A stretch of 64,000 nucleotides of DNA, from positions 32,001 through 96,000 of IMG/VR virus record IMGVR_UViG_3300020576_006644. One strand, 5' to 3'. The position numbers and the translations under genes were made by a program. The DNA is from a virus (lineage: Duplodnaviria; Caudoviricetes). Shown here one piece after another: positions 1 to 64,000 of the stretch. Within the stretch, counting starts at the first letter, position 1, and the number at the start of each line of letters is the position of its first letter. The notes under the pieces are model-generated. The model was not told the origin of the DNA and ran no database searches. It was given only the letters and a program-made list of their open reading frames with translations.

Positions 1-2
1 CA

Positions 3-152
3 ACACCGTCTGGAAATTTTGCGGAGGGGACAGTCTATTCCGACGTGATCGTGCAGAGCACGACATGGGACCCCATTGCGCAGGAGTTCATCAATCCGCC
101 TGCTGGGATCACCCCGATCACATATTATTTCACCGTAGACCTGTTCTACTGA
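3..152 (+). CDS. 3' end of an ORF running in from upstream (probably tail/structural)
   Basis: Open frame TPSGNFAEGTVYSDVIVQSTTWDPIAQEFINPPAGITPITYYFTVDLFY ending TGA at 150-152. Confidence 0.55.
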   Translation, partial: TPSGNFAEGTVYSDVIVQSTTWDPIAQEFINPPAGITPITYYFTVDLFY

Positions 153-155
153 ACG

Positions 156-860
156 CTACTCCGGCGTACCCGGGTTGACGGGCTCGGCGAACGTGCTGAG
201 CGGAACCTCGTCTCCGATCTCGTAGAAGCTGAGCGTGTCGTTGATGTCGTCCCAGGCCTTGGTGCAGTACTTGCCGGGGATGTAGACCCATACGTCGGTG
301 TGGACGGGGATCTTCTTGTAGGCGCGGAAGCCCTTGGCCTGGGTGTCGTACACGACGAGGTAGGGCTGCAGGTTGGACTCGTTGGCGGCCTTGGGGAGGG
401 CCTGCACCCAGCTGTCGCGCGGGACGAGCGGGCACGTCCAGCTCCCGGTCTCGTAGTAGCCGTTGAGCGGCAGGCTCGCCTTGAACTGCGCCCAGCCGGG
501 GAGGCAGCGCCACTTCTGGTCGGCGGTCCAGTAGAAGAGGCACTTGGCGCGGAGCTGGTTGTCGAAGTGGGGCTTGTAGCCGCTCGGCTCGGAGTTCTCC
601 CACATCCACAGCGGGCCGTTGAGGTAGGTCGCGTAGTCCGGCTCGCCGGGGCTGTTGGGGTTGGACCACCACCAGAACTCCACGTCGTCGAGCTTGCTGA
701 TCCGCACCGGCGGCTTGGTGATCATGTCCGGCGGCGGCTGCAGGTCTGGGGTAATCGCCATGTCGGCGACCTGCTGGGGCGGCCCATCGGTGAAGTGGAC
801 GGTCGGCGCGCAGCCGACGAGAAGGACCGTAAGGAGGGCGGGAAGATTCAAGACGTGCAT
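156..860 (-). CDS. Lipoprotein (myxobacterial Cys-containing type), candidate superinfection exclusion
   Basis: AAGGAG RBS then MHVLNLPALLTVLLVGC (lipobox LVGC); Pro/Asp linker DMAITPDLQPPPDM; antisense to tail genes. Confidence 0.7.
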   Translation of the reverse strand: MHVLNLPALLTVLLVGCAPTVHFTDGPPQQVADMAITPDLQPPPDMITKPPVRISKLDDVEFWWWSNPNSPGEPDYATYLNGPLWMWENSEPSGYKPHFDNQLRAKCLFYWTADQKWRCLPGWAQFKASLPLNGYYETGSWTCPLVPRDSWVQALPKAANESNLQPYLVVYDTQAKGFRAYKKIPVHTDVWVYIPGKYCTKAWDDINDTLSFYEIGDEVPLSTFAEPVNPGTPE

Positions 861-954
861 AGTAGTTCTCCTTTTCGCGTGTCTCGCAGATGATTCCGCT
901 GCTTGGAGAACTACTAGTGCTTTTGCGTGCTGCGGCGCAATCCCTGACGTTTGT

Positions 955-1623
955 TCAGGGTGTTTGATCGTACGTGCTGATGTATGACACAGGCCCGGTG
1001 GCCGGAGATGTGACAACCGTAGCCGCGTACACATCCCCCATCTGCACGTACTTGAACGCCGTGCAGATGCCGCCCATGGGTGTGCGGTAGTAGACGGTCG
1101 CCCCGGCGGCGGGCTTTGTCGATATGCTCCCGCGCGTGTAGTAGCGGCCGTCCCCGCCGATGAACTTGGCGAGGCCCCCGGACAGCGGGTTCATGGACAA
1201 GCCGTCGTCGCCACTGGTCAAGATCACCCGCGGGATCGTGCAGGACGAGTCGGTGAAGAAGACCTGATAGGCCTTGGGGGCGCAGTGGCCGGCGGCGAGC
1301 GTGCAGTAGAAGCCCCGGCAGGCGTCAAACCAAGTGTCGTTGAAGCCGCCGGCGCGCACCGTCCCGTCGGAGAAAAGCAGCCACTGCTGCCGGAGACACA
1401 CCCCGTTTCGCGGCTGCTGCAGCGGGATCTGGGTGGGGATCAGGTCCGGCGGCGGGGTGAGGTCGGCCAGCGCCAGGTCTCGGCCGGCGAGGTCGATGGA
1501 GGTGATGAGCGGGTGGACGCCGACCGCGGCGGCGCGGGCGCGGATGGCCGGCGAGTCTTCGCGGTGGCAGCCGACAAGGGCGGCGAGCAGCGGCAGGGCC
1601 AGGAGCAGGTGCGGGGTCTTCAT
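955..1623 (-). CDS. Lipoprotein, probable paralog of 156..860
   Basis: MKTPHLLLALPLLAALVGC lipobox; DLAGRDLALADLTPPPDL linker; Cys-rich body. Confidence 0.75.
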   Translation of the reverse strand: MKTPHLLLALPLLAALVGCHREDSPAIRARAAAVGVHPLITSIDLAGRDLALADLTPPPDLIPTQIPLQQPRNGVCLRQQWLLFSDGTVRAGGFNDTWFDACRGFYCTLAAGHCAPKAYQVFFTDSSCTIPRVILTSGDDGLSMNPLSGGLAKFIGGDGRYYTRGSISTKPAAGATVYYRTPMGGICTAFKYVQMGDVYAATVVTSPATGPVSYISTYDQTP

Positions 1624-1658
1624 GAGGGTCTCCTTAAAGTGGCTGTAGGATACACAGC

Positions 1659-2468
1659 ATGCCCACCGCCTCCATTCTGGTCAACGCGCTGGCGACCCCG
1701 CGGGCGGTGCCGGTCAACTCCGTCGTCACCCTGTCCGAGGCTGCCGGTGGGTGGCTGAGCTACAACTGGACTCTGCTGGACCAGCCCGAGGGGGCGGCGG
1801 ACGCGCTGGTGGGCCCGACCACGGCCACCCCGACCATCACCCCCAAGAAGGAGGGAACCTACCTCATCCTCTTGGTGGTGAACGCCGGGACCAACACCGA
1901 GCAGCGGGTGATGGCTGTCTTCTACGTGCTGCGGCTGCTCGACGGGCGCCGCAACCCCGCCGCCGGCGAGACGCTTGAGCAGAACATGGTCCGCGGGTGG
2001 GCGGAGAACGTCAACCAGCAGCTCACCGACATATCGGACCTGCGCAAGGACGCCGGGCGCCAGGCCGGGGTCATCAACTTCAACGGCTCGGCGGCCAACA
2101 GCTCGGTCCTGTATGTCGCCGGGACCCAGCAGCTGCTCGCCACGCTCCCCGGCTCGTTCTACCTGCCGACCATGGGCAAGGCACTCGCGAACTCCGCCGC
2201 CACCCTGCACGGGGACCTGTACCTGCTCGACCGCGGGGTCATAAACCTCACGGCGCCGGTGGCAGGCGAGGTGATCTGGGCCCGCATCCACGGGGTGGCT
2301 TACAACGTGCCTATAGGCGGCACCACCTTCGGGGACCCCATCTACCTCTCCAACACCGGGCTCCTCGACACCGCTCCCGGCGCCACCTCCAGGCAGGTCG
2401 GCATCGTGGTGCAGGCGCGCCTTGGGGACTGCGACGTGGAGTTCGACGGTCACAGGCAGGGGTTCTGA
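1659..2468 (+). CDS. Putative virion structural protein (Ig/PKD-like N-terminus)
   Basis: SYNWTLLDQPEG...PKKEGTYLILLVVN resembles a PKD/Ig-like strand pattern; Gly/Thr-rich C-terminus. Confidence 0.55.
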   Translation: MPTASILVNALATPRAVPVNSVVTLSEAAGGWLSYNWTLLDQPEGAADALVGPTTATPTITPKKEGTYLILLVVNAGTNTEQRVMAVFYVLRLLDGRRNPAAGETLEQNMVRGWAENVNQQLTDISDLRKDAGRQAGVINFNGSAANSSVLYVAGTQQLLATLPGSFYLPTMGKALANSAATLHGDLYLLDRGVINLTAPVAGEVIWARIHGVAYNVPIGGTTFGDPIYLSNTGLLDTAPGATSRQVGIVVQARLGDCDVEFDGHRQGF

Positions 2469-2890
2469 TGCCCATCTTCCGCCGCATCGCTGTGCTGCAG
2501 CGCGCCAGCGCCCACCTGCCGCTGAACGCCCCTCCCGACCCGCGCCGCACCATCGAGGTCCGGGCTGGGGAGGACAGCGATTTCTACTTCGAGTTGCTCG
2601 ATGATGGCGGCACCCCGGTGCAGACCGTCACCGGCGACGCCGTGCAGATCACCGTACGACCGACCCCCACCGTCGACGATGAGCGCGTCTTTCGCATCGA
2701 CCTTGCCCCGGCACCGCTGGAGGGCCCCAACATCTGGCACCTGCTCCTGGCCGCCGAGCTGACCCGTCGGAAGTCGACGGAATTTACCCGCGGCTTCTAC
2801 GCTCTCACCCGCATAGCCAGCGACGGGAGACGCGACTACATCATCGAGACGAGCCCCTTCCGCCTCTTCGGTTCGCCCGGGGCCCGCTAG
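2468..2890 (+). CDS. Putative structural protein (BppU N-terminal-like)
   Basis: ATG overlaps the upstream TGA; IEVRAGEDSDFYFELLDDGGTPV...AVQITVR pattern. Confidence 0.5.
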   Translation: MPIFRRIAVLQRASAHLPLNAPPDPRRTIEVRAGEDSDFYFELLDDGGTPVQTVTGDAVQITVRPTPTVDDERVFRIDLAPAPLEGPNIWHLLLAAELTRRKSTEFTRGFYALTRIASDGRRDYIIETSPFRLFGSPGAR

Positions 2891-3420
2891 TCCTCCTCGG
2901 GCTTGGGCCTCCGGTGCGCCCGCGGCTGGGTGGTTCCCCAGGGGCTCGCCAAGACCTTGGGCAGCTTCTCCCCGGGCTTTCTCGACATTCCGCGCTGGAA
3001 GGCCTCGACCGCCCGCAGCTCCAGCTGGCGAATCCTCTCGCGGGTGACGCCGAAAAAGGGCGACAGCGACCGCAGGATCATGGTCCGGTCCCCGGAGTCC
3101 ACGACCTCGGCCACGTCCAGCGCACAGCTGTAGGGGAGCTCGGCCGGGTCCTCGGCGGTCTGCCGCACCTCGGCTGTCTCGCAGTCGATGTCGACGAGCA
3201 AACTGTGGCGGCATGTCGCATAGCGACAAGGGCGGGCGGCGTTCTTGCCGCCGGGCATGCAGTCCGCCCTTGTCGTGGGTCGCCAAACAGGAAGCCGCCG
3301 CCGCGGCTTGGCGGCGGTAGGTGGCGGCGCTGGCGGAGCCCGGCGGCGGACCGGCCGGCGCGTGGACAGGCCGGACCGGCGAACGAGGATGATGACGTAG
3401 GAGGGCTCGGGCTCTTGCAT
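2887..3420 (-). CDS. Sigma-70 region-4-like HTH protein with Cys-rich N-terminal part
   Basis: FGVTRERIRQLELRAV = sigma70 r4 helix; preceded by RPTTRADC...RPC..ATCRHSL..SCALDVAE. Confidence 0.75.
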   Translation of the reverse strand: MQEPEPSYVIILVRRSGLSTRRPVRRRAPPAPPPTAAKPRRRLPVWRPTTRADCMPGGKNAARPCRYATCRHSLLVDIDCETAEVRQTAEDPAELPYSCALDVAEVVDSGDRTMILRSLSPFFGVTRERIRQLELRAVEAFQRGMSRKPGEKLPKVLASPWGTTQPRAHRRPKPEED

Positions 3421-3474
3421 GAGCCCAGAGGATGCGATGCGCAGGCTGTAGGGTCAACGTGCGCGTGAGATGGC

Positions 3475-4419
3475 TTACCCGCGCGTGGTGCCCAGCGCCG
3501 CAGCCACGCGGCCCGGATCTACCATCTGCAGGAGCAGAGAGATTTTGTCAGTCACGGTCATTCCGCTAGAGAACTCTCGGGCCACCTCGGGGAAGTAGTC
3601 GATGCACAGCGCCACGAGATCTGAATCCCTGACCTGCTCAAGTCGCCTGCGAAGGGCAGGGCGGTCCAACCTAGCTATCGGGGCTGGCACCGGCGAAGGA
3701 TTGTCACCCGCGGGCTGCGCAAACGCCTCAGCCACGGGCTCAATAAAAAGCCGCTCAGCCGCAGCCGCCTTCTCGACGTGGCTTGCTTGCGCAAAGCTGG
3801 CCTCCAGGCGCCGCCACTGCACCGACACCTCGGGCTCCGCCAGCTCCTTGGCCGCCCGCGCCGGGTCGCTGACCGCGTAGGCTGGGATCAGGCTCCGCGG
3901 GCCGTGGGCCAGCCACAGGATGCGGCTGTTGCCGCGCTCCACCCAGATGCCGGACCAGTCAGCCCCGGTCACACCGTCGACCAGCTTGCCGTCATAGTCG
4001 TCGAGCACGTTCCCGGTGATCTGACACCGGGGCAGCTTAGCGGTCGACGAGGAGATGGCGGCCGGCTGCACCACCAAAAGCCCCTTCCAGGTCGAGCGCT
4101 GGGCGGGCCGCTCCTTGAGGTCCTTGACGAGCGCCCGCGTCTCCGCCAGATCCGGCTGGCCGTTGCGCAGGACCACCCACGGCATCCCGCGGACGATCCG
4201 GCTCACCGCTGCGCGGGCGTCGGAGTCACCGGCCAGTGCCCGCTCCACCTCGTCGGCCTTGGCACCGCCGCCCTTGCACTCGGCGATGATGGTGGCGGCG
4301 CGCCCGATGGGGATGCCGAGCGCCTCCCCCAGGTCCTTGGCGCCGACGTGCGCCGCGCCCTCCGGGGTCCAGCCCTGCTTCTCCCACGCCTCTTTCTCTT
4401 TTTCGTTCAGGTCGAGCAT
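3475..4419 (-). CDS. Hypothetical protein with C-terminal effector-associated-domain (EAD)-like module
   Basis: C-terminal LRRRLEQVRDSDLVALCIDYFPEVAREFSSGMTVTDKISLLL. Confidence 0.55.
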   Translation of the reverse strand: MLDLNEKEKEAWEKQGWTPEGAAHVGAKDLGEALGIPIGRAATIIAECKGGGAKADEVERALAGDSDARAAVSRIVRGMPWVVLRNGQPDLAETRALVKDLKERPAQRSTWKGLLVVQPAAISSSTAKLPRCQITGNVLDDYDGKLVDGVTGADWSGIWVERGNSRILWLAHGPRSLIPAYAVSDPARAAKELAEPEVSVQWRRLEASFAQASHVEKAAAAERLFIEPVAEAFAQPAGDNPSPVPAPIARLDRPALRRRLEQVRDSDLVALCIDYFPEVAREFSSGMTVTDKISLLLQMVDPGRVAAALGTTRG

Positions 4420-4576
4420 CTGTGATCTCCTTGTGTGCGTTCAATAAAACCCTTGGATTGGAGCGCCATGCCATACCCGGCCAAGCCTCGCCGGGCCGTA
4501 CGTAACCCAACAGCAGCCCACCTCAACGATCTCTACCTACGCCGGGTGCAAGTAGCGCGCAATACCAGACGTTTGT

Positions 4577-5074
4577 TCAGCGCGGAGCACGCTCCCCGAC
4601 CTCATCGACGGTCCACCGCGGGGCCTTGAGCGAACTGCCCTTAGCAAGGCGCACGATCAGAAACCTGTACGGGTGCATCTCGACGGCGATCTTGAGCTTC
4701 GCCCAGCTGTCGTCGCGGAGGAAACCCTTGACCTCGTGAAATTCGATGATACCAGCGACGGTGACGACCCTAAAATCGGGGACGTAGAACGTGGAGTCGG
4801 CGAGTCGCAGGTGCTCAGGGTGTGCGTCTACGCGCCGAAACTCGCCGATGCGCTGCCGCGCCTTCAGGTGCTCAAAGTACGCGGCCTCGGTCTTGTTCAG
4901 CTTCGAGGGGCGCTCGTAGGCGATCACAGGGGGCGCCTGCATGATCTCAGCGAGCGGTGCCGGCTCCTGCTTTCGCTGGGTAGGGCAGGGGCTGTGGACC
5001 GCCGCTCCGCTCAGCATCACCGTGCTGTCCCCGGTCTTGAACGGCTGACCGCACAGCCCGCAATGCGTGTTCAC
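4577..5074 (-). CDS. PD-(D/E)xK nuclease (DUF1064-like)
   Basis: YVPDFRV...FHEVKG catalytic signature; N-terminal CxxC...HxxC. Confidence 0.75.
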   Translation of the reverse strand: MNTHCGLCGQPFKTGDSTVMLSGAAVHSPCPTQRKQEPAPLAEIMQAPPVIAYERPSKLNKTEAAYFEHLKARQRIGEFRRVDAHPEHLRLADSTFYVPDFRVVTVAGIIEFHEVKGFLRDDSWAKLKIAVEMHPYRFLIVRLAKGSSLKAPRWTVDEVGERAPR

Positions 5075-5442
5075 CGGCGCACCCCCAGCTTCCGGGTGAC
5101 GAGCCCCGACTGAAACAGCGTCAGGTCGTTGCGGATGACGGGGATGCCGAGCCGCTCGGCCTCGGCCAGTTCAGCCAGGGTCCCCTTGCTCGTCTCCCAC
5201 CCGGGGCAGGCGTAGACGACATCGCACCGCCTCATGAGCTCCAGCGTCCCGGCGTACATCCCGGCCTCGTCGATGCCGTTTTCGGCGGGGCCACCCAGCT
5301 TGTGCGGGATGACCGGGAAGACGTTCTTCCCGCAGGCGGCGAGCTGCACCCCGACCTCGCGGGCGATGCGGCAGTTCTCCTCGACGCCGGCTGGGGTGGG
5401 GGCCGTGTAGCGGCCGGCGACGTAGACCAAGATCATCTTCAT
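5071..5442 (-). CDS. DUF4406 / nucleoside 2-deoxyribosyltransferase-like protein
   Basis: VYVAGRYT...LMRRCDVVYACPGWETSKGTLAELAEAERLGIPV. Confidence 0.75.
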   Translation of the reverse strand: MKMILVYVAGRYTAPTPAGVEENCRIAREVGVQLAACGKNVFPVIPHKLGGPAENGIDEAGMYAGTLELMRRCDVVYACPGWETSKGTLAELAEAERLGIPVIRNDLTLFQSGLVTRKLGVRR

Positions 5443-7127
5443 TTTTGGGCTCCGAGCTGGATGTGTTGATCGAAGGGTATCCCCCTCGACATCTTCTCGT
5501 CGTGCGAGAGAACAACCACCAAATTGTCCTTGGCTTCCTCGACGAGCAAAGCGGCTATCCCGTCAAGGCCTTCATCGTCTAAACCATTAAGCGCCTCGTC
5601 GATGACGAGGTAGGGCAGCGCCAGCCGGTTCCGGTCCGAAGCGGCCAGAACCTGCCGCCGGGCCAGCAGCAGAGCCAGGTCGACCCGCCGCAGCTGCCCG
5701 GTGGAGTAGCGCCCGACCTCCGCCATCTCCTCCGGGCCTTCGTCCGGCCGCGCGCCGAGCACCCGCGAGACCTCGCGGACCTTGCCGCCGGCGGTCTCCG
5801 AGGTCCTGGCGATCTGGATGCGGGAGCCCGGCCATGCCCGCGCCAGCTTGGCGTTGGCCAGCTGCTCGACCACCTGGAAGGCCCGCTCAAGGAGGCCGGC
5901 ACGAGCACCGCGGGGACCGAGCATCCGCTCGGCCAGCTCCAGCGCCTGCCGCTCCTCATCCGCCCGGGCGAGATCCTGCTCGACCAGCTCCAGCCCAACC
6001 CTGGTCTGCTCGACCTTCTCCCGCGCCTGCGCCTCGGTCGCCCCCAGCCGCTGCCGCTCCTCGGCCGTAGCGATGCGGCGGGTAAGGTCCTTGACGGCGG
6101 CGTCTGCGGCGTCCCAGCGGCGCCGGAGGTCGGCTATCTCGGCGCGCAACTCGGCGCCGCGGATCTCCTGGTCGGAGGCGGCGCGGGCGCGCAGGGCCTG
6201 GACCTCGACGGCGAGCTGGTCGCTCAGCCTGCCGGCCTCTTCCCGGCGGCTGAGGATCTCGGCGCGGGCGCGTGCTGCCTCTGCCGGGTCCCCGAGCGGC
6301 CGGCGGCAGGTCGGGCAGGTCCCGTCCCCGCAGCGGCGCAGCTCGTCCGAGGCCTGCTGCTCCCGATAGCGGGCGTCCCGCAGCTGCTGCTCGACCGCCT
6401 GCAGCTCTGGACACGCCACCGGCGTCCGCAGCTGCTGATCCAGCTGGGCGACCCGCTGGTGGAGCGCCGCTCGCCGGCTCTCCAGCTTGACGCACTCCCC
6501 GCGCAGCACCGCCGGGTCATCCGCGGTGTCCGGCAGCGCCAGCACCCGCTGCAGCTCCTGCTCGGCCAGCTCAAGGTCGCGAGTCGCTCCGCTGTGGCGC
6601 GCGGCGGCGACGCGGAGTTCCCCCGCTTCATGCGCCTTTTGCCTGAACCGGCAGAGTGTCAGTCCATCGTCGAAGCCGGCGAGCGTGGGGACGAGCAGCT
6701 CGGTCAGGCGCTTGCGCTCCGCGTCGGTCCCGCAGCTGTAGGCGCTCGGGTCGTCGTGGCGCCACACGAGTAGGTCCGCCCACAGCTCCGCCGGCCCGTA
6801 CCGCTCGACCATGTAGGCCTCGGCCTTGGTCGCCGAGTCGCAGTCCACCTTCTTACCGGCGAGCGCCAGCGCCACCCGCACCTGCTGCCCAGCCTTCCCG
6901 CGGGACCGGACCGCCCGCAGGTCTCCCAGCTCGAAGTCCACCTCGCCACCCTGGCGCAGCGCGTCCCCGCGCGAGCCGGTGTGGCCGAACATGGCCAGCA
7001 GCGGGGCGTCGGCCGCCATAGATGTCTTAGCGCAGCCGTTCGGCCCGGTTAGAAGCACCAGCCCGCGCTCCGGCAGCTCAAGGCTGCGCGTGACCTTCCC
7101 GCCGTAGTTTTTGACCTCAATTCGCAT
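5439..7127 (-). CDS. sbcC: SbcC/Rad50-like ATPase (recombination nuclease subunit)
   Basis: Walker A GPNGCAKTS, coiled coils with CPTC zinc hook, signature YSTGQ, Walker B LVIDE, H-loop LSH. Confidence 0.9.
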   Translation of the reverse strand: MRIEVKNYGGKVTRSLELPERGLVLLTGPNGCAKTSMAADAPLLAMFGHTGSRGDALRQGGEVDFELGDLRAVRSRGKAGQQVRVALALAGKKVDCDSATKAEAYMVERYGPAELWADLLVWRHDDPSAYSCGTDAERKRLTELLVPTLAGFDDGLTLCRFRQKAHEAGELRVAAARHSGATRDLELAEQELQRVLALPDTADDPAVLRGECVKLESRRAALHQRVAQLDQQLRTPVACPELQAVEQQLRDARYREQQASDELRRCGDGTCPTCRRPLGDPAEAARARAEILSRREEAGRLSDQLAVEVQALRARAASDQEIRGAELRAEIADLRRRWDAADAAVKDLTRRIATAEERQRLGATEAQAREKVEQTRVGLELVEQDLARADEERQALELAERMLGPRGARAGLLERAFQVVEQLANAKLARAWPGSRIQIARTSETAGGKVREVSRVLGARPDEGPEEMAEVGRYSTGQLRRVDLALLLARRQVLAASDRNRLALPYLVIDEALNGLDDEGLDGIAALLVEEAKDNLVVVLSHDEKMSRGIPFDQHIQLGAQK

Positions 7128-7218
7128 CGAAGAAACCCATCCTGTACAGACCCCACATTCCCGCGAGGGTAGCCACGCCAGCACCCGTCAAGTAGCCGAG
7201 CCAAAAGTCATGGCTCAC
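7117..7218 (-). CDS. 33-aa membrane peptide between sbcD and sbcC
   Basis: GTG overlaps the sbcD TGA; MSHDFWLGYLTGAGVATLAGMWGLYRMGFFDAN, one hydrophobic helix. Confidence 0.5.
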   Translation of the reverse strand: MSHDFWLGYLTGAGVATLAGMWGLYRMGFFDAN

Positions 7219-8324
7219 CGCAGGCACTCCAGAGCGATCTGCACCGCTCGAACCTTGACCGCCTGGCTCACCCCCGGCTGCGCCGACGCCCACTCCTGCA
7301 GCGCATCCTCGACCTGCACGGCCCCCTGGACTGCCTCCACCACCTCGGTCTGCTGCTTGACGGTGGAGACCAGCTCGGTCTTCCAGCCGACTACACCCTC
7401 CCACTCGGAGATAATCGTTTCCGCCTCGCGCTGTTCGGCTTCGCTCATACAGCGGATGCTGAAAAACAGATCACAAGCGTCCAGTTCTTCCCGCGTATTG
7501 AGGTAGGTGAAGCCCTCTTCCCCGCCGTATTCGACTCGCTTCAGCTCCGCTAAGTCCTCAGTAATGAAACGTGGCCCCGGTACGTCGTGAAACTCGGTGA
7601 TTCCGCCTCCGTCAAGCACACACAGCTTGCCGACCTCCGGCTGGTCGCCAAAGTTTGCCTGGCACAGTGCGCCCACTTGTACGATGTTGATAACCCCTAA
7701 CACGCCTTCATGAATTACGTGCTGGTGGAAGTCACCACTTGCGAACACACGTAAATTGCAGTTCTTGGGAGCTTTTAGGCCAAGCTCGAAAATCTGCTCC
7801 ACGCTAATGATGTTTCGCCCGCTGGTCAAAAACGGCGATGTGCCTGGACCAACGATGCCGACATGCCCCAGGATTGACCAGTCACCCTTCCCGGCGCGCT
7901 CCAGCAGCTCGGTGAAGTACTCCACCGGAGGGCGGGGTGAGAACGGCGCCAGGATCACCCCGTCTTCCAGGTAGGTCGGTTCGTCCACCACGATGCAGTT
8001 CTTGGTCCCGACGAGCGCAGCAAGGGCGTTGTTGCCGGGTTCGTCGCTGCTCCGGTCGTGGTTGCCGGGGATGACGTAGACCGGGACCGGAGATCCGGCG
8101 ATGGCGTCGGCCGCCACCCCGATCACCTCGGGACTCGGCTTGCCGGTGTTGAACAGGTCCCCGAGCACCGCCACCCGGTCGCAGCCGATCTTGCCGGCGA
8201 GCTGCAGCCCGCGAGCGAAGGTGTCCCCGACCAGTCGGCAACGGAGGTTCACCCCGGCGGTGACGGGTCCGCCAAGCACTCGGTGGTTTTCTAGATGTAC
8301 ATCGCTAAGGAGCGCGATCCGCAA
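7215..8324 (-). CDS. sbcD: SbcD/Mre11 metallophosphoesterase nuclease
   Basis: SDVHL, GDLF, GNHD, GH, GDFH motifs; TTG start after AAGGGAG RBS. Confidence 0.9.
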   Translation of the reverse strand: MRIALLSDVHLENHRVLGGPVTAGVNLRCRLVGDTFARGLQLAGKIGCDRVAVLGDLFNTGKPSPEVIGVAADAIAGSPVPVYVIPGNHDRSSDEPGNNALAALVGTKNCIVVDEPTYLEDGVILAPFSPRPPVEYFTELLERAGKGDWSILGHVGIVGPGTSPFLTSGRNIISVEQIFELGLKAPKNCNLRVFASGDFHQHVIHEGVLGVINIVQVGALCQANFGDQPEVGKLCVLDGGGITEFHDVPGPRFITEDLAELKRVEYGGEEGFTYLNTREELDACDLFFSIRCMSEAEQREAETIISEWEGVVGWKTELVSTVKQQTEVVEAVQGAVQVEDALQEWASAQPGVSQAVKVRAVQIALECLR

Positions 8325-9027
8325 GGTAGTATTCTCCCTTTTTGCGATCAAATTTTACTAAACCGGACGCATACATTTTAATTACTAACCTAAATGCAGA
8401 TTCGTGGGCTATTCGATGGGTAGAGCTGTTGCACTTCCATAGGTTTACAATCCTATTATCTTTTTTAATTCCATTAATGTGGTGTATAACTTCTTTCCTA
8501 TCTATGTATCTTCCTAAATACTCTTCCATAACCAAAATATGCTCATACACATAACCACTTCTATGCGCTCTAGGGTGTGAACGATCTAATATAGCGGTAT
8601 AGCCATTAGAATCAGTGCGTCCTCCCTTCCACTGTGTCGCCATCGACTTGTATTTCCCGAAAGCGGGATTTTTGCTACCTTTTTTTGCTAACGCACCTTT
8701 CGGGCATTTAGTGCCTAAGCGTGGGTTAGGATTGTTGGCGAAAAATTCTTTGACTCTAATGCTTTGGGCTGTTTTTTGTTCTTCAGTCCGTGGGCTTTTC
8801 CAACCTTTTGAATGACCCTTTATCCATATATTCCACACCCGTCCCCTTTTTGATACATTTGAACCACACCCACATTTACAAAGAGGAGGTGGACCAATAG
8901 ACGGATAACGATGTCCTCGCACAAAAAGTAAATAACCGGGAGACTTTTTATCTTTTGGCGTAAATTCACCACACCCGCATGCGCATAGGCGTGGTTCGTG
9001 TGATTTACGACGAGTAGAAGCTAACAT
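8305..9027 (-). CDS. HNH homing endonuclease
   Basis: EHILVMEEYLGR...IHHINGIKKDNRIVNL; two CxCGC knuckles; sharply lower GC than flanks. Confidence 0.88.
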   Translation of the reverse strand: MLASTRRKSHEPRLCACGCGEFTPKDKKSPGYLLFVRGHRYPSIGPPPLCKCGCGSNVSKRGRVWNIWIKGHSKGWKSPRTEEQKTAQSIRVKEFFANNPNPRLGTKCPKGALAKKGSKNPAFGKYKSMATQWKGGRTDSNGYTAILDRSHPRAHRSGYVYEHILVMEEYLGRYIDRKEVIHHINGIKKDNRIVNLWKCNSSTHRIAHESAFRLVIKMYASGLVKFDRKKGEYYLADRAP

Positions 9028-9079
9028 TTGAAAAAATTACATTCACATTGAAAACCAATGCAAGCAAAAAGGGAGAAAA

Positions 9080-9224
9080 CGCCGCCGCGCGCCTTCCTGG
9101 GCTCCTGTCAGCCCTTTCCAGCGCAGGCGGCGAGTGTCAGAGGATCGGCGGTGATTCATGAGGGCCCAACTGAAAACCCCGTCCCGGTGCATCCACCGGG
9201 CACCACGCCCGCCGACCCCCTGAC
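9080..9224 (-). ncRNA. Candidate structured intergenic RNA
   Basis: 16-bp stem 9136-9151/9209-9224 that pairs fully only on the minus strand (two G-U pairs), inner hairpin CCCGGUG-GAUG-CACCGGG, second branched hairpin 9080-9132. Confidence 0.45.
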
Positions 9225-9234
9225 TGCAGGCCGG

Positions 9235-10113
9235 CTAGACGCCGACTGACATCTCCGGCGGCGGCGCGCCCTGCCACACCTTGACCTCGGCGTCCTTCTC
9301 CAGCTCGGCGACCATCATCCCGAACTCCTCAGTGATGAGCCGGTCGAGGTCGTGGATGTTCAGCTCGAAGAGGAAGGACCCGCCGACCTTGACGAGCTTG
9401 AGCCGCACCTCGACCTCGCGCTCCGGGCGGCCCTCGATGAGCGGCAGCCGGACCTTGAACCGCGGGTAGATGGTGGTCTTGGCGGTCGCGCCCTCCTTGA
9501 GCTGCGCCGTGAACAGCCGGGTCTTCGGGTCGCGGGAGACCTTGAGCACCCGGTTCTCCTCGATCTCCAGGTCGCTGGCCATGGCCAGGAGGTTCGCCGC
9601 CGTGGCGTCACCCGAGGGGACTACCCGGTCGGCCCAGTCGTCAATGAGGTCGGCGAACTCGTTCTGCCCGACCTGCTGGTTCCACAGCCGGACATCGGCA
9701 CTGCGGGCACAGGCGACGAACGCCCGGTGCCGGTTCCACCCCAGGCTCTCGGAATTCTCGCTGAAGTCCACGACGGTAGTGAAGCCGATGTCGCCGAGCC
9801 CCGAGGTCGGGGAGACGGCAAAGATCACCGTCCCCGGTAGCGCGAAGCGCTTGGTGAACTCGGCGAGGTCCTGCACGCGGGCGAGCTTGAGCGAGGCGCG
9901 GGCGACCAGCGGCCGCTTGTATGCCTTGCGCTCCGCGCTGGTCAGCTCCATGTGCCACTCCACGCCCCCGTGCCGGCCGATGGCCCGGACGATGGGCTCC
10001 TGCATCGAGGAGTCGATGTCCACGCGCTTGTCGATGGAGACGGAAAAGATGCCGGCATCGACCAGGGCCTTGGCCCCGGTCTCGGTCGTCTCGACGGTGT
10101 TGATCTGGGTCAT
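9235..10113 (-). CDS. DUF2303 (YfdQ-like) family protein
   Basis: GWNRHRA, QNEFADLIDDW, PRFKVRLPLIEG..VEVRLK pattern; preceded by the usual small partner gene. Confidence 0.7.
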   Translation of the reverse strand: MTQINTVETTETGAKALVDAGIFSVSIDKRVDIDSSMQEPIVRAIGRHGGVEWHMELTSAERKAYKRPLVARASLKLARVQDLAEFTKRFALPGTVIFAVSPTSGLGDIGFTTVVDFSENSESLGWNRHRAFVACARSADVRLWNQQVGQNEFADLIDDWADRVVPSGDATAANLLAMASDLEIEENRVLKVSRDPKTRLFTAQLKEGATAKTTIYPRFKVRLPLIEGRPEREVEVRLKLVKVGGSFLFELNIHDLDRLITEEFGMMVAELEKDAEVKVWQGAPPPEMSVGV

Positions 10114-10153
10114 GCTGTCCTTGTTCGAAATGTTCTAGGGGTTGAGGTAGCGG

Positions 10154-10504
10154 CTACTCGCCGGCTTCGAGGCGGGAGACGCTGGCGAGCCGCCCGCCCT
10201 TCTTGGCGACCTTCTCGCCGAACACGGCGATCTTGCCGGTGGGGGCGAAGACCGAGACGATGGCGGCGGCGCCGGAGACCTTGGGCAGGGTGGCGTTGAA
10301 GCTGGTCGCGAGGTCCGCCCGCTCCTGCTCAAGGTTGGGGATGATGCCGATGGTGATGCTGACGCTGGCGGCGGCGTCCTGCTTCATGGCCATCTGCATG
10401 GCGAGCTCGATGCGCTCGTCGAGCTGCTGGCGGCGGTCGGGGGAAAGGGTGCGGAGCCACACAAGCGTGGCGCTGTCCTCGGGGATGTTCACTTCGGTGG
10501 GCAT
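10154..10504 (-). CDS. Small partner protein of DUF2303
   Basis: 116-aa ORF with RBS; ASVSITIGI...NATLPK pattern; position. Confidence 0.55.
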   Translation of the reverse strand: MPTEVNIPEDSATLVWLRTLSPDRRQQLDERIELAMQMAMKQDAAASVSITIGIIPNLEQERADLATSFNATLPKVSGAAAIVSVFAPTGKIAVFGEKVAKKGGRLASVSRLEAGE

Positions 10505-10524
10505 GGTTCCTCACTCGGATCGGC

Positions 10525-10632
10525 AAAAAGGCGCTCCCGAAGGAGCAGGAGAAGGGCAGCCGCGCCACCGGCGACCGGCAGGCGACAAGGAGGGAAACGC
10601 CACCCGGAGGCCCCTGGCGGCGCGGCTGCCCT
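10525..10632 (-). ncRNA. Long rod-like hairpin followed by a UUCG hairpin and U-run (possible terminator/sRNA)
   Basis: 14-bp perfect stem 10553-10566/10619-10632 extended by G-U-rich helices; then GCUCC-UUCG-GGAGC..UUUUU. Confidence 0.5.
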
Positions 10633-10643
10633 AGGTGGAGATG

Positions 10644-11480
10644 CTACACCGGGCCGTCGTCGGCCGGGCCCACGCTGCGAGCCGGCAGCGTGCGGGCGGC
10701 CACCTGGCGGGGAGCGGCGGCGTGGGTCGTGGCTGCGACGTGCTGCACCGGGGCTGCCTGCGCGGGCGGGAAGCTGCCGCGGTCGAGCGCCTTCTGGTAG
10801 GCCTTCTCCTGCTGATCGTAGGTCAGGCAGCGGGCCTCGGCCGCGAGGTCCGGGGCGTTGGCGATCCAGTCGGCGACCTGCTGCGGGTCGGTGTGCAGCG
10901 GCGAGGGGCGGAGCCGGTTCTTGTACTCCCAGCGCTTGCCGCTGCCCTTGGGCGGGACGCTGATCGAAAGGTCGAAGCCGGCAGCGCTCGGGTCGAAGCT
11001 GTTGACCCCCTGCGCCAGCATGTCGCGGCTGTGCTTGGCGAAGGCGTAGTTGGCCTCGTGGATGACCGGCCCGCGCTCCTCGTCGTTGCGGAGGATGAGA
11101 CAGACGAGGTCCACCTGCCGAGCCTCCATCTGCTTGACGATCTCCAGGTCGAGCGGGTTTCCCTGGGCGATGTCGCGCATCTGCTCGTGGACGAGGCACC
11201 GCCCGCCCGGCACCCGCATCTCCAGGGGGCACAAGATGCCGAACCACTGCCCGTTGGGGAGCTGGTAGAGGTGGCGGGAGATCTTCACCATGGGCTTGCG
11301 GCCCTGCGGCGCGGGCAGCGGGCGCCCGACGAACTCGTAGACGCCGGGGTAGTCGGGGTTCTTCCCGCCGGTGCGCCAGTACTTCTTGGCGCTGCTCGTG
11401 GCGCTGGACTCGAAGTCCGCGGCGTCCGGCAGGGCGTAGGCAGTGAGGTCTGTTCCGGGGCTCTGATTTTCTTGGGTCAC
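10644..11480 (-). CDS. Single-stranded DNA-binding protein (gp32-like)
   Basis: H...ILCP....RCLVHE metal motif, FDPSAAGFDLSI, low-complexity tail ending DDGPV; replication context. Confidence 0.7.
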   Translation of the reverse strand: MTQENQSPGTDLTAYALPDAADFESSATSSAKKYWRTGGKNPDYPGVYEFVGRPLPAPQGRKPMVKISRHLYQLPNGQWFGILCPLEMRVPGGRCLVHEQMRDIAQGNPLDLEIVKQMEARQVDLVCLILRNDEERGPVIHEANYAFAKHSRDMLAQGVNSFDPSAAGFDLSISVPPKGSGKRWEYKNRLRPSPLHTDPQQVADWIANAPDLAAEARCLTYDQQEKAYQKALDRGSFPPAQAAPVQHVAATTHAAAPRQVAARTLPARSVGPADDGPV

Positions 11481-11517
11481 GTTGGTCTCCTGATCTTCCT
11501 GATTGCTGATCGGCCCT

Positions 11518-12150
11518 CTAGACGGGGCCCTCATCCTCGGCGTTGCCGCCGAGTCCTGTTGTAATCGTCCGCTGTGACGGCGCGCGGGTGTCCGGAGGGG
11601 CGAAGCCGCTGAAGCGCGGGTCAGCCGGCAGCAGCTGCTCCTGCCGCACCCCGCCACTCGGCCAGCTGCGCCCGAGCTGCGCCAGCCGCACCGTGGGGTC
11701 CAGGTTCTGCAGCTCCTGCCGCGTGTTCCGGGCGGACTCGGCCACCATGTCGGCCTCGGTGCAGACGGCGCGGTAGTCCGCCCGCAGGGCCTCGTAGCGG
11801 GCCTCCGCCATGGCCTCCTGCATCACCGCGGCATCCCGGCGCGGGGCCAGCACCTCGTCGGTCCGCATGAGCGCCTGCACCTGCGCCTCGGTCGGAGGCT
11901 TGGGGTCCTTGAGGTTACCCTTGGCATCCTTGACCGGCTCCGCCCCCTCCTCCAGCTGCAGCCGGGCGGCCTGGTAGAGGAACGCCTCCTCCTTCTCCCG
12001 GTGTTCCTTGGCGGCGGCAAACAGGAACTGCGCCTCGGCGAGCTGGCGCCCGACCTCACTTATGCGAGCCGGCACAGACATGAGGGCGGCGCCGATCTGG
12101 GTGTGGTCGAGCCACTGCGGCGCGGGCGGGAGCTGGGGGGTCTGGCTCAT
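11518..12150 (-). CDS. UvsY-like recombination mediator (helical)
   Basis: Long amphipathic helices with KPPTEAQVQALM motif; adjacent to SSB. Confidence 0.5.
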   Translation of the reverse strand: MSQTPQLPPAPQWLDHTQIGAALMSVPARISEVGRQLAEAQFLFAAAKEHREKEEAFLYQAARLQLEEGAEPVKDAKGNLKDPKPPTEAQVQALMRTDEVLAPRRDAAVMQEAMAEARYEALRADYRAVCTEADMVAESARNTRQELQNLDPTVRLAQLGRSWPSGGVRQEQLLPADPRFSGFAPPDTRAPSQRTITTGLGGNAEDEGPV

Positions 12151-12215
12151 CTGCGGTCTCCTTGTGTGAGCTGTACCTAGAGGGTTTTCAAAATCCTGCA
12201 ATCCTGGACGTTCGT

Positions 12216-15020
12216 TCAGGCCGTGAGCAGCCCCATCCGGCCCCGCCGCGGGTCGCGGCGAGCCTCCAGCAGCCCCAGCTTCTTAGACTCGGCGAGCGCC
12301 GCCGCCAGGGTCTCGGGGGGCTTGTACTTCTTGGCAAGACCAAGGTTCGGACCGGCCTTGCAGTCGGCCTGCAGCGGGAACACGCGACCGTCCGGCAGCC
12401 GCCCAATCTCCCAGCTGGTCATCACGTCCTCGGTCATCCGCGCCGCCAGCGGGAGGATGGACTTGTGAACGACCGATATGATGGAGTCGTATATGCAGAT
12501 AACGGGGCGCCAGAGGTGCTGCAGATTCTCCCGCAGGATGTACTCAGTAATCTTCGCGTGCGACGCAAGAACCAGCAGCCCAGAATAGCTTCCTTGCACA
12601 ACTGTGTTGAAAACACCGTTCTCCGCCTTGCGCCTCTGCCGGTTATCCCGCGAGTCCAGGTTCCACAGCGGGCGCTTCTGCGCTACGCGCCCCTTCCAGA
12701 TGTTGTAGGTGTATCCGGTACGCCTCGCCCGCTCCAGCATCTCCCGCTTCTTCGCGTTCACCCTCGGGTAGCGACTCTCAATGGAGTCGAAGATGATCTT
12801 CCCCTCTTCCGGCGGCAGCTTGAGTCTCGTCGCAAAGGTGAAGTCGGTCCCCCCGTACGGAATCATGAAGTTGCCGACCTTTGCCTGTCGCCGCGGGATG
12901 CGCTTGCCGGCTTTCTCTAATACGAAGTCGATAGTCCCCTGGTGGATATCCCGGCCGTTCACATAGGCGTCAATCAAGACCGGCTCATCGCACAAAACGG
13001 CCATCCCGCGCATCTCTATCTGGCTGAGGTCCGTCTCCTTTATGAGGTAGTCCTCTGGGGCGGCGATGCAGGCGCGGATGCGGCGGCTCTCCTCGTCGGT
13101 TCCATACCAGTCGCAGGCGGCGCAGCCCTTCCCGTGGCACTCGTCGCAGTCCTCGGGGGACTTGAGCGAAAACAGGTTCGGCCGCACGCACGCTGGCCTT
13201 CCGGTCTCCGCCCCGTCGAGGAGATAGGACGGGTGGACGCAGTTGTCGGCGCGCAGGTAGGTGAGAAACTCCTCCCCCTTCTCAAGGGGCACGTCCTGCG
13301 CCGTAAACGACTGGTACAGCGCCGCGCAGGGGTGGAGGTGCGCGATGGCGTCGACCGCCTCCTTATCCAGGGCGTCTTTATTGTGCTTGGTCTTCTTAGG
13401 GACCGGGAGCCCCAGGCCGCCAAGCTCGCGCGGGGTGTAGAAGAACCGGGCCACTTGGTCGCGGCTGCCGAAGTCCAGCTTCTCGAACTCCGGGGTGAGG
13501 TGCGCCCGCAGCTGCGGCTCGATCTGCGCCTTACACGATTTGGCGTAGCCGATGAGTCCCTCGATCGCCGGCCGCGCCATGGGGACCCCCCAATGCTCGC
13601 TGCGGGCGTAGCTGCGGCTCGCCGGTCCCGTCACCTCTTCGTAAAGGAGATCCAGGCCCGGGTCCGCCACGATCTGCGGCCAGAGCAGCTCGTCGAGAAG
13701 CCCCGTAGCCACGCAGTCGCGGGCGTTGTAGAGCGAGAGGCGGTGCCGCGGGACCAGGGCGTAGCGGTAGCTGTCCTCCCCGTCGTCGATGAGGCGGTTA
13801 TCCTTGGAGTCGTAAATCTCCCGCAGCTTCTTGCGGGCGTAGGGGTCGGGGCAGTCGTCAAAGAGCGCCAGCTGGGTAGGCTTCCAGGCCCTGACCTGCT
13901 TCTTGACCGCCTCCAGCTCTCCGGCGAACTCGTCCTTGTAGCCACCCATCCCCACCATCTCGCTCATGGTGTCGAGGTTGGCCTTGGGGACGGCGCAGTC
14001 GAGCAGCTTCCGCGGCAGCCGCACGTCGCGGCGGTCCCCGGCGATCGGGGTCCCGAAATAGCACATGGCGGCCCGCTCATCGTAACTCCCCTGCTCGATG
14101 AACAGCATGGCCGGGTCGCGCAGCAGGCCTACCATCTCGGCCTGCATTTCCGGCTTCTCGCAGGCGGGGCGGTCCCACACGAACGCCTCGTTGCTGCCCC
14201 GCACGCATGCCGCCGCCGAGATGACCCGGAAGTCGTCGTCGTGCAGCTTCCCGCGACTCTCCACGTCCCAGGAGACGCCGCGGCGCTCCATCCGGCCGCC
14301 GACATCGACGAGTGATAGGCTGCCCTCGTGCAGCACCCGTGCCGCCTCTGCGGCTTCCTCCGCGCTGGCGATGACCGAGTAGGTCCCCGCCTCAAGGAAC
14401 TTGAGCCGCTCCTCGAAGAAGCTGTCCGACGTCGTCAGCGCCCACGCAAGATCGGTCTCCCACGCGGCCCTGGCGTGCCGGCCGTCGAGCTGCGCCGGGT
14501 TCATGAGGATCAGCGCCGGCACCCGCCCGTGGGGCAGGCGCACCCAGGCAAAGCCCCGGCGGACCGAGCGGGTGGATACGGCCCGCCCCAGCACCCCCCA
14601 GCACGCCAGCTCCCCGAGCAGCAAGATGCGAGACGGGGCGATCTGTTCGGCGTAGCTGCGCAGGTACGGCCTGCACGAGGCCGCGTGCTTCGGCTCCGCC
14701 CGGTCCTCCCCGTCCGGCCCCGGGTAGCAGCCCACCGCGTAGGCGCTAGCCACCGGCCCCGTCCAGTGCTTGCGCACCGACCGCAGGAGGTTCGCCCCGC
14801 GGGGACCGTCGGCGATGACCTTCCCGGTGATGTTCTCCAGCTGGCTCGGGTGCGAGCCGACCGTGAGGAGACCCCCCGCTTCCCCGGCCGGCGGCAGGCA
14901 GCGGTTTGTCGTCCGCTCCCCGAGCTGGCAGCGGCTGCACTGCGGATTTCGCCGCAGCGGGCCGGCGAGGTCCAGCGCCTGCGGCGGCAGCCCGGTGGGG
15001 AACAGCGGAAGGGTCTTCAC
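12216..15020 (-). CDS. polA: Family A DNA polymerase with N-terminal UDG-like domain and 3'-5' exonuclease
   Basis: CSRCQL...C...CRPYL family-4 UDG-like; ExoI WDVES, ExoIII YNARD; motif A DLSQIEMR, motif B RRQAKVGNFMIPYG, motif C IYDS. Confidence 0.93.
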   Translation of the reverse strand: MKTLPLFPTGLPPQALDLAGPLRRNPQCSRCQLGERTTNRCLPPAGEAGGLLTVGSHPSQLENITGKVIADGPRGANLLRSVRKHWTGPVASAYAVGCYPGPDGEDRAEPKHAASCRPYLRSYAEQIAPSRILLLGELACWGVLGRAVSTRSVRRGFAWVRLPHGRVPALILMNPAQLDGRHARAAWETDLAWALTTSDSFFEERLKFLEAGTYSVIASAEEAAEAARVLHEGSLSLVDVGGRMERRGVSWDVESRGKLHDDDFRVISAAACVRGSNEAFVWDRPACEKPEMQAEMVGLLRDPAMLFIEQGSYDERAAMCYFGTPIAGDRRDVRLPRKLLDCAVPKANLDTMSEMVGMGGYKDEFAGELEAVKKQVRAWKPTQLALFDDCPDPYARKKLREIYDSKDNRLIDDGEDSYRYALVPRHRLSLYNARDCVATGLLDELLWPQIVADPGLDLLYEEVTGPASRSYARSEHWGVPMARPAIEGLIGYAKSCKAQIEPQLRAHLTPEFEKLDFGSRDQVARFFYTPRELGGLGLPVPKKTKHNKDALDKEAVDAIAHLHPCAALYQSFTAQDVPLEKGEEFLTYLRADNCVHPSYLLDGAETGRPACVRPNLFSLKSPEDCDECHGKGCAACDWYGTDEESRRIRACIAAPEDYLIKETDLSQIEMRGMAVLCDEPVLIDAYVNGRDIHQGTIDFVLEKAGKRIPRRQAKVGNFMIPYGGTDFTFATRLKLPPEEGKIIFDSIESRYPRVNAKKREMLERARRTGYTYNIWKGRVAQKRPLWNLDSRDNRQRRKAENGVFNTVVQGSYSGLLVLASHAKITEYILRENLQHLWRPVICIYDSIISVVHKSILPLAARMTEDVMTSWEIGRLPDGRVFPLQADCKAGPNLGLAKKYKPPETLAAALAESKKLGLLEARRDPRRGRMGLLTA

Positions 15021-15023
15021 GGC

Positions 15024-15266
15024 CTAGCTCTCGCTGTACCCGCGCTCGATAGCACGGCGCTTCCACTCGGCGGCGTCCACGATGAACTCGGCGATCATGC
15101 GTTCAATGGGGGCGTGCCGATCTGGAGTCACGAGGACAATTTCATCCGCAGACAGCTGAACCCCACGGGTCACAATCTTCCAGATCTTGTCCTGAAGGAC
15201 AGCGGCGATCTCAGCCTCGCGAATCGCCGTCTCCCCCACCCGCCGGCGCTGCTCGTCGGTCAGCAT
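15024..15266 (-). CDS. Hypothetical protein
   Basis: 80-aa ORF packed in the operon. Confidence 0.6.
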   Translation of the reverse strand: MLTDEQRRRVGETAIREAEIAAVLQDKIWKIVTRGVQLSADEIVLVTPDRHAPIERMIAEFIVDAAEWKRRAIERGYSES

Positions 15267-15269
15267 GGG

Positions 15270-16547
15270 CTACCGCCGCCCGGCCAGCGCCGCCGCCTGC
15301 GCCTCGCGCCGCGCCCGCACCTTGACAACCGAGGCCTCGATCACCTCGGGCAGCTCCCCGAGCCCGAAGAACAGGTCCAGCTGCGGGATGGCGACCCCGC
15401 GGAGGCCGGCGCGCTCATGGATCTTGGCCATCCACTGCACCGCCGCGACCACCCCCTCGTCGGTCCGCAGGTTGACCCCCGGCGCCGGCGGGTTGCCCGG
15501 CTTGAACTTGGGGTCCTTGGCGTACTCCTCGACGAGCGGGTAGCCGTAGTAGAGGCGGATGTGCGCCGAGTCGAGGAACTGAGCGTCGCTGGGATTGCGC
15601 TTGCTGTCGAGAGGGTGGATGTCGACCGGCATCGGCGGGTTGCTCAGCAGGTCCACCATTTCGTCGAGCGCATCCCCGGTCGGCTCCACGCGCTGCTCGG
15701 GCTGCTGCACCGCGGTGGCCGGTGGCTTGACCTGCACGATCGAGGCCTTGGGCAGCTCGTCGATCTTCCCGCTGAGCGCCGCCATGTCAGCCTGGAACGC
15801 CGCGGTAGCCACCGGGTCCGGGGTCGTCGGCTGCGCCGGGAGCATGCCCGCCTTGGCGAGAGCCGCCTGCCCCACCGCCTTGACATACGCTTCTTCTGGG
15901 GACAGCTGCTGCGCCGCCTGCTTGACCGCTGCAGCCGCAGCCTCATCCGCCGCGATCTGCTCCCGGGTGCGCCGCTTGCGCTTGGGCTGCTCGGGCTGCG
16001 CTTGCGCCACCGGCACGCCGGCGATGGTGGCCGGCTTGGGCTCGCTGAGGAGCGGGTCGCTGCTGGTCGGCTGCGGCTCGTTCTTGAACGGTGAAGTCGG
16101 CCCCTTGTCGTCCAGCGGGCGCAGCTCGGCGGCCTGCGCGCCCGTCACCTGCTCGCCGATCTGGAGCAGGACGTTCTGCACGATGGAAAAGGCGTCCGGG
16201 TCACCAGGGTTCAGCAGCTCGGGAACCTCGATGTCCAGCTTCCCGGCGATGCTGAGGATGTCTCCCGACAGGTCGCGGACCCGCTTGCGGAGCGTCTCCT
16301 CGCGCTGACTGGTCGGCTGCCCGCAATCCTGCCCCGCACCCAGCAGCGATTGGTCGAACTCAACCTGCAGACCACCGCCGAGGAGATCGACGAGCATCGC
16401 CACCAGGGACGTTCCGTTGCCCCCGCCGATGATCTCGACCGCCATACCGTCAACGTGCTGCCGCCACTTGAGCCGGGTCTCCAGCTGGCCACCGGCCACC
16501 AGCTTGGTGAGAATAAAGCCCCCATCGGGGTGAAGAGTAATCGCCAT
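15270..16547 (-). CDS. Hypothetical protein with Pro/Ala/Gln linker
   Basis: 425-aa ORF, GGAGG RBS, first gene after an SOS-box promoter. Confidence 0.7.
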   Translation of the reverse strand: MAITLHPDGGFILTKLVAGGQLETRLKWRQHVDGMAVEIIGGGNGTSLVAMLVDLLGGGLQVEFDQSLLGAGQDCGQPTSQREETLRKRVRDLSGDILSIAGKLDIEVPELLNPGDPDAFSIVQNVLLQIGEQVTGAQAAELRPLDDKGPTSPFKNEPQPTSSDPLLSEPKPATIAGVPVAQAQPEQPKRKRRTREQIAADEAAAAAVKQAAQQLSPEEAYVKAVGQAALAKAGMLPAQPTTPDPVATAAFQADMAALSGKIDELPKASIVQVKPPATAVQQPEQRVEPTGDALDEMVDLLSNPPMPVDIHPLDSKRNPSDAQFLDSAHIRLYYGYPLVEEYAKDPKFKPGNPPAPGVNLRTDEGVVAAVQWMAKIHERAGLRGVAIPQLDLFFGLGELPEVIEASVVKVRARREAQAAALAGRR

Positions 16548-16619
16548 GTTCTAGTCCTCCTGTTTGTTTAACCGTTCCCTATGTTTTCAGGGCTGCAGTT
16601 CGCAATCCCTGACGTTTGT

Positions 16620-17519
16620 TCAGTGCTTCGCCGCCTCACGAGCCGCCTCGAAGAGGCGGTCGGGGTCTATCTCGTCTGGGTCCGTCCCGCCCGGCAGCCG
16701 CAGGGCCGAGAATCTTCCGCTGCCGCCCTGACACAGGGACAGCATGCGGAGCTGCTGGGCAAGCCCCCAGCCGGCCAGCCACGCATCTCCGTCCAGCGCG
16801 AAGACGACTGGGCGCCGGGCCTCCAGCAGCATGAGCTGTTGTTCCGAGCTCGGCATACCTAGCGCGCCAGCGGCGTCCCCGCGGTCCATGAGGAACATCG
16901 CGTCCATGGACCCCTCGACGATGACCAGCGGCTCCTCGGTCTCCCGGTGCAGGTGCTCCCCGCCGAAAAGGAGTAAGCCCCTTTGCAGTCCGGTACTATA
17001 AAGGTAAGGAAGCGGGTGCTTCTTCTGCCAGCTCCTGCCGATGAAGCCGAGAAGCTGTCCGTCCGGCGCCCGCAGCGGGATGATCACCCGCCCGTACCAC
17101 TTGCTCCCAGGTACCAACACCGCCCCGATCCCGTACCGGCGGCGCTTGGGTTCGTCTATCCCGCGCCGGTTGAGGAACGCCCGCGCCTCCGCGCCGTTCC
17201 GTGATGACTTCCCCGGCTCCTCGTCGAGCAGGTAGAAGCCGGCAGGCAGCTCGGTAGACTCCTTCGCCCCGTCGTCCGCTAGGTGGTCGAGCTGCCTCCG
17301 CACCGGATCGTCGATGAGGTCGAGATAGCCAGCGGCCCGCCCGCGCAGCCCGCAGCGCTTGCAGTGATAGAAGCCGGTGGGGGAGTGGAAACTCCAGCTT
17401 TTTTTGGTGTCTGTCTTGCCCGCTCGCTCGGGGCAGGCCAGACAATTAGCGCGCAGCCAACGCGAGTTTCCGCTGGCCTTAGCGTCTGCAACCATTGAGG
17501 CGACGAGGGGGTGGCTCAT
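16620..17519 (-). CDS. DnaG-type primase (zinc finger + TOPRIM)
   Basis: CLAC...CKRC zinc finger; GRVIIP...GFIGR; IVEGSMDA; ALDGD; DPDE. Confidence 0.88.
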   Translation of the reverse strand: MSHPLVASMVADAKASGNSRWLRANCLACPERAGKTDTKKSWSFHSPTGFYHCKRCGLRGRAAGYLDLIDDPVRRQLDHLADDGAKESTELPAGFYLLDEEPGKSSRNGAEARAFLNRRGIDEPKRRRYGIGAVLVPGSKWYGRVIIPLRAPDGQLLGFIGRSWQKKHPLPYLYSTGLQRGLLLFGGEHLHRETEEPLVIVEGSMDAMFLMDRGDAAGALGMPSSEQQLMLLEARRPVVFALDGDAWLAGWGLAQQLRMLSLCQGGSGRFSALRLPGGTDPDEIDPDRLFEAAREAAKH

Positions 17520-18145
17520 ATCGGCCCTTGAAGCGCTGTTCGGGCGATTCCAAGCAGAAGATCGCGAAAGGGAATCGGGGTGGCAGCTCGCTGCCACCCG
17601 CTCATGCGCTGGCAGATACCCGTTTTGACGGCCCGCCGCCGCTCCTCCGTGCTGTGAAAGCCCTGATCGAGTCTCACTGTCGCGGCTGATTTTCCCCACA
17701 GGAGTTCAGGCAGCTCACACCACGCGGAATAGAGCCACGTCGCCTTACGTGCTTTATGGCCGTAGTGCCCTTGTTCAACACAGCAAGTCCAGCCGATCCC
17801 GTCGCCTGCCGGAACCCAGCCGCCAATACGCGGTGGTTTGTCTAACTTAAACGCGGGCCACGCAGCCGAGGCCTCGGGATGCTCAAGAACACCACCCCAC
17901 TTGCGCACGGCATCCAGCGCCGACGCAAAACAACCTCCGTCGTCGCCCTTAATCTTCCGCACCTTGCAAGACGGACCGCCGTACCAATACCGACCCCAAC
18001 GCTGGCAGGGCGAGTGACAAACCACCGGATGGGGTCCCGCATACCGTCGCGCGTCTCGCTTTTCGTCCCACGGGTCTACGTCATCGAGGCCTATGTAGCA
18101 CCCGTTCGGCTGGACGTACAGAGCTGCGACAATAGGGTGGCTCAC
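17516..18145 (-). CDS. Short C5-cytosine methyltransferase-like protein
   Basis: VAALYV start, HSPCQRW (motif IV-like), VLEHP (motif VI-like), GH..RKATW; lower GC than flanks. Confidence 0.6.
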   Translation of the reverse strand: MSHPIVAALYVQPNGCYIGLDDVDPWDEKRDARRYAGPHPVVCHSPCQRWGRYWYGGPSCKVRKIKGDDGGCFASALDAVRKWGGVLEHPEASAAWPAFKLDKPPRIGGWVPAGDGIGWTCCVEQGHYGHKARKATWLYSAWCELPELLWGKSAATVRLDQGFHSTEERRRAVKTGICQRMSGWQRAATPIPFRDLLLGIARTALQGPI

Positions 18146-18324
18146 GCCTGTTTCTCCGCCGCCTTCTTATCGCGGTAGCGCTTCTGCTGCCGGGCCAGCT
18201 TCTCCCTGTATTTCTTGTCCTCGCACTCGTGGCAACGCTTGGGAAGAACCCCGGACGGCTTGTGAATGACATTCCGCGGACGGGAAGGTCTCCCGCAATT
18301 TTCGATACACATCTGCACGGTCAC
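18142..18324 (-). CDS. Small zinc-finger basic protein
   Basis: CIENC...RCHEC followed by basic helix; GTGA overlaps at both ends. Confidence 0.55.
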   Translation of the reverse strand: MTVQMCIENCGRPSRPRNVIHKPSGVLPKRCHECEDKKYREKLARQQKRYRDKKAAEKQA

Positions 18325-19805
18325 ACCCCCGGCCAGAACTGGTGCTGCTTGGTTTTCCACCCGCGAGGATTCTCCACCCACGGGTAGGGGTCGTCCTTGA
18401 TGCGGACCACCTGCGCGCACTCGTAATATTTGGGGAGCGCTGGAGTAGAGCTGCCCATCTGCCCCCCCTGGCGCCCCTTGTCGAAGTAGTAGACGTTCCC
18501 GTGCTGGATGGGGTGCCAGTTGAGGGTCAAGCACCAGTCCGCGATCCGTTTCTTGCGAACAGAATCCGCTGCCTCCTCCCCGGTGAGCACCTTGAACCGT
18601 GCCATGTTCCGGGCGCCCTTGGCCTGGCTGAGCGTGGCCACCACCCGGCAGAGGCTCGGGTTCTCCGTCGGGTCCTCCTGTCCCCCTTTTGCCTGGAAGG
18701 CGAAGTAGGCGTACAGGAGCCCGAAGCCCTGGTAGGTGTTCTGCGTGTCCTTCTTGGCCAGCTTGTCGAGGCCCGGGAAGTCGATCTTGGTGTAGTTGAC
18801 GTGCTCGTCGGCGTCGATGTAGATGAGGTCCGCACGCTGCCCGGCCCGCCGCTCCTCCTCCGCCACGATCTCGAACAGCTCGTTGGCCGTCGTCACCGTC
18901 GACTTGAAGTGGTGGAGCTTCGGGGCCACGATCTGCTTGTTGTCGAGCAGCCACTTGTACCGGACCTGCATCTCCTCGTCCCATTCGGGCTGATCCACCG
19001 CCGCGTCCATCGGCACCCCGGTGAGGTTCGACACCATGCGCAGCACCTCGTCGCCGCGGACCACCTCCCCTGTGAGGTAGATCGCGAACTGCTTGCGCCG
19101 GGCGGCCGAGCAGGCGTGGTGGTTTGCGAGCATGCTCTTGCCCTCCCCCGAGTATCCGACGGCGAAGCCGAACTTTCCCTTCTGCGGACCCCCTCGCATG
19201 AGGCCGTCGAGCTCCGGCACCCCGAACGGCACGCGCGGGAGCCGAGCCAGCGCCAGGGCCCGGCCGATGTCGTCGACAGTGACCGAGCTGTCCCCGAAGG
19301 TAGCCTTCCCGACGCCGACCACGTCCAGCGCCGCGGTCGCGGCTCGCAGCTTGGCGTCGGCGATGTCCCGCCTCTCGGGGTCGTTCGTGGAGCTGGCCTC
19401 CACGGCGTGCTTGACCTGCAGCTGCCGCAGCTGCCGCTTGATGCTGGGTGCCACCTCGGCGACCGCCTGGTCCTCGGCCACCTCGCACGGGGCCGAGACG
19501 AGGTAGTCGTAGCAGGCCGCGGCCCTGGCCCTGGTGATGCGACCCGCCTCGGTGCTCTTTCGCTGCACGCGCTGCAGCACGATCGTGATCCCCCCGCACC
19601 GAGCCGGGTGCCGCCCCTCCTTGGCTATCTCCCCCACCGCCTCGACGATGAGCCGCGCCTCGTCGGCCCCGAGCAGTTCCGCCACCCAGAACTTCCCCGC
19701 CCGCTCCCAAAAGGTCTCGGAGACCACGGCGAGCCGCACCGCCTCGCGCTCCAGCTCGGGGCGCAGCTCGTAGGGGATGCGGGTTGGGTCGGCGGTGAGG
19801 CTCAT
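18321..19805 (-). CDS. DnaB-like replicative helicase
   Basis: VPFGVPELDGLMRGG, Walker A GYSGEGKS, YLTGE, LIYID, TLSQ, ADS..K.RIAD. Confidence 0.88.
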   Translation of the reverse strand: MSLTADPTRIPYELRPELEREAVRLAVVSETFWERAGKFWVAELLGADEARLIVEAVGEIAKEGRHPARCGGITIVLQRVQRKSTEAGRITRARAAACYDYLVSAPCEVAEDQAVAEVAPSIKRQLRQLQVKHAVEASSTNDPERRDIADAKLRAATAALDVVGVGKATFGDSSVTVDDIGRALALARLPRVPFGVPELDGLMRGGPQKGKFGFAVGYSGEGKSMLANHHACSAARRKQFAIYLTGEVVRGDEVLRMVSNLTGVPMDAAVDQPEWDEEMQVRYKWLLDNKQIVAPKLHHFKSTVTTANELFEIVAEEERRAGQRADLIYIDADEHVNYTKIDFPGLDKLAKKDTQNTYQGFGLLYAYFAFQAKGGQEDPTENPSLCRVVATLSQAKGARNMARFKVLTGEEAADSVRKKRIADWCLTLNWHPIQHGNVYYFDKGRQGGQMGSSTPALPKYYECAQVVRIKDDPYPWVENPRGWKTKQHQFWPGV

Positions 19806-19809
19806 GAGG

Positions 19810-20673
19810 TCAGCGCACCATACCCGCGTGGGCCGCCAAAGAACGAGGCTTGACTTCTGCTGGCTTGAGCCAGCAGCCCCACACCCAGGTCCCTTGCTCG
19901 GCCATGGTCGCCATCCGCCGCTCGATGCCCGCCGCCGCGGTTCGCTCCCGCAGGTCCAGCGCTCGCAGGTCTTCGCCGGCAAGGCACGCACCCACCGACC
20001 CGATCGCCCGCTCGCAGCTCTCCCGGTTCGAGAAGCCCAGCCGGTAGATCGCCGCCTCCCGGGCCTTGGCCGCGTCGTAGGCCGGGGTGATGCCTAACTT
20101 CTTCGCCCAGGTCTCCCCAGGCCGGGCGGCGCCGGCGGTGAGGTCTGCGGCGGTGTGGCTGTACACGCGCAGGGTATCCGCCCGCAGGAGCCGACCCGGG
20201 TTAAAGATCGCGCCGATCGCCGGGAAGCTGCCGGAGGGCCGCCAGCTCGTCGCGCCCATCACCCCGAGCTTGGCCGCCACCGACCAGAGCAGCCAGCTGT
20301 GCGGGGCGACCTCGCGCGGCAGCTTCCCACCGCCGACAACTTCCTCCAGCTCGCCCCACGCCTCCCCGGCCATCACCGCAGCGGCGGCCACCAGCTTCCC
20401 GCGCTCGGCCGCCGCCCGGCCCTCCCCCTTCCGGGCGGCCAGGGCCATCATCCGCACGCGCGGCAGGAGCAGCGGCGGGCAGTGCAGCTGCGCGAAGCTG
20501 AGGTATGCCTCGACGAGGAAGGCCACCCGCTGCCCCTCGGTCCAGCTCCTGTCCAGCATCGGTGGGTGCGGGGCGCGGACCACCACCGGGTGCAGCTCAG
20601 GAAGAAGGTCCGGCCAGTGCGCGCGGGCGTACAGCACGGCGTCGGCCCCGACGAGGCGGCTAGAAGTCGTCAT
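19810..20673 (-). CDS. Hypothetical protein
   Basis: Long ORF immediately upstream of the helicase. Confidence 0.6.
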   Translation of the reverse strand: MTTSSRLVGADAVLYARAHWPDLLPELHPVVVRAPHPPMLDRSWTEGQRVAFLVEAYLSFAQLHCPPLLLPRVRMMALAARKGEGRAAAERGKLVAAAAVMAGEAWGELEEVVGGGKLPREVAPHSWLLWSVAAKLGVMGATSWRPSGSFPAIGAIFNPGRLLRADTLRVYSHTAADLTAGAARPGETWAKKLGITPAYDAAKAREAAIYRLGFSNRESCERAIGSVGACLAGEDLRALDLRERTAAAGIERRMATMAEQGTWVWGCWLKPAEVKPRSLAAHAGMVR

Positions 20674-21115
20674 CGTCAAAGTCCTCATCGCTGTCGTCCA
20701 ACTCCCCGTCGTCCTCTAGATCGTCCTCTAGATCGTCGTCTTCATCTTCATCGTCCCAGAGATCGTCGTCGTTGAGCAGGCAGGTGTTGCACTTACTGGA
20801 CATGATGCACCCACCACATACCTCGTCGTCGCAGACACTGCAGACCTCGGTATCCTCATCGTCAAGAAGTTTCTCCCCGCAGCAGTCGCAGTATCTTCCA
20901 GGTTCATCCGTCTCGTCGTCGTCAGCTATTTCCTCGTCTGGGTCTTCGCAGTCCTTGCACTCCCCGAGTGCGCAGCAGCCACGGCAGCAGACCCCGCCGC
21001 ACTCGTGGCACGTCTCAGCCTCCCCCTCTTCGAGGATGTCGCGGCAGCAGGCGCAGGTGGTCGGCTCCCGCTTGCTATTATCGGTGGCCAGCTCCTGACT
21101 CTCCCCGCCGCTCAC
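20660..21115 (-). CDS. Very acidic Cys-rich protein with duplicated zinc-binding unit
   Basis: Two CxxC-x10/11-CxxC-x3-CxxC-x4-CxxC units, each followed by an Asp/Glu tract. Confidence 0.7.
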   Translation of the reverse strand: MSGGESQELATDNSKREPTTCACCRDILEEGEAETCHECGGVCCRGCCALGECKDCEDPDEEIADDDETDEPGRYCDCCGEKLLDDEDTEVCSVCDDEVCGGCIMSSKCNTCLLNDDDLWDDEDEDDDLEDDLEDDGELDDSDEDFDDDDF

Positions 21116-21672
21116 AAGGCACCCCCCTCGACGCTGCGCAGCTTGGCGAAGTGCTTCCAGGCTACCTCCTGCAAAATGACCGCCACCAGTAACTCCGGGC
21201 AGCCTACGGGAACAAAGGACAAGATCCCACCCTCGGAACGGCCGACGAACCACTTTGGGACGGCGCGGCGGCGGGTAGGGCCGCTCGACTTCCCTTCATT
21301 GGGACGCACGTCTTCGATCCGCACGTAGCGGCAGTCGGAGCTGCCGTAGTAGCCCTTGACCACCGGGAGCGCAAGCCGCAGCCGCGCGAGCCGGGGCTTG
21401 GCAGCTGCCGGGTCGACATCGCACAGCCCGCCGGTGACGAGCCGGTTGAAGGCCCGCTCGGTGGTGCGAGCGGAGAAGGCGGCCTTGGCCGACAGCTGCC
21501 CCAGGTCGTAGGTCCCGCCGTCGCGCCAGGCCAGGGCGAAGGCGTCGCACTGCAGCTTCTCGTTGGCGGCCTTGTCGAAGCCTCGCGAGAGCAGGTACTC
21601 CCGCGCCTGCCGCCGCGTCCCGGCCGACAGCCGGAAGCTGACCCCGTTTGTCTTTCCCGTGTACCCGTTCAT
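21112..21672 (-). CDS. Hypothetical protein, possible winged HTH
   Basis: LGQLSAKAAFSARTTERAFNRLVTGGL; AAGGAGG RBS. Confidence 0.55.
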   Translation of the reverse strand: MNGYTGKTNGVSFRLSAGTRRQAREYLLSRGFDKAANEKLQCDAFALAWRDGGTYDLGQLSAKAAFSARTTERAFNRLVTGGLCDVDPAAAKPRLARLRLALPVVKGYYGSSDCRYVRIEDVRPNEGKSSGPTRRRAVPKWFVGRSEGGILSFVPVGCPELLVAVILQEVAWKHFAKLRSVEGGAL

Positions 21673-21683
21673 CGTCCCCTCCT

Positions 21684-23153
21684 TTATCTGGAAAACAGCT
21701 CGCAGTTGTCGCAGTTCCCGCAGGGCTTTCCGGCCTCCTCGCTGAAGTAGGAGCGCAGGAGCTGCGAGCGGCACCTTCGGGAGCGCAGGAACTCGTCGAG
21801 CTGCCGCAGGAGCCCGAGCTGCCGCTCCTTGCTCTGCTCGAACTTGTCCTCGGTAAACCCGTACCTCTCGGAGTACCTGTTCTGGGTGAGGTCCTTCCCC
21901 GAGGTGATGAGCCACTTGCGGGTCCGGTAGTCCTTCCCCGAGTCGTACAGCGCCACGGCCACCGACGGCTTGCCATCCCGGCCCCCGCGCCCGGCCATCT
22001 GGTAGAAGTCCTCGATGCTCTTGGGCAGCCCGTGCATGACGACCACTCGCACGTCGCTCCGGTCCACCCCCATCCCGAAGGCGCAGGTGGCCACCACCAC
22101 GTCGAGCTTCTTGCCGAAGAACAGCTCCTCGACCTCCCGCCGCTGACCCTTGCCCGTCATCCCGGCGTGGTAGTGTCGCGCCTCCCGGCCCTGCCGACGC
22201 AGGTAGTCGGCGATGTCCTCAGCATCCTGGCGCCGGAGCGTGTAGACGATCCCCGCCCCGCCGGCCGCAAGGTGCTTGTCGAGCAGGTTCCGAACCGCGA
22301 TGATCTTGCTGCCCCCCTCGCAAGCGCGGACGCGGTAGCTGAGGTTTGGGCGGTCGCAGGACAGTCGGATCACCCGCGCGTTGCGCATCCTGAAGCGCTC
22401 GCGGATGTCTTCGACGGTGTCCTCTGTGGCGCTCGCCGTCATGGCGATCCACTGCGTCTGCATTCCGATGTTGCGCCGGTCGAGCAGGTCGCGGGCGAAG
22501 CGATAGGCCGGACGGTACGATAACCCGGCCTCATGCCCAGCAACGTGGCACTCATCCAGAGCGACGAGCCACGGGGGGTTCGCTCGAAGTTGCGCGGCAA
22601 AGCGCGGGTCGTCGAAGCGCTCCGGCGCCGCGTAGATGAGGGAAGCCCCCGGCATGGCGGCAATGGCGACAGTCAGCTCTCCTGGGGTGTACTGCGAGGT
22701 GATGGCGATTGCCGGGATGCCACGGTCTAGCGCCTGCGTCACCTGATCCCGCATGAGCGAGATGAGCGGGGACATCACCAAAACTGGCCTGTCCACCCGC
22801 ATCACCGATGGCACCTGGAAGCAGGCCGTCTTGCCAAACGATGTGGGCGCTATGCCTACAATGTCCTCACCCGCCACCACGGCGTCGATGATCTGCTGCT
22901 GCCCCGGCCGGAACCGGGGGAAGCCCCACACACTGCGCAGCGCCGACAGCGGATCGGAGAACGGTCCCGGCTTTGGCGGCAGCTCCAGCGAGAAAACCGG
23001 CTCCGCTGGTGGCGCTGCCGCCGCTTTCTTGGCCTTCGGTGCCTTGACCGCCAAGCCCGACCCGCCGCAGGCCGGGCAGCTCGCCATGAGCAGGGGGTTC
23101 CCCGCACACTGGAGGCATTTTTTGCGGGAGGCTGCTGGCTTGGTGGCGGTCAC
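21684..23153 (-). CDS. recQ: RecQ helicase
   Basis: FRPGQ, PTSFGKT, DECH, TASA, AFGMGVDRSDVR, YQMAGRGGRDG, C-terminal CR...CGNCDNC. Confidence 0.95.
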   Translation of the reverse strand: MTATKPAASRKKCLQCAGNPLLMASCPACGGSGLAVKAPKAKKAAAAPPAEPVFSLELPPKPGPFSDPLSALRSVWGFPRFRPGQQQIIDAVVAGEDIVGIAPTSFGKTACFQVPSVMRVDRPVLVMSPLISLMRDQVTQALDRGIPAIAITSQYTPGELTVAIAAMPGASLIYAAPERFDDPRFAAQLRANPPWLVALDECHVAGHEAGLSYRPAYRFARDLLDRRNIGMQTQWIAMTASATEDTVEDIRERFRMRNARVIRLSCDRPNLSYRVRACEGGSKIIAVRNLLDKHLAAGGAGIVYTLRRQDAEDIADYLRRQGREARHYHAGMTGKGQRREVEELFFGKKLDVVVATCAFGMGVDRSDVRVVVMHGLPKSIEDFYQMAGRGGRDGKPSVAVALYDSGKDYRTRKWLITSGKDLTQNRYSERYGFTEDKFEQSKERQLGLLRQLDEFLRSRRCRSQLLRSYFSEEAGKPCGNCDNCELFSR

Positions 23154-23161
23154 AGTTGTCC

Positions 23162-23419
23162 CTATTTATTCAGCAGCAAGCAGATTCGTTTACTAATCCA
23201 CATAGAGCTGACTCGCCGCCATCCGCTGGACTTGTACTTTTCAATCAACAGATCGGCCATTTTTTCATCGGTTGAAGCGAGAGAGACAGTCCGTTTACCC
23301 AGCGCGAGGGCCTTGTTAACGCGCGCTATTTCTTCGTTTATCCGCTTGCTAGAAACGGCTGCTTTCTCTGCCGCGTCCGGTGAATACGCAGCCACCTTTT
23401 TCACACGTTTTGGGGTCAT
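23162..23419 (-). CDS. Hypothetical protein
   Basis: 85-aa basic ORF after an SOS box. Confidence 0.55.
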   Translation of the reverse strand: MTPKRVKKVAAYSPDAAEKAAVSSKRINEEIARVNKALALGKRTVSLASTDEKMADLLIEKYKSSGWRRVSSMWISKRICLLLNK

Positions 23420-23476
23420 CGAGTTCCAGCTATCTCATCCGATCGCCACGACCCGCAAGCCGGGACGTTTGTTCAG

Positions 23477-23878
23477 CTACCAGCAACCGCCGGTGCAAAC
23501 CGAAGGATTCTTAGCCTTGCAGTAAGGGCGGTGATTCACGGCGATATCGTCATCCCGCCGCTTCTTCAGCTCCGCCAAGCAGGCCCCACACTTAGTGACC
23601 GCGTCCTTCCCGCCGATCAGGTCCGCCAGCTTGTGGCCACAGGGAAGCCCGGTCCCTTCCAGCTTGGTCAGCCACTCGTCGGCGATCTTGATAATGGATT
23701 CCGGGGTCTTCTTCTGCAGATCGACAATCTCGTTTTCTAAAGCGAGAATTTCGCAGTCGGCGTGATGTGGGAATGGATCTGGCTGCGGGTGTACTGCACC
23801 AGTTAGCTTCCGACACACCGTGCACAAGTACCCGCGGAAGTCACCACTTCCCCACCGGGTTTCTACAACGATCTTCAT
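23477..23878 (-). CDS. Hypothetical Cys/His-rich protein
   Basis: 133-aa ORF with RBS. Confidence 0.55.
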   Translation of the reverse strand: MKIVVETRWGSGDFRGYLCTVCRKLTGAVHPQPDPFPHHADCEILALENEIVDLQKKTPESIIKIADEWLTKLEGTGLPCGHKLADLIGGKDAVTKCGACLAELKKRRDDDIAVNHRPYCKAKNPSVCTGGCW

Positions 23879-23889
23879 GAGTCGAACTC

Positions 23890-24729
23890 CTATACAAGCC
23901 CCGGCGGCAGCTCGACGACCACATCCTCACCTTCGAGGAAGTCCAGGTTGAACAGACCCCACGGGGCGTAGACCGCGAGATTTATCTTCGCGATGATGAC
24001 CATCACCTCGTCGATGTCCTGCCCGTACAGGCGCAAGCAGCGGTTGCTCGCGTGCAGCAGCATCCGGGCCGAGCCCATGGCCGGGTCGCAGACGCTCTTG
24101 GGTCGCGTGTCCTCCCGGCCGCCGATCTGCGTCCGCACCATGAGCTCGCAGATGGGATGCGGGGTCGGGAAGAACTTGTGCGGGCCGCCGCCGTAGCGGA
24201 TGGCGCCGAGCTCACCCAGGTAGTCGCTCGGCCGGCGCAGCCATTGCCCGAGGTCCACCTGACGGTACAGCTGCTCGGACAGATCGTCGGAGAGCCCAGG
24301 GTCCGCGCTGTGGACGCCCAGACCCCAGCCGAGGAACCGGGCGAAGTCCCGGTAGCTCGTCCACTGCCCGCCGCTCTTGTCGCACAGCTCCAGCCACTTT
24401 TCCGTCTGCCGCAGCACCGCAGGGTCGGCGTTATCAAAGTCGACCTGCGGGATGGGGTCGCCGGGCAGTCCGCGCAGATCGACGACCCGGGCGAGGTAGC
24501 CCCACCTGTCGGGGAAGCCGGTCTGGCTCCCGGCCTCGGCGTGCAGCGCCTGGACCAGCAGCCGCAGCCACCCCTTGAGCCGCCAGGGCTTCACCTCGTC
24601 GCCGATCATCGGCATGCGCCCGGTCCGCAGGAGGTGCCCGACGGCAGATAAGGGGTCCGCGCCGAGAGCAATTGCTGTGGCGGTCAGCTGGGCCTGGGCG
24701 GTGATCTGCTCAATCATTTCTCCGCGCAC
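23890..24729 (-). CDS. N6-adenine methyltransferase-like protein (HsdM-like, lacks NPPY)
   Basis: FFPTP, VCDPAMGSARML, LYGQDID; ORF ends before motif IV. Confidence 0.65.
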   Translation of the reverse strand: MRGEMIEQITAQAQLTATAIALGADPLSAVGHLLRTGRMPMIGDEVKPWRLKGWLRLLVQALHAEAGSQTGFPDRWGYLARVVDLRGLPGDPIPQVDFDNADPAVLRQTEKWLELCDKSGGQWTSYRDFARFLGWGLGVHSADPGLSDDLSEQLYRQVDLGQWLRRPSDYLGELGAIRYGGGPHKFFPTPHPICELMVRTQIGGREDTRPKSVCDPAMGSARMLLHASNRCLRLYGQDIDEVMVIIAKINLAVYAPWGLFNLDFLEGEDVVVELPPGLV

Positions 24730-24980
24730 CCTTCTGCCGGCAGCGCCGGCGCCTGCTTGAAAGCCACCCCGGCCTTTATCCCCTCGCGGCCCGCAAGAAA
24801 GATGTCCATCTCCCTTAAGACCGTCTCCTCCATCTCTCCGTGGCAGTAGGCCCGAAAGACGTAGGTAGTCCGCAGGATTCCAGCCGCATGCTGGGTGAAC
24901 AGGTCGACCTGCCTCCCGCAGCGCCCGCAGGTCGGGATAGGGAGCATGCAGCTCTCGGGGAGCGGTTCGAGGTGGAGCAT
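24714..24980 (-). CDS. Hypothetical protein
   Basis: CxxC...CHG; packed in operon. Confidence 0.5.
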   Translation of the reverse strand: MLHLEPLPESCMLPIPTCGRCGRQVDLFTQHAAGILRTTYVFRAYCHGEMEETVLREMDIFLAGREGIKAGVAFKQAPALPAEGCAEK

Positions 24981-24984
24981 CGGG

Positions 24985-25362
24985 CTACTTGACCTCGGCC
25001 CCCAGCTTGAACTCCACCGCATGCTCGGTCACTTTCCCGTCCACCACGCGCAACCCGCTGTGGCTGTCTCCGTCCTCCCAGGTCAGCAGCAGGTCTGCCG
25101 AACCCCAGGTGGCGGCGAGCGCCTTGCGCAGGTTGTCCTCGCTGCGGCCAGAACCCTCGCCGCGCCAGCGCACCCGGGTTATCTCCAGCTCCTCGGTCCG
25201 CCCCGGCAGTTCTTCGACCTCTATGACGCTTCCATCGTCCTCAAGGAAGTTTGCCTCGGGCAGCTGGCCCTCCAGCTCGTCACGCAACTTTTTGCGTACC
25301 TGCGCGTTTATGCGCAGCCGCTCCTCGCCCAGGTAGTCGATGCTTCCGATGTTGTAGGCCAT
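24985..25362 (-). CDS. Hypothetical protein
   Basis: 125-aa ORF with AAGGAG RBS. Confidence 0.65.
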   Translation of the reverse strand: MAYNIGSIDYLGEERLRINAQVRKKLRDELEGQLPEANFLEDDGSVIEVEELPGRTEELEITRVRWRGEGSGRSEDNLRKALAATWGSADLLLTWEDGDSHSGLRVVDGKVTEHAVEFKLGAEVK

Positions 25363-25376
25363 GGCCTTCTCCTTGT

Positions 25377-25958
25377 TCAGAACAGGTTCTGCTGCGCTGG
25401 CGCCGGCTTCTGCAGCTCGCCAATCGGGATGTGGATTTTTATCGGCGCTGCCGAGTTCCGCCAGGTGTGAGCCGTGCCCCCGTCTGCAGGAACCGACCCG
25501 CGGCCGAAGGTCTGAGCAATTACAATGTCAACCACACCCACTCGAAGGTTGCGCGCGTAAAAGCCATCATCGTGGAAAAACTGTGCGCCATTCTCATCGG
25601 CGTCAGAAAGATCCTCAAAGCTGCTCTGCCGACCCACCGCTTGCAGGACATGCGAAAAGTTCTTGTGATAGTAGGTCGCCGTGTTGCCCACGTCGGTATT
25701 TGGATAACTGACGGTCCCGCGCGAACCCCACACCGCGCACGGGAACCACAGCGTCAAGCTGTCCACCTCCCCCGCGAGCCACAAGTCTACAGCGCAGTGG
25801 TCCCCATAAGGAGCGCCGCCGCTCACCAGATCCCACGGGCGCGGGATGTTTTGCAGCTGCTGGCGGACCACATCTACCATCCCGAGATAGATCGGGTAGC
25901 TGAGCCGCGCCGCATCCGTCTTCCGCCCCGCGGTGCCAATGACAGCTACGCGGGTCAT
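25377..25958 (-). CDS. SLOG-superfamily (DprA/YspA-like Rossmannoid) protein
   Basis: RVAVIGTAGR, LVSGGAPYGD, YARN, GGTAHT. Confidence 0.7.
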   Translation of the reverse strand: MTRVAVIGTAGRKTDAARLSYPIYLGMVDVVRQQLQNIPRPWDLVSGGAPYGDHCAVDLWLAGEVDSLTLWFPCAVWGSRGTVSYPNTDVGNTATYYHKNFSHVLQAVGRQSSFEDLSDADENGAQFFHDDGFYARNLRVGVVDIVIAQTFGRGSVPADGGTAHTWRNSAAPIKIHIPIGELQKPAPAQQNLF

Positions 25959-26197
25959 GAGTTCGGCACTTCCGGCGCGTCAGCCCTCCGGGACGGCACC
26001 ACGCGCAGCCGCAGCTTGCACGGGCCGCCATGCGCTCCAGCTGGTATCGACATGTTGACGAACCCGTGGTAGCGGCGGAACTTCCACCAGTGCAGCCAGC
26101 GGCCGAGCTGCCACCACCGCGGCTCCCAGACCTGGACCCGCTGCGGACCCGACCCGGTGAGCAGCTCTACACCGTCCCAATCGGTTTTCTTGGTCAC
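25955..26197 (-). CDS. Hypothetical Trp-rich protein
   Basis: GTGA/ATGA overlaps with neighbours. Confidence 0.5.
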   Translation of the reverse strand: MTKKTDWDGVELLTGSGPQRVQVWEPRWWQLGRWLHWWKFRRYHGFVNMSIPAGAHGGPCKLRLRVVPSRRADAPEVPNS

Positions 26198-26724
26198 TTC
26201 CAATCCTCCGGCGGCGGAACGGGACCAAACCACGGCCCGCTGACATCTTCCACGGACCGCACGACACCGCCATGCAGGAAGACGAGTCGGTTGCTGGACG
26301 GGGCAACCTCCCAAAGCCGGTGCTGCCGCCAGTACCAGCCCGCTTCGGTCGGCACCTCGACGCGCGGGTAGAGCGGCTTCTCATACTGCACCACGACCTT
26401 GGGCACCTCCCCGGTCAGCTTCTTCTCGACCCGATCGAGCGCCTCCATGAACGTGGCGATGGCACCGGGATTACGGAAAGCCAGCACCACGAGAGGACTG
26501 TGCGAGGAGGTTGCTTCTCGGGGTACTAGTTTGCCGGGCTCTCCTGGTTCGCGGAGCGGGACCAGCTCAACACCTGGAATCTGCGGCGCGTTCTCCGGGT
26601 CGAGCGGGTCCTTGCACCAGCAGTTACCGACGCGAACCATCCGGTCGCCAAGGATGACGACAACCCCGACGAGATCACCGCCGTCCTCCTTACCGCCGAC
26701 GAAGAAAGTGGGCGGAACGGTCAC
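26194..26724 (-). CDS. Hypothetical protein
   Basis: C-terminal PTEAGWYW...GPWFGPVPPP motif common in phage ORFs. Confidence 0.65.
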   Translation of the reverse strand: MTVPPTFFVGGKEDGGDLVGVVVILGDRMVRVGNCWCKDPLDPENAPQIPGVELVPLREPGEPGKLVPREATSSHSPLVVLAFRNPGAIATFMEALDRVEKKLTGEVPKVVVQYEKPLYPRVEVPTEAGWYWRQHRLWEVAPSSNRLVFLHGGVVRSVEDVSGPWFGPVPPPEDWK

Positions 26725-27071
26725 GACGACTTCCTTTTTATGGCGGTTATTCCGCGACCAACAGGCACGCCGCGAAGCTGCGCAGAGAAGCCGGCCATCA
26801 GACGGTCAACCGAGGCGTCCGCTTCTTCTGCAATCTTGTTGAGCCCAGCGTCGTCCGCCACGTCCTTGTAATCCCGCTCCAGCTTCTTGAGAGGAACGCT
26901 GCGGCGGACATTGACGCGGCCGACGCGCCGCAGCCGCACCACATCCCCCTTACGGCTGGTGTCCAGGGCGTAGACGTACCAGACGAGCCCTTGCAGGTCT
27001 TCCTTGTACTTACCCAAATGCTTCTGGGCCGCCGGGTCCTTGGCGAGCCACGCCGGGCTAGAGCTTTCCAT
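26721..27071 (-). CDS. Hypothetical protein
   Basis: 116-aa ORF in operon. Confidence 0.6.
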   Translation of the reverse strand: MESSSPAWLAKDPAAQKHLGKYKEDLQGLVWYVYALDTSRKGDVVRLRRVGRVNVRRSVPLKKLERDYKDVADDAGLNKIAEEADASVDRLMAGFSAQLRGVPVGRGITAIKRKSS

Positions 27072-27390
27072 CGCGAATCTCCTGGGCGAGCTGGGCCTGC
27101 AGCATCATCTCGATGGCGCTGAAGTCGGTCTCCATGACGACCTTCCCCACAAAGCGGTCGACGCCCGGATCGAACCCAGGAACGAAGAGGCCGCCCTTGA
27201 GGCGGAGTTGGTCGATCGGTAGGTACTGACGGACCACGGCCTCCTTGGTCGTGAACCGGCTCGCCAGCGCCGCCCGCACCCGGGCAGCGATTGCCGGGTC
27301 CTGGTAGGCGACCCAATACGTGGTTCCCACGAACAGCTCGACCGCGCCGGGCCGACAGAGCGTCCCGACCGGATAGTGCATCACCTGCAT
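27058..27390 (-). CDS. Hypothetical protein with PolA motif-A-like C-terminal segment
   Basis: RBS AGGAGG; VVMETDFSAIEMML. Confidence 0.6.
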   Translation of the reverse strand: MQVMHYPVGTLCRPGAVELFVGTTYWVAYQDPAIAARVRAALASRFTTKEAVVRQYLPIDQLRLKGGLFVPGFDPGVDRFVGKVVMETDFSAIEMMLQAQLAQEIRDGKL

Positions 27391-27454
27391 GGTTTGTCCC
27401 TCCTGGGGAAGATCTGCTCAGATCACGGTCGGGCTGGCAATACTGGACGTTCGG

Positions 27455-27991
27455 TCAGGCCTGACTGTTCGGCGGGGCCCATACCAAGGCGAAAGAGTCA
27501 AGTGCCTGCGCCTGCCTGTCGGTGGTCTTACCTGCGCAGGCTGAGTGCATCCGATAAAAGGCGCAGCGCACACGGATAGCAGGATCATGTGGGGTGACGG
27601 ACACAGTACGAACAGGCTTATCGCGCAACGGCAATGCGCACACCGGACACGCGCCGTCTAATCCCGGTTCATGGGTCGGAACTTCCTGATCAGGGCAGTC
27701 AAAATAGCCGATACTCGGCTCGACCTTGTAGGGTTTGGTCAAAAGGATCGAGGTCAGCACGTAACCTTTGCCGTTTTGCTCCAAGCCCCAACTCAAGCTG
27801 TCGTTGTCGAGCACTACTTCAGTGTAGTGTCCGCACTCATCGGCTTTAATGCGGTCAGTCCTGGTGCCCGACCACCACCGCCCGCGAGCACGCCAGAAGA
27901 CGTACTCACTGTTCGCCACCGCCCGTAAATGGTCCTCTATTTTGTGCTGCCTTTTGGGTCCGAAATAATTCTCCACATACGCGCAAGCCAT
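27455..27991 (-). CDS. Hypothetical protein
   Basis: 178-aa ORF, lower GC, CPVC...HSAC. Confidence 0.55.
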   Translation of the reverse strand: MACAYVENYFGPKRQHKIEDHLRAVANSEYVFWRARGRWWSGTRTDRIKADECGHYTEVVLDNDSLSWGLEQNGKGYVLTSILLTKPYKVEPSIGYFDCPDQEVPTHEPGLDGACPVCALPLRDKPVRTVSVTPHDPAIRVRCAFYRMHSACAGKTTDRQAQALDSFALVWAPPNSQA

Positions 27992-28062
27992 GGTTCACCT
28001 CTGGATGTTAAGGACGCGATCGGGGCAGAAATTGGCGAAAATATTTTAGTGATCTCGTTCGG

Positions 28063-28539
28063 TCAGGCCGGGCGGCGCTCCGCGTCCCAGCTGAAGAACT
28101 CCACCCGACCGTTGACGGTAAGCCGACAACGGAACCGCTCGTCAAAGCCGCGCGGCAGGCTGTCACCCTCCACCACGATGAGGTCCGACCGCAGTCCCGC
28201 CACCGCACCGCACTGTCTCGTGACGGTCAGAGTCGGGTTGGTCTTGTCCCACCCAGCGACGCACAGCCGCACGCGAGTGACCGATTCCAGGAGGCCATCG
28301 GGTAGCTTTTCGCACACCGACTGTAGGAAGCGCTCTGCCGCCCGCGGGAAATTCTGAGCGATGAACAGCACCCGCAGCTTGGGGTTCTTGACGATCTCGT
28401 TGGCGATCTGCTGGAGGGTCACGGTTCGTTCCTTTACCCACGCCTTGAATTTACTTTGCACTGCGGCCAGCTCCGCACGTGCAGCGTCGTTCTCTTCCAC
28501 CAGGGCTACAAGATCTTGAACAGAAATTTCTTCACTCAC
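28063..28539 (-). CDS. Hypothetical protein
   Basis: GTGA overlap with upstream gene. Confidence 0.5.
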   Translation of the reverse strand: MSEEISVQDLVALVEENDAARAELAAVQSKFKAWVKERTVTLQQIANEIVKNPKLRVLFIAQNFPRAAERFLQSVCEKLPDGLLESVTRVRLCVAGWDKTNPTLTVTRQCGAVAGLRSDLIVVEGDSLPRGFDERFRCRLTVNGRVEFFSWDAERRPA

Positions 28540-29150
28540 CGCTTCTCCTCCCGCTTCGCCGCCGCCAGCGCCTGCCGGTGCGCACAGACCTCGCAACCTT
28601 CACCCTGACCCATCTTGTGGCCGTGCATCTTCTCCGAGACCCGGATCGCCAGCTCGTACACGGTGCCTTCGCCGATCAGGTCAAACGTGAGCCCCGCCTC
28701 GGCTGGCGTGCGAGCGGCGCGGAAGATGTGATCCCACACCCGCTTGCGCAGCGCCCACTCCTTGGCCGGGACAGCAGTGTCCGACGAGTTCTGGTAGTGG
28801 AAGTCCCTGAACTTGGTCTTCGGGAGCAGCTTGTCGAGGGTGTCGCCGCCGAAACCGAAGAACTGCACGAGCAGCACGTCCTCCCGATCGATCTGCGTCG
28901 GGTAGACAACGGCGCTGCAGGCCGGGTTCTCCAGGGCCGCGCCGTCGATCACGGCGAACCGCTCCCCACGCTTGAACATCTCGCGGAGGCCGTCGGTAAA
29001 CGCGCCGAAGTCGAAGTCCTTCGGAGACCACTCCGCAGCAACATTCGAGATGAACTCGTCCCACAGGTGCTTTCGCATCCGGCCGAGGAACGGCAGGAGC
29101 TGGTGGAGCGTCCCCTTGTAGAGGTAGGCGTCGTAGATCTTGGTGCTCAT
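28536..29150 (-). CDS. Hypothetical phage protein
   Basis: MSTKIYDAY...DFHYQNSSD..EWALRKRVWD. Confidence 0.7.
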   Translation of the reverse strand: MSTKIYDAYLYKGTLHQLLPFLGRMRKHLWDEFISNVAAEWSPKDFDFGAFTDGLREMFKRGERFAVIDGAALENPACSAVVYPTQIDREDVLLVQFFGFGGDTLDKLLPKTKFRDFHYQNSSDTAVPAKEWALRKRVWDHIFRAARTPAEAGLTFDLIGEGTVYELAIRVSEKMHGHKMGQGEGCEVCAHRQALAAAKREEKR

Positions 29151-29638
29151 GGAAAACAACCCATCTTCATTTGACTAGCGATAACCATGTCGGTTATTTC
29201 AAACCACTTGTCTAACATCCCATTATCGTCTTGTTGATGTCTGAATGCGCGTATCATCCCTGAGTCGCTAACAGCATCAAACTTCTTGGCATCAAAAGCA
29301 CCCATCTTCATGGCGTTATACGCTTGAATTTCGTTAAGCAACATATAGGCCCTAGGCTTATTTATGTCTCTGTACCTAGTAATCCCATATTGGCATACAT
29401 CCACTACACACGCTTCTTGTTCAAGGCGTATCATGAGGACTTTATGGTCCCCCTTGGACATAGCGATAACCCCCGCAAGCCATTTGCGTGCTTTGGCCTC
29501 TTGTCCTTTACAACTTGCTAGAAAGTAACTCGCTATGGCCGGACCAGCCCAGCAGTTGTTTGCAATTTCGTGCTCTTGAGCTGTCTCATAAGCCTTACAT
29601 TCCCTCCGTTCTTTAGCGGAATAAAACTCTTCAAGCAT
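29147..29638 (-). CDS. Hypothetical protein (low-GC insert)
   Basis: 163-aa ORF, AT-richer than flanks. Confidence 0.6.
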   Translation of the reverse strand: MLEEFYSAKERRECKAYETAQEHEIANNCWAGPAIASYFLASCKGQEAKARKWLAGVIAMSKGDHKVLMIRLEQEACVVDVCQYGITRYRDINKPRAYMLLNEIQAYNAMKMGAFDAKKFDAVSDSGMIRAFRHQQDDNGMLDKWFEITDMVIASQMKMGCFP

Positions 29639-29650
29639 AGCTGCAATCCC

Positions 29651-31396
29651 TTAGTTAAAGTAGAACGGTAGACCCTGCTGTAACCACTTGATAGTGACCT
29701 CGTCGGCTTGCTCTCCTTCGCGCATCGCGTCGAATGACACCTTGCAGCGGCCAAAACCCCCGGCTTCCTTCATCCCCTCCTCCATCGCGCGGCAGACCTT
29801 TTCGACCAGGGCGAAATTCGTCTTCTTCTGCCCGATGCGCTTGATGGCGAAACCGTCGGAGAGATCGAAATAGAGCCGCAGCTTTCCAGCGCACTTGTCC
29901 CGCAGGAAGTCCTGACCGGCCACGATACCGGCACCCTCGATGTGGTCCAGGGCGAGGTAGATCGCCTTGCGCGCCTTCTTCTCCGCGGTCTGAAGGGTGT
30001 CCTGGGGATCGATGACGACGCGCAGCTCAGTGCCGTTGGCCGCCGCTACCTTGCCGCGGGCGATCAGCTTCCGGGCGAGGCCGCCGTTGCCGTCCGCGCC
30101 GAACAGCGCCACCGGGATGTCAGCGATCGGGTGCGCGAGGACCTGCTCAACGAAGCCGGCAACTTGCCGCTTGGTGTTGCCGACCGGGTACTCTAGCGGC
30201 GCCGCCGGGTAGGGACTCGGCTTGGCTCCGCCGAGCAGCGGTGTCAGTGTTTTTTTGACCAGCTTGCGGGCCGCCGGGAGCATCGTCGGCTGCTTGAGCT
30301 GCGTGGCCACCGGCACACCAGCAGCGGCCAGGGCCTCGCTGGCGATCATCATGTAGGGGTCGAGGCCGCGGGCGGCCCAGCCTTGCAGCAGATCCCGAGC
30401 CCGCGGCGCGTCGGCGATCATGGCGGCGTTGTGAAGATTGCAGGCCACCATGTCCAGCTCCACCGCGTCGGGGAGCACCATGTGGCGGTAGCGCGCTTTG
30501 ATGTTTCCCGGGGAGCTGAGGGCACCGACACGGGTGGACTCGCTGTCCGGCCTGCCGCCGACCAGGGACCGCCCGACCGCGGCGACCTTGGCGATGGTGG
30601 CGGCACTCTTGAGGTCCTTGTCCGCGAGCGCCTGGGTGATAGCGGCTTTGGCCGGCTCGGCGATCTGCGCCTTAAAGGAGGGGAGTGGGCGGTACGCCTG
30701 CATACGGCGCTTGCGCACCGGGTTCCTGCAGGCGGCGATCTGGGCGTCCACCTGATCGAGCAGCTTCTGGACCTTCTCCACTGGGAGCGTCTTTCTCGGC
30801 TTGCCGGTGGGGCTGTCGATGCGGACCGGCTGGTCGATGACCCCGCGCTTGAGCTTCTCCCGAAACAGCTTGATCTCCGCCACCAGCGCCTCGTTCCAGG
30901 ACAACGCACCAGACCGGCACCACCCGTGCTGCCCGAACATCGGCTGCTCATAGTCCTTCACGTCGAGCTTGAGCCCGGCCACCTCTAACTCGCCGGCGAG
31001 CTTGGCGAGGGCTGCGGCCGGGCTCGGCTCACTGAGCAGCGGCGACAGGTAGCTGAGCCCCTGCATTCGCATGTAGCCCTTGTGCCTGCGGCAAGCCGAT
31101 CGCCCGTAGATCATGTCCTGGACGAAGTACAACCTCGCCCTGGCGGCATCGGTAGTGGTTCGCCACGTCTTACCCACCCCGAGAAACAGGAGCGGATAGA
31201 AGGTGTGGAGCATCTGCCACAGGTCTGAGTTGATGAACAGCTTTCGGTGGCGGGTGAATAGTTTCTCTCGCGTGTCGGCGCGCTTCTGCGCGGCCTCGGC
31301 GAGGTCTTTTTGACGCTTAGTTCGGTCTTCTCCAGCGACTACAAAACACACCGCTGGCATTGACCCGTTGACAGCAGGGTCCAGGTTCGAGTACAT
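29651..31396 (-). CDS. Large protein with divergent family-A polymerase / T7-RNAP-like motifs
   Basis: AVELDMVAC (motif A-like), DPYMMIA, RKLVKKTLTPLLGG (motif B-like), YFDLSDGFAI (motif C-like), in the expected order. Confidence 0.5.
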   Translation of the reverse strand: MYSNLDPAVNGSMPAVCFVVAGEDRTKRQKDLAEAAQKRADTREKLFTRHRKLFINSDLWQMLHTFYPLLFLGVGKTWRTTTDAARARLYFVQDMIYGRSACRRHKGYMRMQGLSYLSPLLSEPSPAAALAKLAGELEVAGLKLDVKDYEQPMFGQHGWCRSGALSWNEALVAEIKLFREKLKRGVIDQPVRIDSPTGKPRKTLPVEKVQKLLDQVDAQIAACRNPVRKRRMQAYRPLPSFKAQIAEPAKAAITQALADKDLKSAATIAKVAAVGRSLVGGRPDSESTRVGALSSPGNIKARYRHMVLPDAVELDMVACNLHNAAMIADAPRARDLLQGWAARGLDPYMMIASEALAAAGVPVATQLKQPTMLPAARKLVKKTLTPLLGGAKPSPYPAAPLEYPVGNTKRQVAGFVEQVLAHPIADIPVALFGADGNGGLARKLIARGKVAAANGTELRVVIDPQDTLQTAEKKARKAIYLALDHIEGAGIVAGQDFLRDKCAGKLRLYFDLSDGFAIKRIGQKKTNFALVEKVCRAMEEGMKEAGGFGRCKVSFDAMREGEQADEVTIKWLQQGLPFYFN

Positions 31397-31542
31397 CTTT
31401 ACCTACGAGGCAGCGGGTCGGAATCTACCAAGATCTTCGGCTCGGTGTAAAGGGTCAAACGACCAAAAGTCCCCTTCAGCAAGGGCAGCGGTTATGGCCC
31501 CGGCGGTAGCGCGAGTTGCCGCCGGGGCTGATCGCCTCCCTC

Positions 31543-32301
31543 CTAGGGCTTGGTCCAGGTGATGAGTACCGTCGAAACGTCGGTCCCCTCCTTGGAGAAG
31601 GTCCCCGCCGGCAGCTCCTCGATTTCCCCGCCGATCGCCAGGGCCTCGCGCAGCCCCTTATAAAGGGCGGTCTCGCGGAAGGTCACGCCGGCCGAGGCAA
31701 TTGCAGCCAGCCGGCCACCGGGGCGGAGGAACTTCATCGCGTGCAGGATGTGGCGAGCCTCCTGCCCCTTGGAGAACGGCGGGTTCATGACCACCGCGTC
31801 GTAGGTCGCCTCTGGCATCTTTTGAAGAAAATCGCCGCCTTGCGTGCAGAACCCCGCCACGATTAACTTTGCGGCCCGAGCTGGGTCCTGCTCGTAGCAA
31901 TAAACCTGAGGGGTGATCGCCTTCGCCTCCGCCGCGATGCGGCCAAGCCCGGCGGACGGCTCCAGCACAAGATCGCCTGCCCGAACAGCCCAGGCCACCA
32001 TTCGCTTGGCCAGCTCGGGCGGCGTCTGGAAGAAGTCCCCGGCGAACTTGGTCTTGAACTCCCCGGTGAGGAGCAGCGCCTCGATCTCGTCTGTCGGATC
32101 GTGATCGAACAGGTGCCCCTTCACCTTCTTGTTCCAGCTGCCACCCAGGGCCTCCACCGCCTCGTTGAAGGCCACGTAGACCTTGCGGTCTAGCTGCCCA
32201 TCGGTGATCCGCGCCACCCAGCACATCGGACCCTGCTCTACCACCAGCCGGCTCAGCACACCCAGGACTTCCGGGGTTAGCTTCTTAATCGACTTCGCCA
32301 T
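31543..32301 (-). CDS. Amino (N6-A/N4-C) DNA methyltransferase
   Basis: DFFQTP, VLEPSAGLG (SAM binding), VVMNPPF (motif IV), F.KEGT.V.T. Confidence 0.88.
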   Translation of the reverse strand: MAKSIKKLTPEVLGVLSRLVVEQGPMCWVARITDGQLDRKVYVAFNEAVEALGGSWNKKVKGHLFDHDPTDEIEALLLTGEFKTKFAGDFFQTPPELAKRMVAWAVRAGDLVLEPSAGLGRIAAEAKAITPQVYCYEQDPARAAKLIVAGFCTQGGDFLQKMPEATYDAVVMNPPFSKGQEARHILHAMKFLRPGGRLAAIASAGVTFRETALYKGLREALAIGGEIEELPAGTFSKEGTDVSTVLITWTKP

Positions 32302-32861
32302 GTTCACGATCTCCACGTTCAAAGGTTGAGCACCCACCAAATCTGATTACCCACCCGATCGCAATCCTGAACATCCACCCAGCCGAGCCGTTCCCACAGG
32401 TACGACCACGGGTACAAAAATCCTGGTCAAACTAAAATCTCCGACGGAACTACCGGAAAAGAAGTCACACACTAAACGGGGGTGGTGGGTGGTATCTAGG
32501 GGGACTAGGGCGGGCAAGGGGCCGGAGGCGCGGCGGGCAGCCGGCAGGGCGTTTTAAGGGCTGCAGAGCCCGGTGGCCGAGTTTTAGGGTGTCTGGGTCT
32601 CCGGTTTTTGTGTCTCGCCTTACATTTTGGACTCCTGTCCCCTGCGGTTTGGGGCTCTAACCACCCTGCCGGCTGCACCCCAACCACCACCTCGTCCCGT
32701 TTAGTAGGGTGACTTCTTTTTGGATGTCCCCGTCGGTGAGTTTTGCGTGACCACGATCTTTTGTGTGTCTGGGTGGGTTTGTGTCCAATCTGGGTAAGCT
32801 GGGATGCTGACCAAACGTCCAGGATTGCCTTGGCTGATCGGGCGGCTGTAGCGTCCAGCTC
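32302..32861. other. Non-coding divergent strand-switch region (origin/terminus or control region candidate)
   Basis: ~560 bp without a credible ORF; G/T-skewed tracts; SOS-like boxes at both ends. Confidence 0.5.
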
Positions 32862-33920
32862 ATGAAACCGACCCACTACCAGATCCTGGGGATCGCCAAG
32901 ACCGCTGCGGCTGAGGAGGTGAAGGCCGCCTTTCGCAGGCTGGCCCGGCTGAACCACCCCGATCGAAACCCGGGTGACAGGGCAGCCGAGGAGCGGTTCA
33001 AGCTGGCCGCTGCAGCCTACGAGGTGCTGTCCGACCCCGCCAAGCGTCAGCACTACGATCGCTTCGGCACCGCGGCCCCGATCGTCATCCCCAGCCGCAA
33101 GGGCCGCTACCTGATAGAGGGCCAGATCGCCTCCGGGGACCTCGCCGACATCTACAAGGCCAAGCGCGAGGCGGACGGGTGGCAGGTCGTCCTCAAGGTC
33201 GCCCGGTCGCCCGCGGTGAACGACCTCCTGGCGGCCGAGGCTGCGCGGCTGAAGGACCTGTTCCCGATCGCTGCCTCACCGATGGGGCCCGGGGTCCGCT
33301 ACCTGCCCAAGTTTTACGACAGCTTCCAGGTGGATGACGGGACGCGGCGGCAGGTGCTGGTGCTGGACTACCTCGCCGACTTCGCCACCTTCGAGCAGGT
33401 TCGGTCGCACTTCCCCGCCGGGGTGGCCCTGGAGCATGGGGTCTGGATGTTCAACCGCCTGCTGGAGGGCCTCGACTATGCGCACCGCCAGGGGCACGTT
33501 CACGGGGCGCTCGTGCCGTCGAACGCCATGGTTTGGCTCGACCCCATGGGGCACCTGTGCAAGATCATCGACTGGAGCTACGCCGGCAAGGTCGGCGAGC
33601 GCGTCAAGGCGATTTCCCCGAGCTGGCGGTCGTTTTACCCGCCCGAGGTCCTGGGGAAGCAGCCGGCCACCGCGGCGACCGACATCTATATGGCGGCCAA
33701 GCTCGTCGGCTACGTCCTGGGTGGCACCGAGGCGAGTCACTGGCTCCCGTCGGCCGCCCCCGACTACTTGCGGCGGTTCTTGACGGGCTGCTGTCTGCCG
33801 GACCCGCGGCAGCGCCCCCAGGGCGCCTGGGCCGCCCACGAAGAGTTCCGCGCCTACATGCAGGCGCATTACGGGCCGAAGAAGTTCGTGCCCTTTACCA
33901 ACCCGGGCTGGGCCCGGTAG
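32862..33920 (+). CDS. J-domain fused to protein-kinase-like (pseudokinase) domain
   Basis: HYQILG...HPDRNPGD J-domain; [13 protein letters not shown] (catalytic Asp absent), IIDWSY, YPPE, TDIY. Confidence 0.88.
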
Positions 33921-33939
33921 ACGACAAGGAGAAGATGCC

Positions 33940-34962
33940 ATGGGATACGCAAACTACAGCGACGATGCGGCGGCGGCACGGGTGACGAGCCGGGTGGCGG
34001 ATGGCAAGCCGGCGGTGGCCAGCTACACGGCGGACGTGCGCAGCGGCGCCGCGCCGGCCAAGGCGCACAAGGACCTCGACCCCAAGGGGATGCTGTTTCG
34101 CGAGAGCCGCGACAGCGCCAACCACCCCGAGTCGGTGCCGGTGATCATTGGCCTGGACCAGACCGGGTCCATGGGCCGGGTGGTCAAGCAGATTCAGAAG
34201 TCGATCACCCCGATCATGAAGCTGCTGGTGGACAAGGGCTACCTGCCCCACCCCCACATCATGGTGATCGGTATCGGTGACAGCCCCAACATGGAGGCGG
34301 CCCCGCTGCAGGTCAGCCAGTTTGAGAGCGACGACAAGATCGAGGCGTGCATCGACAGCATCTACATCGAGGGCAACGGCGGCGGCCAGAACAAGGAGAG
34401 CTACCAGAACGCCGCCTACGTCGCCGGCTTCAAGACCCGGACCGACCACTTCGAGAAGCGCGGGCAGAAGGGCTACTTCTTCATCATCGGCGACGAGATG
34501 AACCACCGCTTCGAGCGGCAGGAGCTTATCGACCTCATCGGGACGGCGGACGAGCGGGGCCTCTCCGAGGAGCTGACCACCCAGCAGGTCTACGAGCGGG
34601 CCAAGGAGCGGTATCACATCTTCTTCGTCCTCCCCAAGAACGCCCAGAACGGCGGCAACCCGGGTATCAAGAACCACTGGAAGGTGCTGCTCGGGGAGGA
34701 GAATGTGCTGGAGCTGGCGGACGAGAACGCCGCCGGTGAGTTTATCGCCGCCCAGATCGGCCTGTGCGAGGACCGCACGGACCTGGACACCATCGCCCGC
34801 GACATCGTGGATATCCACGGCGCCGGTGCGCACTCCCACGCGCTCGTGGCCGCCGTGACGGGCGGCGTGTCGACCACCTACAAGGGGCAGACGCTGGCGC
34901 GTGTTCCGGCCGGCAGCCTCACCCCGTCCACCAACAACCCGGTCAGCATCGACCGTTTGTAA
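33940..34962 (+). CDS. von Willebrand factor A (vWA) domain protein
   Basis: IIGLDQTGSMG MIDAS-like, GIGD, EGNGGGQNKESY, FFIIGDE. Confidence 0.85.
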   Translation: MGYANYSDDAAAARVTSRVADGKPAVASYTADVRSGAAPAKAHKDLDPKGMLFRESRDSANHPESVPVIIGLDQTGSMGRVVKQIQKSITPIMKLLVDKGYLPHPHIMVIGIGDSPNMEAAPLQVSQFESDDKIEACIDSIYIEGNGGGQNKESYQNAAYVAGFKTRTDHFEKRGQKGYFFIIGDEMNHRFERQELIDLIGTADERGLSEELTTQQVYERAKERYHIFFVLPKNAQNGGNPGIKNHWKVLLGEENVLELADENAAGEFIAAQIGLCEDRTDLDTIARDIVDIHGAGAHSHALVAAVTGGVSTTYKGQTLARVPAGSLTPSTNNPVSIDRL

Positions 34963-34971
34963 GGGCGAAGC

Positions 34972-35008
34972 GGTGCGCGGATCTTCATCTTTGGGAGATC
35001 CGCGCACC
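34972..35008 (+). promoter_or_regulatory. 15-bp stem-loop directly 5' of the purA-like RBS
   Basis: GGTGCGCGGATCTTC-ATCTTTG-GGAGATCCGCGCACC followed by CACAAGGAGG. Confidence 0.6.
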
Positions 35009-35023
35009 CACAAGGAGGCGCTC

Positions 35024-36394
35024 ATGCTCAGAAAAACTTTGGCACCCCAGGTCGTTCTGCTCTGTGGCCTCGGGTTCGGCGACGAGGGGAAGGGTACGAC
35101 GGTGGATTTTTTGACCGAGCAGCTCGGAGCACACACCGTCGTTCGCTATAACGGCGGCCCACAGGCGGCGCACACCGTCGTGGAGAAGGGCCGGCACCAC
35201 GTCTTTGCGCAGTTCGGCTCAGGGACGCTGCTGGGTGCACGGACCTACCTCAGCAGCCACATGCTGGTTTGCCCGTTCCGCCTGCAGTCTGAGGCCGCCG
35301 CGCTGGACGCGATCGGCATCCGTCGGTCCCTCGACATGGTGGCGATCGACCGGGCGGCGCCGCTGGTGACGCCGGTGCACAAACTGGCCTGCCAGGTGCG
35401 GGAGCTGGCGCGCCAGGACCGGCATGGCTCCTGCGGGATGGGCATCTGGGAGACAACGCGGATCGCTCGGCAGAACCCCAAGATCGCCCCGCGGGTTGGG
35501 GACTTGGAGGACATCGACCTTCTCATGGAGAAGATTGAAGCCCTGCGCCTGGAGATGCTGTACGACGTGTGCGACGACGTGGTGGCAGCAAGGGAGACGC
35601 CCCGGCACGCCGCAGCTCAGAAGGTCTATCAGGAACTCGACGACCTGGACCTGCCCGCGCTGCGCCAGCGATACGCGGAGATCGGTAAGGAAACCACCCT
35701 TGGAAAGTACGGCCTGGTCGACAGCGGGTACTTGGGTGATCGTCTCCAGTCTGGCACCACGATCTTCGAAGGGGCACAGGGTGTGTTGCTCGACGAGACG
35801 TGGGGATTCCACCCGCACACGACGGGCAGCACGACCACCTTCGCTAACGCCGAGGACATCCTGTCGGACCTGGGGTACGGCGGGGAAAAGTACCGGATCG
35901 GGGTTCTGCGCAGCTACATGACGCGGCATGGCCAGGGTCCGATGCCGACGGAGCTGCGCACCCTGGCGTCCGAGGAGGTCCACAACAAGACGACCCCATG
36001 GGCAGGGGACTTCAGGCACGGGATACTCGATTTGGTCCTCCTCCGCTACGCCATTTCCGTGGTCGGCGGTATCGACTCGCTGGCGCTCACCCACGCGGAC
36101 CGCTGGTCGAAATACGGGACCGCCTGCGTGTCGTACTCCCCGGTGTCGCAGCGCTATTTCCAGCTCGGCGGTGCGCTGTTGCGCCGGTCGGAGTGCCCAG
36201 ACCTCGGTTACCAAGAGGGGCTGGGTCGTGCGGTCGCGGCTGCCCATCCGGTGTGCAAGTCGGGAGATCTCATCGAGATCGTCGAGGATCAGCTGCAGGT
36301 CGATGTTTCCGTCTTGTCGAGCGGCCCTGGGCGCGGCGACAAGTGCTGGCTGAACAAACGCGCCGGATTGCCGGCCGCGGCTGCCTGCGGGTAA
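35024..36394 (+). CDS. Divergent adenylosuccinate synthetase-like (PurA family) protein
   Basis: GFGDEGKG, RYNGGPQAAHT, FEGAQGVLLD, HPHTT, TRHGQGPMPTE; substrate loop and TKLD motif divergent. Confidence 0.88.
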   Translation: MLRKTLAPQVVLLCGLGFGDEGKGTTVDFLTEQLGAHTVVRYNGGPQAAHTVVEKGRHHVFAQFGSGTLLGARTYLSSHMLVCPFRLQSEAAALDAIGIRRSLDMVAIDRAAPLVTPVHKLACQVRELARQDRHGSCGMGIWETTRIARQNPKIAPRVGDLEDIDLLMEKIEALRLEMLYDVCDDVVAARETPRHAAAQKVYQELDDLDLPALRQRYAEIGKETTLGKYGLVDSGYLGDRLQSGTTIFEGAQGVLLDETWGFHPHTTGSTTTFANAEDILSDLGYGGEKYRIGVLRSYMTRHGQGPMPTELRTLASEEVHNKTTPWAGDFRHGILDLVLLRYAISVVGGIDSLALTHADRWSKYGTACVSYSPVSQRYFQLGGALLRRSECPDLGYQEGLGRAVAAAHPVCKSGDLIEIVEDQLQVDVSVLSSGPGRGDKCWLNKRAGLPAAAACG

Positions 36395-36419
36395 CGTCCC
36401 TCGTTACAAGGAGGTTGAG

Positions 36420-36587
36420 ATGGACCAGATCGTTGAGCGGTTTGACGACAGCCCGGCCAGCAAGCTGAGGCAGTACCTGGAGGACAATCTGCACCTGCGC
36501 GTTGTCGCCATGACCGGCTGGGTGGCGACCGATGGCGAGGAGTGCTTGATCGCTGTGTTCGAACCCAAGTCGCGGGTGGCGTTGTGA
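36420..36587 (+). CDS. Small hypothetical protein
   Basis: AAGGAGG RBS, 55 aa (MDQIVERFDD...). Confidence 0.6.
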   Translation: MDQIVERFDDSPASKLRQYLEDNLHLRVVAMTGWVATDGEECLIAVFEPKSRVAL

Positions 36588-37228
36588 CAGACGGCAGCGA
36601 GTTCGACTGCAAGGGTGGGTGCCGTCGGCGCACCGCCAACCTGAGCGGGACCTGTACCGACTGCCGGCGCGAGGGCTGCGGTCGGATCGTGATGGGTCAG
36701 AGCGGAGACTGCGTCTGCCCGAGCCTTGAGCATCACGATCACCTTGTCGCGCAGGGCCGGCTGCGCTTCGACAAAGTTCAAGGCCGGCTCATCCCGCCGC
36801 TCCGCGTCGAGCATCCCTTCAGCCTCGATGTCCCGGTCTACGCCCCCGAGCACCTGGAGTCGCGCATCGCCGCTATCGTCAAGGGCTTCGACGCCGAGCG
36901 GGTTCACAAGGTGATGACGATGCTCGACTGGCGCTGGGGCGGCAGTGACATGCCGGTGGGTGGCGTCCCCACGGTCGAGCAGATCAGGGAGAAGGCCGCC
37001 GGACTGCTGCGCTGCACCGTCTCCGACTTCGCCTCTGGCAAGATCGGCGCTGGCGGCGGCTGGGGCACCGGCGGCCTCAAGACCATCATCTCGGAGCGCG
37101 GGGAGCTGGCTGTCACCTTCGAGCTGTGTGACGCCTTCGAGCAGCTGCAGCACTGCGACGAGGGGGGTGCGCCGCTGCCGGCCGGCTACCTGTGCGTCGG
37201 GGACCCCAGGACCTGGAGGAACACCTAA
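36584..37228 (+). CDS. Hypothetical protein, Cys-rich N-terminus
   Basis: FDAERVHKVMTMLDWRW...TGGL phage-type domain. Confidence 0.6.
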   Translation: MTDGSEFDCKGGCRRRTANLSGTCTDCRREGCGRIVMGQSGDCVCPSLEHHDHLVAQGRLRFDKVQGRLIPPLRVEHPFSLDVPVYAPEHLESRIAAIVKGFDAERVHKVMTMLDWRWGGSDMPVGGVPTVEQIREKAAGLLRCTVSDFASGKIGAGGGWGTGGLKTIISERGELAVTFELCDAFEQLQHCDEGGAPLPAGYLCVGDPRTWRNT

Positions 37229-37626
37229 TGGGCAAGTGGAGACTCTACAAGCACCACCTGGGCGACTACATGCGCCGGTGGATCTTCCAAACCCCATGGG
37301 GCACCATCCACCTTCACCACATCCTGCGCAGTGACGGTGATAGGGCGTTCCATGATCACCCCTGGAACTTCACCAGCAACCTGCTCTCCGGTGGCTACAC
37401 CGAGCTGCGACCCGCCGGGTACAACGCGACCACAATGCGGGTCTGGCCCCGCTGGAGCATTGTTCGCCGCAAGGCGACTGATCTACACCGCTTGATTCTC
37501 GACAAGCCCGTCTGGACGCTGGTTTTCACCTCTAAGAAGCTGCGGGAGTGGGGCTTCGTCGAGGACGGCAAGTGGACTCACTGGCGCGAGTACGAGAAGC
37601 GCTACACCTCAAAGGCCCTCACATGA
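37228..37626 (+). CDS. Cupin-like phage protein
   Basis: HLHHILRSD...HDHPWNF...GGYTE...HRL...WTLV...WGF. Confidence 0.75.
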   Translation: MGKWRLYKHHLGDYMRRWIFQTPWGTIHLHHILRSDGDRAFHDHPWNFTSNLLSGGYTELRPAGYNATTMRVWPRWSIVRRKATDLHRLILDKPVWTLVFTSKKLREWGFVEDGKWTHWREYEKRYTSKALT

Positions 37627-37973
37627 CCACCTGGAAGAAGACCAAGAAGCGGCGGGCGCAGAAGGCCCAAGAGCAGAGGCAGGCGACGGCTTCGGCAGCT
37701 CGCCACGAAGAGAATCTGCGGGCCCGCCAATCTGCCGAGGAGGCCAGCTGGCAGCGCCAGCGCGAGATGATAGAGGCCCGGCGAGCCGCCAATCTCGCGG
37801 CCCGGGTGGAGAAGGCCGACGAGGCGCTAAAGCCGGAGGCCCCATCGCCGCCGCGACCTGCACTCCAGCTTCGCCGCCGGCCGCTGCACCTCATGAGCAT
37901 GTTGCTGGCCCCGCTGCTGCTCGGGGCGGGGATAAACGCGCTGTTGGAGCCACCACCCAAGGAGAAGCCGTGA
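37623..37973 (+). CDS. Hypothetical protein with C-terminal hydrophobic segment
   Basis: ATGA overlap with upstream gene. Confidence 0.55.
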   Translation: MTTWKKTKKRRAQKAQEQRQATASAARHEENLRARQSAEEASWQRQREMIEARRAANLAARVEKADEALKPEAPSPPRPALQLRRRPLHLMSMLLAPLLLGAGINALLEPPPKEKP

Positions 37974-38356
37974 GCGAGCCCAAGCTGCTGTTCTGTGGGG
38001 TCCGCGACGGCGGGGACTTCTGGCATCTGGAGTGCCGCTTCGCCGACGGGCAGAAGTTTGCCGCGGTCCAGGTGGACAAGGACCACGAGAAGCTGGCTGA
38101 CGAGATCGCGGCCTACCTCAACACCCGTAAAGAGAAGGAGCAGGCGCTGGGCCTCGCCGAGATCCGCATCCGGCAGCTCGGGGAGCAGCTGGCGGCATGC
38201 GAAAAGGCCCTAGCCGAGCGGGATGTGCGAGTCCTCGTTCTGACCCGGTTTGTCCTCAATATCCGCGACGGGTGGGACTGCGACGAGGACGCTCACCGTC
38301 ATCGGACGCCTTGCCGCTGCTGCGAGGCTGAGAAGCTAGTCGGCCCCGCCTCGTGA
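37970..38356 (+). CDS. Hypothetical coiled-coil protein
   Basis: GTGA overlap, RBS. Confidence 0.6.
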   Translation: MSEPKLLFCGVRDGGDFWHLECRFADGQKFAAVQVDKDHEKLADEIAAYLNTRKEKEQALGLAEIRIRQLGEQLAACEKALAERDVRVLVLTRFVLNIRDGWDCDEDAHRHRTPCRCCEAEKLVGPAS

Positions 38357-38665
38357 ATTGATCCGCTTCTTCATCCGCTCCCGCTGCACCCACGGCCTGT
38401 CCCGCCTCCAGTAGATCTCCACCGGCTCCGCCCGCTGCAGCGCCGCCCTCAGTTCCGGGGTGGCGTGCAGCACGAGTAGCAGCGCCTCCAGGTTTAGCCG
38501 CCCATCCGCGAGGCAGATCCGCCGCTTCCCCGTCTCGATGAGGGAAAGCAGCGTGTGGCTGCACCCGGCCACCCGCGCCGCAGCTCGCAGCTTGACGCCG
38601 GCGGCGATGCGAGCCCGGTGCAGGAGCAGCCCCGGGTAGGGGGGTGGCTCAGGCGCGATCGCCAT
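38336..38665 (-). CDS. XRE-family HTH regulator
   Basis: LLHRARIAAGVKLRAAARVAGCSHTLLSLIETGKRR. Confidence 0.8.
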   Translation of the reverse strand: MAIAPEPPPYPGLLLHRARIAAGVKLRAAARVAGCSHTLLSLIETGKRRICLADGRLNLEALLLVLHATPELRAALQRAEPVEIYWRRDRPWVQRERMKKRINSRGGAD

Positions 38666-39134
38666 TTTCCCTGGAAATGGCTACCGGCCGGCTGTCCCCG
38701 CGCACCCTGACCAAGACCGGCTGCCCCCACCTGAAGGGGTAGAGCACCGAGTCGTTGAGCAGGTGGACGAGGCACAGCCCCTCCTTTAGCTCCCCGGTGG
38801 CCCAGATCGACTCGGTGTTTCCGTCCCAGTCGCGGAGAGCTACCTTGAACTCCCCGTGCTGCGCCCGGAGGGTGTCGATGAACGCCTTGTCGGGGTGCAG
38901 CGGCGCGCGGATCGAGAAGGGCGGCGGGTCGTCCTCGGGTTTCCACGATGATCCTGGCGAGGGGACCATCCGGCGGCGCTCTTTGAACAGCGGCGGCAGC
39001 TTCTCCTTGTGTTGGTCGCAGTAGTAGGCGTCCCCGGCGTAGTCTTTGTTGGAGATGTGTAGGTAAGGGTCGACCAGCACCACGCGGGTGGTCGCGGGGT
39101 CAGGACATCCGATCTCTGCACATTGGGTCTTCAT
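38649..39134 (-). CDS. Hypothetical protein with CxxxxC...YCxxH zinc motif
   Basis: ATGA overlap with the transporter stop. Confidence 0.6.
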   Translation of the reverse strand: MKTQCAEIGCPDPATTRVVLVDPYLHISNKDYAGDAYYCDQHKEKLPPLFKERRRMVPSPGSSWKPEDDPPPFSIRAPLHPDKAFIDTLRAQHGEFKVALRDWDGNTESIWATGELKEGLCLVHLLNDSVLYPFRWGQPVLVRVRGDSRPVAISRENGDRA

Positions 39135-40519
39135 GCCGCCCTCTTCATCTTGGGGACCAGCCGCAGCTTGGCGATCTGCTTGCCGGCCGCCTCCCACCGC
39201 TGCACGGCCTCCAGCTCCTTGGGTGGCTGCCCCGAGCCGACGAGCCTGGACAGCGGGCGCCACAGGAGCGCCACCAGCGCGGCGCCGGAGAGGCCTACCC
39301 CGGCCAGCACGGCGAAGTAGCCCGAGTGCGACAGCGCCGGCCACGCCACCCGGCCGATCTGCCCGGAGACGAAGCCGCCGACCGAGCTCGAAAGTAGCCA
39401 CACGCCGAGCAGGAACCCACGCAGCCGCTGCGGGGCGAGCCGCGCCACCAGCGCCGTTCCGATGGGGCTCACGAGCAGCTCTCCGATGGTGATGAGCAGG
39501 TAGAAGCCGAGGAGCCACGCGATGCTGACGCCCTTGGCGCTGCCGGCCGCCCCGACCCGCAGGAGCGCCGCCGCCGCCGCGGACAGCAGCAACCCGGCGA
39601 GCAGCATGTGGATGGGGCCGATCGGTGCGCCCTGCCGCCGCCGGTTCAGGGCCTTGACTGCCCACTCGATGACCGGGGTGAGCACCAGGATGCCGATCGG
39701 GTTGATGGCGTTCGTCAGCGTCGCGTACTCGGCTAGCCCGGCGACGCACTCTTTCGCCCAGAGCGTCAGCGACCCGCCGTCGGCGAGGTATACCGCCCAG
39801 AAGAGAGACGCCACCACGGAGACCGCCACGATCGCGGCCACGCGCCGCCCGGTGTCCGCTGGGTACGAGCCACGGTTCTCGCTGGTGGCGTCGGTGTCGA
39901 GTGGCTGGTCGAGGGCCTGGGCGAGAGGGGAGCGGTTGTCGACGAGGTGCCGGCGGAAGGTCCAGAAGGTGGCAAGGCCGATGCAGTGCCCGACAGCCGC
40001 CGACCCGAAGGCGAAGCCCCACCCGAGCCGGGTGACCATGACGGTCCCGAGGAGCGGCGCCACCATGGCCCCCAGGTTCACCGCCAGGTAGTAGCGGCTG
40101 AAGGCCTGCTCGTGCCGCGGGTCGCCCTCCTTATAGAGGGCGGAGAGCAGCGACTGCATGTTCGGCTTGAAAAGCCCATTGCCGACGACGATGAACCCCA
40201 TCGCTAGGATGAGCGCTGTCCGTGACTCCACCGTCATGATGAGGTGGCCGGCGGCGATGACGCACCCGCCTATGAGCACGGCCCGCTTGAGCCCGAGCAC
40301 CCGGTCGGCCAGCAGCCCGCCAAAGGGCGGCGTGAGGTAGACAAACCCCTGGAATGTGCCGAACATCTCCAGCGCCTGCGCGTCCGTCATCCCGAGGCGC
40401 TTGGTCATGTAGACAACGAGCAGCGCCCGCAGCAGGTAGTAGCCGAACCGTTCCCACAGCTCGGTAAAAAATAGGACGAGGAAACCTGGAGGGTGACGGT
40501 TTGGCAGCTGCTGCGGCAT
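39131..40519 (-). CDS. Proton-dependent oligopeptide transporter (POT/PTR, MFS)
   Basis: FFTELWERFGYY (ExxERFxYY), GGLLADRVLG, GNGLFKPN, FSRYYLAVNLGA, IGELLVSPIG; multiple TM helices. Confidence 0.92.
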   Translation of the reverse strand: MPQQLPNRHPPGFLVLFFTELWERFGYYLLRALLVVYMTKRLGMTDAQALEMFGTFQGFVYLTPPFGGLLADRVLGLKRAVLIGGCVIAAGHLIMTVESRTALILAMGFIVVGNGLFKPNMQSLLSALYKEGDPRHEQAFSRYYLAVNLGAMVAPLLGTVMVTRLGWGFAFGSAAVGHCIGLATFWTFRRHLVDNRSPLAQALDQPLDTDATSENRGSYPADTGRRVAAIVAVSVVASLFWAVYLADGGSLTLWAKECVAGLAEYATLTNAINPIGILVLTPVIEWAVKALNRRRQGAPIGPIHMLLAGLLLSAAAAALLRVGAAGSAKGVSIAWLLGFYLLITIGELLVSPIGTALVARLAPQRLRGFLLGVWLLSSSVGGFVSGQIGRVAWPALSHSGYFAVLAGVGLSGAALVALLWRPLSRLVGSGQPPKELEAVQRWEAAGKQIAKLRLVPKMKRAA

Positions 40520-40687
40520 GTTGGGCTCCTTTTGGGTGATCGCTTCCTCAAGGGTTTGTTGACGATCACAAGCACAACACGGGTGCTGCCGAGCTGGCAA
40601 TGCTGAATGTGGGAGCAGCGCTTGACGCACGTTCAGTATTGCGGCGAGGGCGGAGATCTGGGCGAATGGTGGGAAAGGAGAAATTGT

Positions 40688-40885
40688 ATGGAAGAGGAAC
40701 TTGTAAAATTACGCGCGTGGGCGTCACAAGCGGCACCGATTATTGAAGCGCTAAGGGAAGTTGAAGAATTGCGAAGGGCTTGGAAACAAGCCCCTGACCA
40801 TGAGAAAAGAGAGCGGTTTGCGGCGCTTATTTTGAAGGAAATATCAATCGTGAGCATCCCGCTTCCACCGAAAGGAACACCATGA
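40688..40885 (+). CDS. Hypothetical protein
   Basis: AAGGAG RBS; downstream of SOS box 40621. Confidence 0.6.
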   Translation: MEEELVKLRAWASQAAPIIEALREVEELRRAWKQAPDHEKRERFAALILKEISIVSIPLPPKGTP

Positions 40886-41523
40886 CTCCCATCCAGTCAC
40901 TCATCCTCAAGGCCGTCTGCATCAACGTCCCGATCGGCATCCTGCTGCTCGGGCCGAAGGACGCGGTGCTCAAGTACATCTGGGCGCACCGCCACGACGA
41001 TAAGCCCAGCCTTCGCATGTGGCACTACGAGACCTTGGCGGTCTGCGCGCTTGTCGCCGCGGTCGTCCTCCTGTCGGGCAACGACCCGGTGGAGTGGGTC
41101 GGCTTCGCCGCGCTGACGCTGGCCCACGGGCGGAACTCGGTGATGTTCCGGCTCACTGAGGCGCAGCAGCACTCAAACCCCGTCGACCCGCACCATGTGG
41201 AGTGCTGGCGGTGGAACACCATCTACTTCCTGCTGGCTGAATGCTTCTGGGCGGCCTACTTCGTCCTGCACCGGAGCTGGGCGGCGCTGGCCGGGGTGGT
41301 GATCTTCGTCGGCTACGGGCAGTGGAGGCGGTGGTATGGAAGGCGCTCGCTGAAGTGGTTGGAGAAGGCCTTCCCGAGAGGCGGCTACCGCGAGCTGCCG
41401 ATCGACCCAGCGAAGATCAAGCCCGCGCAGGTCAAGGTCGTGATCGGTTCAATCGACAGTACATGTGACCACGGTTATGCCGACCGGGGCTTCTGTGCGA
41501 TTTGCCGTCCTCCTGAGACCTAG
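40882..41523 (+). CDS. Membrane protein
   Basis: Several hydrophobic helices. Confidence 0.65.
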   Translation: MTPIQSLILKAVCINVPIGILLLGPKDAVLKYIWAHRHDDKPSLRMWHYETLAVCALVAAVVLLSGNDPVEWVGFAALTLAHGRNSVMFRLTEAQQHSNPVDPHHVECWRWNTIYFLLAECFWAAYFVLHRSWAALAGVVIFVGYGQWRRWYGRRSLKWLEKAFPRGGYRELPIDPAKIKPAQVKVVIGSIDSTCDHGYADRGFCAICRPPET

Positions 41524-43019
41524 ATCTCCCCGATCCCCACGATCTCCGCTCGCATCCCCTTCTCTTCGTAAGCCCTCCTCCTCGCCTCCGCGTGTCGGCG
41601 CAGCCACTGCCCCGGCAGCGTGAGGCTGCGCCGCTTGGCCGCCTCCGCCTTCGAGTCCTCGTCGGCGAAGTCGAATATCGTCACCGACTCCTTCTTCCCC
41701 ATCTCCGCGCAGCGCCGGCAGTTCTCGGTGCGGCAGATGCGCCCCCCGCGCCCCCCGCGCTGGATGGCCTCGATGGGGCTGCGCCCAGAGGCAGCGTTTA
41801 TGCACCAGTAGGCGTGGATGATGTCGGTGTTCTGCTTGAAGATCTTTGAGCAGATGATGTTGTCGATCTCCCCGCGCTCGAAGCGCTCAATGAGGTCCTT
41901 GCGTGCCTCCGAGCTGTCATCCCCGAAGACGAAGGCGGACTTTATCCCGACGTGTTCGGCGATCTTGGCGAGGTAGCGCCCGTGGTCGATGTCGCGGACG
42001 AAGGTGAGGATGCCCGTCTTCTTGCGGCGCCAGATCTCGGCGACGAGCGCGTTCCGAGCCTTGGACAGCGACACGGCTCGCTGGTAGCCGTCGGAGCTGT
42101 AGTGCGGGGTATCCGGCTGGTCGCAGCGGACCATGACCACCCGGCACTCGGAGATGATCCCCTGCGACTCCAGCTCCGCTCGCGGCACCCGGTAGACGAT
42201 CGGTCCGAACTGCGCTCGAACCGCCGCGTCCCGGTTGTCGCTGCGCCCCCCGACGGTGGCGGATAGCCCGATGCGGACGACGCAGCGGGGCATCGCCCGC
42301 AGGATGCGCTGGCTGCGCGGCGAGCCGCTCATCTGCACCTCGTCGTACAGCACCCAGCCGACCTGCCCGAGGAGCTCTAGAGCCTTTGGCGACCACCTGT
42401 CCCCGTCAAACTGTTGGTCGATGGTGGCGGGGCTGGCGACCGTGATTCGCCGGTCCCCTTGCCACAGCCCGTCACCGATGAGGCCAGGATCTTCCCCGCT
42501 GCGCAGCGCGATGCGGCCGGGCTTTGGTGATTTTGTGCGCCCATCACCGTCGAGTATTGCGCGGGAGTCGTATTTTGGCAGCGGGTCGCCGAGTTGGTGG
42601 ACGCCGCCGATGTCGTCGCAGAGGACCAGCCCGCGGCCGAGCAGCGACATGGCCAGGGCCGCGATGATCTCACCCTTGCCGCCGGCGGTGGGCACGTCGA
42701 TGCAGCCGACGACAGCTCGCAGCGCTGCCTCGACGGCCTCGCGCTGGTGGGGGAGCAGCCAGGCGAGCGGCAGTTGCCGCCGCCCAGGGAGGGTGCGGAA
42801 GTCGTTTCTGGCAGCGCCGACCCCACGCGAGCGCAGCGCCGACTCAGCCTCCTGCAGCAGCCCGATCGGGAAGCTGCGGGTCATGGGGTCGTACAGGCAC
42901 ATTCGCTCGGGCCGCCCGCGGCGCTTGCCGAGGTCGTAGGTCAGCTCCTCGTGCAGCGCCTGCAGCTCTTCGGGACTGCCGACGGCGCGGACGATCGCGG
43001 GGTGGACCTGGAGAATCAC
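41520..43019 (-). CDS. SF2 helicase (UvsW/Rad25-like)
   Basis: LLPHQ, PTAGGKG, DEVQ, GLSAT, IQRGGRGGR. Confidence 0.88.
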   Translation of the reverse strand: MILQVHPAIVRAVGSPEELQALHEELTYDLGKRRGRPERMCLYDPMTRSFPIGLLQEAESALRSRGVGAARNDFRTLPGRRQLPLAWLLPHQREAVEAALRAVVGCIDVPTAGGKGEIIAALAMSLLGRGLVLCDDIGGVHQLGDPLPKYDSRAILDGDGRTKSPKPGRIALRSGEDPGLIGDGLWQGDRRITVASPATIDQQFDGDRWSPKALELLGQVGWVLYDEVQMSGSPRSQRILRAMPRCVVRIGLSATVGGRSDNRDAAVRAQFGPIVYRVPRAELESQGIISECRVVMVRCDQPDTPHYSSDGYQRAVSLSKARNALVAEIWRRKKTGILTFVRDIDHGRYLAKIAEHVGIKSAFVFGDDSSEARKDLIERFERGEIDNIICSKIFKQNTDIIHAYWCINAASGRSPIEAIQRGGRGGRICRTENCRRCAEMGKKESVTIFDFADEDSKAEAAKRRSLTLPGQWLRRHAEARRRAYEEKGMRAEIVGIGEI

Positions 43020-43312
43020 AGGCCCTCAGAGGTGACTGGCGCCGGGCCACGGAGGATGATCTCTTGAACGTAGACCCCGTCTCCCTCGGTGGGTGTCCAC
43101 ATCCATCCGGTCTCGACGTACTTGCGCACTACCTGATGAAGCAGTGCTACACGGGTTTTTATCGGGAGGTCTACATGTACGACATCGCCAAACCCTTTGA
43201 ATTTGGCTCGGAGTTGGTCGTCGATGTGCTTCTCAAGGGCGGCAATTTTTGCGTCTCGTCTGGCGTGTTCGGCCGCTGCTAGCTCGGCGCGTAGCTGGGT
43301 GGGAGTGACCAT
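43016..43312 (-). CDS. Hypothetical protein
   Basis: Follows SOS box 43344. Confidence 0.6.
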   Translation of the reverse strand: MVTPTQLRAELAAAEHARRDAKIAALEKHIDDQLRAKFKGFGDVVHVDLPIKTRVALLHQVVRKYVETGWMWTPTEGDGVYVQEIILRGPAPVTSEGL

Positions 43313-43361
43313 GCACCGACGTAAGCACCATCGGCGGGGGAGGGCAAGCCTGAACGTGCGG

Positions 43362-43916
43362 TCAGGGCAGCGTAGCCTTGAGCCAGTCAAGCACGCGGCT
43401 GGCCCGGTGGTAGTGCGGCGAGGTCGGGTCCTCGTAGTACATGATGATGTCGGCCATCTTCTCGATGTCTTCGCGCGGGAGCGGCGGCACCGCTTTGTCG
43501 GTGAGCCGGTAGCCGCAGCTCTTGTACCGCCCGCCGGCCTTCTCGATGTAGCCGTGGTGGGTGAGGACCTTGATGTGGTCGTTGACCCCGTTGGTAGAGC
43601 GGGCACCGAGGGCTGCGCCCAGGTCGCGCAGGGTCGGGGGTTTGCCGCCGCTCTGCCGCGTGAGCTCGATGATCTTGCGGAGGTAGATGGCGGCCCTCGG
43701 CGCCAGATCCGGGTAGGCGGGGTCAGGACTGACCGAATCCCGTCGCGGGTGCCACGTTTTGGCCGCTTCGGGGACCGGGCACCAGGCGTACAGTGTCTGT
43801 GTGGTGACGCCGAGCTGGCGGGCGGCGGCGCAGTAGTTGCCGTACTTCTTGCGGATCCCCTCGTAGCCGAGCGCTGTCGTCTCGGCCCGCATCGGGTGGT
43901 GCTTGTACTTGTTCAT
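43362..43916 (-). CDS. HTH + LexA N-terminal DNA-binding domain protein lacking the S24 autoprotease domain
   Basis: NYCAAARQLGVTTQTLYAW HTH; GKPPTLRDLGAALGARSTNGVNDHIKVLTHHGYIEK resembles myxobacterial LexA DBD; no Ser-Lys peptidase domain. Confidence 0.82.
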   Translation of the reverse strand: MNKYKHHPMRAETTALGYEGIRKKYGNYCAAARQLGVTTQTLYAWCPVPEAAKTWHPRRDSVSPDPAYPDLAPRAAIYLRKIIELTRQSGGKPPTLRDLGAALGARSTNGVNDHIKVLTHHGYIEKAGGRYKSCGYRLTDKAVPPLPREDIEKMADIIMYYEDPTSPHYHRASRVLDWLKATLP

Positions 43917-44009
43917 GCTCGGCAACATGCCCGCAGCCGCCGCCGGGGGCAATCAGGAACGTATGTTCAGGATTGCAATCTCAAGCCGGGCCAAGTTTCA
44001 ATGCGGCGT

Positions 44010-44870
44010 ATGGGATACCTACACATTGAAAACTTGTATAAGTCGCAGGACATCTTGCTCTTTCGGGAGTGCTACGCCCTGGAGAAAGTCCACGGCACGA
44101 GCGCTCACGTCAAGTGGAGCGAGGGCTGCGTCCTTAATTTCTTCTCGGGTGGTGAGTCGCACGAGAGGTTCAAGGCCCTCTTCGATCAGAATGATCTGAC
44201 GAATCGCCTCCGGGCGCTCACGCATCCAGACATCACCATCTTTGGTGAGGCATACGGCGGCAAGTGCCAGGGTATGTCCGCGACTTACGGTCCCGAGCTG
44301 CGCTTTATCGCCTTTGACGTGAAGGTTGGCGAGTATTGGCTATCGGTGCCCGATGCGGAGCAGGTCGCTACAGCTCTCGGGCTGGAGTTCGTCCCATACG
44401 TCCGCTTACCGACCGACCTCTCCAACCTAGATTGGTGTCGGGATGCCCCATCGATCCTGGCGGCGAATCGCGGATGTGGGTTAGATAAGAAGAAAGAGGG
44501 TGTCGTTCTCCGCCCGCTTGTTGAGCTGACCAAGAACAACGGCGACCGGATCATCGCCAAGCACAAGCGGGACGAGTTCCGTGAGCGCGCCACACCGCAA
44601 AAGGTCATCGACCCGGACAAGCTGAAGGTTCTCGCCGATGCGGACGCCATCGCCGCCGAGTGGGTGACGGAGATGCGGCTGGCGCACGTCATCGACAAGA
44701 TCTGCCCCGTACCCGACATTGGAGCCACCCCCAAAGTAATCGCCGCGATGGTGGAGGACGTGGAGCGCGAGGCGGCGGGCGAGATCGTCGTCAGCAAGGA
44801 GGCCCGTGCCGCCATCGGCCGCCGCACGGCGCAGCTCTTTAAGGCGCGGATCGCCACCATCCTCCGCTAG
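44010..44870 (+). CDS. RNA ligase (Rnl2-like nucleotidyltransferase)
   Basis: Motif I EKVHGT, IFGEAYG, FIAFDV, KEGVVLR, IIAKHK. Confidence 0.82.
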   Translation: MGYLHIENLYKSQDILLFRECYALEKVHGTSAHVKWSEGCVLNFFSGGESHERFKALFDQNDLTNRLRALTHPDITIFGEAYGGKCQGMSATYGPELRFIAFDVKVGEYWLSVPDAEQVATALGLEFVPYVRLPTDLSNLDWCRDAPSILAANRGCGLDKKKEGVVLRPLVELTKNNGDRIIAKHKRDEFRERATPQKVIDPDKLKVLADADAIAAEWVTEMRLAHVIDKICPVPDIGATPKVIAAMVEDVEREAAGEIVVSKEARAAIGRRTAQLFKARIATILR

Positions 44871-45577
44871 TTCTCCCCCAGCGCCTCCTTCAGCGCCCAC
44901 CGCAGTCCCGCCTCCAGCTTGAACTTCCCTCGGGCCCCGGCCCGCTTGCAGGCTCGCGACAACAGCGCCTTCAGCTCCCGCTGCCCGGCCGCCGTCGAGC
45001 AGCTCACCTCCAGCAGCGGCGACTGCTCGCTGCGCTCCGCCGGCGCGTCAGCGTCTCTCGAGCCGCTCCCGGCGTCCGGGTCCGGCAGGTCGGGCAGCTG
45101 CGCGCCGGCGCCGTCGGTTCCCGGCTCCACCCCGAGCAGCAGGTCCATGTCGGCGCGGTCCCAGCCGGCCGCGGCGTACAGGTCCTCGCGCGACCAACCC
45201 TCCCCGTGGAGGAACTTGAGGTCGGCGGCCACCACGTCCTGCCGCGGCTCCCCGCGCCAGCGGTTCAGCGCCAGCCGCAGCGCCCGGAGCTGTGCGTCGG
45301 TCATCGACTCGGGGTAAACGAGCGCCGGCAGCTCGACAAGGCCAGCCACCCGGGCAGCTCGGAGGCGGTGGTTGCCGTCGACGATGTCGTACTGCTTGCC
45401 GGGTAGGGCTCGGAGGGTGATCGCCTGAGCGAAGTCGAGCCGCCGCACCGCCTCACATAGACCGGCGAAGGATGCCTCATCCATCGAATTGGGATTTTCG
45501 TCCGTCGGTGTGTCTTGGCAATCAGCGACGGGGACTACGAGCTGGATGGGGCGGGGCGGGGCTTTCGAGGGGGACAT
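44867..45577 (-). CDS. ParB/Srx-like N-terminal domain protein
   Basis: ENPNSM, YDIVDGNHRLRAA, LALNRWRG. Confidence 0.8.
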   Translation of the reverse strand: MSPSKAPPRPIQLVVPVADCQDTPTDENPNSMDEASFAGLCEAVRRLDFAQAITLRALPGKQYDIVDGNHRLRAARVAGLVELPALVYPESMTDAQLRALRLALNRWRGEPRQDVVAADLKFLHGEGWSREDLYAAAGWDRADMDLLLGVEPGTDGAGAQLPDLPDPDAGSGSRDADAPAERSEQSPLLEVSCSTAAGQRELKALLSRACKRAGARGKFKLEAGLRWALKEALGEN

Positions 45578-45645
45578 GCGCCGCAGGGTAGCGCGGGCGG
45601 GCTATCCTCTCCAGAACAAACCCCCTAGAGGAGAGGCGCAAGCCC

Positions 45646-46056
45646 ATGTCGAACAAGACCGCGACGATGACCTTCCAGCTCACCTACGTCGGCCCCGACG
45701 GCGACCAGGTGGTGATGCCCCAGCGAGCCATCCAGTCGAGCTACCAGGCCCAGGAGCACGGCTCCATCGACATCCCCGACGCCACGGCTGCCGCCACCGT
45801 CTACAACGTCCCCTTCGGCGGGATCACCGTGGACGCCGAGGCGGGCCTCATCGAGAACCGGACCGGGCAGCCGCTGGAGGTGAAGATCAACGGCGCCGCA
45901 GCGACCAGCCAGACCATTCCGAACGGGGGCGTGTTCGCCTGGGCCAATCCCGTGGCGAGCGGCGGCACCCCGATCCTAGCTATCTCGCTCAAGACCACGG
46001 CGATGCAGGCCGGGGTCGGCTACATCAACTATCACCTGTTCGGGGACCCGACTTAA
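45646..46056 (+). CDS. Putative virion structural protein
   Basis: Beta-rich Ala/Thr/Gly composition; GAGGAG RBS. Confidence 0.55.
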   Translation: MSNKTATMTFQLTYVGPDGDQVVMPQRAIQSSYQAQEHGSIDIPDATAAATVYNVPFGGITVDAEAGLIENRTGQPLEVKINGAAATSQTIPNGGVFAWANPVASGGTPILAISLKTTAMQAGVGYINYHLFGDPT

Positions 46057-46258
46057 TCAGGGCGGCCCGCCGCACCCAGCGGTCCTTGGACTTGTGCCGC
46101 TGGCATTCGAGGCAGGGCGGGCAGCGGCGCTTCCCAGGAGCGGGAGGCGAGCCGCAGCCGGCCTCGACGCAGAGACCGGCTGCTACCCGGGCCGCGTAGG
46201 CAGAGGAGGCCCAGGCGGCGCGGCAGGCCTTCTTGTTCGGGTTGCGGGGGCGGGACAC
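46025..46258 (-). CDS. Small basic zinc-finger protein
   Basis: GLCVEAGC...RRCPPCLE. Confidence 0.45.
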   Translation of the reverse strand: MSRPRNPNKKACRAAWASSAYAARVAAGLCVEAGCGSPPAPGKRRCPPCLECQRHKSKDRWVRRAALIKSGPRTGDS

Positions 46259-46277
46259 GGTGCCGATCGTAGACGAT

Positions 46278-46904
46278 CTAGTCCCAATAGGCAGAGGTGC
46301 TGCGCCAGTCGGGGTAGTGCTCCCCGAGCCACGCCTCACACTGCTTCTGCGCCACCTCCCGCTTGCTGGGCGTCTCCACGCCGGTTTCCTTGTCGCGGCA
46401 GCCGTAGCGGTCTGCGTCGGTCAGCATCTCGATCCGATCGCTGGTGAACACCACCTTGTCCCCGTCCTTGACGACGCACATGGCGATTTTCTCGTAGTCG
46501 GGGTGTCCGTAGCTGTCGGTGCTGAAGCGGGTGTCCATGTGCAAGCGCGCCCCGCGGTCGTAGAAGGCGGCCTTGTAGAAGATGCTGGCCCGCTTGCGGC
46601 CCTTGTCGTCCAGGAGGTTCGACCACATGGAATGGTCCGTCCGCTTGATCGACCACCCGGCCGGCAGCTCGGCGCGCTGAAAGAGGTCGTCACCGTCGAC
46701 CGGGCCGAGGCGCATGACACCGGCCTTTTCGAGCTCGTCCCACGGCGAGCGGGTGGGGAGCTGGGCGCTTCCGGTGGCTGCTGCAGCAGCCAGCTCGGCC
46801 TGCCCGCGCGCCTCCTGCGCTTCGATGGCGGCGGACGGGTGCTTACCCTCCATGTTAAAGAGCATGGCTTCGAGCAGGATGCTTTCGGGACTGGACTGGT
46901 TCAT
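46278..46904 (-). CDS. Conserved phage hypothetical protein
   Basis: LPAGWSIKRTDHSMWSNLLDDKGRKRASIFYKAAFYDR; ends YWD. Confidence 0.75.
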   Translation of the reverse strand: MNQSSPESILLEAMLFNMEGKHPSAAIEAQEARGQAELAAAAATGSAQLPTRSPWDELEKAGVMRLGPVDGDDLFQRAELPAGWSIKRTDHSMWSNLLDDKGRKRASIFYKAAFYDRGARLHMDTRFSTDSYGHPDYEKIAMCVVKDGDKVVFTSDRIEMLTDADRYGCRDKETGVETPSKREVAQKQCEAWLGEHYPDWRSTSAYWD

Positions 46905-46984
46905 GGGGGCGATCTCCTTGTTTGGTGAGCAAGGAGATCGTGTAGGAGGGTGGGGTCGGCTGTCCAGACTGGACGTTTGGTCAG

Positions 46985-47497
46985 CTAGACCGGGCCGGCG
47001 GCGGCGAGCTTCTGCTCGATGTCGTCCTGCGCCTGCTTGGCCTTCTGCGGGTCGCTGGTCAGCATGCGCGAGGTGGCGACGGCGACCTGCCCGGTGGGGA
47101 GCTTGACCTTGACCCACCCGCCGGTGACGCCGAGCACCTCGCCCTGGGCCTGGGCGACCTTGGGCCCGTGCAGCACCGAGGCGCGCTCGTACTCGCTGCC
47201 GACGAGGAAGACTTTCGCTCCCTTGTCGAGGACCGGGCCGATCCCGCGCCCGCGGCGGGGGCTCTGCAGCGAGTCGATGCCTGAGTGGCTGCGATAGGGG
47301 GCCTTCCACTGCTGGAGCAGCTTGTCGGCCGCCTGGTGCAGAGCGGCAAAGCCCTTGTCTTTGGTCTCGGCGGCGGCGTGGGCGAGCAGGCTCGCGAGCC
47401 CGGCGGTGTGGAGGTCCATGCGCTCGCGGAAGCGCTCCGGGTAGGGGCGGGTGATCTTCTTGGCGGGCGCGGGGGTGGTGGTGGGGATGCGGGCCAT
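46985..47497 (-). CDS. Hypothetical protein with SH3-like C-terminal half
   Basis: GAKVFLV...GEVLGVTGGWVKVKLPTGQV. Confidence 0.6.
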   Translation of the reverse strand: MARIPTTTPAPAKKITRPYPERFRERMDLHTAGLASLLAHAAAETKDKGFAALHQAADKLLQQWKAPYRSHSGIDSLQSPRRGRGIGPVLDKGAKVFLVGSEYERASVLHGPKVAQAQGEVLGVTGGWVKVKLPTGQVAVATSRMLTSDPQKAKQAQDDIEQKLAAAGPV

Positions 47498-47650
47498 GTG
47501 AAACCTCTTATTTACGTTGTTTTGAGCTGCGAAAGTGCGGCTCTCGTGTGTGGGGGAAGTTAGACCTTGCGGTTTGCGGTGGCAAGGGCAAACCACTGAA
47601 CGAACGTCAGGTATTTACTTTGGGTGGCTGGTGGTGTTTGAGTCTTAGCC

Positions 47651-48583
47651 ATGGACAAAGACATAAAAGCCGCCGTTGACTACGTGATGAACCTTGTTGG
47701 CGACAAGAGCATCCCGCTGGACGCGCTTCGGATGATGATCGAGGATCGCATTCGTATGGCATGCGCCGACACCCTCCGCTGGCAGGCCGGTATGCTTCAG
47801 ACTGCGGCTGGTAATTTGACGGCCCGTAAATGACAGGTGTTTGGCAGTGGCTGACCACTGCGCCTAATCCAAGATCACCTCGTACCGGGTACGACGCTGG
47901 CCAGCGTAGTTGGCGCCTGCACGCTGTTGATGCCCTGGACACGGAGAAGTTTGCCGAGATCAGGGATCGGAAATCGGCTTGCGGTATCACTCCGTCTCAT
48001 GGGTGGTCGCTTGACTTATTTATCGAGGATAAGTGTGAGCGCTGTCTTAAAAAGGTGGACCCGCGTGCTTATGCAGATGTGTTGATGGTCCAGAGACGGC
48101 GTGCAAAGCAACCCGGTTGGCTGAAACCGGCATAAAGGGTGACAAATGGCCGACTATCCAGTGATCCACTCGCGGGAGCGGGTGACTAACCAAGCCGAGT
48201 GTGACCTGCGGGACGCGGTCCACGCGGTCGTCTTCGACAAGGCGCGGGATCTCACGTTCGGGGCGCTGGGCAAGGTTCGCAAGACGTTTGGGCTGAAAGG
48301 GTAAATCATGGCTATTCGCTCTCCGATGGTTGATGTTCCAGGTCCTAAAGTGATGCACCCGCAGGTGTTTGCCCTGACTCGCAAGGCGGACGAGACGGGT
48401 GTGAGCGGGACCGGGATCGTCCTTGATGGGATCGTGTTCCCGTCCGGTGACTGCGTGGTCCGCTGGCGCGGCGCCACCCCGTGCATCCAGGTATGGCCCT
48501 CTTTCGAGGCGTTCAAGCGCGTTCACATCGATCCGCACCCGGACAACAAGACCGAGGTGGAGTGGTATCACGTCCAAAAGTAG
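47651..48583 (+). CDS. Cluster of small hypothetical genes (47651-47833, 47830-48135, 48308-48583 and probably one between)
   Basis: Overlapping start/stop codons; the last has the common phage motif DETGVSGTGIVLDGIVFPSG. Confidence 0.6.
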
Positions 48584-48649
48584 CGTGCGGGCGCTTCCTT
48601 TTAGGAAGCAGTAACCGCTAGGTATGGAACTGATGAGGAAAAAAATTGT

Positions 48650-48976
48650 ATGCGTTATTACGTGTACGTTCTTAAAGATCCCCGTTTTATTGGGATCGAG
48701 GCTATCAGGTACGTTGGTTCAACAACTGTCAGTAAATTCAAAAGACGGTTGGAAGGGCACGTCTCTGGAGCAAGAACAAATTCAGGTGCTAGGCGAGATC
48801 CCTGGATAAGGGAACTTCTAGCGTGTGGGTTGAAGCCGACCATACATGAAGTTGGGCAGGCCGCTGACAAGCAGCACATGCAACGCATGGAACGTCAAGT
48901 CGTTCATGCTTATTTATCGGCCGGTTGTGACTTGCTCAATGTTTCGCTGATGAAATACCCACCTAAGGAAGACTGA
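48650..48976 (+). CDS. GIY-YIG nuclease-like protein
   Basis: YYVYVLKDP..IRYVGST...RRLEGH...E...LLN; lower GC. Confidence 0.75.
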   Translation: MRYYVYVLKDPRFIGIEAIRYVGSTTVSKFKRRLEGHVSGARTNSGARRDPWIRELLACGLKPTIHEVGQAADKQHMQRMERQVVHAYLSAGCDLLNVSLMKYPPKED

Positions 48977-48978
48977 TC

Positions 48979-49496
48979 ATGCGCATCCGAGTCCTCAAGG
49001 CCCAGGTCGGGCTGACCATCAACACCGGCAACTTCAACAGCACCCGCATCGACCTCGGTGCCGAGGCTGACGTGGACCACCTCACCCTGGAGCAGTCGGC
49101 GTCGCCGCACGCCCAGCTCACCGAGGCGCTCAAGCAGCGCATGGTGGTGCAGGTCCCGTCGCTGAAGACCATCTCCAAGCAGGCTGGAGGCTGACCATGT
49201 CCGACGAGACCCGTAAGAAGCTGGCCGAGCAGTTCATGAACGCCGGCAAGACCGAGGAGCAGCTACGGAGGGACAGGAGCGCTTCGTTCTTCGAGGAGCT
49301 TCTCCGGGGCACCAAGGCGGCCGATCCGTTTTACGGCATGCCGTTTCCGTCGGTGAGTCAGCCTGAGCCAAAGAAGCCGCCCGGCGATATCGTCGTCTGC
49401 AAGGGCTGCGGGCAGAAGAACCGGGTCAACTGTACCGTCGGTGAGCTGCTCCGCGGGAAGAAGCCCGTCTGCGGGAAGTGCAAGGGGGAGCTGTGA
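48979..49496 (+). CDS. Two small genes (48979-49194; 49197-49496 with zinc ribbon CKGCGQKNRV...CGKC)
   Basis: RBSs present; zinc ribbon like the thioredoxin-2 N-terminus. Confidence 0.6.
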
Positions 49497-49699
49497 GCGG
49501 CCACGGCACCCGCTACCGAGGGAAGCGCTGCGGCAAGCAGTCGCTGTACTTCCCCGAGGAGATGCTCGCCGAGCTGCAGGCCGAGGCCCAGCGCCTCGAC
49601 AGGTCGGTAGCGTGGCTCGTCGAGAGGGCCTGGAAGATAGCCAAGCGGCAGGTGATGTCCCTGTCGACGGAGAAGGAGGTAGAGGATGGACCCGGATAA
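49493..49699 (+). CDS. CdbA/CdbB-like (TIGR04563, MXAN_4361/4362 family) ribbon-helix-helix protein
   Basis: KQSLYFPEEMLAELQAEAQRLDRSVAWLVERAWKIAK. Confidence 0.85.
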   Translation: MSGHGTRYRGKRCGKQSLYFPEEMLAELQAEAQRLDRSVAWLVERAWKIAKRQVMSLSTEKEVEDGPG

Positions 49700-50192
49700 G
49701 CTGAGGAAAGCGGCGCTCGATTTAGGAGCCAGCGACGGAAGGCTCCTTCTGCAGATGGGCATTTATGGCGCGGTGCAGGTGGCGAAGGAGGCGCTTGGGC
49801 GGCTAGCGAACATCGAAGAGGTTCGGTTGCCATCCTACTTCGCTACCGTCGATGACATCCATGAGCGGGACCGCCACATGAGCGGCGTACCGAGTCAGAT
49901 GGGGCGAGAGACGGCGGAGAAGTTGATCCGCGCACACAAGCACCGCGGGGAGTTGCTTGACGGTATCAAGGCGTGGGTAGCCGATATGGAAGTGGCTCGC
50001 GCCGAAGGTGCCCAGGAGCTGGCAACGGCGCTGGCGAAGATCAGGCAGCTGGAGGTGGGTATCGCCGCCTACCGGAAGCGCAGCGCCGAGATCAACAAGC
50101 TGCTCTCCCGTCAGGACCGCGACCTCGACGACGCTGACGCTTGGGAGGCCAGCCTCATCGACGTGGACGGTAAGCCGCCGCAGAACTCCTAG
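49686..50192 (+). CDS. Hypothetical coiled-coil protein
   Basis: 168-aa ORF with RBS. Confidence 0.6.
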   Translation: MDPDKLRKAALDLGASDGRLLLQMGIYGAVQVAKEALGRLANIEEVRLPSYFATVDDIHERDRHMSGVPSQMGRETAEKLIRAHKHRGELLDGIKAWVADMEVARAEGAQELATALAKIRQLEVGIAAYRKRSAEINKLLSRQDRDLDDADAWEASLIDVDGKPPQNS

Positions 50193-50227
50193 ACGCCGCC
50201 TACCCCGCGGCGCTACGCTCCGCGGCC

Positions 50228-51097
50228 ATGCCGCCGAGAAAGACCGCCGACAAGCCCGCCACCGAAGCCGTCCCCGTCGCTGCATCCACCGAGAGCAAGG
50301 AGCCGAAGAAGGCCCGGCTCCAGCGCCCCCCGCCCCCCGCCGTCGCCGACCTGCCGACAGCTGCGGCACCGCTCACTCGCTACGAGGCGTTCACCCCAGC
50401 TCGCGTGGACCGGGCCAGTGTGAAGGATGCCCCCTACAACCCGCGCATCATCGACCGGGCCGCCCGCGACCGGCTAGAGGAGAGCCTGAAGAAGGGGCTC
50501 TGGCAGCCGATCGTGTGGAACAAGCGGACGGGGAACCTCGTCGGTGGTCACCAGCGACTGAGCGTGCTCGACGACCTGCACGGGGGCAAGCCCTACTCCA
50601 TCACGGCGGCGGTGATTGATGTGGACAGCGCCGAGGAGAAGCGCATCAACATCGAGCTCAACAGCCGCGACCTCATGGGGGACTACGACTGGGCCCGCGT
50701 CGAGGACATGATGCGGGAGCGGGCCGCCGAGATGCCCGGCGCCGACCTGGAGCGAGACTTCGGCCTCTCGTGGGCGACGCTGGAGCAGGCAAATGTCAGC
50801 CCCGAGCTGTACCTGCCTCCCGAGGACAGCGCCGAGGTGGTGGAGGTGCTGGAGGACGAGGAGAAGATCAAGGCCCTCAAGGACGTGAAGGCCGACCACA
50901 AGAAGAAGGCGCGCCTGAAAGCCGAGCGAGAGATCCTGCGGCAGATCGCTTTTGTATTGCCGGACACAAAGGGGATGGTGGAGGTGCGGCGGCAGATCAT
51001 GGGCAAGCTGGGGATGCCGCTCGACCACGGGGAGCCGTTTGTCGACGCCTGGCGCCTTTTGCGAGCGCTCGGCATCGAGGTGGCGGACGAGGAGTAG
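50228..51097 (+). CDS. ParB-like N-terminal domain protein
   Basis: APYNPRII, GLWQPIVWNKRTGNLVGGHQRL, EEKRINIELN..MGDYD. Confidence 0.85.
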   Translation: MPPRKTADKPATEAVPVAASTESKEPKKARLQRPPPPAVADLPTAAAPLTRYEAFTPARVDRASVKDAPYNPRIIDRAARDRLEESLKKGLWQPIVWNKRTGNLVGGHQRLSVLDDLHGGKPYSITAAVIDVDSAEEKRINIELNSRDLMGDYDWARVEDMMRERAAEMPGADLERDFGLSWATLEQANVSPELYLPPEDSAEVVEVLEDEEKIKALKDVKADHKKKARLKAEREILRQIAFVLPDTKGMVEVRRQIMGKLGMPLDHGEPFVDAWRLLRALGIEVADEE

Positions 51098-51179
51098 GCG
51101 CGGCGGGCAGCGCGGGGGTATCTTGAATCAGAACCTCGTATCAACCCATCGCCGCCTCGGGCGGCAAGGAGCAAGGAAC

Positions 51180-51383
51180 ATGGCAGAGTCTGGTGTTGCC
51201 GCTGCGGCGGCTCGTCGGGGAACCCCCAAGGCGGTGGCCGGTCGTCTTCAGCGCGTGCAGGAGGCCCTGGGCCGCGCCGCCGGTCGCGCCGTCTCGGCTG
51301 GCCGCCGGGGCGCGGGTCGCCTGAAGCAGGTCATCGGCCGCTTCGGCAAGGCCCAGGGAGCCGCCGAGCGCTCCATCCGCTAA
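51180..51383 (+). CDS. Small Arg/Ala/Gly-rich basic protein
   Basis: AAGGA RBS; 67 aa. Confidence 0.6.
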   Translation: MAESGVAAAAARRGTPKAVAGRLQRVQEALGRAAGRAVSAGRRGAGRLKQVIGRFGKAQGAAERSIR

Positions 51384-51422
51384 CCCGTTGACCGGCGCGG
51401 CCCCGAGGCTGCATCCTGAGGC

Positions 51423-52295
51423 ATGACCTCGACCGCCCGGCTTCCCTCCCCCGCGACGCGCGCCCTGGCCCTGCTGGAGCGCGCGTTTCGCATTTCCCCC
51501 TACTTCCTCATCATGGCCAGCGGCGGGAAGGACAGCAACGTCCTCTTCCCCCTCATGCAGAAGCTGCAAGCCAAGCACCCGTCGGTGAGGCTCGGCGCCT
51601 GCCACTGGTACCTCCCGGTGCCGGGCCTTGACTGCGTGGAGCGGCCCATCCACGTCCTTCGTCGGCGGTTCAAGGACTGCCCCATCTTCTACGTCCCCCA
51701 CTACACGCTCCCCGACCACCTGTGGCTCGGGGACATGCGGCCGAGGACCCGGGAGACGGGCCCCAGGGCCAAGACGCTCAAGGCCACCGAGTGCGAGGAC
51801 GCTGCCAGGCTCTACTACGCCGCGCACCTGTCGGGGCTACCCGAGGAGGCCGTGAGCGCGGCTGCCAACAGCTCGCTCGATGCCACCGACGAGGACGGCA
51901 AGCGCCCGAGGGTCCATATCGAGGGGCTGTCCGTCGACCCGTGGCAGGACATCTGGGTGCTCGGCGGGCAGCGCAGCCGCGACTCGCTTGAGCGGCGGGC
52001 GATGATCAGCGGCTTCCGCAAGCAGAAGGACGCCTCGGGCATCGCCACCGGCGGCGCTGTGGGGCTCAACGTCAAGGAGCGTCGCGTCTACCCGGTCCAC
52101 GACTGGACGGCGCAGGACGTGCTCAGCTACTGCTCAGCGACGGGGGTTCTTCCCGCCGCGCCGCTCGGGGGGCTCAACACGACGAACCTCGATCCGAGCA
52201 ACCCTAAGGTGATGGCCGTCGTCCGCGATCGCTACCCCCGGGACTACGAGAAGGTGCTGGCTGTCTTCCCCGGGGCTAGGGCTGAGGGTGACTAG
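51423..52295 (+). CDS. PAPS-reductase-like (PP-loop) protein
   Basis: MASGGKDS PP-loop, GQRSRDSLERR, YPVHDWT..DV, YPRDYEKVLAVFP. Confidence 0.82.
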   Translation: MTSTARLPSPATRALALLERAFRISPYFLIMASGGKDSNVLFPLMQKLQAKHPSVRLGACHWYLPVPGLDCVERPIHVLRRRFKDCPIFYVPHYTLPDHLWLGDMRPRTRETGPRAKTLKATECEDAARLYYAAHLSGLPEEAVSAAANSSLDATDEDGKRPRVHIEGLSVDPWQDIWVLGGQRSRDSLERRAMISGFRKQKDASGIATGGAVGLNVKERRVYPVHDWTAQDVLSYCSATGVLPAAPLGGLNTTNLDPSNPKVMAVVRDRYPRDYEKVLAVFPGARAEGD

Positions 52296-52525
52296 GGCGC
52301 GCACTCGTGCTTGGCGAGGCTCGTGCCCGTCAGGTAGATCTCCGTGCAGGCGCCGCACAAGACCCCGTTACCCATGTACTTGGGCGACGGTGTCTTCCCG
52401 CCCAAGTTCGCCTTCGCGGCGGTGATCTCATCGGGGGTCAGCTTGGCTGCGCGGTGCAGTTCGTTGAGGCGATATTCGTATGCGGATTGGGGCATGCATC
52501 TATAAAACAGGTTCAGCGACGGCAA
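52292..52525 (-). CDS. Small hypothetical protein with C-terminal CxxC..HxC
   Basis: Downstream of SOS box 52527; start uncertain. Confidence 0.45.
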   Translation of the reverse strand: MPSLNLFYRCMPQSAYEYRLNELHRAAKLTPDEITAAKANLGGKTPSPKYMGNGVLCGACTEIYLTGTSLAKHECAP

Positions 52526-52588
52526 CGCAATCCTAGACGTTCGTTCAGGGTTGACAGGATGACGTTCGGTGTGGCCTATTCGAGCGAC

Positions 52589-52918
52589 ATGAGCCGGGAG
52601 CTGACCGTAGAGCGGGATGAAAATGCGTGGTCTGAGTCCATGCCTCCGCCGACGGGGCTCACCCGCGATCAGCGTCGGGAGCTGAGAGAGGCGCAGGAAC
52701 TACTGCGCAGGCAGGGGGAAGCGCTCGCCTCCGGCCGCAAGGCGAAGCGTCCTCGCCCGTTCACCTATACGTGGTCCGACCTGGAGGCGGCTTTCGGGCG
52801 CAGCAAGCGGCAGCTCCAGCGCTGGGTGGCCCGCGGCGACTTTGACCCGGCAGACTTCGCATCGGTGGCGAAGCTGCTGCGAGAGCGAGAAGCAAGTAAA
52901 CAAGAAAGGAAAGAGTAA
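52589..52918 (+). CDS. HTH DNA-binding protein
   Basis: YTWSDLEAAFGRSKRQLQRWVARG; TTGACA at 52551. Confidence 0.65.
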   Translation: MSRELTVERDENAWSESMPPPTGLTRDQRRELREAQELLRRQGEALASGRKAKRPRPFTYTWSDLEAAFGRSKRQLQRWVARGDFDPADFASVAKLLREREASKQERKE

Positions 52919-52924
52919 CTACCC

Positions 52925-53035
52925 ATGAGGATTATCATCTTTGCGTTATTGTGCGTAACTGCGTTGGCGGCCTGTGGACCGGCTCCTCGAATGCGTTATC
53001 ACCGCAGCATCGGCCCCGTTCAGCCAGAAGATTAA
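52925..53035 (+). CDS. 36-aa lipoprotein
   Basis: MRIIIFALLCVTALAAC lipobox. Confidence 0.5.
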   Translation: MRIIIFALLCVTALAACGPAPRMRYHRSIGPVQPED

Positions 53036-53092
53036 TCGCTGCGCGCACGTTCAGGATTGCCTACCGACACGATCTAGGGTTTACGTGTTTCT

Positions 53093-53199
53093 GGGAGTAG
53101 TGCTCTCGCCCGCAGAATCTGCCGATCGCGAGGTGGCAGTGGGTCCGACATACCCGTTCAGTTCTGCAGGTAGTGCGGGTTGGATTCCCGCGGCTCCCA
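53093..53199 (+). ncRNA. tRNA/tmRNA-like structured RNA
   Basis: Acceptor-like stem GGGAGU/GCUCCC-A, T-arm GCGGG-UUGGAUU-CCCGC, central GCAGAA/UUCUGC stem enclosing two hairpins. Confidence 0.55.
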
Positions 53200-53212
53200 C
53201 TAAAAGGAGGTT

Positions 53213-55980
53213 GTGATGAAGATTGATGAGATCAAAGTAGGCGATGTCCTTGTCCCGCGGCGTTGGCGCGAGGACGACTCTAGCGATCTTGTTTTCCTCG
53301 ACGCGATGGGCGAGTTCTGTGACAAGCCGCAGGTAGTGCGCGAGGTCGACAGGTGGGACGACACGATCAGCTTCGAGGGGTGCATCGTTGAGGGTTTGCA
53401 CGCTTGGTGGCCGGTCAGCTTCGTCGAAAGGGTGCGCAGCTCCCCGGCCCAGCGCCTTGCGCGTATCCAGGCGGCGGTAGGTCGTCTCGCCGCTACTGCC
53501 TCCGGCCCCGACCGGCTGCTGCAGCTCCAGCGCAGGATGGTGCGGGCGACCAAGGCGGCTGCGGATCTGGTCGTTGAGGAAGTCGCCAAGATGGGTTAGT
53601 CGTGACCGCTCGCATCATTGCTGTAGCGCTGTTCGGCGCGCTGCTCGGGTGGAACATCTCCCTTGAGCTGCGGCTGCGGGAGGTCGAGGCGGTGATCAAC
53701 GTCCCGCTGCGGGCGCTCACCTCGGTGCCCGCGGTGCTGCGAAAGCTGGTGAAGCCGTGAGGATTGCTGAGGCTGAAATACGCATTACGGAAAAACAGCG
53801 GCACCCTTTTTACATGGGAGAAGCCCGGCCTTTTGGCGAGGAATATCCAGATTCCGAACCGTGCGAGGTCATCCTCAAGATCCGTGGGACTGTCGCCGAG
53901 TGCATGACCCTGTTTCAGATGCGCGGGCAGGACATCAACCCGCCGACTCGTGCCGCCGCACCCAAGGACCGGCAGCCTCCCGAGCAGGGCGAGCCGGAGG
54001 TGGTGGCTTGCGTGGTCGAGCAGCCCAAGGCGCTGCCGCCCAGGAGGGGAAAGTGATCACCGTCGAACACGAGCCACCCGACTTGGCCGAACTGCACATC
54101 CAAGAGCGGTGCTGCTTCTGCCGGGAGTTCACTCGGTATTGGGTCGTCAACATGGACGTTGCCTGCTGCCAGCGCTGCGCCCGTTACGCCGATCCGACCG
54201 ATGTTCCTTCTAAGGAGGTGTGGTGCCGGCGGGAGCGGATCGCCACGGCGGAGGACCGGCCGAGCGGCTGTAGGGGCCCCGTCATCCCAAAGCCACCGCT
54301 GGGGAAGCTGCTGAAGTGGTGCATGAAGTGCCAGCAAAGGCCCTGCATCGGTGACGGCTGCGCCGAGCGCTACCGGCTCTTGGCCCGCTTCGGTGTTCTG
54401 CACGCCTATGCTGATCGCAGCGACATCGAGGAACGAGAGGTCCACGCCCTGCAGGCGCAGCTGGCCGCCGTGGGAGTCGACACCGGGTGGGAGATCGCGC
54501 CCAGGAGGAAGAAGTGAAGCGCGAGATCAAGCTGGGTCAAATCGGCGGTGTCCCCATTTACGCCGACCTCTGGCATCTCTTGACTGGTGCCGTAGTTGTC
54601 GGCCTCGGGCTATTGGCGATGTGGTGCTTGCCGGCCAACGCCGGACTTGGGGCTCGTTTTGCTGTCCGCACCATAACGATCGCTGCGATCTGTTTTGCTG
54701 CGAGGGATAAGTGAGCGCAGAGCACCTCCACTCCTGCCCCCGCTGCCTCGGTGTCGAGAGCTGCGCCTCGCCGACCTGCCTCATGCGGGCCGACCTGTCA
54801 GATATTGAACACTTCGGCGACCCGCGCCGCTGCGCGCCCTGCCGCCGCGCCGGCCGCAGCTTCACGGCTGCCGAGGTAGCAGCAGCTGCTGGGTGCCGCT
54901 CTGCGGACGCAGCGGCTGCGGCCAAGCGCGGGGACGTTGACCTCGGGTCGCTGTCGTCGGTCGCCAAGTGGATCGAGCAGCGCCGCGCCGAGCTCGGGAG
55001 CTACGTAACCGGCGGGCTGCAGGCAGCGCTTCGGGAGCTGCGGCTCGCTGGCGGCTGCGCCCAGGATCTGGGGTTCGGGGTCTTTATGTGGCTCCCGCAG
55101 GGCGGTGGCTATCTCTATGCCGGGGAGCTGGCCGGTCCACTCAAGGAGCTGGCGCTGTCCAAGTCCCGCAGCGTTGTCCGGCTGCCGCTGCCGCCGTTCA
55201 GCGGGCTACTCACCGAGCTGTGGCGCCGGTGCGAGACCGGGCCCGGTTATGACGCGGAGTCGGCCGCGCTTCGGCGGCGCTTGGGGGAGGTCATCGGCCA
55301 CGACGATCCGGTGCTGTGCCGCTTGCAGGTAAGGGCGGCGAGGAGAAAGTCTTGAGCAAGATATCGTTTATGTACCTTGGGATGGCTACTTACGCTCTTT
55401 TGACAGCAGCCACCACGACAACTGTAAACCCGTTTTTGGAAGTGTGTGTAGCTGTGGCGTTAATCATCGTAGCCTTTGCGCTGCGTAAGAAGGATGAGTA
55501 GAGAATGGATGAAGATCTTGACGAACTGGTTTTAGCCGCCCGCAAAAAGCGAGCCGCGACGCGCGAGAGTATCATCCCGAACGCTGATCGTTATATCGAG
55601 CAGCTCATGGACAGCGTACCCAAGGAGCCGGAGCCGAAAAGTCTCTTTGAGAAGGGACAGCGGGCGAAGTGGGCCGAGGTGCGCAGCCTCCCGGTCTACC
55701 GTAGCCGGGACTGAGCAAACTTTCAGGATTGCGCTGTAGATCGGTGTCGGGCTACACGATGATAATGAAAAACAAGCTGATCGCTTTGCTGTTAGTTTTA
55801 TGTGGCTGCCCGGAGCACGAGTACCAGTCTTCGGCTCCTGATTGCCGCGACACGGCGATCGCGATTCCCGCAAGCGGTGAAAAGGTGTCTTGCGAGCACG
55901 CTGAACAGGAGATGTCTGTGATCAAGGTAGACGGGCGGGAGTTTCTTCAGTGCATCTGCCGCCGTTACTACCGTCTTTAG
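53213..55980 (+). CDS. Cluster of small hypothetical genes (53213-53599, 53757-54056, 54053-54517, ~54514-54714, 54711-55355, ~55352-55501, 55505-55714, lipoprotein 55765-55980)
   Basis: Chain of overlapping ORFs; several Cys-rich or membrane; 55765 has MKNKLIALLLVLCGC lipobox. Confidence 0.55.
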
Positions 55981-56008
55981 AGTAAACAACCAACAAGGAG
56001 GACGAACG

Positions 56009-57031
56009 ATGTGGGTATTCGTAATTAGCAGGAAGATCACCGGGGCGTTTACGGTTGAGCAGGAGCTGAACGCGCTCAACGCCGACTTCCCCAAGAACGT
56101 GTTCAAGCACGTCGGCAAGACGCGGGCGCTGGTCATGGTGCCAGTGGATGGCGACCCCCTGATCGAGGAGATCCAGCTGCTGGCCGACAACCCCCGCCTC
56201 GTGCCGGGAGGCGCTTCGCTGGCGTGGTTCCAGGAGGACCTGCGGGAGGACATCCTGCGCACCATTGAGGAGAACGAGGTGAAGAAGAAGTCCACTGACG
56301 ACCTCAAGGAAGAGGCGATGAGTGGGTTTGCTGATCTCCTTGACGGCATGGGGACGCTGCGCGGCTTCGCGCGCCGTCTGCCCGAGGACCTCAAGCAGCA
56401 GATGCGGGACCACGCCAAGAAGTGCACGGACCCCGACTGCGGCGTTAGTCGCATCCTCGGCGAGGAGGACAAGGGCGAGAAGGCGGACGTGGCGCCGACC
56501 GGCGGCGGACCGTTCCATGTGGGCGACATCGTCCGGGTGCGGAAGTGGGAGGGTCGCGTCGAGGGCCTACTTTGGCGTGATGAAAATGGCCTGGGGATGG
56601 AGTCCCTTCTCGATAAGGACTTGATCATCTCCAGCATTCAAACGGGCGACGAGCCGGGCAAGTTCGTTGCCGACTTTGAGGGGGTTCTTCCGTACGTCAT
56701 CCCCACCTCCCAGCTCGATCTCGTCCGCCGCCCCAGCTCCGAGCCTGCGCCGGCCGCCGCCCCCGATGCGTTCTTCGCACCCGGCGACACGGTCTACGTC
56801 CGCGAATGGGAAGGGTATTGTCCGCGGGACGAGTACTTCGAGATGTCTTTTGAGCCTGACATGAAGGCCGCCATCGGATCTCCTCAGAAGGTGCAGTGTG
56901 TGACTGGAGGTGCTGTGGAGCTGGAGGGGTTCCCGAAACGTGGCTGGCCGTTTGTTCACGTCTCGAAGACCCCGTGGACCACTGAGCCCACCAACACCCC
57001 GACCACCCCCGACTCGCCGCAGCAGCCGTAA
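56009..57031 (+). CDS. Hypothetical protein with two SH3/KOW-like repeats
   Basis: FHVGDIVRVRKWEG and FAPGDTVYVREWEG. Confidence 0.7.
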   Translation: MWVFVISRKITGAFTVEQELNALNADFPKNVFKHVGKTRALVMVPVDGDPLIEEIQLLADNPRLVPGGASLAWFQEDLREDILRTIEENEVKKKSTDDLKEEAMSGFADLLDGMGTLRGFARRLPEDLKQQMRDHAKKCTDPDCGVSRILGEEDKGEKADVAPTGGGPFHVGDIVRVRKWEGRVEGLLWRDENGLGMESLLDKDLIISSIQTGDEPGKFVADFEGVLPYVIPTSQLDLVRRPSSEPAPAAAPDAFFAPGDTVYVREWEGYCPRDEYFEMSFEPDMKAAIGSPQKVQCVTGGAVELEGFPKRGWPFVHVSKTPWTTEPTNTPTTPDSPQQP

Positions 57032-57054
57032 TCCCCCTACAATTTGCGCACACC

Positions 57055-57309
57055 GTGCGCACCTTCAGCCTCCTCCCCCCTAAAACGAATCCCCGGTCCG
57101 TCATCGCCGAGCACCGCGAGCGCGGGCCGCGCCGCTACCACTACACCGCGGCGCTTGTCGCCGAGCTGGCCGGGGCGCCGCTGTCCGCTGTCCGCCGCGC
57201 CGCCGCCAAGGTCCCCGGCCGCGAGCCGCTGCTCGACTTGCGGTCGCTGCGCAGCGTCATTGCCTGGGTCTCCCGGCAGCGGGCATGCCGCGGGCTTGGT
57301 GCGCTGTGA
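57055..57309 (+). CDS. Small HTH-like protein
   Basis: YTAALVAELAGAPLSAVRRAA...LDLRSLRSVIAWV; similar segments in 52589 and 54711 ORFs. Confidence 0.5.
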   Translation: MRTFSLLPPKTNPRSVIAEHRERGPRRYHYTAALVAELAGAPLSAVRRAAAKVPGREPLLDLRSLRSVIAWVSRQRACRGLGAL

Positions 57310-58376
57310 CCGCCAGCAAGCGAGACCAGCGGGAGGAGCGGACCTTCGACAGGGCCGTGGAGCTGCTCGACACCTACCCAGGCGACTTCCCCGAGGTCAG
57401 GCGGCAGCTGCAGGCCGAGGTGCAGCGCATGCGAGGGAAGGCCGGCGAAGATCTCGACATCACCAGCGAGCAGCAGCTCAAGACTTGGTGGGAGCAGGGC
57501 CTTGTCCGCCAGGTCCGCCTGCGGGCCGTGGTCGCTCGCCCACCTATTAAGGAGACGATCGCCGACCGGCAGTTGACGGCCCGGGAGCGAACGAAGCAGC
57601 GAGTGCCGAGGACGTTCGACCGCGCTGCTGAGCTGCTCAAGCAGCAGCCAGGGCAGTTCGAGCGCGTGGCGGCGGCGCTCGGCGGCGAGCTCAAGGCCCG
57701 GGACCTGGAGCCGGTGGACGCCGAGCAGCTGCGAGCCTGGTGGGCGCGCGGGCTGCAGGAGCCGGACGGTGATGGGGGCTTCAGGCAGGTCCGGCCGCCT
57801 ATCAGCGACGAGGTGCAGAACCACATCGCCCTGCGCGAGGAGCAGGCGGACGCCGAGGCGCAGACCCTGCGGCGGCGGCTGAAGGCCGACGCGGCGCTCA
57901 ACGGGCTCAAGGCCATCGGCGTCCTGGCCATGGAGCAGGAGCAGATCCGGCGGCTGCGGGCGGAGATGACCGGCGCCGGCAACAAGGGGGTGGGTCTGGA
58001 CAAGGTGGCCCTGGCCCTCATGCGCGGCATCGCCGACGACCTGGAGGATGCGGAGCTCAGCCCCGAGAAGAAGTACGACTGGCTCATGCGAATACTCAAG
58101 CTGCAGCAGGCCCTCATGGCGGCGCAATCGAGCGTCATCACCACCGAGGCCCTCATCGGTGGCGGCGACCGGACCATGATCCTCGGTCTGTCGGTGGGCG
58201 GGATGCCGGTCGGCGGCGGCAAGGACGCCTCAAGCACAGGCAGCGACGGGGAGGCGATCTCCAGCGCGGACCTGCGGCAGCGGGCGCTGGAGGTGGCCAG
58301 CTACATGGAGGACCTGGACCGGCTGTCGCAGGGTATCGAGTCGGCGATCGAGGCGGAGGTGGCGGCGGAAGGCTAG
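57306..58376 (+). CDS. Possible terminase small subunit-like protein with tandem N-terminal repeat
   Basis: Duplicated RTFDRAxELL...QLxxWWxxGL unit, helical oligomerisation region, Gly-rich tail. Confidence 0.4.
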   Translation: MTASKRDQREERTFDRAVELLDTYPGDFPEVRRQLQAEVQRMRGKAGEDLDITSEQQLKTWWEQGLVRQVRLRAVVARPPIKETIADRQLTARERTKQRVPRTFDRAAELLKQQPGQFERVAAALGGELKARDLEPVDAEQLRAWWARGLQEPDGDGGFRQVRPPISDEVQNHIALREEQADAEAQTLRRRLKADAALNGLKAIGVLAMEQEQIRRLRAEMTGAGNKGVGLDKVALALMRGIADDLEDAELSPEKKYDWLMRILKLQQALMAAQSSVITTEALIGGGDRTMILGLSVGGMPVGGGKDASSTGSDGEAISSADLRQRALEVASYMEDLDRLSQGIESAIEAEVAAEG

Positions 58377-58594
58377 TTCTCGAAACCGAGCGCCTTGCGG
58401 ATCTTGCGCTTTGTGGACTCGGGCGGGGTCGGCTTACCCTTGTCCCAGCTGGCCTTGGTCCCGACCGGAGATCCTTTCGGGGCCGCTTCGATCTCGATGT
58501 ACTGCTTCTTGGCCTTGTCTTCGTTGGGTTTCTCCGCATGGACCAGAGGTAGGAGGGAAAGCAGGAGTGCGTAGACGATGATCGTTTTTTGCAT
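58373..58594 (-). CDS. Small secreted protein
   Basis: MQKTIIVYALLLSLLPLVHA signal peptide; preceded by SOS-like box. Confidence 0.6.
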   Translation of the reverse strand: MQKTIIVYALLLSLLPLVHAEKPNEDKAKKQYIEIEAAPKGSPVGTKASWDKGKPTPPESTKRKIRKALGFEN

Positions 58595-58697
58595 GGTGTG
58601 ATCCTTTCGCAAAATACATCACCCGATCTGCGTGCTGCTGGCAATCCTGAACATCCGTCTTTAGGCCGCCGGGGCGGCGCCGCCCTATCCTCGTGGC

Positions 58698-59024
58698 ATG
58701 CCGGTCTTCCAAGCGTACGTAGATGTGTCCGACGATGCCTACCCCACCGACCCGCAGGTGGTCATACCATTCACGCCCGACAGCTTCCTCTTTATTAACC
58801 AGGGAGGGAGCGACGACGGGGCGGATACCCCGAGCGTGGTGCAGATCGCCTTCGACTCGGTGCGCAGGCACCCGGACAGCAGCCTTGTCGACGACTGCAG
58901 CGTGGACGTGAGCGGCCCGGGGCAGTCGCTGGCCGTCAACGAGCGGGCGACGCGGGTGTTCCTGCGCAACGTCGACAGCGGGGCCGGTACCACCATCAAG
59001 ATCATCGCGAACAAGGCCAAGTAG
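58698..59024 (+). CDS. Putative structural protein
   Basis: Beta-rich 108-aa ORF, apparently leaderless. Confidence 0.55.
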   Translation: MPVFQAYVDVSDDAYPTDPQVVIPFTPDSFLFINQGGSDDGADTPSVVQIAFDSVRRHPDSSLVDDCSVDVSGPGQSLAVNERATRVFLRNVDSGAGTTIKIIANKAK

Positions 59025-59594
59025 ATGGCGGGCCTAGCAGAAATAGGCGGTGGTGGCGTTCCGGCGACGGGCTCCACCGTGGTGCTCGCCGGAGATGCGG
59101 TGGGGAACTCCGCCTCGAATACGGTGGTGAGGATCCGCAACAACCCGGTGGGGGCCGGCGTCCTTGGACCGGGAGATGCGGGGAAGTTCCTGCGCTGGGA
59201 CGGGGTGGAGTGGGCCGCCGCGGCCGTGGCCATCCCCGGCTTGACTGTGACCGGGGAGCTGGCCGCGCTCACCGCGCCGAACACGTTCGTGTCCCGGCTG
59301 GCTGCTGGACTTACCGCACACGACGGTACCGAGGCCAGCGCCGCCGCGCTCCTCGGCGGCGGGATGTGCGTGGTAGGGGGTGCGGCAGCGGCGACCGTTG
59401 AGTACTACCCGCCGGGCCGGCTCGCTCCGGTGGGCGCGACGGGCTGGACCCAGGATGTGCCGCTGTTTCCCAACGCTGTCGGCGGGATGGTCCCGCGCGG
59501 CGACGCCACGCTGACGGGGATCTTCAGCCGCGAGTGCGGCGTCTACGACGGGGTTTATCTGGCGGTGTCTATCGGCCAGGTGGAGGGATTTTGA
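59025..59594 (+). CDS. Putative tail-associated protein
   Basis: LAGDAVG..NTVVRIR, GKFLRWDGVEW fibre-type motifs. Confidence 0.6.
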   Translation: MAGLAEIGGGGVPATGSTVVLAGDAVGNSASNTVVRIRNNPVGAGVLGPGDAGKFLRWDGVEWAAAAVAIPGLTVTGELAALTAPNTFVSRLAAGLTAHDGTEASAAALLGGGMCVVGGAAAATVEYYPPGRLAPVGATGWTQDVPLFPNAVGGMVPRGDATLTGIFSRECGVYDGVYLAVSIGQVEGF

Positions 59595-60799
59595 TGAAAA
59601 AGCTGTTTCTAGTCGCAGCCGCCGCACTGTTCGCACTCGCTGCACCCGCAGGTGGTCAAACCATCGTGCGCTGCCGCACCTCGGGCGGCTCCGCGATCGA
59701 CTGCACGGCACCCCTCGGCAATTCCTATGTCAACTGGGCCTCCCCAGGCGCTATCGGCAGCGTGACGCCGGCGGCGGTCACAGCGACCACGTTCACAGGC
59801 AGCGGGTCCGGGCTGACCAGCGTTCCGGCTGCCTCCGTCACGGGGTCGCTGTTCGGCGTCACGATCAACTGCAGCAGCAACACCTGCAGCAACATCGCCA
59901 ACGCCTCCCTGACAAACAGCTCGATCACGCTCAGCTGCACCGGCTTGTCGGGGTGCGGGACCGTGGCGCTCGGGGCGACCATCTCGCCGGCGGTCGTCTA
60001 CGGGACCGGGAGCAACACGGCGACGCAGGGAAACGACACGCGGCTGCCTCCTGCGCCAACGGCCGCGAACAAGCTGCTTTATGATACCGGTAGCGCCTAC
60101 GCTGAGACTGCGGCCTGCAGCTCGGCCAGCACGGTCTTGGTGGGTGGGTCTCCTCCTGCCTGCGCCGCCGTCCCAGATGCAGCGCTGTCAGCAAACATCG
60201 TCACGCTGACGGGCTCGCAGATTCTCACAAACAAGACCCTGAACTGCGCTAACAACACATGCACGGTGCGGCTCGGTTCAGATGTGAGCGGCACGCTGCC
60301 GAAGGCAAACGGCGGATTCGGCCAGAGCGTCGCCTCAGGGCTTACTTTCGGGCAAGGCGTTTACGTTGACTCGTCCGGCGTACTGCAAATTGGGAATGTT
60401 CCCTTCGAGTTCGATCTCTCCTTCTACGGAGGAACCACAACCAATGAGTATGCTATCTATCCCGGCAACGGGACAACGGTTCAGCTGTCCGCGGTCGGCA
60501 CCCCGCTGTTTCAGTCCGTGGCGGCAGGAACCTGCTTTCTGCTGACCGCTCAGTCGGACACGCCGAGTAGCGGAACCGTCACCTACCGCCTTCGTAAGTC
60601 CACAAACAAAGGTGGGTCATGGAGCGACCTTTCGACCTCTGTGACCTGCAGCTACACCAACGGAACCACGACTTGCAGTGACACGACCAACCTCGGGGTT
60701 ATCGCTGCTGGCGATTGGATCCAACCCACGGTGCAATGGACCGTCTCGAATGGGCTTGGGTACTTCGGGGGGGTGCGGTTCAAATGTCGCTACAACTGA
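59594..60799 (+). CDS. Tail-fibre-like Ser/Thr/Gly/Cys-rich protein with N-terminal signal-like peptide
   Basis: TATTFTGSGSGLT, IANASLTNSSITL, TATQGNDTRL, VTLTGSQILTNKTL, VSGTLPKANGG repeats. Confidence 0.65.
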   Translation: MKKLFLVAAAALFALAAPAGGQTIVRCRTSGGSAIDCTAPLGNSYVNWASPGAIGSVTPAAVTATTFTGSGSGLTSVPAASVTGSLFGVTINCSSNTCSNIANASLTNSSITLSCTGLSGCGTVALGATISPAVVYGTGSNTATQGNDTRLPPAPTAANKLLYDTGSAYAETAACSSASTVLVGGSPPACAAVPDAALSANIVTLTGSQILTNKTLNCANNTCTVRLGSDVSGTLPKANGGFGQSVASGLTFGQGVYVDSSGVLQIGNVPFEFDLSFYGGTTTNEYAIYPGNGTTVQLSAVGTPLFQSVAAGTCFLLTAQSDTPSSGTVTYRLRKSTNKGGSWSDLSTSVTCSYTNGTTTCSDTTNLGVIAAGDWIQPTVQWTVSNGLGYFGGVRFKCRYN

Positions 60800-61365
60800 C
60801 AGTGCGCGTATCTGCGATCGTTTCATTGCTCGCAGGATGCGGAATTTACGCCCCAGACACGCTTGACGGCAGCCCGCGGTGGAGCCTTGATCGGCCCTTC
60901 TTCATCGACGTGTCCTCGACTATGCCGAAGGCGCAGTTAGTGCTGGATGGCATGCGCCGGGCCATTGGCCACGCCGGTGGCACCACCACGGTGGACGAGG
61001 GTTCCGTCCAGGTCATCACGTTGATCGACACCGACGGATCGTACTGCCAAAAGAAGGGCGTCGAGGCATTCGCCGCGCTCCCGGCGAGCGGCAAGATCTA
61101 CTTCTGTCACAGCTCGCTCGTCCTATCGAGCTATACCATCCACGAACTGGACGACATTACCACCCATGAGCTTGGGCACGTCCTGGCCAACCGCGGCTTT
61201 CACTTGGGCGGAGAGCCCGATCCGGGCGACTGCCCGTCGCACGCGATCATGGCCTCAAATCGCACCTGTCGCACTTCGGTCGAATACACCTCCGAGGATC
61301 GTGACTACATCTGCAACTCGCACAATGTCACCGGGGGAATTTGCAACCCTGGGAGGTCTACATAA
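60784..61365 (+). CDS. Zincin metallopeptidase lipoprotein
   Basis: LLAGC lipobox; TTHELGHVL..H; AIM Met-turn. Confidence 0.75.
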   Translation: MSLQLTVRVSAIVSLLAGCGIYAPDTLDGSPRWSLDRPFFIDVSSTMPKAQLVLDGMRRAIGHAGGTTTVDEGSVQVITLIDTDGSYCQKKGVEAFAALPASGKIYFCHSSLVLSSYTIHELDDITTHELGHVLANRGFHLGGEPDPGDCPSHAIMASNRTCRTSVEYTSEDRDYICNSHNVTGGICNPGRST

Positions 61366-61530
61366 GCCAGCCCTGACTGCGGGGACAGCTGGTCCCGCTT
61401 CCAGGACTTCGACATCGACACCACCTCCGGCTACACGGGCCTTGCCCAGAACGGCGGCCTCACCGTGTTCGCCGACCGCGCCGGGGAGTCCGAGATCTGG
61501 GGCTACCCGGTGAAAGGACCCCCGCTGTGA
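61366..61530 (+). pseudogene. Start-less 3' remnant of an Asp-box (BNR) repeat protein
   Basis: Open frame ASPDCGDSWSRFQ...WGYPVKGPPL*; SxDxGxSW Asp-box; strong GC3 coding bias; stop overlaps the next start. Confidence 0.5.
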
Positions 61531-61940
61531 ACCTCACCGAGCTGTTCAACTTCCTCTCGAACCTCAACCCCTGGTCGGTCCTGGGCCTGGCCATCGTGTG
61601 CGCCACCTACGCCTACACCCAGCGCTCGCGCGAGCGGCACCACGACAAGCGGCTGGCGTTCATCGCCCACCCAGGCCGGACCCCGGAGCAGCTGGCGGCC
61701 CTGGCTGGCTACCCGCTCCCGCCACCGATCAAGGAGCCGTCCAGCGGCAAGCTCGCCGCCCTCATGCTGCTCCTGTTCACCTCGGCCTTGGCCTACCGCG
61801 CTGGTGAGGGGGTGGTGCTGGCGCGGCTGCAGCAGGCGGTGCCGACTGGCCTCTTTGCCCAGAAGAAGGCTCCGATCGGCGACTTTCAAGCCGACCTTCG
61901 GCCGGACGGTTTGCCGGTCGGCACGCTGGTTAGCAGGTAG
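61527..61940 (+). CDS. Two-TM membrane protein (holin-like?)
   Basis: Two hydrophobic helices; follows tail genes. Confidence 0.5.
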   Translation: MNLTELFNFLSNLNPWSVLGLAIVCATYAYTQRSRERHHDKRLAFIAHPGRTPEQLAALAGYPLPPPIKEPSSGKLAALMLLLFTSALAYRAGEGVVLARLQQAVPTGLFAQKKAPIGDFQADLRPDGLPVGTLVSR

Positions 61941-62101
61941 ATCCGTGTGTTCAAGCAACGCGGAATGCGTAAAGCCTGCCGTATGTAGGAATGGTGTGTG
62001 TCAGACGGTAGCGGTGGAAGCGGAAGCAGACGCGGTAAAGCCTGATCCTTTGGTGTGCGAGGATCAGGCGTCGATTAAGACCGCCGATCGTGAAATTGGT
62101 C

Positions 62102-62805
62102 TTACCAGAGCTGATTTATAATCGCTTCCACAGACGATCTTTTCATACCTAAACCACCACAATCAAGAATGTAGTCAAACTGCGCCATCGCGCGGCCTAC
62201 GTCTCCTTTTTTGTTCCACACGTCAATAATGCGTTTACCTAATTCGTCGCAACTAAATCCGTTAGGATGCGACGCGAGCATGCAAAAATCGGCGCTGTCA
62301 GGATGTTTGAAGTACAGCGCGTGCGTGTCTGCTTCCTTTAGAACTCGCACCTGAAATGATCCGTTGACGTGCTCTTTTAGGCGAAGTACCTCATGGTTAT
62401 TAGAAGGAAGAATAGATCCGCCTACATTCGCTTTTGCCATAGTCCTAAGCCTTTCCTACCAGCTGAGCCGCTTCGCCTAGCTTGATTATCGCGTTCGTGA
62501 AGCCTAGCTTCATCTCCGGACCAAAACCAGCGGTTATCACGTCCTCACGCGCATCCGCCATCGCTCGCTCAGCATCCTGAACTAGGCGCAGCGCCTTAGC
62601 TCGCTTGCGGTCTATGCGGAGGACTAGAGCTCTCTGTTCTTTAGGTGTGAGCATGGTTAAGCTAGCGCTTTTTATTAGCTTGGCTGTACTTCTTAACCAT
62701 CGCTACGATAAAATCGTTTTCTTCTTTGGTAAGCGACTTTTTGGCGTCAGCCACGCGCTTAGACCAAGAATCTTCTTTGACCAGCTTGGTTTTCTTGTTC
62801 GCCAT
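62102..62805 (-). CDS. Three small minus-strand genes (62102-62440, 62445-62654, 62662-62805)
   Basis: Tightly packed ORFs; the third reads MANKKTKLVKEDSWSKRV... Confidence 0.65.
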
Positions 62806-62820
62806 GATGTCCAAACAACC

Positions 62821-62838
62821 TAGCACGCATCATGCCAG
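62821..62838 (-). promoter_or_regulatory. sigma54-like promoter
   Basis: CTGGCATG-ATGC-GTGCT with GG-N10-GC spacing, 15 nt before ATG 62805. Confidence 0.55.
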
Positions 62839-62938
62839 ATCCTAAAGTCCGCAAAGATCAAGGACTTCATCTAGTGTAGCCTGCGCAGATCCACAGTTTT
62901 CTGATACGCAACCTCAGTTTCCTAGAATCACGTCGCTG

Positions 62939-62955
62939 GTCAAATACCGTGCCAA
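62939..62955 (-). promoter_or_regulatory. sigma54-like promoter
   Basis: TTGGCACG-GTAT-TTGA. Confidence 0.5.
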
Positions 62956-63078
62956 CTTTTACACTCGGAAGTTAGGTAACTGAAACTGCGTTCAGTAGTC
63001 TCAGAAAACTGAGGATTAGCCGGTTCGTAAATGGTTGAACCTTTTGTCTAGCCGTCGGTGAGCTTGTGAAGACGTGTG

Positions 63079-63095
63079 TTGGCACGATGTCTGCT
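63079..63095 (+). promoter_or_regulatory. sigma54-like promoter
   Basis: TTGGCACG-ATGT-CTGCT, 16 nt before ATG 63112. Confidence 0.65.
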
Positions 63096-63111
63096 ATGTT
63101 GTTTGGTCATC

Positions 63112-64000
63112 ATGGCAAAGTCGCTCACACCACTAGAAGTAGAACAGATCATAAGCGGTACCTGGCGCTATCGGCAAGCCGCAAGCGAGGAAGCGCTTAA
63201 GGTGCGCCGCGAAGCGATGGCCAAGCATGAGGCACGCTTCAGTAAACTAGAGCAATTCAAGGCTTTAAGCAAGCAACGGCGTGAGGAAGTTGTGAGCGTG
63301 TTTCGCCAGACTTGCCTAGGTTGGCGCACGCCGATCGGTTACAGCGTAAACGGTAAGGTTGACCAAGCTGTCACTAGGTTGTGTGCGCAGGCTGCTAAAG
63401 GTTGGAAGTAGCATCATGACCGCCATACGTAAAACCGGCCTAGTCCACTTCTACCGCATCATAGGTACACCTACGGTAGTCGCGGAAGTCCTAGAGCCTG
63501 GCGACCTAGCCAGCACGCACAGCAGCGTTACCACGGTGAACGGCAAGTGGTACGGTACGCTAGGTACGCGTGTACTTCCGAAGGAAGTGGATGTACTGCC
63601 GTACGGTAACGAGCGCCTTGACGCTGTGATGGCTCACAGAATAAAACAAGCGGATTTTATCCGCAAGGCGCTGGCTCAGTTAGTAGATGAGGTAGCCGAG
63701 CATTTTCAACGGACTACAGCGGTATTTGATGGATACCGTTACGAGTGGTCAGACCAGATCTTCGCGGACTTCCTGTCAAGCCGCGACTCGTCGGCTAACT
63801 ACCTTCCTGTTGAGTGGACAGAGTACAAGGAGTAGTCAACATGGCAACGGTTCACACAGTCGTTTACTTCGACGAGTCGCGCGGTAGCGGTCCGGCCGGC
63901 GACTGCTCGCACACTGCGCGGTTTACCAAGATCAAGCGAGCGCAGGACTTTGCCAAAGGTAAGTTCCTGTATGGTCAGCCTGCGACCGTTGACACGGACT
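63112..64000 (+). CDS. Plus-strand genes 63112-63411, 63416-63835 and partial 63841->64000
   Basis: ORFs in series; AAGGAG RBS before 63841. Confidence 0.65.

What the first reader, a model, noticed from the sequence alone, without database searches (positions are those of the whole stretch)
61861..64000. A 2.1-kb zone with no GGG/CCC trinucleotide
Seen: reading line by line, the last CCC is at 61858-61860 and I find no GGG or CCC from 61861 to the window end. At roughly 50% GC a zero-order model expects about 2140/32, ~65, and the preceding 62 kb is full of G/C runs. The ban covers coding and intergenic DNA and starts inside ORF 61527-61940. It shows at protein level too: every Trp here is followed by N/K/R/Y/S/T/stop, never by a G-starting codon (TGG-G would create GGG). 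Inference: strong selection against one short motif in one genomic compartment. Either (a) the phage modifies GGG/CCC genome-wide (candidate enzymes in this window: PAPS-reductase-like + ParB, PurA-like, MTases) and this segment must stay unmodified to be read by host RNA polymerase or injected first, or (b) it is a first-transferred leading region evading a host system that recognises GGG/CCC, analogous to restriction-site-poor first-step-transfer DNA of T5.
Basis: partly seen in the sequence, partly recalled or inferred. Interest (0 to 1): 0.92.

Follow-up and report, generated by a model that had tools for sequence, protein, structure and literature searches.

The report
GGG/CCC-free gene islands in a phage
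Two small-gene islands in an uncultured 113-kb high-GC phage, and the matching islands in its relatives, contain essentially no GGG or CCC on either strand, even at the cost of forbidden amino-acid pairs, so something still unidentified reads this three-base DNA word and has to be kept off these genes.

Summary
The void runs from window 61861 to 495 bp past the window end (2,635 bp, 0 sites, 93 expected from base composition). A second void of 6.3 kb lies elsewhere in the same complete 112.6-kb phage genome. Outside the two voids the longest GGG/CCC-free gap is 155 bp.

Each void is an island of small orphan genes that diverge from a shared control region. That region carries island-specific sigma-54-like motifs.

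The islands sit at the same two loci in nine independently assembled relatives. They remain void there: 6 site positions in 36.9 kb, about 1,640 expected. This holds although gene content varies and orthologues have diverged to 40% identity.

The ban shapes the proteins. Trp followed by G/A/V/D/E occurs once in 112 cases, against 38% outside the islands, and Met-Gly never occurs.

One lineage tolerates exactly GCCCA/TGGGC, which points to a sequence-specific protein reader.

Composition, assembly chimera, deaminase footprint and purine-tract avoidance were tested and are not supported.

My best model (about 35%) is that these are early counter-defence cassettes kept invisible to a single-hit DNA-reading enzyme, following the logic of the T5 first-step-transfer region.

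This scan has noted similar short-word voids in unrelated phages.

The parts
61861..64000 (.). GGG/CCC-free zone B. It continues to window-equivalent 64495, which is genome 96,495 and lies outside the window.
   Evidence: 0 sites in 2,635 bp against 93 expected. Conserved in relatives L019 and L020.
61527..61940 (+). Backbone gene (137 aa, no family). Its last ~80 nt lie in the void. Orthologues flank the island in L019 and L020.
   Evidence: conserved IGDFxADLRPDGLPV tail.
61945..62121 (+). Candidate 58-aa Cys-rich ORF (GTG start) inside the void. A similar Cys-rich ORF sits at the same place in L019 and L020.
   Evidence: ORF only; not shown to be expressed.
62102..62440 (-). Left-arm gene, 112 aa, orphan.
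   Evidence: no Pfam, PHROG or NCBIfam match.
62445..62654 (-). Left-arm gene, 69 aa, basic, orphan.
62662..62805 (-). Left-arm first gene, 47 aa, basic, orphan.
62822..62837 (-). Left sigma-54-like element (TGGCAT-N5-GTGC), 17 nt before the ATG of the first left-arm gene.
   Evidence: Eight of the nine genomic matches to this motif lie in the two islands.
62889..62907 (.). 19-nt site 1 (ATCCACAGTTTTCTGATAC), the inverted partner of site 2.
   Evidence: The core TCAGAAAACTG occurs four times in the genome, always in the two control regions.
62901..62928 (+). Conserved central sigma-70-like promoter (CTGATA-16 nt-TAGAAT). The -10 element is TATAAT in relative L020.
62940..62954 (-). Central TGGCAC-N5-TTGA element inside the ~130-nt core. 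The core is ~93% identical to zone A's core but in the opposite orientation.
62980..62995 (.). Imperfect palindrome CTGAAACTGCGTTCAG. This pattern occurs only in the two island control regions.
62998..63016 (.). 19-nt site 2 (GTCTCAGAAAACTGAGGAT). It can form a 5-bp hairpin with an A4 loop.
63022..63041 (+). Terminator-like hairpin followed by a T run, in the leader of the right arm.
   Evidence: consensus match only.
63080..63095 (+). Right sigma-54-like element (TGGCAC-N5-CTGC), 17 nt before the ATG at 63112.
63112..63411 (+). Right-arm gene, 99 aa, basic, orphan.
63416..63835 (+). Right-arm gene, 139 aa, orphan. It has 11 metagenomic homologues, all obeying the Trp/Met rule.
63841..64000 (+). 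Right-arm gene, 73 aa, which ends at window-equivalent 64062. Its homologue lies inside the single island of relative L010.

Best explanation
SHOWN. The void marks one of two autonomous accessory-gene islands in a complete 112.6-kb phage genome. Each island holds small orphan genes that diverge from a shared control region carrying motifs found nowhere else in the genome. Strong, long-lasting purifying selection acting on the DNA keeps each island free of the double-stranded word GGG:CCC. The ban covers both strands, both arms, coding and non-coding DNA, and about 100-300 bp of the neighbouring structural genes. It overrides protein sequence.

INFERRED. A sequence-specific enzyme acts on GGG:CCC, and one hit is enough to disable a unit. 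It could be a nuclease or nickase, or a DNA-modifying enzyme such as an ADP-ribosyltransferase. It is most likely a host defence, and its specificity varies between lineages.

The islands are probably the first genes expressed and encode counter-defence or host-takeover functions. They must therefore work while that enzyme is still active, so they are written without its target. The 5,000 sites in the rest of the genome become safe only after island products act, or are not exposed at that time. This is the logic of the T5 first-step-transfer region, here applied to a three-base word and to internal islands.
For: - The void is absolute and local: 1 site in 8,979 bp against about 370 expected, and the longest gap elsewhere is 155 bp.
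- It is conserved at both loci in nine independent assemblies: 6 site positions in 36,879 bp against 1,640 expected (647 by Markov-1). Relatives without the island have no void.
- Orthologues at 40% identity all remain void.
- The proteins carry the imprint. Trp followed by G/A/V/D/E occurs in 1 of 112 cases in islands against 53 of 138 outside. Met-Gly occurs in 0 of 106 against 6 of 102. The rule also holds in 0 of 146 and 0 of 43 Trp in two families of metagenomic homologues, against 85 of 246 in control baseplate homologues.
- No other trinucleotide or tetranucleotide is void.
- In one lineage all 7 exceptions are GCCCA/TGGGC. That is the behaviour of a protein with base-specific contacts whose specificity drifts.
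- The islands have their own promoter-like motifs (8 of the 9 genomic matches) and a shared control core.
- Their genes are small, variable orphans, as is typical of early or anti-defence regions.
- Published precedent: T5-like phages are sensitive to R-M, CRISPR and Ssp systems only when sites lie in the FST region, which also has two divergent transcription units (PMC10644984).
Against: - No reader has been identified.
- Early expression of the islands is inferred from their anatomy only.
- There are two islands, internal on the circular map, and one lies inside the tail/baseplate module. Both cannot be a leading end.
- If whole-genome injection is fast, the backbone's sites would be exposed to a dsDNA nuclease at the same time as the islands. 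The model therefore needs an extra assumption: a reversible lesion, an enzyme that acts only on transcribed or single-stranded DNA, or staged entry.
- The void also covers parts of late structural genes, and it ends on the same Gly codon 62 codons into the next gene in three lineages. A pure 'protect the early genes' model does not predict this.
- The phage's NADAR gene, a possible eraser of G/C ADP-ribosylation, lies outside the void and carries 17 sites.
Confidence: 0.35

Rival explanations
1. The phage marks its own DNA at GGG/CCC with a bulky modification or a virion nick. The islands must stay unmarked so that unmodified host RNA polymerase can read them immediately.
For: - It explains why the backbone tolerates 5,000 sites.
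- Sequence-specific phage hypermodification (Mu Mom) and nicked virion DNA (T5) exist (own knowledge; T5 nicks are mentioned in PMC10644984, abstract).
- The genome carries unexplained candidate modification genes, noted by first readers, and a Dam-like methyltransferase next to zone B.
- The conserved island protein has an ASCH/PUA-like fold, a family that includes readers of modified bases.
Against: - There is no C5-methyltransferase, no TGT/DpdA and no Endonuclease_NS in the genome.
- No known enzyme marks this word.
- A modification would have to block RNA polymerase completely to explain zero tolerance.
- The model does not explain why parts of late structural genes are void.
Confidence: 0.2
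2. GGG:CCC is a stop or start signal for the machinery that transcribes or replicates the islands. The unit is then defined as everything between the control region and the first GGG/CCC on each side. Analogues are the early terminator T5NT, which vaccinia early genes avoid, and primase trinucleotide recognition sites.
For: - The right border of zone B falls on the same GGG glycine codon in three lineages whose proteins are only 43-48% identical.
- The void extends a fairly constant ~230-300 nt into the LysM tail gene.
- Promoter-like motifs are island-specific.
Against: - Both GGG and CCC are absent from both arms, whereas RNA-level signals such as T5NT are strand-specific.
- The other borders vary by 17-275 nt.
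- I found no phage RNA polymerase, DnaG-type zinc ribbon or sigma-54 activator.
- The cumulative GC-skew extremes are not at the islands.
Confidence: 0.15
3. Self-immunity to a weapon or regulator encoded by the island. An island protein, for example the conserved ASCH-zinc protein, binds or attacks GGG:CCC-rich DNA (host and competitors) to shut it down. The genes that encode it escape because they lack the word.
For: - The ASCH-zinc protein is the only gene shared by all A-type islands. Its best structural matches are DNA-bound TRIP4 ASCH domains.
- The family is tiny and found almost only in these islands.
Against: - The phage backbone is as GGG-rich as any host, so it would be hit too.
- Zone B-type islands are void without carrying this gene.
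- The most distant homologue (L021) is not in a void.
- Coating by a binding protein would not require zero sites.
Confidence: 0.1
4. Mutational footprint. A context-specific single-strand DNA deaminase, or targeted hypermutation acting on the transcribed islands, erodes CCC/GGG until none is left.
For: - The islands have lower GC than the backbone.
- The fuzzy borders resemble a transcription-linked domain.
- APOBEC3G-type enzymes prefer CC/CCC (own knowledge).
Against: - The expected products are not enriched: CCT/AGG, CTC/GAG and TCC/GGA have O/E 0.75-0.86, while CGC, GCGC and AGC are enriched.
- Island L010 keeps 61% GC with only two exception sites (four overlapping GGG/CCC positions) in 5.4 kb.
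- Gene order and proteins are conserved.
Confidence: 0.08
5. Artefact or recent foreign DNA: an assembly chimera, homopolymer collapse, or a fresh insertion from a donor that lacks GGG/CCC genome-wide.
For: The islands have a distinct oligonucleotide signature: lower GC, and CTAG is not avoided (3-8 per kb against 0.8 per kb).
Against: - The same islands at the same loci, with the same void, occur in nine assemblies from different samples and assemblers.
- ORFs are intact and AAA/TTT runs are present.
- The void reaches into conserved backbone genes.
Confidence: 0.02

Closest known systems
First-step-transfer (pre-early) region of T5-like phages
   Same: Only sites inside one small region matter for R-M, CRISPR and Ssp defences. 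That region holds small genes, mostly of unknown function, in two divergent transcription units that act before the rest of the genome is at risk (PMC10644984).
   Different: The T5 region is a terminal repeat that enters first. Here there are two different internal islands and the ends are unknown. T5 lacks particular 4-8-bp sites by lineage. Here a 3-bp word is banned absolutely and the ban is conserved across a clade. Nothing is known about injection in this phage.
Classical restriction-site (palindrome) avoidance, and target depletion in plasmid leading regions
   Same: Selection removes a short DNA word that a defence enzyme reads. Depletion of 4-8-bp motifs has been examined in anti-defence-rich leading regions (bioRxiv 10.1101/2025.04.03.647016).
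   Different: Those depletions are statistical, usually genome- or region-wide, and involve 4-8-bp palindromes. This one is a non-palindromic 3-mer, absolute (0-1 site per 2-6 kb), has sharp edges, and forbids amino-acid pairs.
Very short-site viral enzymes of chlorella viruses (Nt.CviPII CCD, M.CviPII, M.CviPI GC) and Endonuclease G preference for (dG)n.(dC)n tracts (own knowledge, not tested here)
   Same: They show that enzymes reading 2-3 bases, or G tracts, exist. The degenerate fourth or fifth position seen here (GCCCA tolerated) is the same kind of specificity as CCD.
   Different: No homologue was found in this phage (Endonuclease_NS is absent). The host is unknown.
Vaccinia early termination signal TTTTTNT, avoided inside early genes (own knowledge)
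   Same: One temporal gene class is purged of a short word that the class-specific machinery reads.
   Different: That signal is strand-specific and acts in RNA. Here both strands of both arms are purged.
Short-word voids in early operons of other phages noted by this scan (e1-5463050 and e1-5463044 for GGA/TCC; e1-5352144 for TG/CA)
   Same: An absolute local ban on a 2-3-base word over early or accessory genes and their control region, conserved among relatives. One of those notes mentions a lineage that bans CCC/GGG.
   Different: The phages and hosts are unrelated (Bacteroidota and soil phages). Those are unchecked AI notes, and I did not re-test them.

Membership tests
T5-type first-step-transfer region | Lies at the genome end that enters first, within a terminal repeat | not testable with these tools
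Two islands 27 and 76 kb apart cannot both be terminal.
T5-type first-step-transfer region | Two divergent units of small pre-early genes | tested here: met
   Timing is not shown.
T5-type first-step-transfer region | Free of the sites of the defence systems that otherwise would restrict the phage | tested here: inconclusive
   The region is free of GGG:CCC, but no system reading that word is known.
Restriction-site avoidance (Type II) | The avoided word is a 4-8-bp, usually palindromic, recognition site | tested here: not met
   The avoided word is a non-palindromic 3-mer. No palindromic 4-mer is depleted below O/E 0.5.
Deaminase (APOBEC-like) mutational footprint | Loss of the hotspot together with an excess of its C-to-T products | tested here: not met
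   CCT, CTC and TCC are under-represented rather than over-represented.
Sigma-54 promoters (island control elements) | GG and GC elements spaced as in TGGCAC-N5-TTGC | tested here: met
   There are 9 genomic matches, 8 of them in the islands, where about 0.3 is expected in 9 kb.
Sigma-54 promoters (island control elements) | A cognate AAA+ enhancer-binding activator | tested here: not met
   PF00158 is absent from the phage. A host activator remains possible. In L019 the central copy has lost the GG.
ASCH domain (PUA-like) for the conserved 222-aa island protein | ASCH beta-barrel fold | tested here: met
   AlphaFold2 pLDDT 88.6. Foldseek matches TRIP4, EOLA1 and ZmASCH with E 2.5e-4 to 2e-2 and probability 0.97-1.0.
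ASCH domain (PUA-like) for the conserved 222-aa island protein | Sequence match to Pfam ASCH, or the GxKxxExR motif | tested here: inconclusive
   No Pfam hit. An invariant K-x-x-E-x-R-G is present in the alignment.
Invertible promoter switch | The segment between inverted repeats is found in both orientations at one locus | tested here: not met
   Orientation is fixed by island type in all five assemblies: A-type one way, B-type the other.

The most novel reading that the evidence does not exclude
A still-undescribed class of DNA-reading enzyme recognises the three-base word GGG:CCC, with lineage-specific tolerance at the flanking bases. It may be a host immune enzyme or a phage enzyme. It acts with single-hit effect on phage DNA, and a clade of high-GC phages has answered by writing whole counter-defence islands, proteins included, without that word. 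Together with the other short-word voids noted in this scan, this would make 'stealth-coded' early islands a general signature from which the specificity of unknown defence systems can be read directly off phage genomes.
Probability: 0.3. Interest if true: 0.9.

Novelty: new variant of a known kind. Interest (0 to 1): 0.8.

Why it matters
An absolute ban on a three-base word, conserved in local islands and strong enough to forbid Trp-Gly/Ala/Val/Asp/Glu and Met-Gly in dozens of proteins, is very hard to produce without an enzyme that reads that word. No such reader is described.

The pattern gives a direct, testable handle. Put one GGG back and measure fitness, then look for the host or phage factor that makes it costly.

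If the defence-evasion reading holds, local k-mer voids would become a way to predict two things from sequence alone: which phage genes act first, and what unknown defence systems recognise.

Tried and rejected
- **Composition alone.** Rejected. Low-GC kilobases outside the zones carry 30-38 sites per kb, and the Markov-1 expectation is still 45 and 118 for the two zones.
- **Longer or other banned word.** No other 3-mer void and no strongly depleted 4-mer (lowest O/E 0.69).
- **Homopurine-tract, triplex or G4 avoidance.** Purine and pyrimidine run lengths in the islands match the backbone, with maxima of 8-15.
- **Deaminase footprint.** No excess of products.
- **Chimera.** Refuted by synteny in nine assemblies.
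- **Invertible switch.** The 130-nt core is inverted between zones A and B, but its orientation is fixed by island type.
- **Small RNA in the control core.** No Rfam hit. Fold z-scores were -2.1 and +0.65. Not established.
- **Genome-wide 'SOS box' shared with the islands.** The exact CTGAAC-N4-GTTCAG pattern occurs 0 times, and the relaxed form occurs only in the two control regions, so I did not use it.
- **NADAR lead (reversal of G/C ADP-ribosylation; PMC11543638, PMC12945103).** The gene is present next to the baseplate gene here and in L008, but it lies outside the void. The E. coli C7 DarT1 studied in that paper shows no consensus motif.
- **Searches with no result.** INPHARED phages by DNA and by protein. 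IMG/VR by pattern and by profile. GTDB genomes by profile, so no prophage and no host clue. Pfam, PHROGs and NCBIfam on island proteins. Protein atlas. PDB and Pfam with the 161-aa family.
- **Enzyme families absent from the phage.** PF00158, PF00145, PF01702, PF01223 and PF01807.
Full report
**1. Observation**

The window holds 3,051 GGG/CCC trinucleotides. The last one is the CCC at 61858-61860, and none follows up to 64000. The 2,140 void bases have 51.8% GC, and base composition predicts 74 sites.

The window is bases 32001-96000 of a single 112,623-bp IMG/VR virus contig that CheckV rates as complete. In the whole genome the void runs 93,861-96,495. That is 2,635 bp, and it extends 495 bp past the window end.

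A second void lies at 10,994-17,337. It spans 6,344 bp and has one GGG, at 11,765.

Outside these two zones there are 5,161 sites and no gap longer than 155 bp.

**2. Not chance and not composition**

The two zones together have 1 site, where base frequencies predict about 370. Even a first-order Markov model that uses the zones' own reduced GG/CC counts predicts 163.

Kilobases of equally low GC (47-56%) elsewhere in the genome carry 30-38 sites each.

No other trinucleotide shows a comparable void, either here or in relatives. No tetranucleotide lacking GGG/CCC falls below O/E 0.69. Homopurine and homopyrimidine run lengths are normal. A and T runs are present, and the ORFs are intact.

**3. 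Anatomy**

Both zones are islands built on one plan. Small genes diverge from a control region of about 280 bp.

- Zone B genes encode 47-139 aa. Zone A genes encode 58-271 aa.
- Zone B's control region is at window 62806-63111. Zone A's is at genome 14541-14797.
- The two control regions share a core of about 130 nt that is about 93% identical. The core is bounded by an inverted pair of 19-nt sites, and their TCAGAAAACTG core occurs nowhere else in the genome.
- The core contains a sigma-70-like promoter whose -10 element is TAGAAT, or TATAAT in one relative.
- Each arm starts 17-20 nt after a sigma-54-like TGGCAY-N5-NTGC element. Eight of the nine genomic matches to that pattern lie in the two islands.
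- The phage has no sigma-54 activator, so whether these elements are true sigma-54 promoters is open.
- The core is inverted in zone A relative to zone B. That orientation is fixed by island type in all relatives, so it is not a switch.

Island proteins have no Pfam or NCBIfam matches and almost no PHROG matches.

Zone A sits between a LysM-bearing tail/baseplate gene and a 604-aa baseplate gene. Zone B sits about 2.4 kb upstream of the large terminase gene, separated from it by two small ORFs, a Dam-like methyltransferase and a 197-aa gene.

**4. Relatives**

Homologues of the 604-aa baseplate protein, of the conserved 222-aa island protein and of the zone B 139-aa protein led to contigs from independent metagenomes.

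| Island type | Locus | Void coordinates | Remarks |
|---|---|---|---|
| A | L008 | 1715-7555 | 0 sites in 5.8 kb |
| A | L014 | 5192-10091 | 1 site |
| A | L010 | 4629-10017 | 2 exception sites (4 overlapping GGG/CCC positions) |
| A | L009 | 1-1934 | reaches the contig end |
| A | L022 | 7270-11605 | 0 sites |
| B | L019 | 2330-4632 | upstream of the Dam-like gene, same control motifs |
| B | L020 | 3794-6990 | same control motifs |

Together with the two zones in this genome, that makes 36,879 bp with 6 site positions. Base composition predicts 1,640, and the Markov-1 model predicts 647.

More distant relatives in which the LysM gene abuts the baseplate gene (L013, L015) have no island and no void. 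L012 has two small genes there and only a 310-bp void.

Gene content differs between islands, and arms are swapped between lineages. A core pair of genes persists: the 222-aa protein and its 161-aa neighbour, at 40-74% identity. Two zone B genes have homologues inside the single island of L010.

The ban has therefore been maintained through long divergence and gene turnover. This excludes both an assembly chimera and a recent foreign insertion.

**5. Protein-level cost**

On the coding strand, TGG followed by a G-initial codon, or ATG followed by a Gly codon, cannot avoid GGG.

| Gene set | Trp followed by G/A/V/D/E | Met-Gly |
|---|---|---|
| Island genes of five genomes | 1 of 112 | 0 of 106 |
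| Flanking genes | 53 of 138 | 6 of 102 |
| 23 homologues of the 222-aa protein | 0 of 146 | 0 of 63 |
| 11 homologues of the zone B 139-aa protein | 0 of 43 | 0 of 27 |
| 36 baseplate homologues (control) | 85 of 246 | 19 of 263 |

The single island exception is at the one DNA exception. The binomial P for the island result is about 1e-22. Gly and Pro are also less frequent in island proteins.

**6. Specificity**

In the one leaky lineage (L016/L017) the island has 7 sites, and every one is GCCCA/TGGGC. In the flanks only about 25% of CCC are followed by A and about 32% are preceded by G.

This suggests a reader that contacts about five base pairs and whose specificity differs between lineages.

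**7. Borders**

The void reaches into backbone genes.

- It covers the last ~230-300 nt of the LysM gene in most island-bearing lineages (about 175 nt in L014).
- It covers 17-275 nt of the start of the baseplate gene.
- At the right edge of zone B, the first GGG is the same glycine codon (residue 63 of the ORF at genome 96310-96765) in this genome, in L019 and in L020. Those proteins are only 43-48% identical.
- The left edge of zone B varies by about 100 nt.

**8. Island content**

The conserved 222-aa protein folds confidently (pLDDT 88.6) into an ASCH/PUA-like barrel with an added Cys/His cluster. Its best structural matches are DNA-bound TRIP4 ASCH domains.

Its family has only 20 cluster representatives among 1.8 billion proteins. 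The most distant member (L021) is not in a void.

Some islands carry a sliding-clamp gene.

**9. Mechanism tests**

- The phage has no C5-methyltransferase, TGT/DpdA, Endonuclease_NS or DnaG zinc ribbon.
- A deaminase footprint is not supported. The C-to-T products are under-represented, and alternating CGC/GCGC is enriched. L010 keeps 61% GC with only two exception sites.
- A NADAR gene (reversal of G/C ADP-ribosylation; PMC11543638, PMC12945103) lies beside the baseplate gene here and in L008. It is outside the void, and the E. coli C7 DarT1 studied in that paper shows no consensus motif.
- The contig's terminal repeat is a 77-bp assembly overlap, so the genome ends are unknown.

**10. Interpretation**

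What is shown is a DNA-level, strand-symmetric, near-absolute and long-maintained ban on GGG:CCC. The ban is confined to two autonomous accessory-gene islands and their immediate flanks.

Zero tolerance argues for an irreversible single-hit event at a site. That could be a cut, a nick, a blocking adduct or a trigger, rather than diffuse binding or a DNA-shape preference.

Why the backbone tolerates 5,000 sites is the crux. The best analogue is T5. There, only sites in the first-step-transfer region matter, because its products protect the rest of the genome (PMC10644984).

I therefore favour early counter-defence cassettes that are invisible to a host reader, at about 35%. I give weight to four rivals:

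- self-marking of virion DNA (20%);
- GGG:CCC as a boundary signal for island-specific machinery (15%), which the conserved border codon favours;
- self-immunity to an island-encoded factor (10%);
- a mutational footprint (8%).

**11. Novelty**

Five literature searches found no description of such a void.

This scan has noted analogous voids of other short words in early operons of unrelated phages, including a lineage said to ban CCC/GGG (e1-5463050, e1-5463044, e1-5352144). I did not re-test those notes. If they hold, this is one more independent case of a general, unexplained phenomenon.

**12. Limits**

The host is unknown. One relative contig was binned with a Hyphomicrobiaceae MAG, which may be a mis-binning, and no prophage copy was found in GTDB genomes.

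Noticed in passing
genome 18878-19324 (-), outside the window; also L008 9114-9584 (-): A NADAR-domain gene (PF08719) sits directly after the 604-aa baseplate gene, among structural genes. NADARs reverse guanine and cytosine ADP-ribosylation and serve phages as anti-DarTG1 factors. The gene lies outside the void and carries 17 GGG/CCC.
   Followed up: partly
window 62822-63095; genome 11956, 14539, 14663, 14769, 15616: Sigma-54-like TGGCAY-N5-NTGC elements occur 9 times in the genome, 8 of them inside the two islands. Several lie 17-20 nt before a start codon, which implies almost leaderless mRNAs. The phage has no sigma-54 activator gene.
   Followed up: partly
window 62889-63050 and genome 14581-14728: The ~130-nt control core is conserved in five assemblies. 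It contains a sigma-70-like promoter, two hairpin-forming 19-nt sites and a terminator-like hairpin. It could encode a ~110-nt RNA or a long leader. There is no Rfam match and folding statistics are weak.
   Followed up: partly
L001 2708-2740 and 7824-7856 (genome 11708-11740, 16824-16856): A 33-nt inverted repeat (94% complementary) lies near the two ends of island A. It encodes the same acidic C-terminal tail (GDPDAEDSEE) on two otherwise unrelated proteins in opposite arms. It could explain how arms are swapped between lineages.
   Followed up: no
window 61861-64000 and genome 10994-17337: CTAG is strongly avoided in the backbone (0.78 per kb, O/E 0.47) but not in the islands (3.3-8 per kb, O/E 1.1-1.3). 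This holds in relatives too. The islands obey a different oligonucleotide regime beyond the GGG/CCC ban.
   Followed up: partly
L017 8151-9248 (-), L022 8571-9764 (+): Some relatives carry a DNA polymerase III beta (sliding clamp) homologue inside the GGG/CCC-free island.
   Followed up: no
L010 1222-2469 and 17751-18506; L014 2479-3714; L012 17120-17761; L016 11015-11387: Relatives encode an MFS/PTR2-type transporter next to the tail genes and a GGDEF-domain protein among the baseplate genes. Both are unusual cargo for a phage structural module.
   Followed up: no
window 61945-62121 (+); L019 ~2325-2515; L020 3766-3960: A small Cys-rich ORF (spacing like C-x5-C-x4-5-C-x4-C) is conserved at the left edge of B-type islands. 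It is co-oriented with the backbone gene and lies inside the void.
   Followed up: no
whole genome: The exact palindrome CTGAAC-N4-GTTCAG, which first-stage notes describe as a genome-wide SOS-box regulon, has no exact copy in the genome. The relaxed form CTGAA[AC]-N4-[GT]TTCAG occurs only in the two island control regions.
   Followed up: partly
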